A stretch of 64,000 nt of DNA from Alphaproteobacteria bacterium (GCA_017471705.1 JAFUSH010000034.1:43934-107933), one strand, 5' to 3'; counted from the stretch's first letter, positions 1-64,000 are shown. The notes: generated from the sequence alone by a model not told the origin. Program-made: numbers and translations.

Positions 1-544
1 TTGTCGTTACGGCTCGTTGTGCTAACGGAACGATTCTCTCCTTACTGCCTTTCCCGAATATGGTCACCAGATTTTTTTTATAATTGATTGCGGTTTCCGG
101 CAGGGCAACCAGTTCGGAAACTCGCATACCGGAAGCATACATCAGTTCAATCATAACGGCGATTCGATGAAAGCGAAAATCATCGCTGGCAGTTGCGGCA
201 GAAATCAAACTTTCAATTTCTTCTGCCGTCAAAAACTTAGGCAACGGTTTTTGTTGTTTCGGCGTTAAAATATTTTGTGCCGGATTATCGGAAATGATTT
301 TTTCGGAATAAAGAAATTTGCAAAATTCCTTTATGGCGGACAATTTACGCGCAATGGTTTTGGGAGCGAATCCTCTGGTTGCCAAATCCTGCATAAAAGA
401 TTCTATCTGTTTTTTATCCAAATGGTCATCGGTGAATATTAAAAATTGCTTCAAATCTCTTTCATAAGCTGCAATGGAGTTTTGCGCAGATCCCTTTTCT
501 GCAGCCATCATTTGCAAAAAACTCTCTATTTGTTCGCCGAACAT
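1..544 (-). CDS. XerC/XerD-family tyrosine recombinase, N-terminal part; the gene continues beyond the window edge
   Basis: Reverse-strand translation from the ATG at 544 reads MFGEQIESFLQMMAAEKGSAQNSIAAYERDLKQF...RVSELVAL. This is the typical XerD/XerC N-terminal core-binding domain and the start of the catalytic domain. An AAGGAG-like RBS is absent but an ATG is present. Confidence 0.7.
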   Translation of the reverse strand, partial: MFGEQIESFLQMMAAEKGSAQNSIAAYERDLKQFLIFTDDHLDKKQIESFMQDLATRGFAPKTIARKLSAIKEFCKFLYSEKIISDNPAQNILTPKQQKPLPKFLTAEEIESLISAATASDDFRFHRIAVMIELMYASGMRVSELVALPETAINYKKNLVTIFGKGSKERIVPLAQRAVTT

Positions 545-806
545 TGTTTATTTTTCTAAATTGACACTGATTTTTTGACTGATATGTTCGGTCGGGGCTT
601 GAATATCTTGAACAATTACAACTCCTACGCCCAAAATCAAGGCTGCGGCTACGGCGTAAAAAATAACTTTTGTATTATTTTGCCGTTGATAAGAATATCT
701 CATATTATTTTTCCTTATAAACTGTTAAAAATTGTTGATTATATACTAACAAGGTTATATCTTAAGGTCAATAGTTAAGAGTAATAGAATAACAAATGAA
801 GTTAAA

Positions 807-1445
807 ATGCCTAAAATAGATAAAATAATACTGCTTGTTGGTTTGATGGGAAGCGGTAAAACGAGCGTGGGTAAACGATTGGCCAGAAAATTGTCCTTGC
901 CGTTTGTAGACGGCGATTCGGAAATAGAAAAAGCTGCCGGATTGTCGTTGGTCGATGTTTTTAAATGTTTCGGTGAAAAAGAATATCGTGCCGGAGAAGA
1001 AAGGGTTATGAAACGTTTATTGCAAGGAAATCCTTGTGTTTTAGCTTCGGGGGGCGGTTCGTTTGTGGCAGAGCAAACTCGCAAACTGGCAAAAAATCAC
1101 GCTTTAACGATTTGGCTCAAGGCTGATATAGATACGCTTTATCATCGTACCGCCGGACGTACGCGCCGTCCGTTTTTACTTGGCGATAACAATACGGTGA
1201 AAGAAAAATTGCAGGAATATATAGCTGAGGAATATCCGTTTTATTCCGAAGCGGATATCGTTGTCGAAACTAAAGATGAAAAAGTAGAAAATACGGTGCG
1301 GCACGTGATAGCGGCAATTAACCGTTTTTACGGCATAAAACCGCCGCGTCGTCCGTTTAAGTATTTTCACAGAAAAGCAAAGGATAACAAAAATGCGTCC
1401 AAACAGCAGAACGCCGGCGCAAATGCGTCCGTTAGAGATAATTAA
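807..1445 (+). CDS. aroK: shikimate kinase with a ~35-aa basic C-terminal extension
   Basis: Walker A GLMGSGKTSVGKRLA, the shikimate kinase core, and an LID-region RTRRP motif. Confidence 0.85.
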   Translation: MPKIDKIILLVGLMGSGKTSVGKRLARKLSLPFVDGDSEIEKAAGLSLVDVFKCFGEKEYRAGEERVMKRLLQGNPCVLASGGGSFVAEQTRKLAKNHALTIWLKADIDTLYHRTAGRTRRPFLLGDNNTVKEKLQEYIAEEYPFYSEADIVVETKDEKVENTVRHVIAAINRFYGIKPPRRPFKYFHRKAKDNKNASKQQNAGANASVRDN

Positions 1446-2103
1446 AGATGTAAATTTATATGCCGAAGGGTCGTGTCTGATAAAATTCGGTAATACTCAC
1501 GTGCTATGCACTGCCAGTGTTGATGAAAAAGTTCCCGTATGGCTTCAGGGGCAGGGACGCGGCTGGGTTACCGCCGAATATTCTCTGTTACCGCGGGCAA
1601 CGCAAACCAGAGTGAGCAGGGAAACCAAAGGTGTCGGCGGCAGAACGCACGAAATTCAACGTTTGATAGGGCGCTCTTTGCGGGCGGCCGTGGATTTGAC
1701 GCAGATGCCGGATATTTGTATACAAATAGATTGTGATGTATTACAAGCTGACGGCGGAACCAGAACCGCTTCAATTTCCGGAGGCTTTGTGGCGTTATAT
1801 ATTGCATTGGATAACTTGGTGAAGAAAGGACGTTTGCCGCGCAATCCGATAAAAGAGTATGTTGCGGCGATATCCTGCGGAATTTATGATGGTGAAGCGG
1901 TGCTTGATTTGGATTATACGGAGGATTCTCACGCAGATGCCGATACCAATTTTGTATTGACGGAGAGCGGAAAAATAGTTGAAATACAGGCTACCGCCGA
2001 GGGAGCCGTTTTTGATGAAGCCGATTTTAATGAACTTTTCGGGTTAGCCAAGTCAGGTATTCATCAAATTATATGTGCGCAAAAGAAAGTTTTGGGAGAA
2101 TAA
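1393..2103 (+). CDS. rph: ribonuclease PH
   Basis: MRPNSRTPAQMRPLEI...GNTHVLCTASV...EYSLLPRATQTR...ADGGTRTASISGG, canonical RNase PH motifs. It overlaps the aroK 3' end by 53 bp. Confidence 0.9.
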   Translation: MRPNSRTPAQMRPLEIIKDVNLYAEGSCLIKFGNTHVLCTASVDEKVPVWLQGQGRGWVTAEYSLLPRATQTRVSRETKGVGGRTHEIQRLIGRSLRAAVDLTQMPDICIQIDCDVLQADGGTRTASISGGFVALYIALDNLVKKGRLPRNPIKEYVAAISCGIYDGEAVLDLDYTEDSHADADTNFVLTESGKIVEIQATAEGAVFDEADFNELFGLAKSGIHQIICAQKKVLGE

Positions 2104-2104
2104 A

Positions 2105-2698
2105 ATGAAACTTAACAAGATTCTGTTTGCCAGTCATAATGCCGGTAAAATATCGGAAATAAAAAATATGTTACAGCCTTTGGGAATTCAGGTTATTTCG
2201 GCTGCAGATATTTCATTCCCCGATGTGGAAGAAACCGGTAGTACATTTGCCGAAAATTCATTACTGAAATCACAAACCATTGCCCAAACTTTGAATATTC
2301 CGTGCATTGCCGACGATTCGGGATTGTGTGTTGACGCATTAAACGGTGCGCCCGGAGTATATTCGGCGCGTTATGCTCCAAACCGCGACTTTGATAAAGG
2401 TATCGATAAACTGCTGGCAGAGATGAATAAAAGTTCCGACAAAAATCGAAACGCACATTTTTCCTGCGTAGTTTCATTGGCATATCCCGACGGCAGGTAT
2501 AAATTGTTTGAAGGTCGAGTCGATGGTAAAATAGCTTTTGAGAAAATGCAGGGAGAAGAAGGTTTCGGTTATGATCCCATATTTATTCCTGACGGCTATA
2601 ATTGCAGTTTTGCACAAATGAGCAAAGAGGAGAAAAATAAAATATCGCATCGCGGCCGCGCAATGCAAAAGTTTAAAGAATACTTGCTCAGCCTTTAA
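2105..2698 (+). CDS. rdgB: non-canonical purine NTP pyrophosphatase (Ham1/RdgB family)
   Basis: MKLNKILFASHNAGKISE...GFGYDPIF. There is a GGGAGA RBS before the ATG at 2105. The ORF-track start at 2075 lacks an RBS. Confidence 0.8.
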   Translation: MKLNKILFASHNAGKISEIKNMLQPLGIQVISAADISFPDVEETGSTFAENSLLKSQTIAQTLNIPCIADDSGLCVDALNGAPGVYSARYAPNRDFDKGIDKLLAEMNKSSDKNRNAHFSCVVSLAYPDGRYKLFEGRVDGKIAFEKMQGEEGFGYDPIFIPDGYNCSFAQMSKEEKNKISHRGRAMQKFKEYLLSL

Positions 2699-2710
2699 CG
2701 GAGATATAAA

Positions 2711-5623
2711 ATGATGAATGTTTACAATATCAGCGGAGATAAATCTTTTGTTGATATTTTGGCCGGTTATTTTCTGCAAAGGTACGAAAATAAACCGGAA
2801 GAACTCGCAAATATATTGTTTTTAATGCCTAATCGAAGATCTTGTCAGAATTTGGCGGATGCTTTTGTGAGATATAACGGAGGAAAACCGACGCTTCTGC
2901 CCCGAATGGAGCCGATTGCCGATGCCGATGAAGATGAAATTTTTTTGAGCGGCGGCGCAAAAATTTTGCCCCTTCTTAAACCGGCAATTGACAATATGGA
3001 AAGGTCCCTTGATTTTACTAAGCTGATTATGCACAAAAATAAGTACGGTATTGATGATGTTTCTTTATCGCAAGCGTATGCTTTGGCTCAAAATTTGGCA
3101 TCATTAATGGATACCGTGCAGAATGAGGAGCTGAACTTTGCTGACTTGGATAAAATTGTTCCCGATAATTATTCGAGCCATTGGCAAAAAACATTGACCT
3201 TGCTCAAAATTATTACGGAATATTGGCCGCGTATTTTGGAAGAAAACGGATATTGCGATCCCGCGGAAAGAAAAAAACAACTCATCAGAGCCGAATTGGA
3301 TTTTTGGCGCTCCTCGCCTAACCGTCCTAAAATAATTATAGCCGGAAGTACGGCGGCATTTCCCGTTTTGAAGGAAATGGTGAAAACAGTTGCCGAGTTT
3401 CCTGACGGAGAAGTTTATTTATACGGAGTGGATAAATATTTGGACGCCGATTCGTGGCAAAAAATTGATGAAAACCATCCGCAGTATGAACTAAAAGAGT
3501 TACTTGATTATTTGCAATTGTCGCGCGATTGCGTAATTGATATACCAGATAAAGATATAAGCAATCGGGAAAAGTTGATAAGTGAAATAATGCGTCCTGC
3601 TTCAACCACCGGAGAATGGAGAAAATTGTCGGAAGAAATGTTTCCGGCGGATACATTCAAAGATATTCATTTAATAAATTGCGATGATATGCGTCACGAG
3701 GCGAAGACCATCGCGCTGATTATGCGTGAAACCTTGGAAACCGAAGGAAAAACAGTTGCTTTGGTAACGGTTGACCGTAATCTGTCGCGGAGAGTTATTT
3801 CCGAATTGAAAAAATGGAATATAGATGCCGATGATTCGGCTGGACAACCTTTGAGTTTAACGCACATAGGCGTATATTTTCGTTTGGTTGCCGAAGCAAT
3901 AGTGCAAAATAATATGACGGCCAAAATGGCATTACTCAAATATCCGTTCACAGCTTGCGGAAATGATAGCATAAATTTCAAAGAAAAAGTCTATGATTTA
4001 GAGTTGGCTTTAAGAAAAGAAAGAAAACTTACTCCGGTTCAGCAAAATTTGCTTGATGATTTTGAAAGGAGATTACTTCCTTTAAAAGAACTTTATGACA
4101 ATCCGATGGTGGATTTGAAAAAAATGCTTATAACTCACATAGAAGTAGCGCAAAGTTTATCCGATACGGATATTAAAACCGGTGATAAAATCATCTGGAA
4201 AGGTGATGACGGGTATGTTGCGGCGGAATTTTTTGCCGAATTTATAAATAAGAGTGATAAATTAGGTAATATTGCCGCCAATGATTATCTGCCGTTTTTA
4301 GTTACGGTTATGACCGAGAAAAATGTGCGTTCAAGATACGGATATCACCCTCGTGTCAAAATTTTAGGACCGATTGAAGCTCGTTTAACAAATTATGACA
4401 GGGTGATTATCGGAGAAGCAAACGAAGATGTCTGGCCTAAGCTGCCGAAAGCCGATATGTGGCTGTCCCGCCCGATGAAGTCCGATTTTAAAATGCCGCA
4501 AGCGGAAAGAAGTATAGGTGTCAGCGCGGCAGATTTTGCTCATTTATTGAATGCTCCGGAAGTTTTTGTTACCAGAGCGCAAAAGGTTGACGGCACTCCT
4601 ACCGATAAATCAAGATGGTGGCTTCGGATGGAAACGGTTTTGGATGCGATTTTCGGAAGTGATGATGAGCAGAAAAAGAAATACGCCTTTATTTACAGAG
4701 AACCTTATTCACAGTGGGCAAAAAATTTAGAAAGATGCGATAATCCTCGTCCGGTAAAGGCTCCGCAGCCTCGTCCGAAATTGAAATATCGTCCTCGCAA
4801 GCTTACGGCCAGTCAGGTAGAAATTTTAATGCGTGATCCGTACTCGGTTTACGCTAAAGAAATACTTAAATTGGAACCTTTGAAAAAATTGGATCGTGAA
4901 AAAGAAGTATTTGATTTCGGAATTATGGTTCACAAAGTATTGGAAGAATTTAATAAAAAATATTACGGCGAGTATTATCCGGAAAATGCTGCCGAAATAT
5001 TAATGAAATCCGGTATGCAAAAATTTGCGGAAAATAATGTCAGCGAGGAAGTGCAAACCTTTTGGAAGCCGCAATTAAAAGCAATGATTGATATGGTTGT
5101 CGGAAGAGAAGCGGAATATCGTCATCTTATAACCAAAGTAAACAGCGAAGTCAAAGGAGAAATGATATTTAAAGCCAAAGGCGGTGATTTTTTGATTTCG
5201 GCAAAAGCAGACAGAATAGATAAGACAAAAGACGGATGTATAAACATTATAGACTATAAAACAGGTAAAGGACGCAGTGATAAAGAGCTGAAAGAAGTAA
5301 CCGCCCCGCAATTACCGGTAGAAGCAATGATAGCGCAAAAAGTCGGATTTGAAGATGTTGAAAAAGCAGAAGTTGCAAGTATGCAATATTGGGCATTAAA
5401 AGACAAATCGGGAAAAACTGATTATGATGAAACTCAAAATGCCATAGATAAAATAGAAACGGCTTTGCAAAAACTCATAGACGGGTTTGATGATGAAAAG
5501 CGTCCGTATTTGGCAAAACCGGTATCAAGCAAATACGGACAATACGGTGATTATGACCATCTTTCCCGTTATTTGGAATGGTCTGTACGCGAAGATAGCG
5601 AGGAAGAAAATGATGATGAGTAA
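2711..5623 (+). CDS. addB: double-strand break repair protein AddB (alphaproteobacterial type, PD-(D/E)XK nuclease)
   Basis: 970 aa. It sits immediately upstream of a UvrD-like helicase/nuclease. The C-terminal nuclease region is DYKTGK. addB-addA-trxA synteny is typical of alphaproteobacteria. Confidence 0.75.
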   Translation: MMNVYNISGDKSFVDILAGYFLQRYENKPEELANILFLMPNRRSCQNLADAFVRYNGGKPTLLPRMEPIADADEDEIFLSGGAKILPLLKPAIDNMERSLDFTKLIMHKNKYGIDDVSLSQAYALAQNLASLMDTVQNEELNFADLDKIVPDNYSSHWQKTLTLLKIITEYWPRILEENGYCDPAERKKQLIRAELDFWRSSPNRPKIIIAGSTAAFPVLKEMVKTVAEFPDGEVYLYGVDKYLDADSWQKIDENHPQYELKELLDYLQLSRDCVIDIPDKDISNREKLISEIMRPASTTGEWRKLSEEMFPADTFKDIHLINCDDMRHEAKTIALIMRETLETEGKTVALVTVDRNLSRRVISELKKWNIDADDSAGQPLSLTHIGVYFRLVAEAIVQNNMTAKMALLKYPFTACGNDSINFKEKVYDLELALRKERKLTPVQQNLLDDFERRLLPLKELYDNPMVDLKKMLITHIEVAQSLSDTDIKTGDKIIWKGDDGYVAAEFFAEFINKSDKLGNIAANDYLPFLVTVMTEKNVRSRYGYHPRVKILGPIEARLTNYDRVIIGEANEDVWPKLPKADMWLSRPMKSDFKMPQAERSIGVSAADFAHLLNAPEVFVTRAQKVDGTPTDKSRWWLRMETVLDAIFGSDDEQKKKYAFIYREPYSQWAKNLERCDNPRPVKAPQPRPKLKYRPRKLTASQVEILMRDPYSVYAKEILKLEPLKKLDREKEVFDFGIMVHKVLEEFNKKYYGEYYPENAAEILMKSGMQKFAENNVSEEVQTFWKPQLKAMIDMVVGREAEYRHLITKVNSEVKGEMIFKAKGGDFLISAKADRIDKTKDGCINIIDYKTGKGRSDKELKEVTAPQLPVEAMIAQKVGFEDVEKAEVASMQYWALKDKSGKTDYDETQNAIDKIETALQKLIDGFDDEKRPYLAKPVSSKYGQYGDYDHLSRYLEWSVREDSEEENDDE

Positions 5624-8600
5624 TAATACTTATGAAGATTTGTATAATGAAAGCAAAGAAAAAGCATCGGAACGTCAACGCAAGGCGGCAAATCCTCGCG
5701 TATCGGTTTGGGTAGAGGCCTCTGCCGGTACCGGAAAAACTCAAGTTTTGTCTGACAGAGTGCTTCGTTTACTACTCGAGAGCACTGAGCCTCAAAGTAT
5801 TATGCCGAAAATTTTGTGCCTGACCTATACCAAAGCGGCGGCAGTGGAAATGAAAACACGTATTTCCGAGAGATTAAGCAAATGGTCGGTGCAAAGTGAT
5901 GAAGAATTGAAAGAAAATATCGAAAATTTATTAGGTAAAGATACGTGCAGCCAAGAAAAATTATCGGAGTATGCGGACAGAGCCGGTACTCTTTTTGCTA
6001 TGCTGTTGGACACTCCGGGCGGAATCAAAATACAGACCATACATAGTTTTTGCGAACAAATACTTAAGCGTTTTCCGCTGGAAGCAGGTATTTCTCCGTA
6101 TTTTGAAATTCTGGGAGAAAGAGAGGCTGCGGAAACTTTAAAACAAATTCAAAATGAAATACTGCGGGAGAGTAATTTTTCCGATACACCGGAGGCGTTG
6201 GCAGTTCTGTATCTGACGGCTAATTTAAGCGAACATTCATTTCCTAAGGTGATGAAACATATCACCGAAAATTATATTAAAATTAATGAAAGTCTGCATC
6301 AATACGGCGGATTGAATAAAATACTGGAAAAAATGCGGCAAAAATGGGGAATTACTGACGGCGAGAGTGATGAAAAAATCATAGCCGAAGCTATGCGTAA
6401 CATAAATAAAAATGATTTGGAACAAAACATAAAAGCTTTGCGGAAAGGCGGAAATAAAAATAATACGACGGCAAATATTTTACAAGAGGTGCTTTCCGGA
6501 GGGTTGATATGCGGAGATTTTGATAAATATGCAAGCTGTTTTTTGAGTAAGAGTGACGAAATATTCGGTCAAAATTGGCGGTATGGTGATAAAGATGCAG
6601 TAAAAAGCGATGCGGAAATAATTGATAGAATGAAAACGGAAGCGCAACGCTTGTATGATGTGCAGAAAAAACGTTGCAAAATCAGAATTTATGAATCCAG
6701 CAAGGCTTTTTTAACCGTAGCCCAAAGCATAAATCGTAAATATGAAGAATATAAGCGGGCAAAGTCTTATTTGGATTATGCCGATTTAATTGATAAAACC
6801 TGTGCATTATTATCCGATGCCGAGCAGGCTTCTTGGGTGTTGTATAAGCTTGACGGCGGGATAGACCATATTTTGCTTGATGAAGCTCAGGATACTTCAC
6901 CGCAGCAATGGAAAATTATAGAGGCGCTAAGCAATGAATTTTTTTCCGGTTCCGGTGTGCGGGAAAAAATCCGCACGGTGTTTGCGGTAGGTGACAGAAA
7001 ACAATCAATTTTCAGTTTTCAGGGAGCCGATCCGCAGAAATTTGATGAAATGTCAAGAGAATTCAAAAAACGCGCAGGTGTCAATTTTGATAAAATCGAT
7101 ATGGAGTACTCATTCCGCTCCACTCCGGCAATATTGGACGGAGTAAATACCATATTTGCCGATGAAAAAATTGCCGACGGCGTAATTTCAGCCGGTTCTC
7201 CCGTCGAACACATACCGGTAAGAGCCGGAGAATACGGCAGAGTTGAAATCTGGCCGTTATATGTGGCAGAAAAAAGTGAAAAAGCTTCCGAAGACGAAAA
7301 ATTAATGCCGCCGATGGAAATGAGTAAAAAAATTTCGGTCAGAACAAAAATGGCAAGACAAATTGCCGAAAAAATCGAAAAGATGATTGAAAGCAGCAAA
7401 GACACGGTTAATCCTCTGAGATACAAAGATTTTATGATTTTGGTAAGACATCGTAACGCATTTATGGAAGAATTTATTCGTGTTTGCAAAGAAAACCATA
7501 TTAATATAGTCGGCGCCGATAAAATGGTATTGGCCGAGCAGATAGCTGTGCAGGATTTGATTTCATTGGGTAAATTTCTGCTTTTGCCCGATGATGATTT
7601 ATCTTTGGCTGAAACGCTGAAATCTCCGCTGTTTAATCTGACGGATGCAGATTTGGAGGTTCTTTGCTGTGAACGTCAACCGAATGCCTCCCTTTGGAAT
7701 AGTCTTGGTAAAAACGCAAAATATGCGGGAATATATAAAGATTTGAGCAGATTAATCGAAAAATTGGATTTTATTCGTCCGTTTGAACTGTTCAATTATG
7801 TTTTGGTTAATATGGGCGGCCGTCATAAATTTATGCAAAGAATGGGAATTGAAGCGGAAGATGCCATTGATGAATTTATGAATATAACTTTGGAATACGA
7901 ACAAACTCAAACTCCTAATTTACAAGGGTTTATATCGTGGTTTGAAGATGATGAAACCGCTATCAAACGCGAAGGTGATGATGCCGAAAACGATGCGGTG
8001 CGATTAATGACGGTACATCATTCAAAAGGTCTGCAGGCTAGAGTGGTGTTTTTACCGGACAGTGTTCAACTTCCGAAAAACAGTTGCGAGCAAAAGCTGT
8101 TGTTCGGAAATGACGGATTGCCTTATTATCCGCTTCGTAAAAAGGACTATGATGATATATGCGTTAAAATAAACGATGATGACGGAATTGTGCAGTTGGA
8201 AGAATATCGTCGTTTGCTGTATGTTGCTTTGACCAGAGCCGAAGAACAGTTAATTATATGCGGATACGCAAATTCAGATAAAATAAAAGACGATTCGTGG
8301 CTGAAAATCTGCAAAAATGCGATAGGCAAGATTATTGCCGAAAATGAAGATAAAAAACTGGTGATGGAGAGTCCGGCAAAGAGAATTGTGAAACCGAAAA
8401 CAAAATATATCATACAGCCGCTTATTAAAGAAAAAGAAAAGTGGCTTGATGTCAAAGTCAATGGTGAATCGGCAATGGCAAGACCGTATACACCGTCTAA
8501 ATTAAAAAAAGAAAAAGACGAAGAACCGGATTCGGTTTCACCGCTTAAAGAAAAAGCTGACTATTATCGCCGCGGTAAGCTTATACATAAAATTATACAA

Positions 8601-9023
8601 TTTTTACCGGCGGAAAATAAAAATAAAGAACAGATTATTGATGACTACTTGCAAAAAAATGCCGGTGGCTTTTCGAAAGAGCAAAAACAGAAAATCAAAT
8701 CGGAAGTTTTACAATTATTGGCAAAAGAAGAATACGCAGCATTTTTCGGTTCGGATTCGCACGCAGAAGTTCCGATTTTCGGAGCGGTGGGCGGACAGAT
8801 TATTTCGGCGCAGATAGACAGATTAATTGTGCGGAAAGATAAGGTTATCATCATAGATTTTAAAACAAACAGAGAAGTTGCAAAAAATGCCGATAAAATT
8901 CCGGAGCTGTACCGCCGCCAATTAAAAGCTTATGAAAAACTTGTCTGTGCCATATATCCTAACCGCAAAGCGGAAAGCTACATTTTATGGACCAATGAAT
9001 TAAGGTTGATGCGTGTTTTATAA
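5610..9023 (+). CDS. addA: double-strand break repair helicase AddA (UvrD/Rep superfamily 1 helicase with C-terminal nuclease)
   Basis: Walker A ASAGTGKTQVL, helicase motifs (LLDEAQDTSP, VGDRKQSIFSF), and a C-terminal PD-(D/E)XK DRLIV...IDFKT. The start is taken at the ATG at 5610, which follows a GAGGAAGAAAA RBS and overlaps the addB stop. The ORF-track start at 5487 lies inside addB. Confidence 0.85.
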   Translation: MMMSNNTYEDLYNESKEKASERQRKAANPRVSVWVEASAGTGKTQVLSDRVLRLLLESTEPQSIMPKILCLTYTKAAAVEMKTRISERLSKWSVQSDEELKENIENLLGKDTCSQEKLSEYADRAGTLFAMLLDTPGGIKIQTIHSFCEQILKRFPLEAGISPYFEILGEREAAETLKQIQNEILRESNFSDTPEALAVLYLTANLSEHSFPKVMKHITENYIKINESLHQYGGLNKILEKMRQKWGITDGESDEKIIAEAMRNINKNDLEQNIKALRKGGNKNNTTANILQEVLSGGLICGDFDKYASCFLSKSDEIFGQNWRYGDKDAVKSDAEIIDRMKTEAQRLYDVQKKRCKIRIYESSKAFLTVAQSINRKYEEYKRAKSYLDYADLIDKTCALLSDAEQASWVLYKLDGGIDHILLDEAQDTSPQQWKIIEALSNEFFSGSGVREKIRTVFAVGDRKQSIFSFQGADPQKFDEMSREFKKRAGVNFDKIDMEYSFRSTPAILDGVNTIFADEKIADGVISAGSPVEHIPVRAGEYGRVEIWPLYVAEKSEKASEDEKLMPPMEMSKKISVRTKMARQIAEKIEKMIESSKDTVNPLRYKDFMILVRHRNAFMEEFIRVCKENHINIVGADKMVLAEQIAVQDLISLGKFLLLPDDDLSLAETLKSPLFNLTDADLEVLCCERQPNASLWNSLGKNAKYAGIYKDLSRLIEKLDFIRPFELFNYVLVNMGGRHKFMQRMGIEAEDAIDEFMNITLEYEQTQTPNLQGFISWFEDDETAIKREGDDAENDAVRLMTVHHSKGLQARVVFLPDSVQLPKNSCEQKLLFGNDGLPYYPLRKKDYDDICVKINDDDGIVQLEEYRRLLYVALTRAEEQLIICGYANSDKIKDDSWLKICKNAIGKIIAENEDKKLVMESPAKRIVKPKTKYIIQPLIKEKEKWLDVKVNGESAMARPYTPSKLKKEKDEEPDSVSPLKEKADYYRRGKLIHKIIQFLPAENKNKEQIIDDYLQKNAGGFSKEQKQKIKSEVLQLLAKEEYAAFFGSDSHAEVPIFGAVGGQIISAQIDRLIVRKDKVIIIDFKTNREVAKNADKIPELYRRQLKAYEKLVCAIYPNRKAESYILWTNELRLMRVL

Positions 9024-9113
9024 AAAAAGTGTTGTAATTATTTTGTTTATCTTTAATATTAATCACAAGGCGACTATATAGTCGGAAGGATAACAAATAA
9101 CAAGGAGAACAAA

Positions 9114-9431
9114 ATGACACAACCTTTGACAGACAGCCAATTTGATGAAACGGTTTCTAATTCTAAAGGCTTGGTGCTGATAGATTTTTGGGCGGAATGG
9201 TGCGGACCGTGCCGTCAATTGGGGCCGATTTTGGAAACCATTGACGATGAAATGGGTGACACCGTAAAGATTTATAAAATGAATGTTGACGATTCGCCTG
9301 AAGTCGCAAGCCGTTTCGGATTACGTAGCATTCCTACGATGTTTTTGTTTAAGGACGGTAAACAGGTTGATATGAAAGTGGGTTTGAATACACAATCCAC
9401 CATTCAATCTTGGATTGAGTCGTATAAATAA
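9114..9431 (+). CDS. trxA: thioredoxin
   Basis: WAEWCGPCRQ active site; 105 aa. Confidence 0.9.
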   Translation: MTQPLTDSQFDETVSNSKGLVLIDFWAEWCGPCRQLGPILETIDDEMGDTVKIYKMNVDDSPEVASRFGLRSIPTMFLFKDGKQVDMKVGLNTQSTIQSWIESYK

Positions 9432-9456
9432 TCAAACAATGTAAGATTTCTGAGAT

Positions 9457-9487
9457 AAAACTCCGAAAAGTTATTTTCGGAGTTTTT
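9457..9487 (+). terminator. rho-independent terminator after trxA
   Basis: AAAACTCCGAAAAGTTATTTTCGGAGTTTTT: a perfect stem followed by a T-run. Confidence 0.7.
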
Positions 9488-9640
9488 CCATAAAAACGCT
9501 TGATTTTATAAAATATTTGTGCTAAAAGTCAGCCGAAATTGAGCGGCTTTTATGTATGAGCGCTTGGCGCCACCGTAGTAAAAGCCTTGTATTAATCCGC
9601 TTTGTAAAGCAAAGCACAGAAAAAAGAAAGGAATGACATC

Positions 9641-10105
9641 ATGAGACATGGTGACGCACACAGAAAATTTAATATGCCGAAAAGCCAAAGAAGAGCTTTG
9701 TTCTCTAACCTGACTTCCGCATTGTTAACGCACGAACAAATTACGATTACGTTGACTCGAGCCAAAGAATTAAGAACTTTTGCCGACAATATGATTACTT
9801 ATGCCAAAAAAGGTGATTTGAATTCTCGCCGCTTAGCCGCAGCTTTCTTGCGCAATGATGAAGTCGTTTCTAAGCTTTTCTCTACTTTGGCAGAACGCTA
9901 TAAATCTCGTAACGGCGGTTATACCCGCGTTTTGAAAGCCGGTTTCCGTTATGGTGATTGCGCTCCGATGGCTGTTATTGAATTGGTTGACAGAGATGTA
10001 AACGCCAAAGGTGCTAAAGACTTGGCCAGAGTTGCCGCCGAAAAGGCTGCTGCTGAAGCTGCCGAAAAAGCAGAGGCTACTGCCGAGACAAGCGAAAACG
10101 CTTAG
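9641..10105 (+). CDS. rplQ: 50S ribosomal protein L17 with an Ala/Glu-rich C-terminal tail
   Basis: [24 protein letters not shown]...[15 protein letters not shown]: the L17 signature. It has its own RBS AAGGAATGACATCATG. It is not preceded by rpoA. Confidence 0.85.
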
Positions 10106-10122
10106 TCTTTTTTATGATTTGA

Positions 10123-10158
10123 AAAAAACTCCGTCGATTCGCGTCGCGGAGTTTTTTG
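10123..10158 (+). terminator. rho-independent terminator after rplQ
   Basis: AACTCCG-TCGATTCGCGTCG-CGGAGTT hairpin followed by TTTTTTGTTT. Confidence 0.7.
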
Positions 10159-10173
10159 TTTGCTTACCGAATA

Positions 10174-10207
10174 AAAAAACTCCTCATAAAGAGGAGCTGA
10201 GGAGTAA
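10174..10207 (-). terminator. terminator for the convergent small minus-strand gene
   Basis: CTCCTC/GAGGAG inverted repeat with an A-run on the plus strand (a T-run on the minus strand), just downstream of the 10220 stop. Confidence 0.5.
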
Positions 10208-10219
10208 AACAATGAAAAT

Positions 10220-10438
10220 TTATCTGGTTTTAAGGAAATTATCACGAACTATCTGAGCAAGATTTTCTTGTTCACGAACTTTCTCAGCTATAACCTCCTG
10301 TGATTTCATAATAGGAGAATAGCCGCGGTCAATCGAATTTATCATAGATTTTCCGAAAGGTATTTTCCCCCCATAGGTTGCTGGACCGGTTGATTTTGTT
10401 ACAGCACCTTTTGTAAAATCTTTACTCATATCATTCAT
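10220..10438 (-). CDS. small hypothetical protein (72 aa)
   Basis: A good RBS (AAGGAATAAAAAAATG) on the minus strand and its own terminator. No family is recognised. Confidence 0.4.
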   Translation of the reverse strand: MNDMSKDFTKGAVTKSTGPATYGGKIPFGKSMINSIDRGYSPIMKSQEVIAEKVREQENLAQIVRDNFLKTR

Positions 10439-10609
10439 TTTTTTATTCCTTGAATTCCTATTCTTACTTTAGACATAACACGGACAAAATATTTTGTCAA
10501 TAGTTTTTTACGATATAATATTTATTTGTTATAAAAACAACAATTTTGTTATACAATCTGTGGAAAATAAGGTAAAAATAACCCTGAATACAACGTTTTT
10601 GAGGAAAAG

Positions 10610-12181
10610 ATGTCTTTATTTAAATCTGTTGCTACATTCGGCGGTTTAACTTTTATCAGCAGAATAACCGGATTTTTACGCGATATGGTATTGGCTAATT
10701 TGCTTGGCGCTTCGGCAATGGCCGATGCTTTTGTGGTTGCGTTTAAACTGCCTAATTTGTTCCGCAGTTTATTTGCGGAAGGTGCTTTTACCAGCGCTTT
10801 TGTTCCGCTTTTTTCTCAAAAACTGGTGGCGGAAGGCAAGAAAAAATCGATTTTCTTTGCCGCACAGGCAATGTCGGTATTGGTGGTGATTGTCGGTCTT
10901 TTTGTGGTATTGTTTGAAATATGTATGCCGTATGTGGTTGATGTTTTAGCTCCGGGATTTTATAATGATGCCGGTAAAACCGAACTGGCTGTAGAGTTGT
11001 GCCGCATTACGTTTCCGTTTTTGCTGTTGATTTCCATTGTTTCTTTTCAGGGCGGAATTTTAAATTCTTTTGAAAAATTTGCCGCACCGGCAGCTGCTCC
11101 GATAATTCTCAACTTAACAATGATATTTTCCGCTTATGTTTTTGTGCCTTTTATGCCCACGGCGGCGCACGGTATAGCTTTAGGTATAACGGTGGCCGGC
11201 TTGTTTGAAATATTATGGCTGTGGATTTTTTTGAGACAGATAGATGTTAAAATTCATCCTTATCTGCATATTATAAAAATTATGCACAATCAGGAAATCA
11301 AAACCTTGTTTAAGCGCATTGCTCCGGGAGTGGTGGGTGCAGGTATTTATCAAATAAATATGGCGGTGGATACCATTTTGGTGTCATTGGTAGGAACCGG
11401 AGCGATTTCTTGGCTTTATTATGCTAACAGATTGCAGCAATTACCGTTAGGAGTTGTCGGTGCTGCCATAAGTGTGGCTTTGCTTCCGATATTATCCAAA
11501 TTTTTGAAAGCCGGAGATTTGGATAATGCCAGAAATACTCAGGATAAGGCAGTGGAATACGGGTTGCTGTTATCTTTTCCGGCGGCGGTTTTGCTTATAG
11601 TCTTGGCAGAACCGATAGTCAGACTATTGTTCCAACACGGTAAATTTATGTCTGCCGATGCTTTAATGACGGCAAATGCGGTGATTGCCTATTCCATAGG
11701 TTTGCCGCTGTATGTTATGACTAAAGCGCTGATGCCTAATTTTTTTGCCAGAGGAGATACGGTAACACCGGTGAAATACAGCGCCGTTGTTTTTATTACC
11801 AATCTGGTATTTAATCTGATACTGATGAAATTTTACGGACACGTGGGAATAGCTATGGCAACCACCATCGCCGCTTTTGTATCATTAATGCAATATATTA
11901 TAGGACTGAAAAAACGCGGATATTGGAGCTTTAAAAAACAACTGCTTAAAAAAATGTGTAAAATAATTGCGGTTTCCGTTTTGATGGGATTGGTTGTCTG
12001 GTCGGTAAATAAAACTATGTTGTTTTATTTTCCGGATTATATAGAGCATAAAATCACCTTATTTATGGGATTAGGCTTTCTGGGAATTATTGCTCTTGCA
12101 TTTTTCCTGATTACCGCTACAATGTGCTCAATAATAAATTGTCGTGAAATTCTGCAAATGATGAGGAGAAAAAATGGTTAA
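10610..12181 (+). CDS. murJ: lipid II flippase MurJ (MviN)
   Basis: 523 aa polytopic membrane protein. The N-terminus reads LTFISRITGFLRDMVLANLLGASAMADAFVVAFKLPNLFRSLFAEGAF, the canonical MurJ start. Confidence 0.85.
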   Translation: MSLFKSVATFGGLTFISRITGFLRDMVLANLLGASAMADAFVVAFKLPNLFRSLFAEGAFTSAFVPLFSQKLVAEGKKKSIFFAAQAMSVLVVIVGLFVVLFEICMPYVVDVLAPGFYNDAGKTELAVELCRITFPFLLLISIVSFQGGILNSFEKFAAPAAAPIILNLTMIFSAYVFVPFMPTAAHGIALGITVAGLFEILWLWIFLRQIDVKIHPYLHIIKIMHNQEIKTLFKRIAPGVVGAGIYQINMAVDTILVSLVGTGAISWLYYANRLQQLPLGVVGAAISVALLPILSKFLKAGDLDNARNTQDKAVEYGLLLSFPAAVLLIVLAEPIVRLLFQHGKFMSADALMTANAVIAYSIGLPLYVMTKALMPNFFARGDTVTPVKYSAVVFITNLVFNLILMKFYGHVGIAMATTIAAFVSLMQYIIGLKKRGYWSFKKQLLKKMCKIIAVSVLMGLVVWSVNKTMLFYFPDYIEHKITLFMGLGFLGIIALAFFLITATMCSIINCREILQMMRRKNG

Positions 12182-13313
12182 ATTTAATAGTGAAAAATTT
12201 GCAAAATTGGCGGAAAAAATCAAAAATATCAAATCAAAAAGTATTCAATCGATATTGTCCGGAGCAAAAGCGGTTAAGGATAGAGTTATTTTAATGTCAA
12301 AACAAACGGAGCGGAAAAATTTTTTGTCGGCAATATGGAACAAAATAAAGAAAATTAAATTAAAAAAGACATCAATGTACAAAGTAGGTAAAAAATGTAT
12401 AAAAAAAATTTCCGATTCGTGGAAAATTGTGCTGACATTTGTTCCTCTTTTCCTTATTTTTTACTATGTGTTGGGGAGTAAAATAGTTGAAAATATAGAT
12501 GTTAAAACTCAATACAAAATTGAAAAAAGTGATAATGCGCCTCTGTTTATGACAGCCGATACGATGTCGTTTTTAATCAAACGTGAAATTGATGATAAAA
12601 TGTGGACACCTAATTTACCACCGATTTTTCCGGCATATATTTTGGATAATATGCCGAATTTTCAGGTCGGGATTATTACGGCGGTCAGGGATATTACAAG
12701 TACATTACGATATTTCAAACATAATACCGATTCTCAGAATAAAGACATTAAAGCGGCGTATAAATTGCTTAATTATGCTCCGAATGTATGGATAATGTCT
12801 CGTAAGGGGAAATTTAATTTGGCTCCTTCATCTAATTCGCAATATCGTAAAGCCGGTAACGAATTACGCAAGTTTATGCGCGATGGCATATATAATCCTG
12901 ATGTTGATGATTTACGTCTGTTGTTGAAAAAAATCAGCACGAAATTGCAGAAATTAACGTTGGATAGTGAAGATTATCAACAAGAAAATACATCTTTTTG
13001 GTTTAACGGCGGAGCTGATGATTTGTTTTATATGCATAAGGGATATTCTTTCGCGTTGTGGCAAATCAGCAACACTTTGTGCAGGGATTATAAAGATTTA
13101 ATCGTCAGAAATAATTTGTATGAAGATTGGATTAGAATGAGCGCGTCGCTGCAAAAAGCAGCGGAATTTTCACCGGCTGTTATTCGTAACGGCAAGGTTG
13201 ACAGCGCATTTACTCCTAATCATTTGTTGATGCAGAACTATTATTTGTTGCGCAGTATCTCGGCGGCACTTAAAATAAGGGATAATCTTGCGGGGGTTAC
13301 AAATGCTGATTAA
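12174..13313 (+). CDS. hypothetical membrane-anchored protein (379 aa, single N-proximal TM)
   Basis: Long ORF with sensible codon usage, overlapping the murJ stop by 8 bp. One TM (VLTFVPLFLIFYYVL). Family not recognised with confidence. Confidence 0.5.
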   Translation: MVKFNSEKFAKLAEKIKNIKSKSIQSILSGAKAVKDRVILMSKQTERKNFLSAIWNKIKKIKLKKTSMYKVGKKCIKKISDSWKIVLTFVPLFLIFYYVLGSKIVENIDVKTQYKIEKSDNAPLFMTADTMSFLIKREIDDKMWTPNLPPIFPAYILDNMPNFQVGIITAVRDITSTLRYFKHNTDSQNKDIKAAYKLLNYAPNVWIMSRKGKFNLAPSSNSQYRKAGNELRKFMRDGIYNPDVDDLRLLLKKISTKLQKLTLDSEDYQQENTSFWFNGGADDLFYMHKGYSFALWQISNTLCRDYKDLIVRNNLYEDWIRMSASLQKAAEFSPAVIRNGKVDSAFTPNHLLMQNYYLLRSISAALKIRDNLAGVTNAD

Positions 13314-13821
13314 AACTGAAAATTTATCATCGAAATCAGTTATTAATTTTTATTTACCGAATAATACGGCAACGGCGAAAAGTATGCTTCTTTTTGTATC
13401 TTCGGCAGATTGTAAAAACGACTTCGTGCAGGAAATTTTTTCTATGAGCGGGGTTATTTATTGTTTATTGGCCGAAAATTTGATTTCAATAAAATATGCT
13501 GATAGTTCCGATAAAGAAGCAATAAAAGCGCTTGCTTTGGCGTGTATTGATGATTATATTCAGGGCTTGCCCGATTTTGACGGCGGATGCGATGATTTGT
13601 CATTAAAATGCGAGGCATTGGCAAATGCTCTTATTCGTCCGACACTCAATCGTGATAATGGGGATATTGTAATGTCTTTGTTGTCAGAAAATATTCTGCA
13701 GGTACAATTTACGGGGCATTGCGCCGGTTGTCCGTATGCTCAAAATACTTTGCAGAATGTTATTGTAAAAACATTTAAACATTACCTTCCTCAAATAAAT
13801 GAAGTGAGGTTGAAAGAATAG
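13288..13821 (+). CDS. Nfu-type Fe-S cluster scaffold (Nfu_N + NifU_C domains); the probable true start is the ATG at 13303
   Basis: MLIKTENLSSKSVINFYLP resembles the Nfu_N start (MFIQTE.TPNP..LKFLPG). The C-terminal FTGHCAGCPYAQNTL is the NifU C-terminal CxxC motif. Confidence 0.6.
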   Translation: MRGLQMLIKTENLSSKSVINFYLPNNTATAKSMLLFVSSADCKNDFVQEIFSMSGVIYCLLAENLISIKYADSSDKEAIKALALACIDDYIQGLPDFDGGCDDLSLKCEALANALIRPTLNRDNGDIVMSLLSENILQVQFTGHCAGCPYAQNTLQNVIVKTFKHYLPQINEVRLKE

Positions 13822-13824
13822 CAA

Positions 13825-14715
13825 ATGGCAAAGTTTGTAAAAATACTTTTACTTTGTATTTGTTTTGCCGGCAGCGCAAGTGCCGAACCGGTGATGGAAA
13901 AGCGCGACGGCGCCATATATGTTGAATCGGCAACTACCGCCGAAGTTGAAAAGTTGTTTCGTACTTATCATTTTAATGAATATAGGGAGGCTTACGGAAA
14001 ATATCCGCGGATTTATTTAAAAAAAATGCCGGAAGATTGGAAGGAAGTGCCGGAAAATAAAGCCAAACATCGTACTTTTATTCGTATTTTACTTCCGTTG
14101 GTTTTAAAAGTTAATGAAGCAATTTCGGCGGAAAGAGCTTTGATAGAAAATATAAACAATAAATATATCAATAATGTGCCTTTAAACGAAAACGATTTAA
14201 AGGTTTTGGAAGAAAAAGCGGTGAAATATGATGTTTTCACGCGTATGAAAGGTGATACGCGGACGGCTCTTTTATTGGAAGGATTGCTGACAAATATAGA
14301 TGTTTTGCCGCCTTCTATTATGATTGCATCGGCGGCGGCATATACCGATTGGGGAACTTCCCGTTTGGCAATGCAGGCCAATTCGTTGTATTTGGAAGAA
14401 GTCTGGTATACTGATGAGGGGTTAAAACCGCTGAATGATGAAAATGCCGATTACCGCTATAAAATATTTTCTTCTTTGGAAGAAAGCATAGCAGCGCACG
14501 CTCTTAAAATTAATTCTCATATTAATTATGATTATTTCAGAGTAGGTCGTAAGCTCGGTCGTGATATTAACCGTCCGCCGTACGGCGAGCAATTGACGGT
14601 GCATTTTCTGCACGATAATAATATGCGCAATATTCTGGGGTTGATAGACTACACCCTTGTTCATTATGGTTTGGCAAAAACCGATTATTTTCCGCAGTTG
14701 GTGGATGTCGAATAG
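13825..14715 (+). CDS. secreted protein, possibly a Bax/FlgJ-type glucosaminidase-domain protein
   Basis: Signal peptide MAKFVKILLLCICFAGSASA. The central region is loosely reminiscent of glucosaminidase (Bax-like) proteins. Family assignment is weak. Confidence 0.35.
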   Translation: MAKFVKILLLCICFAGSASAEPVMEKRDGAIYVESATTAEVEKLFRTYHFNEYREAYGKYPRIYLKKMPEDWKEVPENKAKHRTFIRILLPLVLKVNEAISAERALIENINNKYINNVPLNENDLKVLEEKAVKYDVFTRMKGDTRTALLLEGLLTNIDVLPPSIMIASAAAYTDWGTSRLAMQANSLYLEEVWYTDEGLKPLNDENADYRYKIFSSLEESIAAHALKINSHINYDYFRVGRKLGRDINRPPYGEQLTVHFLHDNNMRNILGLIDYTLVHYGLAKTDYFPQLVDVE

Positions 14716-14724
14716 GAGAAGGAT

Positions 14725-16398
14725 ATGTATTTCAAGCTCAATAAAAAGATAATTTACAGTATGCTGAGTCTTCTGGCGATTATGGTTATCATTTTTTTGG
14801 TAATTTTTACAAATTTGTATTCGCAAAAATTACAAGATAATCAGAATTCTGTTTATATCCGCAATCAATATGTAGTCAGTTTGTTATACGATAAGGTGCG
14901 TATGCAGAAGCAACTTGCGGAAATATCAGCGAAATATCCGGAACTTATTACAGATAAAAATTTATTGCCGCTAAAACAGGGTATTAATACGGCTCAACAG
15001 GAATTAAGTAATGAACAAAAATTGAGCGATGAGCTTCGGCAAAATTACGATAATAACAGGGAAGCCATTATTACCGGTGCCAAAATCGTAGGCATAAGCG
15101 CATTGTTTGTAATATTTTTTATTTTACTGATGCTGTTTTTGCTGGATTATTGGGTGATAATGCCGGTAGAAAAGTTAATTAAAATCAGTAATAACGTCTC
15201 ATCCGGTATTTTTTCCAGCCGTCTGGAAATGCCGGAAAACAGGCATTTTAAGGATGAATTTGATATTTTGTTCCGCACGTTTAACAAAATGCTGGAAAAT
15301 ACCGAACAAAATATTGAAGAAAGCAAGTTGAGAGAACTCTTTTTGCAACAGCTTATAGATGCCATACCGGACGGGGTGCGGGTTATTGATAAAGATTTTA
15401 ACGTAATAATGGTCAATCGCTCTTTTTACGGATTGTTAAAATTAAAAGAAAACTGTACCGAAAAAAAATGCTATGAGGCATACGGGTTTGATGATTGCGA
15501 CGGTTGCCCGATAAGCAGATATAATTGTCCGGTTCGTCATTTTAAAGATGATACAACCGATTTACACACCATTCACGAGGTCGGAAAAATTCCGTTATAT
15601 GTTAATGCAACTCGCCTGATTTTCGGAAAAAATAAGCAAGATTACTATATCGTTGAAGCAATTCACGATTTGAGCGGTGATGTTCGCTTTTCACATCAAC
15701 AAAAAGTATCATCTCTGGCATTTCTATCTACCTCTATTGCTCACGAAATGAAAAATAATTTGGGAGCAATTCGTCTGATTTTGGAAGGTTTGCTGGATAC
15801 ATCTTATCAATATCTGGATAAAGATAATAACCGCCGAAAATATCTGACTATGGCCTACAATCAATTGGTGGAAACGGTTAAAATACCGGAAAGATTGCTG
15901 AAACTTGCCCGTTATTCCGATGCGGATTACTGTTTAATAGATGTGTCATCATCCGTTAATGATACTATGCTGATGATAGATTACGAAGCTAAACGCCGCG
16001 GAATAGTTATTATTGAAGATATTTCAAATGATTTAGCATTTTGGGGCAATGAAGCGGATTTTAAAATGATGATTCTTAATTTAACGCAAAATGCCATAAA
16101 AGCTATGCCTAACGGCGGCGAATTAAAAATAACAGGTGTTAAAAAATCTGCTAATATGGTTTTGAGTATAAAGGACACAGGAATAGGCATAGATGAAAAG
16201 CAGATTAAACATATATTTGAACCGTTTTATTCGGCAAACAGCTATGCTAAAAGCTCAGGGTTAGGGTTGGCAATAGTCAGCAGTTTGGTTGAAAAAAGCC
16301 TCGGAACAATAAGCGTAAAGAGTAAATTAGGGAAAGGTACGGAATTTACTATAAAGATTCCCGTAAAGCCGAAAAAAAATTCTCCGAGTAAATCATAA
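14725..16398 (+). CDS. sensor histidine kinase (2 TM, cysteine-rich PAS-like sensor domain, HisKA, HATPase_c)
   Basis: H-box SIAHEMKNNLGAI. N, G1 and G2 boxes: NLTQNAIKAM, IKDTGIGID, GLGLAIV. No response regulator is adjacent. Confidence 0.8.
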   Translation: MYFKLNKKIIYSMLSLLAIMVIIFLVIFTNLYSQKLQDNQNSVYIRNQYVVSLLYDKVRMQKQLAEISAKYPELITDKNLLPLKQGINTAQQELSNEQKLSDELRQNYDNNREAIITGAKIVGISALFVIFFILLMLFLLDYWVIMPVEKLIKISNNVSSGIFSSRLEMPENRHFKDEFDILFRTFNKMLENTEQNIEESKLRELFLQQLIDAIPDGVRVIDKDFNVIMVNRSFYGLLKLKENCTEKKCYEAYGFDDCDGCPISRYNCPVRHFKDDTTDLHTIHEVGKIPLYVNATRLIFGKNKQDYYIVEAIHDLSGDVRFSHQQKVSSLAFLSTSIAHEMKNNLGAIRLILEGLLDTSYQYLDKDNNRRKYLTMAYNQLVETVKIPERLLKLARYSDADYCLIDVSSSVNDTMLMIDYEAKRRGIVIIEDISNDLAFWGNEADFKMMILNLTQNAIKAMPNGGELKITGVKKSANMVLSIKDTGIGIDEKQIKHIFEPFYSANSYAKSSGLGLAIVSSLVEKSLGTISVKSKLGKGTEFTIKIPVKPKKNSPSKS

Positions 16399-17352
16399 CT
16401 TACATATTTTTTCAATATCGTGATCAAGGCGCTTTTCTTTAAGTCCGTAAGGATCTTGATGGATAATTACCTGCGCCTGCGGAAACAGCGAAACAATTTC
16501 AGATTCGGCAATATCTGATATTTTATGTGTTTCATACAAAGTCTTGTTACCGTCAAATTCCAAGTGGAGTTCAACAAAGAATGTGCTTCCCGATATCCGT
16601 GAACGAAAATCGTGACACCCTAATACGCCGTCAAGACGTGTTACCGCATTAATAATTTTTTGGCGGTCAGCTTCGTTTATTTCTTTATCGGTGATTTCTT
16701 CCAATGCCTCATAAGCTATTACTCCGGCATTATATAATAAATACAAGGCAATTAAAACAGCAGTGGCAACATCAAACCACATCCAGTGTAAATATTTTAC
16801 CACAAACAAAGAAACAATAACCGAACCGTTTGACAATAAATCAACGGTATAATGCCCGCTGTCGGCATTAATTGCCTGCGAATGTACCCGTTTGATTGTA
16901 TATTTTTGCAATAATATTAAAGCCAGTGTAATTATCCAACAGATTGACATTATGATAATACCGAACATTGTTTCTTCTATTTGTCGAGGATTGGCAAAAC
17001 GATAAAATCCGTCGTAAAGAATAAAACCGGCCGAACCTATAATAAAGGCTGACTGAAGCAAAGCGCTGACCGATTCGGCTTTACCGTATCCGTAACGGTG
17101 CTTGTTGGTAAGCGGTTTATCCGAATAGTGAACAGCTACAAAAGTTATGATTGATGCCAGTATATCCGATAAGCTGTCGATTAAAGATGACAAAACAGAA
17201 AGTGAACCGGTCATAAAAGCTGCATAAGTTTTTATTAATGTCAAGACAAAAGCCGTGCTGATACTGGCGATAGCCGCAAATTTTTTCAGGAAGGATTCAT
17301 CTTGTTTATTGATTAATGATTTCAATAATTTTCTCCATTTTATGATAATCAA
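16393..17352 (-). CDS. cation diffusion facilitator (CDF) family metal efflux transporter
   Basis: N-terminal TM bundle with SLSVLSSLIDSLSDILAS and HRYGYGKAE, plus a C-terminal cytoplasmic domain: the typical CzcD/FieF architecture. Confidence 0.8.
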   Translation of the reverse strand: MIIIKWRKLLKSLINKQDESFLKKFAAIASISTAFVLTLIKTYAAFMTGSLSVLSSLIDSLSDILASIITFVAVHYSDKPLTNKHRYGYGKAESVSALLQSAFIIGSAGFILYDGFYRFANPRQIEETMFGIIIMSICWIITLALILLQKYTIKRVHSQAINADSGHYTVDLLSNGSVIVSLFVVKYLHWMWFDVATAVLIALYLLYNAGVIAYEALEEITDKEINEADRQKIINAVTRLDGVLGCHDFRSRISGSTFFVELHLEFDGNKTLYETHKISDIAESEIVSLFPQAQVIIHQDPYGLKEKRLDHDIEKICKL

Positions 17353-20300
17353 TGAGTGCTGCTTTTTCGTTTAGATATTCAGCAATCAATTTTAAGTGAG
17401 GATTTTGGTTCAATCTGTCAAAATCGTAAGAAACATAAGCTTTACCATCTTGTTTATAGAAAAATATTTCGGCTTTGTTTCCATCTTCAATCAGTAATTG
17501 TATGCTTTGTACAGGTTCGATTTGCGGTTTTGCCGTAATCTCAATAAACGGCGTGTTTAGCATAAGTTTTATCAGGTAAGCCAATCTGTCTTCCTGTTTT
17601 GCGTCGTGGTTACGGTCATAAACTCTGCCGTAACGCAGGTTCCACAAGTTGCTGTATGTCCAATTGTGCCAGTCCAAGTCCATATCTACGAAATCTGCAA
17701 TAATTTGCCAGACTTGAAATTGATTTTCAAAACGTATGTAAGCCGATTTATTGCCTCTGCCTATGTCAATACCGATGTCTCCAAGATAAAATTGCTGAAT
17801 AATATTATCACCGTTATTCAGGGAAACCTGTATTGTTTTGGAATTTTTATCTTCTATCGGAGAGAGATTAAAAATACTCAAATTTTCTGCTTTGTCACTC
17901 TTTTGTGCAAAAAAAGTCGCCTGTGCCGTTGTGGTCAGCAAACGACGAATTCGTTCCTGATATACCGGTAAGTCCGGCATTTGTTTGAGTTGCCATAGTC
18001 CGTTTTGTTTTTCAAAAGTCAATTCGGTATTATTGGATTTTAAGGATATCTTATCAATATCATTAATTTTTTGCAAAACATCGGGAAAGGCCGGTTTGTT
18101 TTCAAACGTATCCAAACGGCTGCGATTTGATAAATAGACGGATAAAATACCGCCGCCCAAAATAAGCAGGCATAAAATAAATAAAAAACACAGACGTTTG
18201 CTCGGAAGAGCGAAGCGTAATTTTTGATGTCTGCGTAAAATTATCTTCATAAATTGTTTTATAAGCAGCAATATGGATATTATAAGCGGGATTAGCCAAA
18301 TATTGAAGAAGTTAACCATTGATGATATTGAGTGAATGTTTGCATAAGCCTGATAACGCAAATCGCTTAAGTTTTGCCGTAAATCATTGAGTTCTTTTCT
18401 GATTTTGGAAATAGCCGCCAATTCATCGGGAGTGAAATTTTCCCGTTCTTCAAACTTCTTTTTGCTCCATACTTCTTGGATGGCTCGTTTTGCATTTTCT
18501 ATTCGGGCAAAAATCTCGTCTTCTTTTTTCTTGTATTGCAAAGAGTTTATACGGCGCATAGTTTCGATATCTTCAAATTTACGCGATAAAGTTCTTTTGC
18601 CGCGCAATCCTATCAATGAATTATCATTTGCCAAATAGTCTACGGCATTTAAAAGGAAGTTGGCGTTATCGAAAACATTGACAATATAATCACTTTCCAG
18701 AAATTTGCGTTTATTCATCCAAAAAGTGTCGTAAAGAAAATCGGAATCGGTTACAACAATAATATCAAACGGATTATCTTTTTCCAAACCGATAATTTCA
18801 GCGGCCATAATTTTTTGATTATCGTCCGGTTTAAAATATTGCAGAATATCTTGCGGATTAAGTCCGTCAAGCACTACTTTGGACGTCATAATTGATGAAA
18901 TATTGCTGCCGCGAAGCAACGGATAAAAAGCTATTTTACCGCTTTGCAGGGCGGAAATATCCGGAATAATCACCGAAGCTGATGCCATCATAATTTCATT
19001 TAAATTTTTGGTAATCGGATGCGCCGGATTCATATCTGTATGCGGAATTTTAAATTGAATAATGTCCTGCGAAAATACTGGATTTGTTTGATAATTAATT
19101 GTTGCGTCAACAGTTATGGAATTTTTCAAATCTGCCACCACATAGTCAGAATAGAATTTAAATTTCCAAAAATCTTCCAATTCTCCCAAGTCGGACTTTT
19201 CCAGTAATCCGCTGCTTAAGGAATAGAGGCGTGCCGCTTCGTGAGCCGGATCCGATATTATTACGATTTTACCGACATTGTGCGAAAACTGTTTAATTTG
19301 CGTAATCATTTCCTGTGATAAATTTTTAGGAAATAATAAAAGCAATACATCAATTTTGTTTTTGTTTAAATCTTGAGGGTCTTTAATATGTAAAACTTTA
19401 TATTTTTGTTGCAGCAAGCTGATAATTTCCCACGGATCGGTAACGAAAGAACCTCCTTCGGACGAACCGAATACAGGCAATCCGGTAATAATTCCCAGAG
19501 TTTTGCGTTCGATTCCCATAAGTTGCAGTTTAGATGTTATTTCCTGTTCGGGAGAAGTTTGTCCGATTTGTGCAAAAAAAGGAATTATCTGTTTATTTTT
19601 CAAAGTATCTTCCAAAGTCATTCCGAAAAGTGCGTTTTGGTTCAAATCAATCAAGGGTACGGATTGCAGACCATCGGCAATGGCTATATCTTCTTCGGTA
19701 CTTAAAAATTTCGGATAATAAATTTTATATTCAAATTTTCCGGCAGAATTTTTTTGATATTTTTTAAGCAATATTCTCAAATTTTCGAACTGACTGCGAA
19801 TATCGGAATTACGTTTGGCCAAGACAGGTGAAAAATAAAGTTTGGCGGTTACTCTTTCCGGCAGATTTTGCAATATTTTTTTAGTGTTGTCGCTAAGCGT
19901 AAATATTTTTTCTTTTGTAGCATCGTATTGAATTGTGGCAGCAAAATTATTGGCAATCAGGTTTATTCCGAAAAAGGCAAGTAACAAAGCCGTCCACGCC
20001 AGACAAGTTTGAGTTTTGGTTTGGGTTTTTAACCAACCGGAAGTACCGGAAGTTTTGTAATTTACAATCAAAACGGTGGTATAATTTCCAAAAATTATGA
20101 CCGAAGCGAAGAAAATAGCATCGCGTAATTCAATAAGACCGTTTATGGTGGAATTAAAGTGCGATATAAAGCTCAAAGATGCTATCATATCAATGAAAGA
20201 ATCCGGTAAAAATAAACGACAAAATGACAAAATATACTCTATTCCGCTCCAAAAGAAAAACAAGTTTACTATGACCGCCGTAACCAAAGCAATTACCTGA

Positions 20301-20776
20301 TTTTTAGTCAGAGCAGACATTGTTTGCGAAACAGCCAGCATACATCCTGCCAATAAAAAACTACCCAGATAACCGATAAAAATTACCGAATTTTCAGGGT
20401 GTCCCAACGCATTTACCGTAAGCCAAAAAGGAAAAGTAAGCATTAATGCAATGCCGCAAAATATCCAAGCGGCGAAAAATTTACCTAATACCAGATTTTT
20501 TATTGAAACAGGCAGGGTAGCCATTTGTACGATTGTCTTGGAATGAAATTCTTCCGCCCATAAACGCATAGATATACCGGGGATAAAAAGCAAATAAATC
20601 CACGGTTGAAAAGCAAACATAGAACTTAAATCTGCCTCACCGCGATTGAAAAAATCGCCGAAGTATATTGCAAAAGAACCGTTTAAAATCAAAAAACTCA
20701 ATAAATAGACATAAGCCAAAGGAGATACAAAATAACGAATTAGCTCGTTTTTAACAACTGCCAGAAGTTTTTTCAT
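17306..20776 (-). CDS. fused ABC-2 type permease / GldG-like ABC auxiliary domain / C-terminal DUF4340-like domain (1156 aa)
   Basis: The first ~240 aa is a 6-TM ABC-2 permease. A large extracytoplasmic region and further TM segments follow. It is translationally coupled to the upstream ABC ATPase. Confidence 0.55.
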   Translation of the reverse strand: MKKLLAVVKNELIRYFVSPLAYVYLLSFLILNGSFAIYFGDFFNRGEADLSSMFAFQPWIYLLFIPGISMRLWAEEFHSKTIVQMATLPVSIKNLVLGKFFAAWIFCGIALMLTFPFWLTVNALGHPENSVIFIGYLGSFLLAGCMLAVSQTMSALTKNQVIALVTAVIVNLFFFWSGIEYILSFCRLFLPDSFIDMIASLSFISHFNSTINGLIELRDAIFFASVIIFGNYTTVLIVNYKTSGTSGWLKTQTKTQTCLAWTALLLAFFGINLIANNFAATIQYDATKEKIFTLSDNTKKILQNLPERVTAKLYFSPVLAKRNSDIRSQFENLRILLKKYQKNSAGKFEYKIYYPKFLSTEEDIAIADGLQSVPLIDLNQNALFGMTLEDTLKNKQIIPFFAQIGQTSPEQEITSKLQLMGIERKTLGIITGLPVFGSSEGGSFVTDPWEIISLLQQKYKVLHIKDPQDLNKNKIDVLLLLFPKNLSQEMITQIKQFSHNVGKIVIISDPAHEAARLYSLSSGLLEKSDLGELEDFWKFKFYSDYVVADLKNSITVDATINYQTNPVFSQDIIQFKIPHTDMNPAHPITKNLNEIMMASASVIIPDISALQSGKIAFYPLLRGSNISSIMTSKVVLDGLNPQDILQYFKPDDNQKIMAAEIIGLEKDNPFDIIVVTDSDFLYDTFWMNKRKFLESDYIVNVFDNANFLLNAVDYLANDNSLIGLRGKRTLSRKFEDIETMRRINSLQYKKKEDEIFARIENAKRAIQEVWSKKKFEERENFTPDELAAISKIRKELNDLRQNLSDLRYQAYANIHSISSMVNFFNIWLIPLIISILLLIKQFMKIILRRHQKLRFALPSKRLCFLFILCLLILGGGILSVYLSNRSRLDTFENKPAFPDVLQKINDIDKISLKSNNTELTFEKQNGLWQLKQMPDLPVYQERIRRLLTTTAQATFFAQKSDKAENLSIFNLSPIEDKNSKTIQVSLNNGDNIIQQFYLGDIGIDIGRGNKSAYIRFENQFQVWQIIADFVDMDLDWHNWTYSNLWNLRYGRVYDRNHDAKQEDRLAYLIKLMLNTPFIEITAKPQIEPVQSIQLLIEDGNKAEIFFYKQDGKAYVSYDFDRLNQNPHLKLIAEYLNEKAALIDYHKMEKIIEIINQ

Positions 20777-20777
20777 T

Positions 20778-21500
20778 TTATATATCCTCCTTGGTCAAAG
20801 CGCGAAAGGCTTCATTTATATTTTTGCAACCGGTTTTTTTGAGTAAATTCGGCAAATCGGCATCGGCTTTTATCTGCCCTTTGTCAATCAGAATAATACG
20901 GTTACAGACGGATTCGGCTTCTTCCAATAAATGCGTGGAAATAATGATGGTTTTATTTTCCGACATATTTTTTATCAGAGAACGAATATAGTCTTTTTGG
21001 TTAGGGTCAAGTCCGTCCGTCGGTTCATCTAATAATAAAATCGGCGGATTGCTTATTATGCTTTGTGCAAAACCGACACGGCGCTGATATCCTTTGGAAA
21101 GTGTGTCGATTTTTTGTGACAGAACATTTTCAATATTGGCAACTTGTGCCGCTTTAGTTACCTCATTTTTGCCTAATCCGCGAATTTGCGCCGTATACAG
21201 TAAAAAACGTTTGACCGATAAATCAGCGTAAAGAGGAGAGCCTTCCGGTAAAAAACCGATATTTTCTTTGGCAAATAGAGGATATTGTGCGATGTTTTTT
21301 CCCAAGACTTCAATAGTTCCCGAAGTCGGAGCCAGATATCCGGCAATCATATTCATCAAAGTTGACTTTCCGGCTCCGTTGGGACCGAGAAGCGCGACTA
21401 TATCACCGATATGAGCTTCAAAATTCAAATTTTTCGAGGCTTGAATATCGCCGTAATTTTTGTATAAATTACTAATTCTGAGTGTTGTTTGCGTATTCAT
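20778..21500 (-). CDS. ABC transporter ATP-binding protein (ABC-2 subfamily)
   Basis: Walker A GPNGAGKST, signature LSKGYQRRV, Walker B ILLLDEPT. Confidence 0.85.
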   Translation of the reverse strand: MNTQTTLRISNLYKNYGDIQASKNLNFEAHIGDIVALLGPNGAGKSTLMNMIAGYLAPTSGTIEVLGKNIAQYPLFAKENIGFLPEGSPLYADLSVKRFLLYTAQIRGLGKNEVTKAAQVANIENVLSQKIDTLSKGYQRRVGFAQSIISNPPILLLDEPTDGLDPNQKDYIRSLIKNMSENKTIIISTHLLEEAESVCNRIILIDKGQIKADADLPNLLKKTGCKNINEAFRALTKEDI

Positions 21501-22590
21501 AGATTTCTCCTCCGGTCATTGGTTCGTATGCGCCGGTTGTATTAGGATAGGTAATCGGCAATCCGTATATTCTGCGCACGGCATTAAAAGCGGCAATTTG
21601 TGCTCCGATGGCTGTTAATTTCGGGTTGATTTCGGTCAGATTAATAACTTTTCTGGGAGCAAAATTTTGTTTTATATAGCGCAAAAGAGACGGATTTTTG
21701 ATTCCTTCTCCGCCGATATAGATATTTTGCGGAATTGCCGGCAGAAAATCAAGAGCCGACTGATAAATAGCTTCCGCAATAAAGTTGGCGGCGGTGGCGG
21801 TCCCGTCTTCCAAGGTCAATCCTTCCAAATGTTCTTTTTTATCGGCAAATTCCAATACATCTAATGATTTGGGCGGCGCTTTATGCAAAATTTTATGCTT
21901 AAGCATGGAATTTACCACTTGCGGGTGGATACTCCCCAAAGCTGCCAGTTTTCCGTTATAGTCTGTCTGCATATTGGCGTGACGAAATGTCCAATCCTCT
22001 ATCATCGCAATTCCCGGAGAACAATCATAAGCCGTAATTTCCCCGCTTTCACCGATATAGATAATGCTGCAAACCGCTTCAACATCGATAAAAAGCAACG
22101 GTTTCGGTAAGGTTTGTCCGATAAAGTTGAAAAAGGCAGGGGACAGCGGAGAAGCTTGTCCGCCCGAAAGCAAATCGGCTTTACGAAAATGAGTTATGAC
22201 TTGCTGTTTCAGTTTATCGGCAATCCGATGTCCGTCTTCCAGTTGATATGAACATTTATTTTGCGGTTCATTGAAAATAGTCAGACCGTCCACACCGATA
22301 CAGTCGGGTTTTTCGTTACCGCAGAATTCGGTAATGCATTCACAATAAAAATTACTGATGTTTTCTCTCACTTTTTGAACTTCTTCGTTTTGCTCCAATT
22401 CGAGGAATGACCAACTTCTTTTAGCTAATAGTTTGCGCAATGACAAAGCCAAATCTTCCGGATATGGAACAATAACCGAATTCATAAGTTTTTGTATATC
22501 TAAGCCGTCGGAAACAAGCAAAGCCAGCTCAACTGAATTGAGAGATGCGCCGCCGTACAGACCGAGAGATGTTAAACTTTTTATAACCAT
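21472..22590 (-). CDS. anmK: anhydro-N-acetylmuramic acid kinase
   Basis: 372 aa. The N-terminus SLGLYGGASLNSVELALL parallels AnmK M(S)GTSLDG.D.ALV. ASKHA-fold length and a C-terminal TGA...TGG motif. Confidence 0.55.
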   Translation of the reverse strand: MVIKSLTSLGLYGGASLNSVELALLVSDGLDIQKLMNSVIVPYPEDLALSLRKLLAKRSWSFLELEQNEEVQKVRENISNFYCECITEFCGNEKPDCIGVDGLTIFNEPQNKCSYQLEDGHRIADKLKQQVITHFRKADLLSGGQASPLSPAFFNFIGQTLPKPLLFIDVEAVCSIIYIGESGEITAYDCSPGIAMIEDWTFRHANMQTDYNGKLAALGSIHPQVVNSMLKHKILHKAPPKSLDVLEFADKKEHLEGLTLEDGTATAANFIAEAIYQSALDFLPAIPQNIYIGGEGIKNPSLLRYIKQNFAPRKVINLTEINPKLTAIGAQIAAFNAVRRIYGLPITYPNTTGAYEPMTGGEIYEYANNTQN

Positions 22591-22676
22591 AAGCCATTAA
22601 TCCTGTTGCAATAGCAAAATATTATGCTACTATACGTTAAAATTTAGTATAAAGCAATGAAAGGACAAATATAACT

Positions 22677-23927
22677 ATGTCACAGTTTAAGTCGGAATTT
22701 TTAAATATAATGCACGGACGCGGTTTTTACAATCAATGCACTAATGAAGAAGGTTTTGATGCGTACCTTTATGAATGCGAAAGCAAAGGTAAACCGGCAG
22801 TGGGGTATTTAGGTTCGGATCCGACCGGTGACAGTTTGCACGTGGGGCATATTGTGCCGTTGATGATGCTGCGTTGGTTCCAAAAATGCGGACACAAGCC
22901 GTTAACATTAGTCGGCGGTGCCACCGCGCGTATAGGCGATCCTTCCGGCAAAGATAAACTTCGACCTTTTTTGGATGAAGAAACGTTAAAGCATAATACG
23001 GCCGGATTGAAAAAATCTTTTTCCAAGTTTTTGAAATTCGGTGACGGTGCTACCGACGCTCTGATGGTTGATAACTGGGAGTGGTTTAAGGATATCAATT
23101 ATTTGTCGTTTTTACGTGATATCGGAACTTGTTATTCAGTTAACAGAATGTTGACGATGGATAGTGTGAAAAGCCGCTTGGAACGCGAACAGCCGATGTC
23201 TTTTTTGGAATTTAACTATATGCTTTTGCAAGGTTATGATTTTTGCGTGTTGTTGCAAAAATACGGTTGCCGCGCACAAATTGCCGGAGCAGACCAGTGG
23301 GGTAATATAGTATCCGGAACTGAGCTGGGACGCCGTCGGTATGATACGGAATTGTTCGGTTTTACCAGCCCGATTATCACCGATTCTTCCGGTAAAAAAA
23401 TGGGCAAATCCGAGGGTAATGCCGTGTGGATTAATGAAGATAAACTGCCTGCTTATGATTACTACCAATATTTCCGTAACATCGGAGATTCCGAAGTCGG
23501 TAAATGCTTGCGTATATATACCGATTTGCCGATGGATGAAGTTCACCGTTTGGAACAGTTACGGGATAAGGAAATCAATGAAGCCAAGAAAATATTGGCT
23601 TTTGAAGCTACCAAGATTTGCCGCGGCGAAGAGGAAGCACAGTCAGCGCAAAATACCGCGATAAAGGCATTTGAACAAGGAATTGCCGGCGGAGATTTAC
23701 CGGTACTGAATGCGGATTTGAAAACCGGTATCGGAGTTTTGGATGCTTTTTTGCAAATAGGATTTGTTGCCAGTAAAGGCGAAGCCAGACGTTTGATTAA
23801 ACAGGCCGGATTAAAGATAAACGATAAGCCGGTAACCGATGAAAATTATATCATTACATCAGCTGATTTGATTGACGGTGCGGTTAAAATAGCTCAAGGC
23901 AAGAAAAAGTTCGGTCTGATTAAATAA
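22677..23927 (+). CDS. tyrS: tyrosine--tRNA ligase
   Basis: HIGH-like GSDPTGDSLHVGH, KMSKS as KMGKSEGN, C-terminal S4 domain. Confidence 0.9.
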   Translation: MSQFKSEFLNIMHGRGFYNQCTNEEGFDAYLYECESKGKPAVGYLGSDPTGDSLHVGHIVPLMMLRWFQKCGHKPLTLVGGATARIGDPSGKDKLRPFLDEETLKHNTAGLKKSFSKFLKFGDGATDALMVDNWEWFKDINYLSFLRDIGTCYSVNRMLTMDSVKSRLEREQPMSFLEFNYMLLQGYDFCVLLQKYGCRAQIAGADQWGNIVSGTELGRRRYDTELFGFTSPIITDSSGKKMGKSEGNAVWINEDKLPAYDYYQYFRNIGDSEVGKCLRIYTDLPMDEVHRLEQLRDKEINEAKKILAFEATKICRGEEEAQSAQNTAIKAFEQGIAGGDLPVLNADLKTGIGVLDAFLQIGFVASKGEARRLIKQAGLKINDKPVTDENYIITSADLIDGAVKIAQGKKKFGLIK

Positions 23928-23942
23928 CAGGAAAAACAAATA

Positions 23943-25379
23943 ATGTCCAAGAGCCTTAAATATACATTATACGGCATTCTAATCTTGGATATTATAGGAA
24001 TATTGCTATCGGTCCCGTTCAGCTCAACTTTGCTAATGGATAACTTGGAACATCTGAGAATGAGTTATCTCGTGAGTCAGGGATATGTACCGTACCGCGA
24101 TTTTTTTGAACATCACCATCCGCTTTTATGGTATATGTTTGCGCCATTTATGAAAATTTTGCCGCATAATATCATAACGGTTCTATTTATTGCCCGCTTC
24201 TCAGCACTGATTGCGCGTGTGATAATGTTTTATTTTATTTATTTGATATTTAAGAGATTTTTCGGTGATGGCACATTAATACTGTATTTTATGCTGATAG
24301 TGTTCTCGTTCTACCCGATTTGGTATGGATTTTCGTATTTCAAGCCCGATGTTTTTGAGCTATTATTCTTTTTTATTGGTTTATACCTGTTTTTTATGTA
24401 TATGCATAGCCTTAAAATAATATATCTCATTGCAAGCGCTCTTTGCTTTATGGTGTCATTTTTATTTCTGCAAACCGCAATATTCAGTATTCTGCCGTTA
24501 TCTGTAATCTTAATTTATTTTGCAAAGAAAAATCCCAAAGTTACGGCAGATATTCTGATTGCAAGTGTATTGCCCATACTTATACTTTCGGGTATTGCTT
24601 TATATATGTATGAAAATGAAGTTATACGGCGCTATTATGATTTGAACTGGACTTTCAACAGAAACATATTTGATTTGTGTGACGATTTTATCGATTTTTC
24701 TTCGGTTATTCCGTATTATATTGTCCAACTGTTTATGGGAATTGTTTCATTAATGTGGGTTATTAAAAAGGATAGAGATAATAAATATGTGCAAACAGTG
24801 GGACTTCTATACATATTTTCAATTGCCGAACATACATTTTTTGTGACAACAAACGCACATTACCTGATATTAACATTGATATATTGTTCAATGATAATTG
24901 CTCCGGTTATGAAACAAATTTTCTGCAGTGTTAAAAAACAATCGAAAAACAGAGCCGTGTTTTATATATTTTCATATTTATTTGTATACATTATATTCAA
25001 TTTTACAGGATTGTGGCTGTGGAATAATAATGAATTATTCCGTAATCGGAAAATTTTTTCAAATTACGATAAGTCCCCGATAGTTAATATTGATAATACA
25101 TATAAGTTTATATGGAATAAGCACGTTTCTTATTATGAAATGCGCAATACATTGCATAAAGTTGATGATTATTTATTCCATACTCATCCCGAGTATGATA
25201 TTAACGAACAAATAAAGCAATATAAACCGGAGTATTTGGAATATGATGTAACGCTGGCGCAAAAACATCAAAGGTATAAAATTAAAAACGGCAGGTTTGA
25301 GATTTCATTGAAAAATCTGCAGGAATATGAGCAAATATATCCTAACTTATGGCGCCGCAAAGATACTTTTTCTCAATAA
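23943..25379 (+). CDS. polytopic membrane protein, possibly a GT-C-type glycosyltransferase-like protein
   Basis: About 11 predicted TM helices and a Phe/Tyr/Ile-rich composition. Family call is weak. Confidence 0.45.
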   Translation: MSKSLKYTLYGILILDIIGILLSVPFSSTLLMDNLEHLRMSYLVSQGYVPYRDFFEHHHPLLWYMFAPFMKILPHNIITVLFIARFSALIARVIMFYFIYLIFKRFFGDGTLILYFMLIVFSFYPIWYGFSYFKPDVFELLFFFIGLYLFFMYMHSLKIIYLIASALCFMVSFLFLQTAIFSILPLSVILIYFAKKNPKVTADILIASVLPILILSGIALYMYENEVIRRYYDLNWTFNRNIFDLCDDFIDFSSVIPYYIVQLFMGIVSLMWVIKKDRDNKYVQTVGLLYIFSIAEHTFFVTTNAHYLILTLIYCSMIIAPVMKQIFCSVKKQSKNRAVFYIFSYLFVYIIFNFTGLWLWNNNELFRNRKIFSNYDKSPIVNIDNTYKFIWNKHVSYYEMRNTLHKVDDYLFHTHPEYDINEQIKQYKPEYLEYDVTLAQKHQRYKIKNGRFEISLKNLQEYEQIYPNLWRRKDTFSQ

Positions 25380-26497
25380 ACTTTATTAAATGTTTCATTT
25401 TCGTATTTATAAACGGCGTAACTTTCGCTGACACGGGGTGCGCCGTTATGAAACATTTTATTGCCGAATTCGGTTTTAATCGTTTTATCGTTAAGAGCGG
25501 AAGAAAGTTTATTGTAATCAAATGATTTTGCCTTTTTTACCAGTTCTTGCCACAGTTTCACCGCTGAATAACCGTAAAGAGATAATCCTTCGGTATCCAA
25601 TCCGCTTAAACGCAATTTAACCAAAGTCTCGGCAAATTCAGGATTGTCGTCTTTACCTCGGAGTTCCATAAAATAAGTTCCTTCTGCCCATCTGTCCAAA
25701 TAACGGATATATTCATCGGTAGCACGATATTTATTGGTGAATATAATGAAATCTTCATTTTCTTCACGGATGGCGCGTGCCATTTTGCGAATATTTTTGG
25801 CAGTTCCCAATAAAAAAGCGATTTGATTTTGCTCATCAACAATTTTTTCTGCCAAATCATCGTAATCTTTATTTGTCATTTGATAAGTATAATGTTCAAT
25901 TACTACCGACTTACCGTGACGGGAAAACTCTTTGATAATGGCTTCGGCTTCCTGAGTACTATCACCATCGGCGGAATTACTGACAACAGCTACTTTCTGA
26001 CCGGCAAAAGCAGTGTTATAAAATTTGAAGAAATCCACGGCTTGCTGATTTGTATACCCCAACATTTTAACCAATCCGCTTTTAATTGTTTTAGCCTGCG
26101 AGTAGTTAACGGTTGTCGGAATAATCTGAAAGATTTTAGAGCGGGCAAAAACATCGGCAACCGTATCAAAAGAATTGGCGCAATAAGGTCCGATAACCAA
26201 ATTCAAGGGATTTTCTTTGGAAACCGCCAGCATTTGCGCTGTAGATATAGCCATCGCATCATTGCATTCATCATCAACTTCCAACAGATGAATTTTTTTT
26301 CCCAACAATCCGCCGTGCATATTTATCTCATCGACAGCTTTCTTTACTCCCTTAGAAAGCTCGGTACCTTGCTGCAGATAATCTCCGGCTTTGGGAGCAA
26401 TAAGAGCTACCGTGACCTTAGCATTAACCGGTGCGGATAATAGCAATAATCCGCTTAAAACTATGTATTTACCAAAACAATTCATATCTTTAAGCAT
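25373..26497 (-). CDS. periplasmic substrate-binding protein, LivJ/branched-chain amino acid-binding (PBP type 1) family; orphan
   Basis: Signal peptide, then KVTVALIAPKAGDYLQQGTELSKGVKKAVDEINMHGGLLGKKIHLLEVDDECN: the classical Leu/Ile/Val-binding protein N-terminus. Confidence 0.75.
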   Translation of the reverse strand: MLKDMNCFGKYIVLSGLLLLSAPVNAKVTVALIAPKAGDYLQQGTELSKGVKKAVDEINMHGGLLGKKIHLLEVDDECNDAMAISTAQMLAVSKENPLNLVIGPYCANSFDTVADVFARSKIFQIIPTTVNYSQAKTIKSGLVKMLGYTNQQAVDFFKFYNTAFAGQKVAVVSNSADGDSTQEAEAIIKEFSRHGKSVVIEHYTYQMTNKDYDDLAEKIVDEQNQIAFLLGTAKNIRKMARAIREENEDFIIFTNKYRATDEYIRYLDRWAEGTYFMELRGKDDNPEFAETLVKLRLSGLDTEGLSLYGYSAVKLWQELVKKAKSFDYNKLSSALNDKTIKTEFGNKMFHNGAPRVSESYAVYKYENETFNKVY

Positions 26498-26609
26498 TAG
26501 TTAATTTTTTGTTAATATATCAAAAAAATTTTTATTTGCAATAAATATTAAAAGGTTGCCAATTTACGGATAATGATGTTATATATCATAAGCATTTTAC
26601 GGAGAAAAT

Positions 26610-29429
26610 ATGACAGAAGGTAAATATATAGAAATTAAGGGCGCACGCCAGCATAATCTGAAAAACATAAACGTTAATATTCCTAAAAATAAATTAACGG
26701 TGATTACAGGCTTGTCCGGCTCGGGAAAATCATCTTTGGCATTTGATACCATATATGCCGAAGGTCAGCGGCGTTATGTTGAAAGTTTATCGGTATATGC
26801 CAGACAATTTTTGGATTTAATGAGCAAACCTGATGTAGATTCCATTGAAGGACTTTCGCCGGCAATATCTATTGAACAAAAAACGGTTTCGCATAACCCG
26901 CGCTCAACAGTGGGAACCATTACCGAAATATATGATTATATGCGGCTTCTGTGGGCAAGAGCCGGAACTCCGTATTCACCGGCGACCGGATTACCGATAG
27001 AAGCACAGTCCGTGTCGCAAATGGTAGATAAAATAATGTCTTATCCCGAGGGTTCAAAAATTATTCTGCTGTCTCCGATTGCCCGCGGTAAAAAAGGTGA
27101 ATTTAAAAAAGAGTTTGCCGAATTGCAAAAAAAAGGATTTCAGCGCCTTAATATTGATGATGAAATATATAATATCGATGAACTTCCGGATTTAAATAAG
27201 AATATAAAACATAATATTGAAGTAGTCGTTGACAGACTGATAATTAAAGACGGAATAGTCACTCGTTTAGCGCAATCGGTGGAAACTGCGCTTAAATTAA
27301 GCAACGGAATTTTATATGTGGAAAATATGGCTGATAAATCACGGGAAACTTTTTCTTCGCGATTCGCCTGTCCGGTTTCCGGATTTACCATAGAGGAAAT
27401 AGAACCTCGCTTGTTTTCTTTTAATAATCCACAGGGAGCTTGCCCGCATTGCGGAGGATTGGGAGCAAGTTTATATATGGATCCGGAGCTAGTTGTTCCA
27501 AACGAAAATTTAAGCTTGGCAAACGGAGCAATCGCTCCGTGGTCGGTAAGCAGTCACTCTGTTTTTTATCGGCAGACACTTAATTCTTTGTGTGATTATT
27601 TGGAAATATCCAATAAAACTCCGTGGAAAGATTTACCGGCTTATGCACAGGAAACCATATTATACGGCTCCGGCAATCGCTGTGTACCGATGGTTTTTTC
27701 CAAATGGGTGAGCGATAAACCTTTTGAAGGTGTTATTCCTAATATGGAGCGCCGTTTTTTGGAAACCGATTCGGCGGTGGTCAGAGATGAGCTTTCACGC
27801 TATCAATCGGCGGCTCCTTGTGAGAGTTGCCGCGGCAAGCGTTTAAAGCCTGAGGCTTTGGCGGTAAAAATCTGCGGTCTGGATATTATAGATGCTTCGG
27901 AAATGTCAGTTAAAAAAGCGCTTAAGTGGTTTGAGGGTGTTGAAGAACAATTAACTCCGCAAAAACGTGAAATAGCACGCAAAATAGTTAAAGAAATTCA
28001 CGAGCGCCTGAGTTTCTTGAATAATGTCGGATTGGATTATTTGACCTTATCGCGCCAATCGGGAACATTGTCGGGCGGCGAAGCACAGCGGATTCGGTTG
28101 GCATCGCAAATAGGTACCGGCTTAACCGGTGTTATGTATGTTTTGGATGAACCGTCCATAGGTTTGCATCAAAGGGATAATGACAAACTTTTGGATAGTC
28201 TGACTCGTCTGCGCGATATCGGCAATACCGTTATTGTGGTGGAGCACGATGAAGATGCTATGCGGGCGGCTGACTATTTGGTCGATATGGGGCCTCTTGC
28301 CGGAAGCAAGGGCGGATACGTAACCGCGAGCGGCACGGTTGAGCAAGTATTGAAAAATCCCGATAGTCTGACGGCGCAATATCTGACCGGTAAAAAATGC
28401 ATTCCGGTTCCGCCGAAACGCCGCAAAGGTAACGGTAAGTTTTTGGAGTTAAAAGGCGCGCGTACCAACAATTTGAAGAATATCGACGTAAAAATTCCAC
28501 TGGGAACGCTTACTTGCGTTACCGGAATATCCGGCAGCGGAAAATCATCGTTGATTTTGGAAACATTGTTTAAAGCAATTGATAAAGAGCTTAACGGCAG
28601 CCGTGTTCCCCCCGGACCGTATGATAAACTTATCGGTTTGCAGAATATTGATAAAGTTATTGATATTGACCAATCACCGATCGGCAGAACCCCGCGTTCT
28701 AATCCGGCAACCTATACCGGCGTGTTTACCAATATCCGCGATTGGTTTGCCGAATTGCCGGAAGCTAAAGCCAGAGGATATACTTCGGGATATTTTTCAT
28801 TTAATGTTGCCGGCGGACGTTGCGAAGCTTGCAAAGGCGACGGCGTAATGAAGATAGAAATGAATTTTCTGCCTGATGTGTACGTTCCGTGCGATGCTTG
28901 TCACGGTACTCGCTACAATCGTGAAACTTTAGAGGTTAAATATCGCGATAAGTCAATTGCCGATGTTTTGGATATGACAATTGATGATGCTTACGTGTTC
29001 TTTGAAAATATTCCGGCTATTAAACGCCGCCTTGATTTATTGCGCCGTGTCGGTTTGGGGTATGTTAAACTCGGGCAGCCGGCTCCGACATTATCGGGCG
29101 GTGAGGCGCAGCGCATTAAACTTTCTAAAGAATTGAGTAAAAAAGCCACCGGAAAAACATTGTATATTTTAGATGAACCGACTACCGGATTGCATTTTGA
29201 AGATATAAAACATTTGTTGGAAGTGTTGGAAATGCTGGTAGAGCAGGGAAATACGGTGGTAGTTATCGAGCATAATTTGGATGTGATAAAAACCGCTGAT
29301 TACATAATTGATGTCGGACCGGAGGGCGGCGACGGCGGCGGTGAAATCGTGGCAATCGGCACTCCGGAAGAAGTGGCGAAAAATAAAAAAAGCTTTACCG
29401 GAAAATACTTAAAAGGAAAACTGGGGTAA
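26610..29429 (+). CDS. uvrA: excinuclease ABC subunit A
   Basis: Two ABC modules ([15 protein letters not shown]; [11 protein letters not shown]), zinc-finger cysteines, 939 aa. Confidence 0.95.
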
Positions 29430-29432
29430 GAT

Positions 29433-29660
29433 TTATTTAAAACATATTTTTATCTGTTTGCCATAGAATTTAAGCAGTTTTTTTAAAGCGGTCACGTCTA
29501 TTGCCTTACCCAATTCCATAATATCAATCAAGTCAATCGGTACTCTGGAATGTTTGGCAACCTGATAAATATACAAATGTTTCTCTTGTCGAGCCAACCA
29601 TAGTTCGTGACCGATTTGCATTCTTATTTTTTTATTTAGCTCAACAGTATTATTAAACAT
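29433..29660 (-). CDS. small helix-turn-helix (XRE-like) DNA-binding protein
   Basis: 75 aa. LYIYQVAKHSRVPIDLIDIMELGK resembles an HTH_3 motif. It is convergent with uvrA, with only a 3-bp gap. Confidence 0.5.
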   Translation of the reverse strand: MFNNTVELNKKIRMQIGHELWLARQEKHLYIYQVAKHSRVPIDLIDIMELGKAIDVTALKKLLKFYGKQIKICFK

Positions 29661-29689
29661 TTGAAAAACTCCTTTTTGCCGATATTAAA

Positions 29690-29880
29690 CAAAAAAGACC
29701 ACTCGAAAAAGTGGTCGGGAGTTCAAAGCTGCTCAAAGTCAGTCTGGCGTATTCAATATATTCCGCCAGCTCCCCACCATTGAGGAGTTATTTTCTCTGA
29801 GAGGAGCTTTGATACTCCGCAGACGACCTCTCGTCCGCAGAAACCATATTAAACAAATGAGTATAATTTGCAAGCGAAAA
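29690..29880 (-). ncRNA. candidate structured small RNA of unknown class, ending in an intrinsic terminator
   Basis: A GC-enriched segment in a 350-bp non-coding gap. On the minus strand, GGAGTATCAAAGCT and AGCTTTGAACTCC form a 13-bp closing helix around ~80 nt. Inside are internal hairpins (CTGGCG...CGCCAG) and a terminal GACCACTTTTTCGAGTGGTC hairpin followed by TTTTTTG. Confidence 0.3.
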
Positions 29881-30012
29881 AATTGTGTTACCCTGTTTTT
29901 TGCCGATGGATAAAAAATTCAAGGGGACTCCAAATTAATTTTAACTAAGCGTTATTTAGGAGCGCCAAATTTTTAAACTTGCTTTTTATGTTGATTCTTA
30001 TATGTTTAAGGT

Positions 30013-30555
30013 ATGGTTGATGAAATAGAAAAAATATTGTTGCTTTCGTGTTGCGCTCCGTGTTCCTGCGCAGTAATCAAAACTTTGGCTGAACAAAAAA
30101 AAGATTTTGCCGTGGTGTTTTATAATCCGAACATCTGCCCTTATGCCGAGTATGAAAAGCGCCGAGACGAAAATAAACGTGTTTGCGAGCAATACGGCGT
30201 GGAATTTATTGAGCTTGAGTATGATAACGAGCGTTGGTGCGAATTAACCAAAGGATTGGAAAACGAGCCTGAGCGAGGAAAACGTTGTTCAATATGCTTT
30301 TATATGCGTTTAAAAAGAGTTATGCAATACGCTGAAGAACACAGATTTACGGCAGTAAGCTCTGTTTTGGGAGTTTCACGCTACAAAAATTTGGAACAGG
30401 TAAACGAAGCAGCATATAAAGCGGCAAAGGATACCGGATTTATTTATACCGAAATTGAAGGACGTAAGAACGGTATGCAGGATTTACGCCAAGAACTTAT
30501 AAAAGAATTGAACTTGTACAATCAAAATTATTGCGGATGCAAACCGCGTAACTGA
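30013..30555 (+). CDS. queH: epoxyqueuosine reductase QueH (DUF208)
   Basis: LLLSCCAPCSCAV is the QueH cysteine motif. There is a C-terminal CGC. Confidence 0.8.
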   Translation: MVDEIEKILLLSCCAPCSCAVIKTLAEQKKDFAVVFYNPNICPYAEYEKRRDENKRVCEQYGVEFIELEYDNERWCELTKGLENEPERGKRCSICFYMRLKRVMQYAEEHRFTAVSSVLGVSRYKNLEQVNEAAYKAAKDTGFIYTEIEGRKNGMQDLRQELIKELNLYNQNYCGCKPRN

Positions 30556-30571
30556 AAAAAGGAGAAAAAAT

Positions 30572-31552
30572 ATGCAAAAAATAATCCCGAATAAATTACA
30601 AAAAGGCGATAAAATAATGATAGTGGCTCCGTCCAGCGGATTAAAAATAGTGCGTGCGGATTGCCGTCAATGTTCTGAAGAACGCTTTAAGCAGATGGGA
30701 TTGGAGTTGGTGTTTGCCGATAATACAATTGATGACAATTGGAACAAACTCGGCACCGGTTCGGTAGAACAGCGGGCCGCGGATATTATGCAGGCCTTTA
30801 AGGATAAATCGGTAAAAGCGATTTTTACGGTTTTGGGAGGCTTTAACAGTAATCAGATTTTGGCGCATTTGGATTATGATGTTATTCGTCAAAATCCGAA
30901 AATTATCTGCGGATTTTCTGATATCACCGCTGTTTTGGGAGCTATTAATGCCAAGACGGGAATGGAAGTATATTACGGACCGCATTACAGTTCGCTCGGT
31001 ATGAAAAAAGGCTGCGAATATACATTGGATTATTTGCAGAAAATGCTGTTTTGCGATGATGAAGTTGAAATAAAAGCTTCGCCGGAATGGAGCGATGATC
31101 CGTGGTATATAGATCAGGAAAAAAGAGAATTTATAAAAAATGAAGGTTTTTGGCATATTCACGAAGGCGATGCAGAGGGTACCATTGTCGGCGGTAATTT
31201 ATGCACTTATAATTTGCTTTTGGGTACAGAATATCAGCCTAAATTTGAGCGTGACACGATTTTAATGATAGAAGATGACGCCGAGAGTTATCCTGCAGCA
31301 TTTGACCGTAATTTGCAAGCGTTGTGCCATCAACCGGATTTTAAAAATGTTAAAGGTTTGGTCATCGGACGTTTCCAAAAAGGCTCGAAAATTGATCGTG
31401 AAATGTTGGAATTTATGATTAATAACAAAGATGAGTTGAAAAATATTCCGGTGCTGGCAAACGTGGACTATGGGCATACCACGCCGATTATAACCATACC
31501 TTTGGGCGGTTATGCCAAAATGCAAAACGGCAGATTGCTTATCAAAAAATAA
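30572..31552 (+). CDS. ldcA: LD-carboxypeptidase (peptidase S66, LdcA/MccF family)
   Basis: GDKIMIVAPSSGL N-terminal motif, 326 aa, S66 architecture. Confidence 0.75.
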   Translation: MQKIIPNKLQKGDKIMIVAPSSGLKIVRADCRQCSEERFKQMGLELVFADNTIDDNWNKLGTGSVEQRAADIMQAFKDKSVKAIFTVLGGFNSNQILAHLDYDVIRQNPKIICGFSDITAVLGAINAKTGMEVYYGPHYSSLGMKKGCEYTLDYLQKMLFCDDEVEIKASPEWSDDPWYIDQEKREFIKNEGFWHIHEGDAEGTIVGGNLCTYNLLLGTEYQPKFERDTILMIEDDAESYPAAFDRNLQALCHQPDFKNVKGLVIGRFQKGSKIDREMLEFMINNKDELKNIPVLANVDYGHTTPIITIPLGGYAKMQNGRLLIKK

Positions 31553-31571
31553 ATACATCAGGATAAAACAG

Positions 31572-31609
31572 AAATCCCGATACTTTTTTGTAAAGTATCG
31601 GGATTTTTC
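31572..31609. terminator. bidirectional intrinsic terminator between ldcA (+) and the convergent minus-strand gene
   Basis: AAATCCCGATACTT-TTTTGTAA-AGTATCGGGATTT flanked by A/T runs on both sides. Confidence 0.7.
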
Positions 31610-32135
31610 AACATAGCGGTTTTTTGCAAAAAATCAGGCGTAAAGCTGTGATTATCAGAAATATAACGTATCCCCAGATGAATGACAGCGAAAATATCAG
31701 GAACAGTCTTTTGAGATAAAGAAAAATATCCCAATTATTATCACTGAAACGATTTACTCTAAAGTAAATTTCATTGTGCGGAGCACCGCAGACACGCCAT
31801 CTGCCCATAACAACGACATTCCAAAATATGTGGTAACTCAAGTTTGCACATAGCATATACTCGCACATTGCTATCTTAGAGAGTCTCACTTTTTCATAAT
31901 CTTCTCCGAAATACCAACTGTTAGGACATTGTCTACGGTCTTGGATAATGTCATCTTTAGTGGCCAAATCAAAGAAAAGGCTGCGCCTAATACATAAAAA
32001 CAGAGAAATAACTACGCTTATAACAAAAAATATAACGGCGAATGTCAATAATCGCCACGGCAATACGGATAAAGAAAATTCCCAAAAATTATCCATATCG
32101 GCAAGCCAATCGGAAAAACCATAATTACTATTCAT
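31608..32135 (-). CDS. hypothetical membrane protein (175 aa, 2-3 TM, Cys/Trp-rich)
   Basis: ORF with TM segments. No family recognised. Confidence 0.4.
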   Translation of the reverse strand: MNSNYGFSDWLADMDNFWEFSLSVLPWRLLTFAVIFFVISVVISLFLCIRRSLFFDLATKDDIIQDRRQCPNSWYFGEDYEKVRLSKIAMCEYMLCANLSYHIFWNVVVMGRWRVCGAPHNEIYFRVNRFSDNNWDIFLYLKRLFLIFSLSFIWGYVIFLIITALRLIFCKKPLC

Positions 32136-32240
32136 AATCTTTGTATTTTAAAGTTTATAATAATCAAAATCTGATTGATTTATAACAAGAACTTAAAATA
32201 GTGTCAATGTTTTTGAAATAAGAGGAGTGTGGGCTTTGCT

Positions 32241-34538
32241 CTAAACTAGCTGAGTTTTATAAAGAGCGGCATATTCACCTTCTTTAGCCAGAAGTTTTTC
32301 GTGTGAACCGCGTTCAACGATTCGTCCGTTATTAACAACCGCTATATAATCGGCATTACGCACTGTCGAAAGACGGTGAGCTATAACCAGTACCGTGCGG
32401 TCTTTCATCAGATTATCGATAGCCTGTTGTACCACCGCTTCAGATTTATTATCTAAAGCTGACGTCGCTTCATCTAAAATCAGAATAGGGGCATTTTTGA
32501 TAAAAGCGCGGGCAATGGCGATTCGTTGTTTTTGTCCACCGGAAAGCATTACTCCGCGTTCACCGATTTGTGTATCGAGTCCGTTTTCCAAACTGTTAAC
32601 GAACTCTTCCAAACAGGCGGATTTGATAGCTCGATTCAATTGTTCATCACTGATATCTTGGCGATCGAAAATAATATTTTCCCTGATAGTTCCTCCGAAC
32701 AGGAAATTATCCTGAAATACAACGGCGATATTCTCACGCAAATTGCACAAATCAATGTCTTTGGTGTTTATACCGTCGATGGTAATTTCACCGTGATGGA
32801 TGTCATAAAATCTCGGTAACAGCATCGCAATGGTACTTTTTCCGCCGCCGGAATTTCCGACTAAAGCAACGGTTTGCCCCGATTTTATGTTCAGATTTAT
32901 GTGATTAAGCACATATTTGCCTTTAACGTAAGAAAACGTAACATCTTTGAAAGATATATCACCGTTGCATTTTTCCAAAAACACAGGATTTTCGGCATTA
33001 ATCACTTTAGGTTTGTAGTTGAGCGTTTGGAATACGCGCTCGACCGCCATCAACGACATAATAACTCCGCTAAGATTATTTCCGATTGACTTAAGCGGAT
33101 TATACAGCATTACCAGTGAAGTTATGAACGAGACAAAATTACCGACGGTAATTTGATGTTGAGTTATCAAATAACTGCCGTACCAAATTACCAGAGCAAT
33201 GCCGCAAGCCGAGATAGTGTGCATTAAAGGTGCGACAACACCGATTTTTTTCATCATTACCATCAGCATATTCATCATTCCGTCAGTTGTTTGCTTGAAT
33301 TTTTCCTTATAGATTTTGGATAAATTATAGGCGCTTACTATCCGGTTTCCGCCGAATATTTCATTAAAATGAGCATAGAGAGCTGCTATAAAGTTAACGT
33401 CCTGTCTAACAGCAGTTTTCAATTTTTTCCGCATTTGCGTAACCGGATAAAAAGTCAAAATCAGAATGACAATGGCAACAATTGCCAGTTTCCAAGAGTT
33501 ATACAAAAGCACTATAATGAGTGATATTGAAGAAAAAAAACGCGTGGAAAATAAACGCATACTGTTGAGTAGTCCGCCGCAAGCCATTTCGGCATCGCGA
33601 TTAAAACGCATCAATACCATTCCGGAATCGGTCTTATCAAAGAATGAAGCGTCGTTATGTACCAGCCTGTCAAATAGTTTTCTCTTAATATCCAGTGCAA
33701 TTCGGTTACCCACCCAAGTGTTCATATAAGTAGCAATATAGGTGAACACAGCTTGCAAAACACTAAAAGTAATAATCATCAGCGGAATATAACTTGTCCA
33801 GCCAGTCTGCTGTTCAACTAACACTACATCCATAAATGGTTTTAATGACCACGCTATAACCGCATCCATAGAGCCGATGGGAATGGTTATGCCTACAGCT
33901 AATACGGCTCTAATCCAATAAGGTTTGGCGTAAGGCAATATAAGCGAATAGTTTTTTAACGAATAAATAGACAGCATTTTTTGCTTAATTTTGTCACGTA
34001 TTAGATAACATACAAAAATAAGCAACAAAATTCCCAAATAAACACCGGCAACAATTCCGAAACGAAGAAGTTTAAAAACAGAAGTGTTTTGCGGATAACA
34101 ATTACGGCATAATTCTATTTGCGTTATATCCGTAACGTCAAAAGAAATATTATTGGAGCTGTTGTTAATCACTTTTAATTTATCGTCTGTCGGTTGCATA
34201 TCGGTAAGATGGATTCCTTGCAAAAACACGTCGGAAATATGCAACGAGCCTGTATAATGTTTTATGGTAACATCTATATTTTTAATTTCCGGAGTATTGA
34301 TTTTGATTTTCTGCAGAACAGGCTGACCTTCCAACTGCGGATATACGGAAATAACATTTTTATCATCATCATTATAAGTATATGTTATATCAACATAAGG
34401 TTCGCCTTTGCCGTTTAAGAAAAAAGACAAATTTAAATCATTCGGACCATACCAAAAGCAAAAAGTTGCTCCGATAAATAACAAAAAGCCACCTAAAGTG
34501 TATGCAATAATTTTCAACAAGTACGATTTATTTCTCAT
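32241..34538 (-). CDS. ABC exporter, fused TMD-NBD (MsbA/ABCB type), with an extra ~180-aa N-terminal TM plus extracytoplasmic domain
   Basis: Walker A GNSGGGKST, signature LSGGQKQRIAIARA, Walker B ILILDEATSALD. The 6-TM exporter domain is preceded by an additional N-terminal module. Confidence 0.8.
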   Translation of the reverse strand: MRNKSYLLKIIAYTLGGFLLFIGATFCFWYGPNDLNLSFFLNGKGEPYVDITYTYNDDDKNVISVYPQLEGQPVLQKIKINTPEIKNIDVTIKHYTGSLHISDVFLQGIHLTDMQPTDDKLKVINNSSNNISFDVTDITQIELCRNCYPQNTSVFKLLRFGIVAGVYLGILLLIFVCYLIRDKIKQKMLSIYSLKNYSLILPYAKPYWIRAVLAVGITIPIGSMDAVIAWSLKPFMDVVLVEQQTGWTSYIPLMIITFSVLQAVFTYIATYMNTWVGNRIALDIKRKLFDRLVHNDASFFDKTDSGMVLMRFNRDAEMACGGLLNSMRLFSTRFFSSISLIIVLLYNSWKLAIVAIVILILTFYPVTQMRKKLKTAVRQDVNFIAALYAHFNEIFGGNRIVSAYNLSKIYKEKFKQTTDGMMNMLMVMMKKIGVVAPLMHTISACGIALVIWYGSYLITQHQITVGNFVSFITSLVMLYNPLKSIGNNLSGVIMSLMAVERVFQTLNYKPKVINAENPVFLEKCNGDISFKDVTFSYVKGKYVLNHINLNIKSGQTVALVGNSGGGKSTIAMLLPRFYDIHHGEITIDGINTKDIDLCNLRENIAVVFQDNFLFGGTIRENIIFDRQDISDEQLNRAIKSACLEEFVNSLENGLDTQIGERGVMLSGGQKQRIAIARAFIKNAPILILDEATSALDNKSEAVVQQAIDNLMKDRTVLVIAHRLSTVRNADYIAVVNNGRIVERGSHEKLLAKEGEYAALYKTQLV

Positions 34539-34597
34539 AGTAGAGATATATATAATATTTTTTTATTACTGGCAATATTAATTTTAGTTATGCAAAA

Positions 34598-35032
34598 TCA
34601 GATGATTTCTCTATCCCTTTTAAGCATTACCTTGTTTAAATCAACCGAACACCGCTCAATTGTTTTTACACCGTATTCGTTGGGAAATTCGGCGGAAAAT
34701 ACTTTGCAGAAATTGTCAAGAGCCTTATCTTTTGTCATTTTAGGATTTTTTTGCTGCACTAATTTTATGTATTTGTTCATAATCATATACAGCTTGTCAT
34801 TGGTCGACAGATTATTATTCATTATTGCGTGGCTGCTGCCGATGGCGGCTCCCAGATTTATACTGGTCGGATTAACTCGCAGATCTTGATTTTTTCGTTC
34901 CAAAAAAGTGCGTTTGTCGTGCGAATCATCAATGGCCTCTTTAGCCAATTGCACAAGTTTTTTCTCATCATCAGCCATCATATCAAGCTTGAGGATGAAT
35001 TTTAACCCTTCGGTATTCTTCTTATCAGTCAT
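34598..35032 (-). CDS. hypothetical protein (144 aa)
   Basis: ORF only. No recognisable motifs. Confidence 0.4.
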   Translation of the reverse strand: MTDKKNTEGLKFILKLDMMADDEKKLVQLAKEAIDDSHDKRTFLERKNQDLRVNPTSINLGAAIGSSHAIMNNNLSTNDKLYMIMNKYIKLVQQKNPKMTKDKALDNFCKVFSAEFPNEYGVKTIERCSVDLNKVMLKRDREII

Positions 35033-35219
35033 AACGCACCTCCATAATTATATAGCGCAATTATACCATAAATCAGAAGCCATTTCAATAGCATATTTTC
35101 CGGATATTAAGTAATTTTCAATATAATAAAGATACTGTATAACAAAATATTAATCATAGACAAAGTATACATTTGTAAAGTATAAAATATAGAAAAGAAA
35201 GTTACAAAGGAGAATATAA

Positions 35220-36188
35220 ATGAGCAGAATTAATGACGTGTTTTATTCGGATATATACATTACGCCGGAGAAAATGATGTTTGTACCGGATCCGAATACG
35301 GAATGCGGTTTGATGCAGATATTTCCGGAAGATTTTGACGATTTTTATTCTTTATTGGAGAGAGCGTATGATAAGAATCCCAGTTATTCGATAATTTATG
35401 AAGGATTCTTTTTCCGTGTTGAGCGTTCTGTTTCTATGTACGGTATTACTTTCTGTATGCGTAAAATGCCAAAAAAGGTTCCGGACTTGGATATTTTGGG
35501 CTATCCGCCGGCATTGATTGATTATCTGGCAGGTTTAGGCAAGGCATCGGGATTGATTTTACTATGCGGTGCTACCGGTTCGGGAAAGACAACCACCATA
35601 TCCAGTTTGTTACGTGAATATTTAATTCAGCACGGCGGTTTTGCCTACACTATTGAAGATCCGTTTGAAATGCCTTTGGATGGTGAATATAAGGCAATGA
35701 ACGGTTCTATAGGTGTGTGCAAACAAACTCAGCCGATTAACGATGATTGGGGGGCTTCGCTCCGTTCAGCTTTACGTTCTCGCCCTCGTTACATTATGGT
35801 GGGTGAGATTCGTAATCCGGCAGCCGCCAGCGAATGTTTGCGCGCTGCAACATCAGGTCACCTCGTGCTTTCCACAATTCACGCCAATAATGTTGCCGAT
35901 GCGATTGACGCCATTGTTAAGCACGCTTCCGCCGGTGAAATGAGTGAAGATTTGGCATTTGACTTGTTGTCACGCGGAATTTTGGGAATTGTTCACCAAG
36001 CGCTTATCGGCACCGGTCAAAAACGTCCGGTAGTGCAGTATTTGTTTGCTAATCCGAATACCACTAAAGGGGATCAAACCAGAAACATTATCAAGACCGG
36101 AAAAATTAACGTATCTACAACCATTGAAATGCAGATGACGCGTATGGCACAAGGGCGCCCGCTGTTTGATAAGCCGGAAATAGGCTAA
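35220..36188 (+). CDS. PilT/BfpF/VirB11-family hexameric secretion ATPase (short form, 322 aa)
   Basis: Walker A CGATGSGKTTT, Asp box YTIEDPFEMPL, Walker B YIMVGEIRN, His box GHLVLSTIHANN. Confidence 0.7.
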   Translation: MSRINDVFYSDIYITPEKMMFVPDPNTECGLMQIFPEDFDDFYSLLERAYDKNPSYSIIYEGFFFRVERSVSMYGITFCMRKMPKKVPDLDILGYPPALIDYLAGLGKASGLILLCGATGSGKTTTISSLLREYLIQHGGFAYTIEDPFEMPLDGEYKAMNGSIGVCKQTQPINDDWGASLRSALRSRPRYIMVGEIRNPAAASECLRAATSGHLVLSTIHANNVADAIDAIVKHASAGEMSEDLAFDLLSRGILGIVHQALIGTGQKRPVVQYLFANPNTTKGDQTRNIIKTGKINVSTTIEMQMTRMAQGRPLFDKPEIG

Positions 36189-36191
36189 AGT

Positions 36192-36743
36192 TTATTGGAA
36201 ATTCCATATAATGGTATTTTCTGTCGGCTGGCATACGTCGCGAGCCGCATATTTTGCCACGGGTAAGAAATGCTTGTCACCGTCCCATTCAAAATCAGTA
36301 GAGCCTTTTGAGTTTATTACAGTTATTTTCTGTAAGCTGAGCAGCTGTTCTTTGTTTGCTTTGGTTTCAACTAAACCTATACAGGCTGATTTATTTACTC
36401 CCGCCAAAACTATATCAAAAGTTAAATCTGACGGTAACGCGGTATTACCGTCGACTCCTATTCCGATTTTAAAATCATATTCAGTGTGTCTGAGCAATTC
36501 ATCGCTTACCAATTTATCGTCAATCGCCGTTTCGGTATTCAATTTCCAATAATTGGGATAATCGCGATAATATGCGTGGATATTATCGGCAGTTTGAAAA
36601 ATATGCTCGTGCAGCTTTTGATAAGGGTTGTGCAATAACAGGTAAATCAATGTAATCAAGACCAAGAACAACGATATTATTATAATTAATCCGTTATAAT
36701 TTGTCAGCCTGAGCCTTCTTAAATCTACATACAATTTACTCAT
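36192..36743 (-). CDS. candidate type IVb prepilin-like protein (PilS position); start taken at MSKLYV
   Basis: An 18-aa basic leader ending in G, followed by a ~20-aa hydrophobic segment (NYNG|LIIIISLFLVLITLIYLLL). The C-terminal half contains two Cys ~50 aa apart. It is the last gene of the pil-like operon, after the platform gene. It lacks the canonical Glu5. Confidence 0.35.
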   Translation of the reverse strand: MSKLYVDLRRLRLTNYNGLIIIISLFLVLITLIYLLLHNPYQKLHEHIFQTADNIHAYYRDYPNYWKLNTETAIDDKLVSDELLRHTEYDFKIGIGVDGNTALPSDLTFDIVLAGVNKSACIGLVETKANKEQLLSLQKITVINSKGSTDFEWDGDKHFLPVAKYAARDVCQPTENTIIWNFQ

Positions 36744-36744
36744 A

Positions 36745-37866
36745 TTATGCTTTACCCATAGAACTCGTGATTTGATCCTGCATATCGAAGGTACCGAACA
36801 CCGCCCAAGCAATAACCGCGGATACGAACAGCATTGCCACAACGTTCATTATTTCGGCTTTTTGTTCAATCATATAAACCGAATCTTCCAACCAGTCATT
36901 AGCCAATTTATCAAGCGCTTCTTCAAAGTTATCCAATTCGGAGTATATTTTCAAATCAGATATGACCTGCTTATCAGGAAATTCCTGACCGGCTTTAGCC
37001 AACGCCTGCCCCAAGTTATCACCGTTTTTAATATGGAACAAAGCTCCGTCGATGCGGTCACGAAGATATTTGTTGGCATCTTTTCTTAAAGAAGAAAGAG
37101 CGACAGATACCGGAACACCGCCCTTTACCAAAGCGGATAAAGCCAAAAGCCAAGTAATTCCGGTGAATATTTTATATAAAGACCACGGCGGAAAACGGTC
37201 AAATTTAACTCTGATTTTACCCGACCAGAAACCGATGGTTATATAAATTACCGAACCTATGGCAGGGAAAAAAGCGAAAGCGGCAATCCAGTTTTTCTGA
37301 ATCCAGCCTGATAAATCAACCAAAGAACGAGCCGTACCGGTCCAAATGGTATCCGGCGCCGCGCTGAGCATCGGAGGTACCATATATACACCGATAGCAT
37401 ACAAAATGAGAACGGAAGCCATCAATAAGAAGGAAGGGTACGCAATAGCACTCACAATCGGACGAATCATACGGGTTGAGCCTTCACTAACTTTAATAAG
37501 GTTTAATAAGGCGCTTTCCAAATCGGAAACATCACCCACCGAAAGCATTAAGCGCTCGCGGTTAGGCGCCCATCCTTTAAGAGCATCGGAAAACGGATGA
37601 CCTTCCTGCAGAGCGCGTCCCCAAGCGCTGACGGCAATAGCCATAGGCTCATTCGGACTTTGACCCTCATCGGATAAACCGTTGTAAATCATATCAAGAG
37701 CATTCATCAATGAAAAACGGTTACGCAGTAAGGCTGCTAATTTGCGATAGATTTTAAGACGCCCTTTGTTAGAAAAATTGCACATAAATTTTGCATAACC
37801 CATCAACCACTCGTTGGTGTTCATCATCGCACGGCTAAAGGCACTTTTTTTCTTTATTTCAGGCAT
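36745..37866 (-). CDS. GspF/PilC-family inner-membrane platform protein (R64 PilR / BfpE / TcpE-like)
   Basis: 373 aa. Two T2SSF-like repeats with 3 TM segments (AYPSFLLMASVLILYAIGVYMVPPM). Adjacent to the GspE-type ATPase. Confidence 0.7.
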   Translation of the reverse strand: MPEIKKKSAFSRAMMNTNEWLMGYAKFMCNFSNKGRLKIYRKLAALLRNRFSLMNALDMIYNGLSDEGQSPNEPMAIAVSAWGRALQEGHPFSDALKGWAPNRERLMLSVGDVSDLESALLNLIKVSEGSTRMIRPIVSAIAYPSFLLMASVLILYAIGVYMVPPMLSAAPDTIWTGTARSLVDLSGWIQKNWIAAFAFFPAIGSVIYITIGFWSGKIRVKFDRFPPWSLYKIFTGITWLLALSALVKGGVPVSVALSSLRKDANKYLRDRIDGALFHIKNGDNLGQALAKAGQEFPDKQVISDLKIYSELDNFEEALDKLANDWLEDSVYMIEQKAEIMNVVAMLFVSAVIAWAVFGTFDMQDQITSSMGKA

Positions 37867-37877
37867 ATTTCAAACTC

Positions 37878-39689
37878 CTAATAAATCGGACGCTGATCAA
37901 GCAAACCGCACCAACGCTCTACCTCGTCAATATCAATATAGCCTTTGAGCATTCGCTCAATTGCGGCATCCCTGAGCGGACGACCGTTCAATTCACTGAC
38001 CCAATAGTCAATAGCTTCTTTAGTATTTCCCTCAATCATCAAATGTAAGAAGTGGGCATCCGGCAAAATGATTTCCGGAACGGACATACGACCTATAACT
38101 CCCTTACCGTTGCAGTATTTACATCCTTCGCCGCGCATATAGGTGTTTTCCACACCGAAGTCGCCCAAAGCGGTTTTTAAACGTTTATAAGCCGCGGAAG
38201 ATTTTTTATCTTTAATCGAAACTCGGCAATAAGGACAAATCTTTCGGAATAATCGTTGAGAAACAAGACCTTTCATAATTTCAGGATCTTCCAACATATA
38301 ATGACGCACACCCATATCACGCAAACGAGTGATAATCGCCGGTGCCGAGTTGGCGTGCAGTGTCGTCCACACACTGTGACCTGACAAAGCGCCGCGGAAC
38401 ACCAGTGAAGCTGCTGATAACGTACGAATTTCGCCGACCATTAAAACATCAGGGTCTGAACGAAGTGCTGCTGACAGGGCTTTTGTAAACTCTTCATCTT
38501 TTTCTTCTTCGGTGGAAGCATTGGTAACCGGCATTTGTCTTGCTCCCGGAATCGGGTACTCAGGCGGGTCTTCCACGGTAATAACGTTAATTTCTCCTTT
38601 GTGTTCCTGCAGTAATTTAATCATATTGCGTTGCAAGGTGGTTGACTTACCTGAACCGGTAGGTCCGGCAATAACTTTAAGCCCTGTGGCATTGGCACGC
38701 AAACGATAGAACAAATCAAGTTCTCGGGTACCCAAACCCAGTGAACGCAAATCACTCTCACCGTTAGGGTTATCATCAGCGTACAACAAACGCATTACCA
38801 AATATTGCGAACCGAATGCAATAGGGTTGAACTGCAAACGAATAGCCAAAATGTTATGAGGTAATCTCAACTTACCATTGGTACCGCGTAAAGGTGTTGA
38901 ACCTAATTTTTGTGCGCCCTGAAATTCATTTTTGGCATAGTTGGCATCGGAAATATCGGCAGAAGCAAATGCGGCACGCACAAACGCCTCTCCCCATTCC
39001 TTAGAGTATTCAAGCTCGCGCTCCATCATACCGTTTATACGGAACAAAATAAGAGTAGAATCGGCAACTACAACGTGAATATCGGAAACTTTATGAATGG
39101 CTGCACGGGATATAACACTCAAAAAGTCGATTTGCATCTGGTAGTCAGATGTCTCTTCGGCAGAGATGTTAATTTGTCCCATACCGCGCTCGGCATAGGC
39201 ATATATGGCAGATATTTCGGCAGCAGAAAAATATCTCGGAGTTGCAACCGGAATTTTACGCCGCTTCATCGTGGCGACAAAGTTAAGCACTTTACCGTCA
39301 TATTTGTGAGCCTCATCGACAATATACGTACCGTCGGAAAACAACGCCAGCATATGACGAGTTTCGCTGTCAACACTGACCGGTCCGTTTTCAACGGTTA
39401 TAAGTCTGTTGTCGTTGGAAAAAAGCATTTGAAAAAGATTCTGGTTCTCCGCAGCATCTTCGGCAGAATCATCAATAATATCCTCATTTTTTCGTCTTAC
39501 CGGTGCATTTTGCACGGCGAGCTCGCCGGAATCTGCTTTAGCTACGTCCTTATCATTATCTTTTTTCTTTTTATTTGCACTGTCCGGCAAAGCATCTCCG
39601 GCGGGTTTTTCACTGTCGGAATTCCCTAAAATCTTGGATATGTCTTCGTCAACTACGACAACATCATTATTTTTATTTTCTTCAACCAT
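37878..39689 (-). CDS. GspE/PilB-family pilus assembly ATPase with C-terminal tetracysteine zinc motif (R64 PilQ-like)
   Basis: Walker A GPTGSGKSTT, Asp box ITVEDPPEY, Walker B VLMVGEIRT, His box GHSVWTTLHANS, and CPYC...CKYC. Confidence 0.85.
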   Translation of the reverse strand: MVEENKNNDVVVVDEDISKILGNSDSEKPAGDALPDSANKKKKDNDKDVAKADSGELAVQNAPVRRKNEDIIDDSAEDAAENQNLFQMLFSNDNRLITVENGPVSVDSETRHMLALFSDGTYIVDEAHKYDGKVLNFVATMKRRKIPVATPRYFSAAEISAIYAYAERGMGQINISAEETSDYQMQIDFLSVISRAAIHKVSDIHVVVADSTLILFRINGMMERELEYSKEWGEAFVRAAFASADISDANYAKNEFQGAQKLGSTPLRGTNGKLRLPHNILAIRLQFNPIAFGSQYLVMRLLYADDNPNGESDLRSLGLGTRELDLFYRLRANATGLKVIAGPTGSGKSTTLQRNMIKLLQEHKGEINVITVEDPPEYPIPGARQMPVTNASTEEEKDEEFTKALSAALRSDPDVLMVGEIRTLSAASLVFRGALSGHSVWTTLHANSAPAIITRLRDMGVRHYMLEDPEIMKGLVSQRLFRKICPYCRVSIKDKKSSAAYKRLKTALGDFGVENTYMRGEGCKYCNGKGVIGRMSVPEIILPDAHFLHLMIEGNTKEAIDYWVSELNGRPLRDAAIERMLKGYIDIDEVERWCGLLDQRPIY

Positions 39690-39698
39690 AATTGCCTT

Positions 39699-41327
39699 TT
39701 ATTGTACAAATGTTCCCGAACCGAAAGAAAGATTTCCGTTAGTTTTTTTCGGTTGCTTTATCAACACCGGAGCATTTTCATCGACAGCGCCTTTACCAAA
39801 AGTATTCGAAAAATTACCTTTAATTATTTGTTTGTCGGTTTGCTCAGGAGTCTTATCCGAACCGTTGAAAGTTACCATCGGTTCATATTCCATTACAGTG
39901 CCTCCGGTATATAAGTAGCTCTGAACCCCGTTATTGTCAAATGAAATATAATGATCTGTGATAGAAGTAACCACTTCTCCGTTTCTAAGCTTAGATCCTT
40001 TGTGAATTATGAAAGTACTGCCGTCGCGGCTTACGAGTTTGGCAATGACGTCGTCGCCTTTTCCCGTAATATCCATAATTGCATAGTCTTTAGACATATC
40101 AATCGCATCTTCGCCCGGAGTACCGTTATCCGAGAAAGGATTGGAAAGTTGTTTGATTTCATCTTCTCTTTCGAGCATAGAAGACTTCAGTTGATTAATA
40201 TTGTTATTCAGAAGTTCCATTTTATGATTGAAAACTCTAACTGAATTTTCGCTCAAAGTTTCCAACTCCGCCGTTTTGGCATTGAGTTGAGATATCTTGT
40301 CAAGAGAAGCACTTTGGAGAGCTGCTTTTTCTTCTTCAAGCTCGTGTATTCTCTTTTGCAATTCTGCATTTTTAGCCACCCATTGCTGGTTAACTACCAA
40401 CATTTCGTTCATATAGTCTTTCACTATTTGAGCCTGACGAACTTTTTCCAGTTCTATTTCTTTTTGCTTTAATTTTTCTTGTTCGGCGACAATCATTGCC
40501 TGACGCTCTGCCTCCATATCTTTAGCTCTTTCTTCTTCAGCCTTCATTCTCAAATCTTCTTCCTGCTGAGCTTTCAGACGAGCGGCACGTAAAGCTTCAA
40601 CCTTGCTTTTCAACTCCTCTCTGCGTAATTCCAGACGCAATAAGGTGGTTTGTTTTTCAATATTCGACATTTGATTAAATAAATCGTTGTCTACTTTTGA
40701 AAGCACGGAGTTGCCGAAACTTTCGAAAGGCGATTTTGCTTCACCGATTTCCGGAATTACATCATCTACTTCCGCCGTAGAGTCAATTTGCGCCTTATTG
40801 GCATCTGTTTCCAACGAATCGAGACTGTCATCATCAGGGAAAGGCTGAACATCCAACAGCGGAGACGGAACCGCGGCCGGTTTTTCCATTGACGGCTTTT
40901 CATCAACTTTTTTGCCGGCAATCGGTAAATCGGAGTTCATCGGTAAATCAGCAAGATTGTCTTGCTTAGGAGCAAATGTTTCTTCAGGTGAAACTTCATT
41001 GAGAAAATTCAAATCATCAGTATCTTCACCTTCAGTCTCATCTTCAGATGTTAAATCTTCTGCCGGAGCAACCGGAATCTCGTCCTTAACTTCCGGAAAT
41101 TTCTCTTCGGAACCGTCAGATGATATATCAATATCCTGATTTTCTTCGGCACTGTCGTCCGCAATTTCATCAAGCCCCAATAACTCATCACTGATATCTA
41201 CATCGGCGGCTGCCTGATTTGCCGAAGGTATCTCTTCTTTGGCATAACCGGTACCGATACCCGCAACTGTTATTATAAAAGCGCAGGCAATAAGTACTGT
41301 AATTTTATTATTCAGGTTGTTTTTCAT
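39699..41327 (-). CDS. secreted acidic coiled-coil protein with a C-terminal beta-rich domain (PilP-like position)
   Basis: Signal peptide, a ~200-aa acidic low-complexity region, ~180 aa of coiled coil, and a C-terminal ~130-aa domain. It sits between the PilO-like gene and the ATPase, as in the R64 pilO-pilP-pilQ order. Confidence 0.35.
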   Translation of the reverse strand: MKNNLNNKITVLIACAFIITVAGIGTGYAKEEIPSANQAAADVDISDELLGLDEIADDSAEENQDIDISSDGSEEKFPEVKDEIPVAPAEDLTSEDETEGEDTDDLNFLNEVSPEETFAPKQDNLADLPMNSDLPIAGKKVDEKPSMEKPAAVPSPLLDVQPFPDDDSLDSLETDANKAQIDSTAEVDDVIPEIGEAKSPFESFGNSVLSKVDNDLFNQMSNIEKQTTLLRLELRREELKSKVEALRAARLKAQQEEDLRMKAEEERAKDMEAERQAMIVAEQEKLKQKEIELEKVRQAQIVKDYMNEMLVVNQQWVAKNAELQKRIHELEEEKAALQSASLDKISQLNAKTAELETLSENSVRVFNHKMELLNNNINQLKSSMLEREDEIKQLSNPFSDNGTPGEDAIDMSKDYAIMDITGKGDDVIAKLVSRDGSTFIIHKGSKLRNGEVVTSITDHYISFDNNGVQSYLYTGGTVMEYEPMVTFNGSDKTPEQTDKQIIKGNFSNTFGKGAVDENAPVLIKQPKKTNGNLSFGSGTFVQ

Positions 41328-42555
41328 AGATTTCTCCTTTGTAAGTCCACATTCCGGAATTAATGTCGTATGTTATAGTATCAACCGTTAATCCTGAAAA
41401 TTTCATTAATAAATCACTCCAAATCAGCGGATCGTTGTTTGATGATATTGAATAAGCCATCAGTTTATATTTTGTACCGCGCGGTGACATCCAAGTTTTA
41501 GGACCGAATGATATACTTATTCCCAAAGATTGATTAATATCATTTAACACGTTTATCAAATCTTCTTCATCATATTCCGGAGGTGAATTCAATTTGGTGA
41601 TTTCACCTATCGGAACCGATACCATAACAGTACTGCCGTCTCGTCCCAAAACGCGCGATGAAAATTCAACGCCGGATACATTAAGCGCTTGTTCAATCCA
41701 AGTTAATCTTCCGAGGTCACGGCGCCAAGAAGTCACAACCCCCGCATTCGGTGTACAGGTAATACCTTCAATATGCCACCCCGGAGTGACCACCTGCACG
41801 ACCTTTTTGGTAGTCAAATAACACTGACGCATAACGTCTAAAGGATTATTTAGCTCTACCCAAGGCTTAGGTTCCGGCGGCAAAGGCGGTTCTTTTACTT
41901 CAACGGGTTCTATAACCGGTTCTTCCGGCGCGGTGAAAAATAAGTCTTTCAGGGTAGAATAACCGAACCATAAGATAACGGCAAAGCAAACAACTATAAC
42001 TCCCAGCATTAATGTATCATTGCTGGCGTTGATTTTTGCCAACCTTGTTTGGATACCTTTTTCCAACATAGGTCCCAAATGGTCAGCTTTGGTATCTTCT
42101 ATTCCCCAATCGGCCGGTGCGAATATAATGTCCCAATCCGGTACGGCTAACATTGCGATAAGCTGGTTTTTAGCATCTTTCTCGTTGATGAATAAAGTAT
42201 CACCGTCCGACAATATAACTTCGTTTCTGAAACATATATACCACCAACCGGTATCAACTTTGAATACGCCCAAGAAAGAAGTAACGGCTCCCAGACCGGT
42301 AATAAGAGATACCGCAGCAGAAGGCAATCCGGGGGTGAAACCTTGAGAGGAAGCGGCTAAACCGAACTGAGACGATTTACCTTTACGGGTAACGTACAAA
42401 TCTGCGCCTTCCAGAATATTTTCTGCGGCCTCCTTTACTTCCGGCAAAGGCTTTGCTTCGTTTAACAGCGGTTGCCAGAAAAGACTCGCGGCGTAAGTTA
42501 TCCCTCTTTCGGTGAAAGATGATCTCCAAGCCTTATCTTCAGTTTGATCTACCAC
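41308..42555 (-). CDS. bitopic pilus assembly protein (R64 PilO / GspL-like topology)
   Basis: A ~190-aa cytoplasmic domain, a single TM (LMLGVIVVCFAVILWFGY), a Pro-rich linker and a ~180-aa periplasmic domain. Located between the secretin and the PilP-like gene. Confidence 0.4.
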   Translation of the reverse strand: MVDQTEDKAWRSSFTERGITYAASLFWQPLLNEAKPLPEVKEAAENILEGADLYVTRKGKSSQFGLAASSQGFTPGLPSAAVSLITGLGAVTSFLGVFKVDTGWWYICFRNEVILSDGDTLFINEKDAKNQLIAMLAVPDWDIIFAPADWGIEDTKADHLGPMLEKGIQTRLAKINASNDTLMLGVIVVCFAVILWFGYSTLKDLFFTAPEEPVIEPVEVKEPPLPPEPKPWVELNNPLDVMRQCYLTTKKVVQVVTPGWHIEGITCTPNAGVVTSWRRDLGRLTWIEQALNVSGVEFSSRVLGRDGSTVMVSVPIGEITKLNSPPEYDEEDLINVLNDINQSLGISISFGPKTWMSPRGTKYKLMAYSISSNNDPLIWSDLLMKFSGLTVDTITYDINSGMWTYKGEIYEKQPE

Positions 42556-42571
42556 TTGCTCTCTCCTTAAA

Positions 42572-44194
42572 CTAATCGTTCATTCTGGATTCAGGTGATA
42601 ACGGCGATTCCAAAACAACCGGTGTTAACATAATAACAAGAATGGTTCTGGCTTTTTCAGCTGATTGCGAACCGCCTAACAGCATATTTTCAGGAGTTCC
42701 CACACCTTTTTTATCAACAGAATCTTCAACGCGTTCATAACCTGCCAAAATCAGCGTTTCACCCGATTTCATCGCAACTTCCTGTGTAAATCCGCGGGTT
42801 TCGATTACAGGGTTCTGAATGGATTCGGAATCACCGCCGCCTTCTTCACCGCCTCCGCTGACCGTAATGGTATCAAGCGACAGCAAGTCAGACAGTGTCA
42901 GGTTGAAAAACATTAAGATACGACCGTGATCCAAAATTCTCGGCAATACACTCATAGTGAAACCGGTTTCAATTTCCTCGGTATCGACGGAAACATCATA
43001 AGTATCACTGTCACCGCTGTTGGTCTTGGTAATTTGTGAAATGTAGTTTTGCGTTTTAACAACTTGAATCGGAGCCGGTTTATTGTTCATAGTCGTAACC
43101 GTACCGCTGGTAACCAAATTGGTTTGACCTTCTTGAGATAATGCCTGCATTGCGGCATCAACGCTCCAACTCTTGCTGCTGACAGCCATTGTCAAGTCAC
43201 TTAAAGCATTACCCAAATCACCCGGATGGGTTCCGGCAGTTACGCCTTTAATGCTACCGCGTTTATCAAAAGTTGCCGTTAAATCCAAATTATATTTATC
43301 GGCATTTGATATACTGAGCTGAATAACTTTTACGCTGATGGCGACTTGTTTGGATACACGATTATTTTGCTCATTGATATATTTTGCCACACGACGGATA
43401 TCTGTCGGTGTTGATGTAAGGTTAATAGTACCGCTTGCCTTATCAATATTAAGATTTGCATCTTGTGAAATCATAGATTGAATGGTGCTTTCCAAATTGC
43501 TCCACAAATCGAGTCCGTCAATAGAGCTGCTTTGCGAAATGCTGGAAGCACCTGCATCGGCACCGCCCACACTGACGCTCAAAGAAGGGCTTGTCGGTAA
43601 CGAATAAATTACAAAAGTTTTGGTAATAAACTTATAAAAATAAATTTCACCTTTTTCATATTTCCACCAAATACCGAAGCGGTTGGCAACTTCATCCAAT
43701 AAACCGCTCATCGGACCTTTGTAGTTGACAATCATTTTGGTCGAATCGGTCCATTGAGTGCCGATTTCATCCATAGAAGGTTTATTGCTGTCGGCCTGAG
43801 AAATAGCTGTTTCTTCAAGTTCAGGAGCATAACGAACCGAAAGAGAAGTGATTTTACTTATCATTGAACCGATTTCATACAAAGTAATAGGACGGTTGCT
43901 GATTAAAGTAATACCATCTTTCTTTTCCAAATAGGTCGGGATAGGTTCGCCTTCAAATTCAATTTTGGATGTGTCGCCGAGCCAAATATCGTTCTTAACT
44001 CTTACCACATCGTCAGGAATAGGCTCGGTAGGCATTGCTGCTTTCTGTTTTAAGTCCAAGGTATCCTTGGCACGCTGCGCCATTTCCCTGTCCATTTCCG
44101 GAGAGATGGAACAAGCTACCGTAATTCCTAAGATGCACAGTGTTAATAGTTTAAATATATTAGTCGTACGCATTTTCGTCCTCCATTGTTTCAA
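42572..44194 (-). CDS. secretin lipoprotein (type IVB pilus PilN/BfpB/TcpC family)
   Basis: Lipobox LGITVAC. The C-terminal secretin domain reads ETLILAGYERVEDSVDKKGVGTPENMLLGGSQSAEKARTILVIMLTPVVL. It lacks the N0-N1 GspD-type N-domain arrangement, consistent with T4bP lipo-secretins. Confidence 0.75.
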   Translation of the reverse strand: MKQWRTKMRTTNIFKLLTLCILGITVACSISPEMDREMAQRAKDTLDLKQKAAMPTEPIPDDVVRVKNDIWLGDTSKIEFEGEPIPTYLEKKDGITLISNRPITLYEIGSMISKITSLSVRYAPELEETAISQADSNKPSMDEIGTQWTDSTKMIVNYKGPMSGLLDEVANRFGIWWKYEKGEIYFYKFITKTFVIYSLPTSPSLSVSVGGADAGASSISQSSSIDGLDLWSNLESTIQSMISQDANLNIDKASGTINLTSTPTDIRRVAKYINEQNNRVSKQVAISVKVIQLSISNADKYNLDLTATFDKRGSIKGVTAGTHPGDLGNALSDLTMAVSSKSWSVDAAMQALSQEGQTNLVTSGTVTTMNNKPAPIQVVKTQNYISQITKTNSGDSDTYDVSVDTEEIETGFTMSVLPRILDHGRILMFFNLTLSDLLSLDTITVSGGGEEGGGDSESIQNPVIETRGFTQEVAMKSGETLILAGYERVEDSVDKKGVGTPENMLLGGSQSAEKARTILVIMLTPVVLESPLSPESRMND

Positions 44195-45143
44195 CTACCA
44201 GAACTCGGTTGCCTTTATAGAAGGTTGCAACCGGAGCCGGTCTGGCGCGTGCAAATGCTCTTATCAGTGCGGAAGCCACATCGGCAAAATTTCCTCTGAA
44301 CATAGCGCCGGCATTTAAAGTGTAGTTACGATTCGTTTTCCAAATCAATCTCCATCCGGCTTCATCGCTCCACATAGTCAGAAGTTCTTTAAGGCTCTGT
44401 CCTTCTTCTGCTAACCAATCCTTATTGGCTGAACTTTCCTCAGATGCTTCGTCATCACCGTCTTGAATATTTCCCCCTTGAGCAATATTTCCTTGTGTGC
44501 CGCCGGTAGTATTAGAAACGGTATATCCGTTTTGTACATATTGAGGTTGTCCTGCAACTGCCGGAGTGTTCGCATAAGCTGCTTGCCCCTGTCTGCCGTT
44601 TACCGGAACCTGTCTGCCGGCTGTCGGAACTTGTCCTCCTCCGACTGTAGGAGCCGTTCCGCCGTTTGCAGTTACCATCGGAGCATTGCCGTTTGCCGCG
44701 GGAGCAGCTCTTCCGTTATGCGGAATCGGAGCCGCCGGATTCCACGATTGATCATATCCGTTGTCAGCGATAACGCTGTTTTCGTATTCCACCACTTCAT
44801 TATCTATGCTCGGCGGAATAGCCGCAGATATATTATTTCCGGCGCCCGCTTGTGTAATACGATGATCTCGAGGCGAACGTTCGCCGTATCCACGAAAATC
44901 TGCAGCACCGCGAGTATAATTTATGTTGCCGGCATCACTGCATTCGCTGTAACCGTCGGCATTTTCAACGCAAACCGCCGTATATTCTCGATTACTGGTG
45001 CAGATGCCGTTTTCGCATTCTTCTTCCAGATAGCTTCTGTTGCTGAGGGCGCCGATACAGCCCGACGTGCTTAAAATGCAACAAATTAAGCCGGTAACAG
45101 CCAGTTTGTTTGTTATTATTTTTCCTTCAAATTTATTTCTCAT
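44160..45143 (-). CDS. PilL-like lipoprotein with C-terminal TcpQ-type domain
   Basis: Lipobox LSTSGC. A Gly/Asn/Ala/Pro-rich linker. The C-terminal ~90 aa reads DWLAEEGQSLKELLTMWSDEAGWRLIWKTNRNYTL...FRGNF, resembling the TcpQ/PilL domain. It is immediately upstream of, and overlapping, the secretin. Confidence 0.55.
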   Translation of the reverse strand: MRNKFEGKIITNKLAVTGLICCILSTSGCIGALSNRSYLEEECENGICTSNREYTAVCVENADGYSECSDAGNINYTRGAADFRGYGERSPRDHRITQAGAGNNISAAIPPSIDNEVVEYENSVIADNGYDQSWNPAAPIPHNGRAAPAANGNAPMVTANGGTAPTVGGGQVPTAGRQVPVNGRQGQAAYANTPAVAGQPQYVQNGYTVSNTTGGTQGNIAQGGNIQDGDDEASEESSANKDWLAEEGQSLKELLTMWSDEAGWRLIWKTNRNYTLNAGAMFRGNFADVASALIRAFARARPAPVATFYKGNRVLVVETMEDENAYD

Positions 45144-45191
45144 CGTATTTTCCTATAATACACGTTAAAATTGAAATATCAACATCGGATT

Positions 45192-46841
45192 CTAATACCA
45201 AGGATTATCGGCTCGTTTCATTGCCTTTATCTTGTCATCTTCCGATGCGTATCGTACATTCCTAATAATAAATGAGTTTGGCTCCCTATCGGTAAAAATT
45301 ATGTTAATTTTATGATAATCAACACCATTATTGGCCAAAATCTTGTACAACAGCTTTAAACGCTTTTCCTGCAAAGCGTACGGAGCTGTCTTGTCTATCC
45401 TTATTTCGATAAACACATCTTCGTTTTTCACCGAATTATCTGCGAAAGCGTGTAGCCATTCAAGAGTTTGACCGGAAATTTCCGCCCGATTCGGCTGAAA
45501 AGATAATTTTAATTCGGAAGGAGTAATGTTATCATCATTGCTACCCCCGATGCCTAAAAGCTTATTAAATATTGAACCTTCGCTTTTTTGAGATTTTTTA
45601 TTGTTATTTTTACTTTGAGTTTTCGGAGCAGTGATATTATCGTTACCGGTCTTCTTTTTAGAACCTGAAAACCACTCGGCGATACTGTCCGATAAACTTT
45701 TAGAAGTTTCTTCGTCTGCATCGACATCATCGTCTTCTTCAAAATCTTGAAAATCATCGTCGTTATCATTGTTTGATTTGGTACTTGATGAATTATCAAA
45801 ATATTTATCATCATCTAAGGCCGGAAGTGTGTGTTTGGCACGCAGTTCGCGCTCTAACTTCAAATTTTCTTCCGAAGATGAAAATTGCGGTGTCAGATTA
45901 CGCTCATTCGCAATGTTTTCCGGTATGGGAATGACTAAATTTTTTTGCATTCTGTATTCTTCGGTCGGTTGCTCAATAACTTCCTGATCCGGAGAAATAA
46001 TGTTATCTTGATGCTTTGCCGCGTAAACATTAGCGGAATTTTCCTCAGATTTTTTATTCGAAGTCTCTGCAACTTCCCACGGATTTGTATATCCTTCGTC
46101 GGAAGAAGATAGGCCGGCCGAAAATTCGGATTTCCCAATATATCCGTCGTTATTTACCAACGGTTCGGTCACAGCCGCATAGGTATCGGCTCCCAAATTA
46201 TCGGTACTTACGCCGCTTGAAGCCATAGCAATTTGGTTTTCATCGGCACTGTCCGAAAATACTACAGTTCCGTTTTCCGTTTTATAGTGGTGTACCAAAG
46301 GAATTCTGAAAACCGGAGCTTCAGAGGCATCGGCTATTTGCAATTCTTCGGATTCTTCTTTCGTTTCAGCCACCTCTAAAACAGAAGAATTTTCAGCATC
46401 AGCTATGTCTAAGATAGAGGCATCTTCAATACGCAAATCATCGTTGTCCGAAACCTTAACTTCGGCGGACTTTTCATCTAATTCGGTATAATCGGTAGTT
46501 TCTGGTCGGTATAGCACTGTATCGGAAGAACCTGATTTGACGCTTTGATTTGAAATCAATTTATCTTCATCGTTATACGGCAATTCATTATGTTGTTCCA
46601 AACTTTTGAATTTGTCATATAACGGATCATTTTCTTCATTGGCGGCAAAAAGCTCAATATTTTGAGCCGGCAAATTTTCAATATATTCTTCCGTCGGTCC
46701 GTTTTCATTCAAAGACAAAACAAAATAAGCCTTGGTAACCGAAAATACGGCAACCAGTGAGAGAATAAAGCTTCCTAAAAAGCATTTTAAACCAAGTTTA
46801 GGCATTCCAAAATCCCATACATTCATTAAAGGTATCGGCAC
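45192..46841 (-). CDS. membrane-anchored highly acidic low-complexity protein (549 aa), first gene of the pil-like operon
   Basis: N-terminal TM/signal anchor LGSFILSLVAVFSV, long D/E/S/N-rich stretches (DNDDDFQDFEEDDDVDADEE), and a conserved-looking ~100-aa C-terminal domain. Confidence 0.45.
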   Translation of the reverse strand: MPIPLMNVWDFGMPKLGLKCFLGSFILSLVAVFSVTKAYFVLSLNENGPTEEYIENLPAQNIELFAANEENDPLYDKFKSLEQHNELPYNDEDKLISNQSVKSGSSDTVLYRPETTDYTELDEKSAEVKVSDNDDLRIEDASILDIADAENSSVLEVAETKEESEELQIADASEAPVFRIPLVHHYKTENGTVVFSDSADENQIAMASSGVSTDNLGADTYAAVTEPLVNNDGYIGKSEFSAGLSSSDEGYTNPWEVAETSNKKSEENSANVYAAKHQDNIISPDQEVIEQPTEEYRMQKNLVIPIPENIANERNLTPQFSSSEENLKLERELRAKHTLPALDDDKYFDNSSSTKSNNDNDDDFQDFEEDDDVDADEETSKSLSDSIAEWFSGSKKKTGNDNITAPKTQSKNNNKKSQKSEGSIFNKLLGIGGSNDDNITPSELKLSFQPNRAEISGQTLEWLHAFADNSVKNEDVFIEIRIDKTAPYALQEKRLKLLYKILANNGVDYHKINIIFTDREPNSFIIRNVRYASEDDKIKAMKRADNPWY

Positions 46842-47030
46842 CGATAAGGCGCAAATATCCCACTATTTTGTTTGAAGATACAACTGATTGTGTTAAAATA
46901 GAGTTAATGATATAAATGAAAGTTGATAAGCCGGAAAAATGTTCAAAATACAGCGGCTGTTGCCATCTGTTTCTCGCGCACGCGCGCAATCTAATACCCT
47001 TGTAATCTGCGGAAAAATTTTGCTTTATAA

Positions 47031-47077
47031 AAAGTTCACAAAAAGTTCACAATTATTTTGCCGAGAATATGTTACAA
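47031..47077 (+). promoter_or_regulatory. tandem 10-bp direct repeat AAAGTTCACA x2 followed by an extended -10 (TGTTACAAT) in the pil/virB2 divergent region
   Basis: Exact tandem repeat at 47031-47040 and 47041-47050. TGnTACAAT lies at 47069-47077, upstream of virB2 paralog 1. Confidence 0.3.
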
Positions 47078-47309
47078 TCAATTTAACACTCAAAGAGTAT
47101 ACCGAAGTTAAACAGAGATATATTTCTTATCAGTTTATTAACCTTTTGGTGTTATTCGTGGTGTGTATAACTGGTGTATTGTAGAAATTTTTGTGAAAAT
47201 TCAGATTGATATAGACAAATGGGATATATTTTAACAAAAGTCTGGAAATTTTTTGTAAAATGATTTACAATAACAGTGTGATTAAGAATATATGTTAAGG
47301 AGAACTGAA

Positions 47310-47672
47310 ATGAAATTCTTAAAAAACAACATTATGAGCATTTTGGGTATGACCTTCTTATTTACGATGGTTATGCTGGGCGATGCAAACGCTACGGTGT
47401 TTGAAGATGTAAAAACAAAACTCGTAGATTTGTTCAAAAATGCTAAAATGGTAGTATTTATTATCGGTGGTTTCGGTTTGATTTGTTTGGCTTTCCAAGC
47501 AATCTTCGGAAAAGTTAAATGGGCTTGGTTTGCTGCTCTGGCTTTCGGTTTGGCCGTTGTGGCTGCTGCCGGTGCTATTATTAACTACGCTGCTAATAAC
47601 GATGTTGCTACCGGTAAGAACTTCTCAGATACATTGGGTGACGGTTCCGGTGCATCTAGTATGGGTCATTAA
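47310..47672 (+). CDS. virB2: VirB2/TrbC-family T4SS pilin, paralog 1
   Basis: Signal peptide followed by two hydrophobic helices separated by a short loop (VVFIIGGFGLICLAFQAIFG...WAWFAALAFGLAVVAAAGAI). AAGGAG RBS before the ATG at 47310. Confidence 0.7.
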   Translation: MKFLKNNIMSILGMTFLFTMVMLGDANATVFEDVKTKLVDLFKNAKMVVFIIGGFGLICLAFQAIFGKVKWAWFAALAFGLAVVAAAGAIINYAANNDVATGKNFSDTLGDGSGASSMGH

Positions 47673-47743
47673 TGCCAAGAATGATATTCGGGGGGAGCCC
47701 AGTCTCTCCCCGAATGTGGTAAAATTTTAAGGCGGAGGTAGAT

Positions 47744-48064
47744 ATGTTGTGCAATAGTATAAAGAGATTTTTGTACGAGAACAGATATGCAATTATCTTA
47801 TTTGTTTCTTTATTCTTTTTCATAACCGATGCCTCTGCTGAGACATTCGGTGCATTATCGACTGCCGGCACGGCAATTTTTCAGGGCTTGCGCAAAATTA
47901 TATATCCGGCGGCTACCATAGGTATAGCCTGTGTTTGTATCGGAGGTATGTTCGGCAGTTTTAACTGGAAGTGGTTAGTGGCAATTCTGTTGGGTGTGTT
48001 TATTATAGCCACGGCTAATTCCGGAAACGGTGTGGATGCTATTGCTATGGACGGCAGTAATTAG
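47744..48064 (+). CDS. virB2: VirB2-family pilin, paralog 2
   Basis: The same architecture (signal; ATIGIACVCIGGMFG...WKWLVAILLGVFIIA). GGAGG RBS. Confidence 0.65.
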   Translation: MLCNSIKRFLYENRYAIILFVSLFFFITDASAETFGALSTAGTAIFQGLRKIIYPAATIGIACVCIGGMFGSFNWKWLVAILLGVFIIATANSGNGVDAIAMDGSN

Positions 48065-48074
48065 GAGAATGCAG

Positions 48075-48473
48075 ATGAAAAGAATCGGCGTATTATGTTT
48101 TTTTATTTTAATTTGTTGTGTTGCTTTTGTTTCTCCGGCATTTGCCGAGCCTTCATCCGGTGATGCTATTTGGACTAAATTAGCTGGCAAGGCCAGTACT
48201 ATAGGGGTAGGTTTGCAGAAAAGCGGCTTTATTATAGGCGGTATCGGGTTAATCTTTTTTTCATTTATGGCAATTTTTAACAAGATATCGTGGAAGAATC
48301 TTGCCTATATTATGCTGAGCTGTTTTGTGCTTTCGGCAATGGTTGCATTGGTTAATTATTTTTCGGCAAAAGATGCAACCAGTACGGCTTCGTACTCAGA
48401 ATTTAACGGTCCTGACGGCGAGGTTTCTTTTGAAGGAGGCGTAGCTCCTGCCGGAGGGACGGCGCATAAATAG
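48075..48473 (+). CDS. virB2: VirB2-family pilin, paralog 3
   Basis: Signal MKRIGVLCFFILICCVAFVSPAFA and two hydrophobic helices. RBS AGGAGAATGCAGATG. Confidence 0.65.
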   Translation: MKRIGVLCFFILICCVAFVSPAFAEPSSGDAIWTKLAGKASTIGVGLQKSGFIIGGIGLIFFSFMAIFNKISWKNLAYIMLSCFVLSAMVALVNYFSAKDATSTASYSEFNGPDGEVSFEGGVAPAGGTAHK

Positions 48474-48482
48474 GGGAATATA

Positions 48483-48923
48483 ATGAGGTTGTTTGCTTGG
48501 CTGAGTGCTTTTTGTTTTTTTATATCGGTATCCCCTGCTATGGCATACATAGAAGAAGATACTGCCGGAATGACGGAAGCAGATGCCGGTGAGCAGAATA
48601 CCAATATGTATAAACTGAATGCACGCGGTGATTATTTTATCAAGAAACTGAAAAAAATAGATGAATATGCCAGTAAAAATAGTCGGTATGAAGTGCCTAA
48701 TCTGTCCGATATAAATGACATAAACAGTTTTGAACAAAAGAATAAGGAAGAAGAGCAAAATAAATTGATTTTAGCCGACGTGGTTAAAATGACGTCTAAT
48801 CCGCAACAACTGAAAGTTATTCTTAAATCCGATGTTTATACGTCATTGACGGCTATTAACGAAGTGCGCGATGCACAAGTTGCATCGGTATTGCAAAGAC
48901 AAATTGCCGGAGGACGCCGATGA
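48483..48923 (+). CDS. small secreted protein (146 aa) between the virB2 paralogs and virB3
   Basis: Signal peptide MRLFAWLSAFCFFISVSPAMA, then a hydrophilic Lys/Glu-rich body. It overlaps the virB3 start by 4 bp. Confidence 0.45.
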   Translation: MRLFAWLSAFCFFISVSPAMAYIEEDTAGMTEADAGEQNTNMYKLNARGDYFIKKLKKIDEYASKNSRYEVPNLSDINDINSFEQKNKEEEQNKLILADVVKMTSNPQQLKVILKSDVYTSLTAINEVRDAQVASVLQRQIAGGRR

Positions 48924-49210
48924 GAGAAGAGATTCTGAAAGCGGTTGCGCAACCTCCGAAAGTACTGTGGGCTCCGATGGTACCTGCTCTCATAAATTTA
49001 GGCGTTCAGTTTCCGATGATGTTTATCGGTATGGGTATCGGCGGAGCTAACCCGCTGTATTTTGTTGCTTGTATTATAATTGCGCACGCCGTGTTGGTGG
49101 GGTTGGGAATAAAAGAGCCGCATTTGTCCACAATGCTGCAGGCTTACGGTCAGACATACAGAAAAACAATAAATCTTTATGTGGTAAAGGGTAATAAGTT
49201 TGAGCCATGA
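48920..49210 (+). CDS. virB3: type IV secretion system protein VirB3
   Basis: 96 aa, two TM. LWAPMVPALINLGVQFPMMFIGMGIG is VirB3-like. Translationally coupled to virB4. Confidence 0.75.
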   Translation: MREEILKAVAQPPKVLWAPMVPALINLGVQFPMMFIGMGIGGANPLYFVACIIIAHAVLVGLGIKEPHLSTMLQAYGQTYRKTINLYVVKGNKFEP

Positions 49211-51636
49211 ATGAATACGATTTTTTCAGCATATTTGTGCAAGGATTAAACAATATTCAGGTAGCTGTAACGGTAATAGGTATTATTGCCGCGGCTTCGT
49301 TTTCGGTTTTATTGGTGACCAAATTCGGTAATTGGGTGTTGCCGCAACCGAGAGAATCACGGGTTTCAGACTTTTTGCCGTTTCAAAAATTGATGTCCGA
49401 CGGAGTTACCATTCAATGCAGTAACAATTCCTATGCCCGAGTATTCAGATTAGATGGTGTTGATTTATCATCTGCGACCAACGAAAAAGTATATTCTATG
49501 ATGGAAGCGCGGAAGGCGTGGATTGACGATATGTCAAATATGCAGGTAATATGCCGTATTATAACCACCAGAGACAGAGCTTCGTTGGAAAGTGAAAAAC
49601 GCGACTTCGGTAACAAATTGCTGGAAACTGTTTCAAAAATTTGGTATGAAGGGATGAACCGCGTTTATGAGAACAAACACTATATTGTTCTTTCGGTTAT
49701 TGATCGTAAAGACGCCTTGAAGGATTTGAACTACGCATCTCAAAGTTTGATATCTACATTGGGAGAGTATGGGGTAAGTCCTATGTATGAAAGTGATACC
49801 AGCAGTCCGCTTGATAGTCCGTTTTATTTGTTTTCTCATCTTTGCAGTCCGGTTTCCAAACCGACGCCGAAGGTTCGTAATACCGGCGGGGCGCGGATGT
49901 GCGAAATGCTTACGGCTGACCATATTCATTTTACGGAAGAGGAAGGAATTATTCATTTTTTCTCGGGTGACAGCGATTTGTTCGAAATTGTTATGGGAAT
50001 TCGTGTCAGCGGTGAAGCAATGGATGAAAGTATGATATATTCTTTGAACGCCATTGATTGCGAGTTGGTAATATTGCACAATATCAGACCGTTTTTCAGG
50101 GCTGAGGCCAGAGGTTTGTTAATGCAGCAACAGCGTATGGCAATGACTACGAGTTTGTCGGGAGGAGTGGTGGAGCAATACGCCGCGGCTCTGGCTTCAA
50201 TTGATGACAGTGATAATGACTATCAATCGCTGTGTGAATATTCAATGAGCATAATAGTAAAAGGAGCTTCAAAAGAAGAGTTGGATTTCGGAGAATCTGA
50301 AGTACAAAGAATATGCCGTTCTTTCGGTGTTACTCCGGTTCGGGAAGGCTGGGTAACGCAGGCAGTGTTCTTTACGCAATTTCCGACATACGATACTTAC
50401 CCGAGAACTTATCGCTATCTTTCACGCGTTATAGCTATGGCAATAACTATGGATAAACCTGCCGAAGGCTTCGGAAAAAGCGACTGGGGAAAAGGAGCAA
50501 TTACCATTTTCCGCACAATGTCCGGTTCGGCATATCGTTTCCAATTTCACGTAAGCAGTGAAGAATCGGCAGTGGCTCACTGTTGTATTATCGGTCCTAC
50601 CGGTCAAGGTAAAACAACGTTGTTGACATTTTTGGCCGGTCAGGCGATGCGGCACGGTGATTTGAAAGTGTTCTTCTTTGATCGTCACTTAGGTGCGCAA
50701 ATATTCACTCGAGCCGTTAAGGGAGCATATATCGGTTTTGACGGTGACGAAAAAAATGTTTCGCTTAATCCGTTTGATTGCGCAAATACCGCGGAAAACA
50801 GAGCGTTTTTACGTCGTTGGCTGAAGTCTATTACTATGATTGATGATGCTTTGGCCGATCGCGAAGTTTCTCGTGCGGTTACGACTGCTTTTGATTATTT
50901 ACGTCCGGAAGAACGTTTGTTGAAGAATCTGTATAAAAGTTGCTTTTCTCCGACCGGAAATATGCGCAGAGAGCTGTATCGTTGGGTAAATCCGGATCAA
51001 TACGGAGCTATTTTTAACGGTCAGGATGACAGTTTGGATTTGAAGAGCCGGCGCTTTATGGCTTTCGATTTCACACATATTTTTGAAGATGAGAATTTGG
51101 CTCCGGCGGTAATCAGTTACATTATGCACCGTATTCAAGCCGAAACCGGAGAAACCGGCGTTCCGTCATTGATCATGATTGATGAAACGGCGCCAATGCT
51201 GAAGCACCCGATGTTTAGAGATTATTTCATTATAGGTTTGCAAGAAGGACGTAAGAAACGTCAGGCTTACTTATGTGCGTTCCAACAACCTAACATTGTA
51301 GATAAATTGGGCGTGGGCGAAGTTATTCGCGGTCAATGTCAAACGGTTATTTTCTTCAGAAATCCGCAAGCACAACCCGATGATTATGCTAACTGGAATT
51401 TGACGCAAAATGAGCTTGATTTTATATTCGGTAAGAGTTACCGCGATTTTCCGTATGCCATACTGCTTTCCCGACCTGTTACCGGAGAATCGGTGATATT
51501 GGATGTTAATTTGGGCGGTTTGGGTAAATATCTGCGAGTTTATAACTCAGGTCGTAAGAATGTGTTGTTGGTTCAGCAGCTTATCCAAGAGTACGGCGAA
51601 GATAACTTCCTCACGAAATATTTGGATTTCTCATAA
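49207..51636 (+). CDS. virB4: type IV secretion system ATPase VirB4
   Basis: 809 aa. Walker A IIGPTGQGKTTLL, Walker B LIMIDETAPM, VirB4/CagE/TrbE domain order. Confidence 0.9.
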   Translation: MNEYDFFSIFVQGLNNIQVAVTVIGIIAAASFSVLLVTKFGNWVLPQPRESRVSDFLPFQKLMSDGVTIQCSNNSYARVFRLDGVDLSSATNEKVYSMMEARKAWIDDMSNMQVICRIITTRDRASLESEKRDFGNKLLETVSKIWYEGMNRVYENKHYIVLSVIDRKDALKDLNYASQSLISTLGEYGVSPMYESDTSSPLDSPFYLFSHLCSPVSKPTPKVRNTGGARMCEMLTADHIHFTEEEGIIHFFSGDSDLFEIVMGIRVSGEAMDESMIYSLNAIDCELVILHNIRPFFRAEARGLLMQQQRMAMTTSLSGGVVEQYAAALASIDDSDNDYQSLCEYSMSIIVKGASKEELDFGESEVQRICRSFGVTPVREGWVTQAVFFTQFPTYDTYPRTYRYLSRVIAMAITMDKPAEGFGKSDWGKGAITIFRTMSGSAYRFQFHVSSEESAVAHCCIIGPTGQGKTTLLTFLAGQAMRHGDLKVFFFDRHLGAQIFTRAVKGAYIGFDGDEKNVSLNPFDCANTAENRAFLRRWLKSITMIDDALADREVSRAVTTAFDYLRPEERLLKNLYKSCFSPTGNMRRELYRWVNPDQYGAIFNGQDDSLDLKSRRFMAFDFTHIFEDENLAPAVISYIMHRIQAETGETGVPSLIMIDETAPMLKHPMFRDYFIIGLQEGRKKRQAYLCAFQQPNIVDKLGVGEVIRGQCQTVIFFRNPQAQPDDYANWNLTQNELDFIFGKSYRDFPYAILLSRPVTGESVILDVNLGGLGKYLRVYNSGRKNVLLVQQLIQEYGEDNFLTKYLDFS

Positions 51637-51739
51637 TTGCTGATTTTGTATGCTGCGATCTACGGTGCTCTCTATGAAGTCGTTCCTCGCACGATGCAGT
51701 ACATTCTGCGTCAAGGAATCTGACCTTTCAACGTATAGC

Positions 51740-52040
51740 GTTGCTTCTGATTTCGCGTCATTCTGAACCCTGAGCATAGCGAATGGGTGAAGAATCCATT
51801 TCGTTCCGCCGGAACGAAACAACGCCATCGGCGTTGCTGGATACTTCGCCGCCAATGCGGCTCAGTATGACGATAAAAAGTCAGCGTTGCTTCTTTATTA
51901 TTTAATCGGAAGATCCTCTGATTTTTGCTTTTGGTCACAAAAGCAAAAAAGGGATGACTTTATTGTTATATTTTAGTCGGAAGCCTCTCTGACGATTCCT
52001 GCGGAATCGAGGGGTGACTTTATTATCTTTATAGTAATAT
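51740..52040. repeat. structured intergenic element with a 22-bp perfect palindrome, a long-range imperfect inverted repeat and a degenerate ~60-bp tandem duplication
   Basis: ATTTCGTTCCGCCGGAACGAAA (51798-51819). CGTCATTCTGAACCCTGAGC versus GCTCAGTATGACG. Units AATCGGAAGATCCTCTGA...GGGATGACTTTATTGTTAT and AGTCGGAAGCCTCTCTGA...GGGGTGACTTTATTATCTTT. GC-enriched relative to the flanks. Confidence 0.4.
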
Positions 52041-52226
52041 CTCCGAATGCACGGTGAAGTAAATTGGTCAATATTCTTAATAATAGACAATTTGTCCATT
52101 AAAATGTAACAAAAATTTAACATTTTTTTTATTAAAATTGTGATACACTAATAAAAGGAGAATGGGTTTACTTTGCGCTGAAGATATGTTAGCATAAGAA
52201 TATCTGGGCACTACAGGGAGGTTATT

Positions 52227-53453
52227 ATGATGGTAAATACAAAGAGATTCAATATTTTGGCCGGCGTTGCCTTTATGATAACGTTTGCGGCGCCTGATGC
52301 AAAAGCTTTTCCGTTGCTTTGTGGGGATCCTTCCCGTTTAGTAGCCAGCGCTAAGGTTACAATGCAGGAAATTATGATAATCAAGCAAGAAGTTGAGAGT
52401 AATCTGCGAATCATTGAAGAAATTCGCAACGGTGGCTTTGCCGCAGCCGGTGCGATGATTTTCGAGAAAATTCAAAACGGTGATTATGATCGCTTCGGTA
52501 AAGCTTTGAGTAATGTTAAAACCAATGCGCAGGATATGGCACATAATGTGGCGGAACGTGAAGAAAGAGCTAAAAGGGAAAAAGAGCTGAGAGAAAGCGG
52601 TATGAGCGCTAAAGAAGCTAAGGCTAAGGCTCAACAAGAATCCGCCGAGAGAATGGTAGAATGGCAGAAAAAACAAGACGAAGCCAGAGAAAAAGCTAAA
52701 TCTGAGCGCGGTTCAAACGCTTTTACAAATTCGTATAACTGGCTGAAAAATAATCAATCATTTACCAGCGGCGCCAGCACTGCTTTAAGAGGTGTTGACA
52801 GCGGCAATTGGGGACAGGCTTTAAGCGGTGCGGCAGGTGCCACCGGAGGTGCAATCAACAGCGGCGGCGAATCCACACTCGGAAACATTTTCCAAAATGC
52901 GGCAGGCGGTGCCGGAAATGCTCTGAACAGCGCGCTTGACGGCAATTGGGGTAATGCCTTTAATGCAGCGGCCGGAGGCGCCGGTTCCGCAATTGGCGGC
53001 GCGACTGGATCCGAAGGTATCGGTAATACCATCGGTGCGATTGGTAATATAGGCGCCGGTGCTTATGATGCTATCAGCAGCGGCGATGGTTTCGGCGGTA
53101 CCGTAAATAATTTAATTAATAACAACCAGATAAACTCCGGACTTACCGGTTTAGAGAACGGCTATAATCAAACACAGGAAGAGCGCGAGGCCGCGCTTAA
53201 AGCTCAAGAAGAAGCTGCGAAAAAACAAGCCGAGGAATTAAAAAAAGGATTAGACGAACAGATAAAGAAGGATCAAGAAGAGAGAAAGAAAGAGCAACAG
53301 AAAAAATGTCAGGAATGCCGTAAAAATGCTCAAGCCGGAGCAGAAGCTGCGGCGAAGGCTGCCGGTAAAACGGGATTGGCGGCTCAAGCAGATGCAGAAG
53401 CAAGGGTTAATAGCCAATGTTTAAGTGCTTGCGGTGGTTTTTCAGGTATGTAA
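52227..53453 (+). CDS. secreted coiled-coil / glycine-rich GNWG-repeat protein with C-terminal CxxC...CxxxC motif (paralog A)
   Basis: Signal peptide, an N-terminal coiled coil, two ~47-aa Gly/Ala/Asn repeats (GNWGQALSGAAGATGG...; GNWGNAFNAAAGGAG...), a Lys/Glu coiled coil, and a C-terminal CQEC...CLSACGG. Confidence 0.6.
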   Translation: MMVNTKRFNILAGVAFMITFAAPDAKAFPLLCGDPSRLVASAKVTMQEIMIIKQEVESNLRIIEEIRNGGFAAAGAMIFEKIQNGDYDRFGKALSNVKTNAQDMAHNVAEREERAKREKELRESGMSAKEAKAKAQQESAERMVEWQKKQDEAREKAKSERGSNAFTNSYNWLKNNQSFTSGASTALRGVDSGNWGQALSGAAGATGGAINSGGESTLGNIFQNAAGGAGNALNSALDGNWGNAFNAAAGGAGSAIGGATGSEGIGNTIGAIGNIGAGAYDAISSGDGFGGTVNNLINNNQINSGLTGLENGYNQTQEEREAALKAQEEAAKKQAEELKKGLDEQIKKDQEERKKEQQKKCQECRKNAQAGAEAAAKAAGKTGLAAQADAEARVNSQCLSACGGFSGM

Positions 53454-53465
53454 AGGAGCAAAACA

Positions 53466-54740
53466 ATGAAGAATAAAATATTAAACAGAATCTTATTTTT
53501 AACAGTTATTTCGGTAATGGTATTGCCCCTTCCGTACACAGTATCGGCGCAGACATTTACACCGCCGACTAGTAATGATGATCCGATTGACGGCGGTTCT
53601 ATCGGTGAAGTTGTGGTTACAGGCAAGAAACCTACATATACGGCGAATTTCAGCGGATTTAATCCTACTCCGCTGGATGGAGCAACTATCCCGACCATAA
53701 ATGTTACGGCAACTGCTCCTGCTCCTGTTGTCACTTCAGATGGTAATGATGATCCGATTGACGGCGGTTCTATCGGTGAGGTTGTGGTTACAGGCAAAAA
53801 ACCTACATATACGGCGAATTTCAGCGGTTTCAATCCTACTCCGCTGGATGGAGCAACTATCCCGACCATAAATGTGGGTAATTCTTATGACGGTCCGAGT
53901 GAAGAAGATGGAGAAGAAGGCACTGCAGGTGAGAGCTATACAATGACTTCGACTGTTCGTACGAATGATAACGGTAGTATAAACGAAACTACGGACAGCA
54001 GTTCATTTACAATAACCGACGGCGGAACAGGAAATGGTACAGATTTATCTGCAGCAATCGCCAATGCTGGCGGTAATATAGTTCCGGATCCAACGACTAC
54101 AACTATTAATCCCAGTGATGTAAAAATAGATAATTTACCGCAGCCGACAACTACAACGGTAAAGGAAGAGGAAGATTTAAGTCAGTATACCGGTTTGTAT
54201 AACGGTCGTCAGTTATTACCGGATATTATGGCGAGACATTGCCGAATTAAAGGTGAAGATGTTGCTAAAGATGTAAGTTTGTATGTTGAATGTATCAAAC
54301 AGTATGTTTCGGAAATGAACAGTTCCAATGCGGCGGCAAAAGCTAAAGCTCAGGAAGAATTTGAGATATTGCGTTATAAAGGATTGTTGGATATGGCTTC
54401 CAATGCGATGACCAAGTCGCAAAGTGTTCTCAATTATGAAAACACGATGAACGAATACAATAAAGCTGATCAGGATATGCAGACCGAATTTGACGATAAT
54501 CACGCTTTGATAGCAACAATGTCGTTTATTACCGATGTTATGAACAGTTTCAGAGAACTGCAGGCTGAACAACTTAAGTATTTGGCGATAAGCGGTATTG
54601 TTAACGTTGATCCGGCGGTTGTTTTGGCAGATGAAGAAGAGGAAGAACCGGAAGAAAAGAAACCTGCATCAACAAACGGTAATGCTGGAGATGCGGAAAT
54701 ACATACCACGGAAGCAAATACCACGATTAAACATAATTAA
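53466..54740 (+). CDS. secreted protein with a 57-aa tandem repeat, a Thr-rich linker and a C-terminal helical domain
   Basis: Signal peptide. The unit NDDPIDGGSIGEVVVTGKKPTYTANFSGFNPTPLDGATIPTINV occurs twice. PTTTT linkers and an acidic tail. Confidence 0.6.
   Translation: MKNKILNRILFLTVISVMVLPLPYTVSAQTFTPPTSNDDPIDGGSIGEVVVTGKKPTYTANFSGFNPTPLDGATIPTINVTATAPAPVVTSDGNDDPIDGGSIGEVVVTGKKPTYTANFSGFNPTPLDGATIPTINVGNSYDGPSEEDGEEGTAGESYTMTSTVRTNDNGSINETTDSSSFTITDGGTGNGTDLSAAIANAGGNIVPDPTTTTINPSDVKIDNLPQPTTTTVKEEEDLSQYTGLYNGRQLLPDIMARHCRIKGEDVAKDVSLYVECIKQYVSEMNSSNAAAKAKAQEEFEILRYKGLLDMASNAMTKSQSVLNYENTMNEYNKADQDMQTEFDDNHALIATMSFITDVMNSFRELQAEQLKYLAISGIVNVDPAVVLADEEEEEPEEKKPASTNGNAGDAEIHTTEANTTIKHN
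53571..53876 (+). repeat. two 135-bp near-identical direct repeats (53571-53705 and 53742-53876) inside a coding region
   Basis: About 5 mismatches over 135 bp. The 171-bp period is in frame. Confidence 0.8.
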
Positions 54741-54778
54741 CTGACTGCAGGGAAACTAGAACGGAGGGAGATGGAATT

Positions 54779-56422
54779 ATGAATAAGAGAATGTTAGCAA
54801 TATTCATTGCCGCAGCGCTGGTAGTTTTTCCGAAAACCTCCAAGGCCGATTTGGATGTACTGTCTATTGCCCAAGATCAAATAACGTCAATTACGGAAAA
54901 AGTCGGTGCTATTGTTAAAAAATATACGCAAATTCAAGCAAGTTTGCAGGAATTGAGCTTAAACCGTAATATTGTGTCGCAGTTGAAGGATAAAGTAAAA
55001 TCAGAATTAAAGTCAAGAGCTATGGCTTTTTACGGAGATTTGAAAGATATGGCAATGGCGGAAGGAATGGCATTTCTGAAAACTTCTTTAAGCAGTGTGT
55101 CGTTACCGGGGGTCGGTCAATACATCGATTTGGGAGGCTTTATTAATCCGAAACTGACGGTGGCAGTCGGCAAAACTTATTTAAAGAAAAAGCATAAAAA
55201 GAATGATGTACAAAGTACTGTGGCGCAAGATGAGCGCAGTAACAATCTGATGATAGATAATTTATCTGTTTTATTTGCCAACAGTTTGGTTCGTCGTAAG
55301 CAGATTATAGAAGAAGATCCTTGCAGTTGCGTTGCCGAAGCAGGCAGAGATTGCAGCGAAGAAAAACAAAAATGTGAAGATCAAGAAAAAGAATTTAATG
55401 AAATGAGCGATATCAATGTTGTAAAGAATAAACAGTATGGAGTTATGCTTAACGCTAATCATCGCTGGTTAAAAATTAAAGAAGCGGTTGCAATGTATGC
55501 AAAGATGAAAGGCGAGGCAATGATGAATCAGGGTAATATAGATGATATCAGTGCTATAACCGGTGAAATAGAAGATGAGGAAGAAGAGGATGACACCGGT
55601 GAAGATGCAGTTCAGGCTTTAATGCAAAACAAAATCAATCCGTTGGATTTGACGAATTCAGTGAAAGACAGTTTAAATAAAATTAAAAGCGGCGATTATA
55701 CAGGTGCTTTTGCCGGCGCAATGGGGACAGCTACCGATTTATACGGTAATGCTCCCGGCAGTTGGGATAGTGTTACTAAAGCTATGCAAGAAGTTACCAC
55801 CGGTGCAGGTGCTTTGAATAATGCTTACCATAATGCCGAGAACGGAAACTGGGGCGGCGCGCTTAATTCAGCTTTAGGCGGTGCCGGAAATATTGTAGGA
55901 AGTACCGGTAATGAAGGGTTGGGTAATATATTCAATAATGCCGCCGGAGGAGCCGGAAACGCGCTTAACTCTGCACTTAGCGGAAACTGGGGCGCGGCCA
56001 TAGGCAATGCGGCAGGCGGCGCCGGAAATGCAATCAGCGGTAGCGGTAATGATGTTTTGGGCAGTTCAATCGGTGCGGTCGGAAGTTTAGTTAATGTCGG
56101 AGTAAATGCGGCAAATGCCGGCGGAAATTTAGGCGATATTATTGATAACACCGTGGGCAACAGTCAAGCTCAAGGAGCGTTGAATGCATTGTATGGTGCG
56201 TATGATGCGCAAAATACGCAAAACGCGGCCATTGTAGAAGCTCAGCAAAAAGCGGAAGAAGAACGTAATAAAAAATTTGAAGAAATGAAAAAACAGCAAG
56301 AAGAAGAGATGAAAAAGCGCAAGCAGGCTGAGTGCAAAAAATGCAATGAAGATAATGAAGCTTTGTTAAAAGCGGGCAAGCCGCTATCATCGCTCAAATC
56401 TTGTATCGGTGTTTGTATGTGA
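54779..56422 (+). CDS. secreted coiled-coil / glycine-rich GNWG-repeat protein with C-terminal CxxC...CxxxC motif (paralog B)
   Basis: Signal peptide, a VirB5/TrbJ-like N-terminal coiled coil, a mid Cys cluster CSC...C...C, and GNWGGALNSALGGAGN.../GNWGAAIGNAAGGAGN... repeats that resemble paralog A at the DNA level. C-terminal CKKC...CIGVC. Confidence 0.6.
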   Translation: MNKRMLAIFIAAALVVFPKTSKADLDVLSIAQDQITSITEKVGAIVKKYTQIQASLQELSLNRNIVSQLKDKVKSELKSRAMAFYGDLKDMAMAEGMAFLKTSLSSVSLPGVGQYIDLGGFINPKLTVAVGKTYLKKKHKKNDVQSTVAQDERSNNLMIDNLSVLFANSLVRRKQIIEEDPCSCVAEAGRDCSEEKQKCEDQEKEFNEMSDINVVKNKQYGVMLNANHRWLKIKEAVAMYAKMKGEAMMNQGNIDDISAITGEIEDEEEEDDTGEDAVQALMQNKINPLDLTNSVKDSLNKIKSGDYTGAFAGAMGTATDLYGNAPGSWDSVTKAMQEVTTGAGALNNAYHNAENGNWGGALNSALGGAGNIVGSTGNEGLGNIFNNAAGGAGNALNSALSGNWGAAIGNAAGGAGNAISGSGNDVLGSSIGAVGSLVNVGVNAANAGGNLGDIIDNTVGNSQAQGALNALYGAYDAQNTQNAAIVEAQQKAEEERNKKFEEMKKQQEEEMKKRKQAECKKCNEDNEALLKAGKPLSSLKSCIGVCM

Positions 56423-56439
56423 TAAGGGAGGACAAGGGT

Positions 56440-57705
56440 ATGAAAAAATATAATAAAAAGATTTTAATACTTGTAGCCGTTTCTTATCTGTCGGTGACTG
56501 CTCCGGCAATGGCTGTAACCAAATTGGAAGCTACAGGACCGGCTGCCGATATTGTTAACAAAATTCAGAAAGTTAAAGAAAAGTTCGAAGATATTCAAAC
56601 AAAGATAATGAAGGAGAAGGAAAAGTGGACCAAAAAGGCAGAGGCTTTCTTGGATAAAACACTTGGAACCGAAGGCGCGGCTTTGTTTAAGCAATATGTT
56701 GTAGAACCGGGAGCCGGTATTGTTAAAAGTGTTGCTAAAGGTCAGTATAACGCAGGTGATTTCAGTTTAAGCGGGTTTACCAGCGCCATAAAATCGGAAC
56801 TTGGCAATTACAAACTTGATTTTGCAACTTTGGTGTCGCAAGCAAAAGATATGGCTAATACTGCGGCCAAAGCCAGACTTGAAAAGAGCAGAGCCATTGA
56901 AATTCAAGTTGCTAAGCTGCAATCTGAATGGGATGCAAAGAATAATCTTAATGCAACCGTGAAGTCGGCTCAGTTGGAAGCAGAACTTGAAGAATTGGCT
57001 AAAAGAATATCTGGATTGAAAGAGCAAGCGGCTCAACTAAACAATAAGACGCTTGAGGAAACCGAAGCTCAAAAGAAAATGCAGGAAAAGATGGTGGCAA
57101 TGCAGGATTTGATGGCAAGTTACAGCGGTAAAATATCTCAGGATGATTTACTTAAAAAACTTAATGCCGAGGCAATGTCATTGTTCACGCTTAAAACCGA
57201 TGAAGAAGAAGATCAGGCGATATATTCTGCCAGTATGGAAAAGCTGTTTTTAGGTAAGTATGATTTCGGAACATCTGAGAATTTGGCGAGAATTCGCCGC
57301 GCTCGTCAGGAAGAATATTATAAGTCCGAAAAGAATATTCTCAAAGTTATTGTCGAAACTTATAACAGTATTGAAAATACCGAACAAAACATAAAAGGCT
57401 GTACGCAGGCAAGCGGAGAAGCACAGGCTATATTCGGCGGCAGTGCTATGCGTGTATGTGTCGATGTTCAGATAATAAAGATAGCAGCACAATATATGGA
57501 AATGTTATTGGCGCAAATTCAACAGGAAGCCAGTTTGGAGATTCAAAACTGGGCGGATATATACAAATTACCGGATTACAACCGTGATTATACCAAGTTT
57601 AATTTGGATGATTACGTTCTGACCAAAGATGACCTGAAAAAGAATTTGAAAAGTATGGCAACCGGAGCCATCGGTGATGCAATGATGAAATTTAAAGGTT
57701 TTTAA
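56440..57705 (+). CDS. secreted coiled-coil protein (421 aa)
   Basis: Signal MKKYNKKILILVAVSYLSVTAPAMA. GGGAGG RBS before the ATG at 56440. Long helical heptad regions and two Cys. Confidence 0.55.
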   Translation: MKKYNKKILILVAVSYLSVTAPAMAVTKLEATGPAADIVNKIQKVKEKFEDIQTKIMKEKEKWTKKAEAFLDKTLGTEGAALFKQYVVEPGAGIVKSVAKGQYNAGDFSLSGFTSAIKSELGNYKLDFATLVSQAKDMANTAAKARLEKSRAIEIQVAKLQSEWDAKNNLNATVKSAQLEAELEELAKRISGLKEQAAQLNNKTLEETEAQKKMQEKMVAMQDLMASYSGKISQDDLLKKLNAEAMSLFTLKTDEEEDQAIYSASMEKLFLGKYDFGTSENLARIRRARQEEYYKSEKNILKVIVETYNSIENTEQNIKGCTQASGEAQAIFGGSAMRVCVDVQIIKIAAQYMEMLLAQIQQEASLEIQNWADIYKLPDYNRDYTKFNLDDYVLTKDDLKKNLKSMATGAIGDAMMKFKGF

Positions 57706-57717
57706 GAGAGGTGTGAA

Positions 57718-60700
57718 ATGAAGAAAATAGTTTATTTTATATCCGTTTTAATGACTTGCCTTTGTCTTAACCGCAATGCGCAGGCGTTTGTATGGCCGGA
57801 TTTTACGCCTCTGATTCCGTTTTCTCCGCAATTTTGCGTTATGTGTATTCCACCGGCGATTGATTGGGCATATAATACCGTTGACCAAGTTAAAGATGCG
57901 AAGAATCGTTTGAAAGAAATGACCGACGTGACCAAAATTAAACAGGCGCTTTCGGCATATGCGGCAAATCTCGGAAATATGGCGCTTAATTGGGCAACAC
58001 AAAAATTATCCGCACGCAAAAAAGTTATATCGTATTCCCGTACCATTATGGATAGTGAGCGCGAGGGAGTGGATGTAAAAAAAGAAGATTCGGTTAAAGT
58101 TGATTTCGTAAATCTGTTTTTGCAGTATCCTTCGACTAAAAATAAAATAAAGAAAGCATATCAGAAAAAAGGAGATGCCATTAAAACCGATACATCTCTT
58201 GAGATGTACATTACCGCTTCCGAAATGATGAAAGAATTATGCGGTGCTAAGGGTAAAGGATGCGAATTAGCAACTACTTTAGCAGATTACGACGGAGATG
58301 TAAGCACCGAATTTAAAGATTTTAAAGATATGGGAATGATGTTGCAATTAAGTCTGGTTGAGCAATGCTTTATGCAAGGTCAATATTGTGGTTTAATCGG
58401 TACAATCGGTTGCGAGCCGGGTAAAGATGGAGACAGTAGTGCGGAGCCGTCGGAAGAACAACCGACAGAGGGAGAAAGCACCGATGAAGATAAGGTTTGT
58501 CACTGGAAGGCCAGTTTGCAGCTAGCCCGTATGTATGATAAAATTATGCGCTACAATGAAATGCTTGTTTATATGCAGTATCAGTATGAAGCTGTTAAAG
58601 GTATTGATACTCTGGCAAAAATCAGAGCTGCTAAAGAAAATGAAGGTACTAAGGGTGAGCAAGGTGCTTTTCTTATGGATAAATATTTGCCGCAAAAGAA
58701 AAATGTGGCCTACAGCACATTATCAGACACTTTTGCGTTTGCCGATGAAGAACTCACAGATGAAGATTTAGAAGAGTTTTCTAAATATGAAAAAAGTATG
58801 TCCAATCGCGAAAATGTATTGGGCGGCAACTTTGAAACTCTTAAAGAAGCAAAAGGTTTTGAAACGGTTTTGGATGATAAAAAAGATGATCTTGCCAGTA
58901 TGCAATTTTTGGAAGAAACCAATAAAGCACTGAAAGATGCATTGGTATATCACAATATGAAACAGATGTTGCCCGATTACAGAGGCACATTTAAAACTTT
59001 AAAACAAGCCGAGGAATATCACGATAAGACTGTGGAATATTTACAGGATTCCGGCGAATGTATAAAGGGATATTTGGAACCTCATTACAATAATCCTGCT
59101 AAAGTGTGGTTTGGTGAAGGGTGTGATTATTTTGACCAAGGAACCATATATTGTCACTATTCACCGGAAAAAGAAATAAATGACAGTGAGGAAAGCAAAG
59201 GTTTGTATGATGAGCTGTGTCCGGACAATCCTCAATATAAGTGTTTTATTCAAAAACTGGAAGAAAGCGATATGAATAAAGGTGTTGCCGGAGCTTTGTT
59301 AGCTTTTTATAATGAAGGCAAAACAGCTGATGCGTTGCAGGAAACTCAGACTTATCTCAAAGAGGGCGAACAGTCACCGGAAGTTGAAACAGAAAAAACT
59401 TCGGAAAAGTCATATACCGCTCAGGTTACCATAGAAGGCGGAGATGAGGTTTCCGGAGATAAAGAAACGTATGTTACCGGTCGTGATGATTCTGCGATGA
59501 TGGGCAGGGATAACGCCAATGCCTCAGATGTGTTGCCGAGTGCCAGTTCGGTTCAAGCAAAAGCAAAGACTACTCGTGATGATCAGGAAGCCGATGAAAA
59601 TATAAAAGATCCTAAGGCTGCCGAGAGTTTGGCCGATGAGACACGGAAAGGACACCTGATGAATTGGATATGGGGTGCTACTATGGCTAATGTCATTTCT
59701 GCCGATTTAGACAGTTCTTCTCCAAAATTCGGAACACGTAAAAATAAGTTTCCGTTATGGAATGACCAGAAAGAGTTTTATGACCAATATATTGACGGCA
59801 AATATGATAACATTTCTCAATATATGGAAAGAGCTCCGATGCCTGATGGTATTATGAGTGCTGCCGAGGCGATAAACGAAGTGTATAATTATCCTGAGAT
59901 AGTTAAAGAAATAAAAGATGCGTTAGGCAATGTAACGGATACGATTACGGTGACTAAAGATGAACAGCAGGGATTTATAGCTGATGCTATAGAAGCTGTT
60001 AAGGATGATTTTAAGGATGTAAAAGACGAAACAAAAGAAACAATGGACAGCTTGATTGAAACGGAAACGGCTGAGCTTGAGGCGTTAAAAGCAGAACATA
60101 ATGCCAAGATTAGTAAATTATTGGAAGAAAAAGAATTGCTTCAGAGCCGTTTGGGACAAACCAATAGGGATTTGGATGCCGCAAATCAGGCATTTAATAA
60201 TGCCGGAGGAAAAATAGCTTCTTCAGTAAATACCGACAGAGCAACTAAGGAAAATGACGAAGCGAATAGAGAATTGCAGGCTAAGTACCGCAATCCGGTG
60301 GATTTATCCCAATCTCCGGCAAATAAGAAATTTGCGGGGATGAAGGCGGAAAGCGCAGAAAACAAAAAAGCTGCCGAAGCCGAACTTAAAGCCAAAGAAA
60401 AAGAAGCTCAAAACTTGGAAAAGAGTTCGGAAATGTTGGCTAAGTTGCTGAAGGCTAAAAAAGAAGAAATTGAAAAAGAACGCCGTCAGTTTGTTAAAAA
60501 ATACAGCGAAGCCGAAGAAAATGCCCGCAACGGATTTAATGATAAGGTGGAAGCTTATCTGGAAGAAGGTGTCGTTCTGAAAGATGAAGATGTCACTGCT
60601 ACTATTGAAAATGCAATAGTAAGAGCATCTGAGAAACTTTCCAAAGAGTTGTCAAGTCAGTATGGTACGGCGATTTCTATTGAACTGCCGACTGTAGCAG

Positions 60701-62379
60701 CAAGCGGAGCCGGACAAATGATTGCCTGTCTGCGTGAAAAAGCATCGCAAACTGCCAAAGATACGAAAGAGCAGGATATGAATTCGCTGAAAGCAAACGG
60801 CAAAATATATTATAATGAGTATGCGCCGGATGTTACGAATAAACACAACTCAATGATTAATAAAATGAAGAGTATAAGCGAATGTGCAATCGAAGGCGTA
60901 CCTTCCGAACCTATAGCCGAAAAAGTTTTCGGAGATATGTGCGATTCCGTTAATTGTACTACTCCTGATTTAAGCAAAGACGAAAACGGTTTGATAAATT
61001 ATTTTGTCGGTGCTTTGGGTGTAAGAGATGACTTGAAGGCTCCTACTCCGCCGGTAGCATTTTCATCGGCGCCGATGCGTGAAATTTTCCACTTTGATAT
61101 TGCTGACTACGAAAGTATTGAGAAGTATTACGAAGATGATGAGCCGAAAAATCCGAGCAGTTCGGATATTACCATAACGGCAGAAGGTTTCTTGAAGTTG
61201 GGTGAGGATATGCAATCCGGTCAAAAAGAGGCACAACAGAAATTGGAAAATCAAGGCGAAGTGGCCGGAACATTCCCTGAAATATGGAAGTATGTATTGA
61301 GACGTCATACTTACGGTCAAAAACAATTTGATCTAAAGAGGCTGTTGGGCAGTAAGGAATTAGGTGATGATGTTCGCGGTAATCCGGATAAGAGTTATTT
61401 GCGTTCAGGCAGTTTCCCTTGTTATATTGATAACAATGTAATTGATGCTTCGGCGGTGGTTAAATTGGTAGGTTTCAGACTTGTCCCGAATAATTTCAGC
61501 TATTCGATAAACAGTACGCCGGATAAGGATTTGTATACTAAAGTTCCGTGTAAAGGGTTGTTGATTAAAAAAGGAAGAGTGTTTGATTTTACGGCTGACG
61601 GAAGTCCACCTAACGGCGTACCTGTAAACGGTGAAGGAAGTATCAGCGAAACCAGTGAATTAGGAACTATTTTAGGATATGTTCCTGACGCAAACAATAA
61701 TATAGTGCGAGTTCTATTCGGTCACGGAATACCTACGGATATGAGCAAGGCTCCGCGTAAGCTGACATTTAATTCTACGCTGCAAAAAGCTGTGAATATT
61801 ATTTCCGAAACGGAAGAATTAGGCGAAGATAAAAGTAAAGATGCGGTATTCTATATGGCTAACCGCACCTTGCTTGACCGCAATCAGTTCGGTGATTATT
61901 TAAATCAGGTAGAGCAAGAAGCTATAGCGCGTGAATCTTTGGCGAAAATTCAAAACCAGATAGATGAGATATTGACAAATCTGCAAGATGTTTTTTACGG
62001 CACCGGTATTGTTATATCTGATGAGTTTAATTTACTGAATGATGATGATTATAAAGAGGCTGCCGAGGCTTTGGATGAACAAAAGCAAATATATCTTAAC
62101 AGAGCCGAAACGGAAATTCAAAAAGTTAAGGGTGTTTCCGAGACGGTAAAAAACAAGACGGAAACGCTTTTGAAGACCATTGCCGTTTTACGTGCGGATA
62201 GCGATGAAATTATTCATTTGAACGGCGGTGAGGATATAAATCAGGTTAAGTCCAGAATAGCCAATCAGAGTGCTGATAATTCGGTCGGAGATGAATATGA
62301 AAAAATGGGTGACGAAGCTCATCTGCGCCGGATAAGAGATTTACAGCCTCCTTTCTGTGAAGTTCATCCTTATAAATAA
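57718..62379 (+). CDS. giant secreted cysteine-rich coiled-coil protein (1553 aa)
   Basis: Signal MKKIVYFISVLMTCLCLNRNAQA. About 24 Cys, many in CxxC/Cx(n)C pairs. A central ~400-aa Lys/Glu coiled coil. No TM helices. Confidence 0.6.
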   Translation: MKKIVYFISVLMTCLCLNRNAQAFVWPDFTPLIPFSPQFCVMCIPPAIDWAYNTVDQVKDAKNRLKEMTDVTKIKQALSAYAANLGNMALNWATQKLSARKKVISYSRTIMDSEREGVDVKKEDSVKVDFVNLFLQYPSTKNKIKKAYQKKGDAIKTDTSLEMYITASEMMKELCGAKGKGCELATTLADYDGDVSTEFKDFKDMGMMLQLSLVEQCFMQGQYCGLIGTIGCEPGKDGDSSAEPSEEQPTEGESTDEDKVCHWKASLQLARMYDKIMRYNEMLVYMQYQYEAVKGIDTLAKIRAAKENEGTKGEQGAFLMDKYLPQKKNVAYSTLSDTFAFADEELTDEDLEEFSKYEKSMSNRENVLGGNFETLKEAKGFETVLDDKKDDLASMQFLEETNKALKDALVYHNMKQMLPDYRGTFKTLKQAEEYHDKTVEYLQDSGECIKGYLEPHYNNPAKVWFGEGCDYFDQGTIYCHYSPEKEINDSEESKGLYDELCPDNPQYKCFIQKLEESDMNKGVAGALLAFYNEGKTADALQETQTYLKEGEQSPEVETEKTSEKSYTAQVTIEGGDEVSGDKETYVTGRDDSAMMGRDNANASDVLPSASSVQAKAKTTRDDQEADENIKDPKAAESLADETRKGHLMNWIWGATMANVISADLDSSSPKFGTRKNKFPLWNDQKEFYDQYIDGKYDNISQYMERAPMPDGIMSAAEAINEVYNYPEIVKEIKDALGNVTDTITVTKDEQQGFIADAIEAVKDDFKDVKDETKETMDSLIETETAELEALKAEHNAKISKLLEEKELLQSRLGQTNRDLDAANQAFNNAGGKIASSVNTDRATKENDEANRELQAKYRNPVDLSQSPANKKFAGMKAESAENKKAAEAELKAKEKEAQNLEKSSEMLAKLLKAKKEEIEKERRQFVKKYSEAEENARNGFNDKVEAYLEEGVVLKDEDVTATIENAIVRASEKLSKELSSQYGTAISIELPTVAASGAGQMIACLREKASQTAKDTKEQDMNSLKANGKIYYNEYAPDVTNKHNSMINKMKSISECAIEGVPSEPIAEKVFGDMCDSVNCTTPDLSKDENGLINYFVGALGVRDDLKAPTPPVAFSSAPMREIFHFDIADYESIEKYYEDDEPKNPSSSDITITAEGFLKLGEDMQSGQKEAQQKLENQGEVAGTFPEIWKYVLRRHTYGQKQFDLKRLLGSKELGDDVRGNPDKSYLRSGSFPCYIDNNVIDASAVVKLVGFRLVPNNFSYSINSTPDKDLYTKVPCKGLLIKKGRVFDFTADGSPPNGVPVNGEGSISETSELGTILGYVPDANNNIVRVLFGHGIPTDMSKAPRKLTFNSTLQKAVNIISETEELGEDKSKDAVFYMANRTLLDRNQFGDYLNQVEQEAIARESLAKIQNQIDEILTNLQDVFYGTGIVISDEFNLLNDDDYKEAAEALDEQKQIYLNRAETEIQKVKGVSETVKNKTETLLKTIAVLRADSDEIIHLNGGEDINQVKSRIANQSADNSVGDEYEKMGDEAHLRRIRDLQPPFCEVHPYK

Positions 62380-62390
62380 AGGTAGGTAAA

Positions 62391-63146
62391 TTGGTTGAAT
62401 TAGGCAGAATAGAAGTAAAAAAGAAATTGATAGCCGGAAACTATCCTTCTCAGAGGCAGAATGATAGTCAGGTTCAGTTTTTATCAGAACTCAGTGAGGC
62501 CGATAGATCATCAAAAGAAGTCTATTTTCGTTGGTTATCTCGTTTGGTTATGCTCTGTGCCGTTGTGTCATTAAGTTTCTTTTTGAGCTCGTCATTGGTA
62601 ATATTCAGATTGGCTCCGGAGATTATTGTGGAGCCATTGCTGCTGATAAGGCAAAATGATTCGGAAAGTATGGTGAGATATGAGCCGATTACTACTAAGA
62701 TGCCGTCAATTCGCCAATTTACGGAGATGTTTATAAGACAATATGTTATTATGCGTAATACGGTTATTAATGATGAACAAGAGATGCGTACGCGCTGGGG
62801 ACCCGGAGGAATTGTCCATTATTTATCAATGCCGGATGTGTATGCTGATTTTGTGGGCTTAAATGCGGAATCCGTCAATAATATGTTTGATGACGGATAT
62901 TCCAGTGAAGTTCGGATAAATGAACTGGAAAAAGAGGAAACAAGTCCGGCGTGGTCAGTGATATTTACGGTTTACAACTTATCTAAAGATCGCAGCAGCA
63001 GCGGATCGCTCACTCTTAAAACGCAGCGATATAAAGCATCCATAACTCCTAAATTTATTCCTGAACGCAGTATGTACAGAGCACGTTTGATTAATCCGCT
63101 CGGCTTTACGGTTATAAAATATAATCAGAGCGAGATAAGAGAGTAA
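62391..63146 (+). CDS. virB8: type IV secretion system protein VirB8 (paralog a); possible TTG start
   Basis: A cytoplasmic N-terminus, a single TM (LVMLCAVVSLSFFLSSSLVIF) and a periplasmic NTF2-like domain with FTEMFIRQYVIMRNTV. Confidence 0.7.
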   Translation: MVELGRIEVKKKLIAGNYPSQRQNDSQVQFLSELSEADRSSKEVYFRWLSRLVMLCAVVSLSFFLSSSLVIFRLAPEIIVEPLLLIRQNDSESMVRYEPITTKMPSIRQFTEMFIRQYVIMRNTVINDEQEMRTRWGPGGIVHYLSMPDVYADFVGLNAESVNNMFDDGYSSEVRINELEKEETSPAWSVIFTVYNLSKDRSSSGSLTLKTQRYKASITPKFIPERSMYRARLINPLGFTVIKYNQSEIRE

Positions 63147-63292
63147 TTTGTTTAATTTATTTTAATCTTTTTATTTTATTATATCACCCAAAGGGGTATC
63201 TTTGCCTTTCGTCGTAGTGTGTAAAAGCGGGGGAAATCCTTTAGTGTAGGCACTTCTGCACGGTTAAATAAAAAAAATGAAAGAAATGAAAA

Positions 63293-63481
63293 ATGTATAA
63301 AAAAATTTTGATTTTTGTTGCTTTTTTAATTTTATCAGCCTGTAGTTTATTCGGTTCTTATTATGAACCTGAAGCTGTGGGTATAGGTAAAGATATAAAC
63401 GAGTTGAAGTTATCTCCTTGTGCTTGTATGCAGATTGAGTTAATAAAAGAAGTTCCGGATTGGTTTTGGGAAACAATTTAA
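63293..63481 (+). CDS. virB7: small lipoprotein, VirB7-like
   Basis: 62 aa, lipobox LSACS. It lies between two virB8 paralogs, as in the Rickettsiales rvhB8a-rvhB7-rvhB8b arrangement. Confidence 0.45.
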   Translation: MYKKILIFVAFLILSACSLFGSYYEPEAVGIGKDINELKLSPCACMQIELIKEVPDWFWETI

Positions 63482-63495
63482 TTTAGGGAAAAGAA

Positions 63496-64000
63496 ATGGC
63501 GGATCAACTCGGTATAAACAGTACGCAACAGCGGCTTATCGGTTCGGAACAAACCAGAAGCGCTATGGCACAGCGTTCTCAGGTAAATCAACATTTGAAT
63601 CATAGTGAAGATTCATTTGTGGTAAATGCCAGTGAAAAAAGATATTTATGGACAGCTCGTGCTTTTGCCGTAGTTACCGCTATAAGCATTTGCTGCAATC
63701 TGCTGTTATTACTGACGGTGGCGAATATTTTGCCTCTTTATCGTGTTGAGCCGTATTTGTTGACATTATCTAATAAAGAAGAGCAAGTGTACCGAATTGT
63801 TCCTTACAGTAAAGATATGGAATCGCAAAAGTCTATAACGGAGACGTTTGTGAGACAGTATATTTTATTACGTACCACATTGCTGCCGGATATTGAAGAA
63901 ATGCAATCTCGTTGGCAAAACGGCGGCGATTTGCAAGAAATGTCTTCTCCGATTGTTTATCAAGATTTCCTGAAAATTACCGGTAACAAGTTTATGCAAA
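63496..64000 (+). CDS. virB8: type IV secretion system protein VirB8 (paralog b); 3' end lies beyond the window
   Basis: N-terminal cytoplasmic region, a TM (AFAVVTAISICCNLLLLLTVANIL), then ETFVRQYILLRTTL. The ATG at 63496 follows a GGGAAAAG RBS. Confidence 0.7.
   Translation, partial: MADQLGINSTQQRLIGSEQTRSAMAQRSQVNQHLNHSEDSFVVNASEKRYLWTARAFAVVTAISICCNLLLLLTVANILPLYRVEPYLLTLSNKEEQVYRIVPYSKDMESQKSITETFVRQYILLRTTLLPDIEEMQSRWQNGGDLQEMSSPIVYQDFLKITGNKFMQ

Follow-up and report, generated by a model that had tools for sequence, protein, structure and literature searches.

What function is served by an exported protein of 1553 aa that is encoded among type IV secretion system (T4SS) genes of an alphaproteobacterium? 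The gene lies towards the end of the 64,000-nucleotide stretch of DNA analysed here (the window), and its features and those of its neighbours are collected in Table 1. The protein is 100% identical to MBQ8481886.1 (NCBI comparison), a record titled 'MAG: hypothetical protein IJ532_05080 [Alphaproteobacteria bacterium]'. Its gene is carried by seven contigs, including separate Logan assemblies from two sequencing runs, and is therefore neither an assembly artefact nor a pseudogene; the frameshift or fragmentation that a first-pass annotation of the window had considered was absent, the reading frame being whole and the same in independent assemblies. A Shine-Dalgarno sequence (GAGAGG) is located 6 nt upstream of the gene, which is separated by 12 nt from the preceding stop codon and by 11 nt from virB8, the short spacing to the former pointing to operon coupling. 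The GC content is approximately 40%. Comparison with an orthologue of 83% identity yielded a dN/dS of approximately 0.07, a rough estimate because dS was saturated, while virB8 is at the same level (0.06–0.07 in the close comparison, also with saturated dS). Purifying selection acts on the gene, which is real and functional, and the close comparison, given its saturated dS, revealed no sign of positive selection.

Table 1. Features of the 1553-aa protein gene and of the surrounding T4SS cluster (positions counted from the first nucleotide of the window)
Feature	Position	Strand	Basis
Three VirB2/TrbC pilin paralogues	47292-47672, 47744-48064, 48030-48473	+	Pfam TrbC for first
Conserved 146-aa exported protein, without assigned function	48483..48923	+	
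VirB3-like, 96 aa, two membrane segments, overlaps virB4 start	48920..49210	+	Position, topology
VirB4 ATPase, 809 aa	49207..51636	+	Pfam CagE_TrbE_VirB, E 1.4e-14
Four signal-peptide proteins	52227-53453, 53466-54740, 54779-56422, 56440-57705	+	Sequence
Ribosome-binding region GAGAGGTGTGAA, between preceding stop and ATG	57706..57717	+	Sequence reading
ORF of 1553-aa protein	57718..62379	+	ATG start, intact
Signal peptide, residues 1-23 (MKK, hydrophobic core, AQA, then FVWPD)	57718..57786	+	Sequence
N-terminal module, residues 24-545, mostly helical, Cys-bearing	57787..59352	+	Conservation, AlphaFold2
Acidic linker, residues 546-630, gap-rich, poorly conserved	59353..59607	+	Gap fraction 0.2-0.4, pLDDT ~30
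Most conserved block of the family, residues 631-725	59608..59892	+	Column conservation 0.74
Variable Lys/Glu-rich alpha-helical spacer, residues 726-1000	59893..60717	+	Composition, helix stretches
C-terminal alpha/beta module, residues 1001-1390	60718..61887	+	Alignments A2, A4; AlphaFold2
C-terminal four-long-helix bundle, residues 1391-1542	61888..62343	+	DSSP on AlphaFold2 model
C-terminal tail QPPFC(1547)EVHPYK and stop codon	62344..62379	+	Conservation
VirB8 copy 1, 251 aa	62391..63146	+	Pfam VirB8, E 4e-12
62-aa lipoprotein, lipobox LSAC, VirB7-like by position	63293..63481	+	Sequence
VirB8 copy 2, cut by window end	63496..64000	+	Complete L001 gene matches Pfam VirB8

On direct reading, the N-terminus (MKKIVYFISVLMTCLCLNRNAQA followed by FVWPD) resembles a Sec/SPase I signal, and all orthologues start with similar signal peptides. 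Kyte-Doolittle analysis identified this as the sole hydrophobic stretch, and since no 19-residue window exceeds a value of 1.26 the protein contains no membrane helix, in agreement with the first-pass annotation, which had described an exported protein devoid of transmembrane helices. All six Cys motifs quoted in that annotation were found (C40/C43, C175/C182, C217/C224/C232, C469/C479, C501/C509 and C1075/C1080); its estimate of some 24 Cys residues, however, is to be corrected to 22, two of which lie within the signal peptide. Nor is their density unusual, as had been claimed: at 1.4% Cys, as against a mean of 1.17% for the remaining 32 long ORFs in the window and 1.6% for the cytoplasmic neighbour VirB4, the protein as a whole is not unusually Cys-rich. 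Thirteen Cys residues cluster within residues 40–509. Column conservation indicates that approximately 15 are kept across the family, odd in number and mostly arranged as close pairs, with C448 and C1547 being invariant and C469, C479, C501, C509, C1235 and C1278 being kept in at least 90% of family sequences. The signal peptide, the lack of a membrane helix and these conserved Cys residues suggest that the protein, which is strongly acidic (273 Asp and Glu vs 193 Lys and Arg), is extracytoplasmic.

The N-terminal module opens with a conserved mature N-terminus (PDxTPLxPFxPQxCxxC), carries the motifs LFLQYPS and HNxKQxLPxYR, and includes a small beta Cys-knot at residues ~469–513 (C469/C479/C501/C509). 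The AlphaFold2 model of the N-terminal part was poor (pLDDT 51), residues ~430–530 reaching 75–87. In the block that follows the acidic linker, R643, W650 and G653 precede the sequence FPLWNDQKxFYDQYIDGKYxNI, and W650, W681, Y688, Y691 and K695 are invariant. The Lys/Glu region, previously described as a heptad region of ~400 aa, comprises approximately 250 residues (roughly 750–1000), of which short segments alone pass a heptad test; the initial observation thus held for the reading frame, the signal, the motifs and the absence of transmembrane helices, but not for the number and density of Cys residues or the length of this region. Pro/Gly-free helices of 60 and 64 residues extend over residues 753–812 and 875–938 of the spacer, whose PDB sequence-profile matches were limited to generic coiled coils, whose dN (0.2–0.35) is the highest in the gene, and whose expansion underlies the family size range of 1090–1855 aa. 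The C-terminal alpha/beta module carries the motifs YFVG, APxREIFHFDxxDY, PxIW, SELG, LTFN and RNQFGDYL as well as a beta region, FPC1235...C1278, and heptad-like segments are present in the helix bundle at residues 1398–1435 and 1464–1494; the AlphaFold2 model of this C-terminal part was of moderate quality (mean pLDDT 66, pTM 0.54). Across the tails of 65 orthologues, the consensus P-[YVF]-C-[AM]-x-Y is located at or near the C-terminus, the invariant Cys standing 3–7 residues before the end.

No known family was assigned to the protein in Pfam or NCBIfam, and neither database revealed recognisable adhesion domains or repeats. Searches against PDB sequences likewise gave no homologue. The model of the C-terminal module (pLDDT 66) matched no PDB fold (best E 0.4), and no adhesin or lectin fold was matched by the models, the jacalin-like hits being at E ~7. 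The well-characterised cytoplasmic homologue that would have overturned the original interpretation was likewise not found, and the protein, having no known relatives outside its own family, is a lineage-specific orphan that may function as a large adhesin. The mostly long helices predicted for the N-terminal part, and weak Foldseek matches to the alpha pore-forming toxins YaxA, XaxA/B, ClyA and AhlC (E 1–4), could suggest a helical protein of the pore-forming or translocon type that is delivered to a target membrane. This is very improbable, as those matches are not significant and were obtained with a model of pLDDT 51, and the protein, which is strongly acidic, contains neither an amphipathic nor a hydrophobic hairpin (Kyte-Doolittle maximum 1.26).

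The first-pass annotation had likened the protein to TraN or TraG. F-plasmid TraN is an exported, T4SS-linked protein of ~20 Cys residues that is involved in cell contact and belongs to the F-type gene set. The 1553-aa protein resembles it in a general way, being exported, T4SS-linked and endowed with many paired Cys residues (22, ~15 of them conserved), a feature that is not specific to TraN. That it might be a divergent homologue of these mating-pair stabilisation proteins is scarcely credible, however: no match to TraN, TraG_N or TrbL was obtained in Pfam even at E ≤ 1 and no tra family in NCBIfam, and the family profile (A1) gave hhalign probabilities of 0.3% against F-plasmid TraN and 0.1% against F-plasmid TraG. 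Furthermore, the cluster is of the VirB/P type (VirB8, CagX-family VirB9, TrbI-domain VirB10), lacks the F-type genes TraG, TraH, TraF, TraU, TraW and TrbC, and has no relaxase or coupling protein nearby. At the level of sequence profiles, TraN/TraG homology is effectively refuted. The absence of a polytopic inner-membrane domain of at least 5 helices and of a Pfam match, together with the TraG result, also argues against a TraG_N/VirB6/TrbL identity, and a VirB5/TrbJ/TraC identity was rejected since neither Pfam nor NCBIfam returned a match and hhalign probability against Ti-plasmid VirB5 was 0.6%.

The suspected association with a T4SS was borne out, as the gene lies inside a VirB-type operon with the order VirB2 (three copies), VirB3, VirB4, four exported proteins, the 1553-aa protein, VirB8, the VirB7-like lipoprotein and VirB8; its supposed distal place in the run of secreted proteins also stands, for it ends the exported-protein series. 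The second and third pilin paralogues were assigned from two hydrophobic segments and from the TrbC matches of the syntenic L003 genes. The genes of the five exported proteins share a transcript with those of the machine, and no family match or internal membrane helix was found in the four upstream proteins. A genome scan using patterns that included the long motif of the conserved block recovered 76 genome loci, and the cluster order is kept across uncultured Alphaproteobacteria of the gut and rumen (approximately 60 species), the orthologue always being immediately upstream of virB8; the gene is a constant member of the T4SS operon. Since three loci (L017, L020 and L030) break only after the first virB8, it stays with the virB3–virB4 half. 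Each cluster carries one orthologue, and comparison of four clusters revealed no paralogue at any other position. Clusters of relatives extend further, with VirB9 (Pfam CagX), a giant bitopic protein of 1100–2100 aa, a giant, repeat-bearing VirB10 of 1400 residues (Pfam TrbI domain) and VirB11. All relatives derive from rumen or gut metagenome-assembled genomes, with no sign of the intracellular life previously assumed; of the earlier interpretation, export, T4SS linkage and paired Cys residues are retained, whereas TraN/TraG homology, unusual Cys density and an intracellular bacterium are not. The cluster is chromosomal, adjoining yidC-rnpA-rpmH and flanked by housekeeping genes, and neither VirD4 nor a relaxase was seen in the clusters or the ±10 kb loci, so that there is no sign of conjugative character.

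Among characterised systems, VirB5-type proteins (Agrobacterium tumefaciens VirB5, pKM101 TraC, Bartonella TrwJ and Helicobacter pylori CagL/CagI) are fast-evolving, pilus-associated contact proteins. Like these, the 1553-aa protein is Sec-exported, largely helical, without a membrane anchor, encoded just after virB4 and fast-evolving; unlike them, it is approximately seven times larger, with two globular modules and a variable spacer, possesses 15 conserved Cys residues and a conserved C-terminal Cys tail, and shows no sequence or profile similarity to them. No VirB5 was detected in the cluster by Pfam, NCBIfam or hhalign. The giant repeat-bearing VirB10 and CagX-matching VirB9 recall the Cag system, in which the machine is also enlarged by lineage-specific components (CagY, CagX, CagT, CagM and Cag3), although no Cag-specific protein family was detected using Pfam. 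The 3–5 large genes after virB4 occupy the position of rvhB6a-e. RvhB6 proteins are multicopy, polytopic membrane proteins with a VirB6/TrbL domain, whereas the 1553-aa protein and its neighbours carry a signal peptide only, and multicopy VirB6 was not found between virB4 and virB11. Duplicated VirB4 and VirB9 and RvhD4 are further rvh features; within the ±10 kb loci, one copy each of VirB4 and VirB9 was seen, and no VirD4 after VirB11. The hallmarks listed for rvh include VirB8 duplication and absence of a VirB5 analogue (PMC11077975). The present cluster shares the VirB8/VirB7-like lipoprotein/VirB8 order, several VirB2 and no detectable VirB5.

The gene of the 1553-aa protein fills the usual slot of virB5, virB6 and virB7, and no polytopic VirB6 was found from virB4 to virB8 in ~57 loci, nor onward to virB11. 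It is conceivable, if somewhat unlikely, that the protein and the four upstream exported proteins form an unexposed periplasmic stalk or ring that replaces the VirB5/VirB6 stalk, a view with which strict one-to-one orthology, fixed synteny, purifying selection near the VirB8 level and the otherwise enlarged machine (VirB10 and the bitopic protein) are consistent. Internal hydrophobic segments are, however, absent from the protein, as from 203 of the 204 products of the genes that lie between virB4 and its own gene; from its sequence it is not part of a transmembrane channel, it lacks a membrane anchor with which to assume the inner-membrane role of VirB6, and VirB6 may be encoded elsewhere in the genome. 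Moreover, a part of fixed geometry should not allow a range of 1090–1855 aa with a freely expanding spacer, and the protein's divergence is far faster than that of core parts: in three comparisons identity was 29, 35 and 23%, against 87, 89 and 72% for VirB4, 68, 68 and 62% for VirB9 and 79, 82 and 61% for VirB7. Low identity, high spacer dN and variable size suggest that the protein evolves like an exposed component, although fast divergence could instead be due to the relaxed constraint of a periplasmic scaffold.

Rapid evolution would also suit a Sec-dependent cargo that acquires its disulfides in the periplasm and crosses the outer membrane through the T4SS in a second step. Pertussis toxin, whose Sec-exported subunits contain disulfides and share a transcript with the secretion genes, is secreted by a Ptl T4SS without VirD4 (Bordetella ptx-ptl locus). 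The signal peptide, the conserved disulfide-type Cys pairs, the joint transcription of five exported proteins with the machine and the lack of VirD4 and of a relaxase are in keeping with such a route, although a VirD4 gene may lie at another place in the genome. Such a role nevertheless appears distinctly unlikely. Searches of Pfam, NCBIfam and PDB sequences and folds revealed no domain typical of toxins, enzymes or host interaction; the gene is situated between machine genes and single in every cluster, whereas ptx precedes ptl and effectors tend to be patchily distributed and to differ in number; Ptl, in addition, keeps a VirB6 (PtlD). The highly conserved terminal modules rather suggest binding of conserved bacterial partners.

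We therefore tentatively favour surface contact, against which the weak models, the lack of an adhesin or lectin fold and of adhesion domains, and the VirB8-like dN/dS have to be counted. We infer the location, docking partner and contact function as follows. Sec would export the protein and the periplasm oxidise its conserved Cys pairs, whereupon the two conserved globular modules (residues 24–725 and 1001–1553) would dock it to the T4SS, most likely at the outer-membrane VirB7/VirB9 part and perhaps by means of the invariant Cys/aromatic tail at its C-terminus. The odd number of conserved Cys residues, the invariant tail Cys and the SPCAC motif of the VirB7-like lipoprotein, invariant in 53 orthologues, offer a possible docking chemistry; a disulfide bond with VirB7 or VirB9 is speculative, given that invariant residues provide no covariation. 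The helical spacer of variable length would let part of the protein project outward, where surface- or pilus-associated contact with a target may amount to adhesion or recognition. The protein would then be a functional analogue, rather than a homologue, of contact proteins of the VirB5/TrwJ/CagL or TraN type, and in these gut and rumen Alphaproteobacteria it may represent a lineage-specific, disulfide-stabilised, surface-exposed accessory component of a chromosomal VirB-type (rvh-like) T4SS, with a role probably in cell-surface contact.

An intact open reading frame encodes the 1553-aa protein, whose sequence fully matches that of MBQ8481886.1, annotated at NCBI as a "hypothetical protein" from the genome of an uncultured member of the Alphaproteobacteria. 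The same protein was found on seven contigs from independent assemblies, which excludes a frameshift or mis-assembly, and the interpretation of the ORF as a pseudogene or artefact was thereby dismissed. A GAGAGG ribosome-binding site is located 5' of the ATG, the GC content is approximately 40%, and gaps of 12 nt and 11 nt separate the gene from the preceding gene and from virB8, respectively. An Rfam search of the window returned no matches, while promoter and terminator scans yielded nothing above the shuffled background. The first 60 codons (window 57718-57897) display a dS of approximately 0.25 against L006, a related locus of 83% identity, compared to approximately 1-2 for the rest of the gene, which points to nucleotide-level constraint or recent exchange at the 5' end.

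The gene belongs to a VirB-type type IV secretion system (T4SS) operon, in which it is a fixed component present once, and the T4SS association suggested by the first-pass annotation is supported. Contigs of the same and related organisms reveal that the cluster continues beyond the window with VirB9 (Pfam CagX), a bitopic protein of 1100-2100 aa, VirB10 and VirB11, followed by engB, yidC, rnpA and rpmH (with the downstream end seen in loci L083 and L084). VirB10 is approximately 1400 aa in length, carries beta-flower repeats (PF21784, PF21785) and has a signal-peptide-like N-terminus. The 1100-2100-aa protein that precedes it has one membrane helix and a cytoplasmic tail similar to that of VirB10, and the two may represent a split or duplicated VirB10.

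Features of the T4SS region and of the 1553-aa protein, with amino acid identity to the relatives at loci L003, L004 and L005
Feature	Position	Strand	Identity to L003/L004/L005 (%)
Type IVb pilus cluster	36192-46841	-	
549-aa end gene of pilus cluster	45192-46841		
Three VirB2 paralogues	47292-48473		
146-aa exported protein	48483-48923		
VirB3	48920-49210		
VirB4	49207-51636		87 / 89 / 72
ORF-free gap	51637-52226		
Four signal-peptide proteins, no family match	52227-57705		
1553-aa protein	57718-62379	+	29 / 35 / 23
Signal peptide	residues 1-23		
Helical N-terminal module with Cys pairs	residues 24-545		
Small beta Cys-knot, well predicted, inside N-terminal module	residues 469-513		
Acidic linker	residues 546-630		
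Most conserved block, FPLWNDQKxFYDQYIDGKY	residues 631-725		
Variable helical spacer	residues 726-1000		
Alpha/beta C-terminal module	residues 1001-1390		
Four long helices	residues 1391-1542		
Conserved tail, P-Y/V-C-A/M-x-Y	residues 1543-1553		
VirB8 (first copy)	62391-63146		
62-aa VirB7-like lipoprotein	63293-63481		79 / 82 / 61
Second VirB8	63496 onward, cut by window end		
VirB9			68 / 68 / 62
VirB10 and preceding 1100-2100-aa protein in related loci	L003:17584-24011; L004:18372-24860; L083:5427-14188		

Concerning the protein itself, the signal peptide and the lack of transmembrane helices initially proposed were borne out: the N-terminus (MKK, a hydrophobic core and AQA|F) has the appearance of a Sec signal peptide, and no other 19-residue window exceeds 1.26 on the Kyte-Doolittle scale. 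The protein as a whole is strongly acidic. Each of the six Cys motifs cited in the first-pass annotation is present, although the count is 22 rather than about 24, two of which fall in the signal peptide. The cysteine density described as unusual is, in overall terms, ordinary for this genome (1.4%, versus a mean of 1.17% in 32 other ORFs and 1.6% in the cytoplasmic VirB4), whereas the local richness holds, as residues 40-509 harbour thirteen Cys and some 15 are conserved in the family (including C448, C469, C479, C501, C509, C1235 and C1278, with C1547 invariant). The signal-peptide Cys vary in the family, and a lipoprotein was therefore ruled out. The Lys/Glu helical region extends over approximately 250 residues, with residues 753-812 and 875-938 free of Pro and Gly, and a heptad test was passed by short segments alone, as opposed to the 400-residue array first envisaged. 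The initial observations were thus largely correct, with Cys richness and heptad length being overstated. A signal peptide, conserved Cys pairs and the absence of a membrane helix are what would be expected of a protein that is exported and forms disulfides.

None of the libraries searched yielded a relative of the family. The protein and its neighbours gave only noise against Pfam and NCBIfam, a PDB sequence-profile search returned coiled-coil noise only, and no paralogy with neighbouring genes was found. AlphaFold2 modelling of two halves gave a pLDDT of 66 for the C-terminal and 51 for the N-terminal part; Foldseek comparison of both models to the PDB produced no match at E<0.09, the N-terminal model being too poor for meaningful matches. 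The suggested kinship to TraN or TraG was rejected by profile comparison, as hhalign assigned the family profile probabilities of 0.3% for F TraN and 0.1% for F TraG (and 0.6% for Ti VirB5). A literature search on the T4SS of this lineage retrieved nothing relevant.

A word-indexed search identified 41 relatives of the protein and a genome scan 76 loci in species-representative genomes. An HMM built from the C-terminal profile, run exhaustively against 1.84 billion representative proteins, recovered 275 representative clusters (50% identity), 239 of them at E<=1e-10; among the matches listed (the best 150 of 275) the architecture is the same and no bridge to another family appears. The titled genome records are nearly all of uncultured Alphaproteobacteria or "proteobacteria" from the rumen or from human (Hadza, UMGS, HGM), mouse or rabbit gut, with a few bins named otherwise, e.g. 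Bacteroidaceae or Ruminococcus gnavus. Protein length in the family varies between 1090 and 1855 aa, chiefly through expansion of the spacer, and the gene order of the cluster is essentially invariant across loci.

Several observations were made on the neighbouring genes. The type IVb pilus cluster, divergent from the T4SS, encodes TcpQ, a secretin, PAP_PilO, a T2SSE ATPase and a T2SSF platform protein, and resembles the R64 thin pilus. Sixteen other loci also have its 549-aa end gene upstream of the T4SS, and L073 again contains TcpQ and the secretin, so that the pairing looks conserved. In a distant clade (L070:2304-3665, L062:1575-2654, L065:2581-3888) a VirB2-like pilin is fused to a Gly/Ala/Asn/Thr-rich C-terminal tail of 250-350 aa. 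The ORF-free gap after virB4 spans 590 nt, versus only 147 nt in L006, and contains no Rfam family or notable repeats. Two of the upstream exported proteins (52227-53453 and 54779-56422) carry Gly/Asn/Ala-rich 'GNWG..ALNSAL' repeats and close with a Lys/Glu-rich helix and, after it, a CxxxC motif at the C-terminus, their L004 orthologues having similar terminal Cys pairs (CxxxC or CxxC). The VirB7-like lipoprotein is very highly conserved (GSYYEPEPVG...ELKLSPCAC...PDWF.ETI, with SPCAC invariant), and the VirB9 C-terminus bears a conserved GDxxC...GVFCSVVRxQ, in which F-C-S-V-V is similar to the Y-C-A-V-Y at the end of the 1553-aa protein.

Within the T4SS cluster (window 47292-64000 plus the downstream end in L083 and L084) no VirB6, VirD4, VirB1 or relaxase was found. 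To look for VirB6, multi-helix proteins were sought in every locus, and each candidate turned out to be an antisense ORF, an MlaE permease or a VirB2 protein with a long Gly/Asn/Ala tail; the search also went downstream via VirB10 homologues as far as the cluster end. Among 204 proteins whose genes lie between virB4 and the 1553-aa gene (approximately 57 loci), a single one has an internal hydrophobic segment past residue 45, so soluble exported proteins occupy the whole of the canonical VirB6 slot. In its VirB8/lipoprotein/VirB8 order, and in that no VirB5 was detected, the cluster brings to mind the Rickettsiales vir homolog (rvh) system, from which it differs in not possessing multicopy VirB6, a hallmark listed in PMC11077975. 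In three loci (L017, L020 and L030) the cluster is broken directly after the first virB8, where unrelated genes such as MlaE follow, and the 1553-aa orthologue stays with the virB3-virB4 half. The T4SS of these three species is thus divided between two loci, an arrangement reminiscent of the scattered rvh islands of Rickettsiales.

A serious rival to the role favoured below is that the protein would serve as a periplasmic scaffold in place of the absent VirB5/VirB6 stalk. Pertussis toxin is exported in two steps by Ptl, a T4SS without VirD4, and Sec-dependent cargo leaving the cell in this manner is likewise a serious rival. It appears improbable that the T4SS of this lineage truly lacks VirB6 and VirD4 and that the 1553-aa protein and the four other Sec-exported proteins with genes between virB4 and virB8 constitute a previously unseen periplasmic or extracellular assembly, which may be either a stalk replacement or two-step cargo; if so, it would represent a new architectural class of T4SS in common uncultured human and ruminant gut bacteria.

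The gene is under purifying selection, with a dN/dS of approximately 0.07 against the 83%-identical orthologue (0.012 for VirB4 and 0.06 for the first VirB8 copy; dS is saturated and the values are rough), the highest dN being in the spacer. At greater depth the protein decays much faster than the core machine. The conserved terminal modules, the freely variable spacer and this quick divergence relative to the core speak for an exposed protein rather than a buried, geometrically fixed part, and the most likely role, judged from sequence, would be that of a contact component that docks to the machine and projects outward. Conserved Cys are odd in number, the one at the C-terminus is invariant and so is the SPCAC of the lipoprotein, which allows the speculation that a disulfide may tether the protein.

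Lineage-specific accessory proteins give T4SSs specialised functions, as in Cag, Trw and Dot/Icm. The new family, which contributes a lineage-specific part to an unusual T4SS widely conserved in gut bacteria, comprises at least 239 representative clusters and at least 76 loci, yet has no annotation, Pfam family or structural relative. It is a good target for structure determination and new family definition; no known principle is overturned. The T4SS to which it belongs is chromosomal and highly conserved (VirB4 72-89% identical across the lineage) in uncultured Alphaproteobacteria from the gut of humans, mice, rabbits and ruminants, and the 1553-aa protein is a prime candidate for its contact element, with the host epithelium, protists or other bacteria as possible targets.
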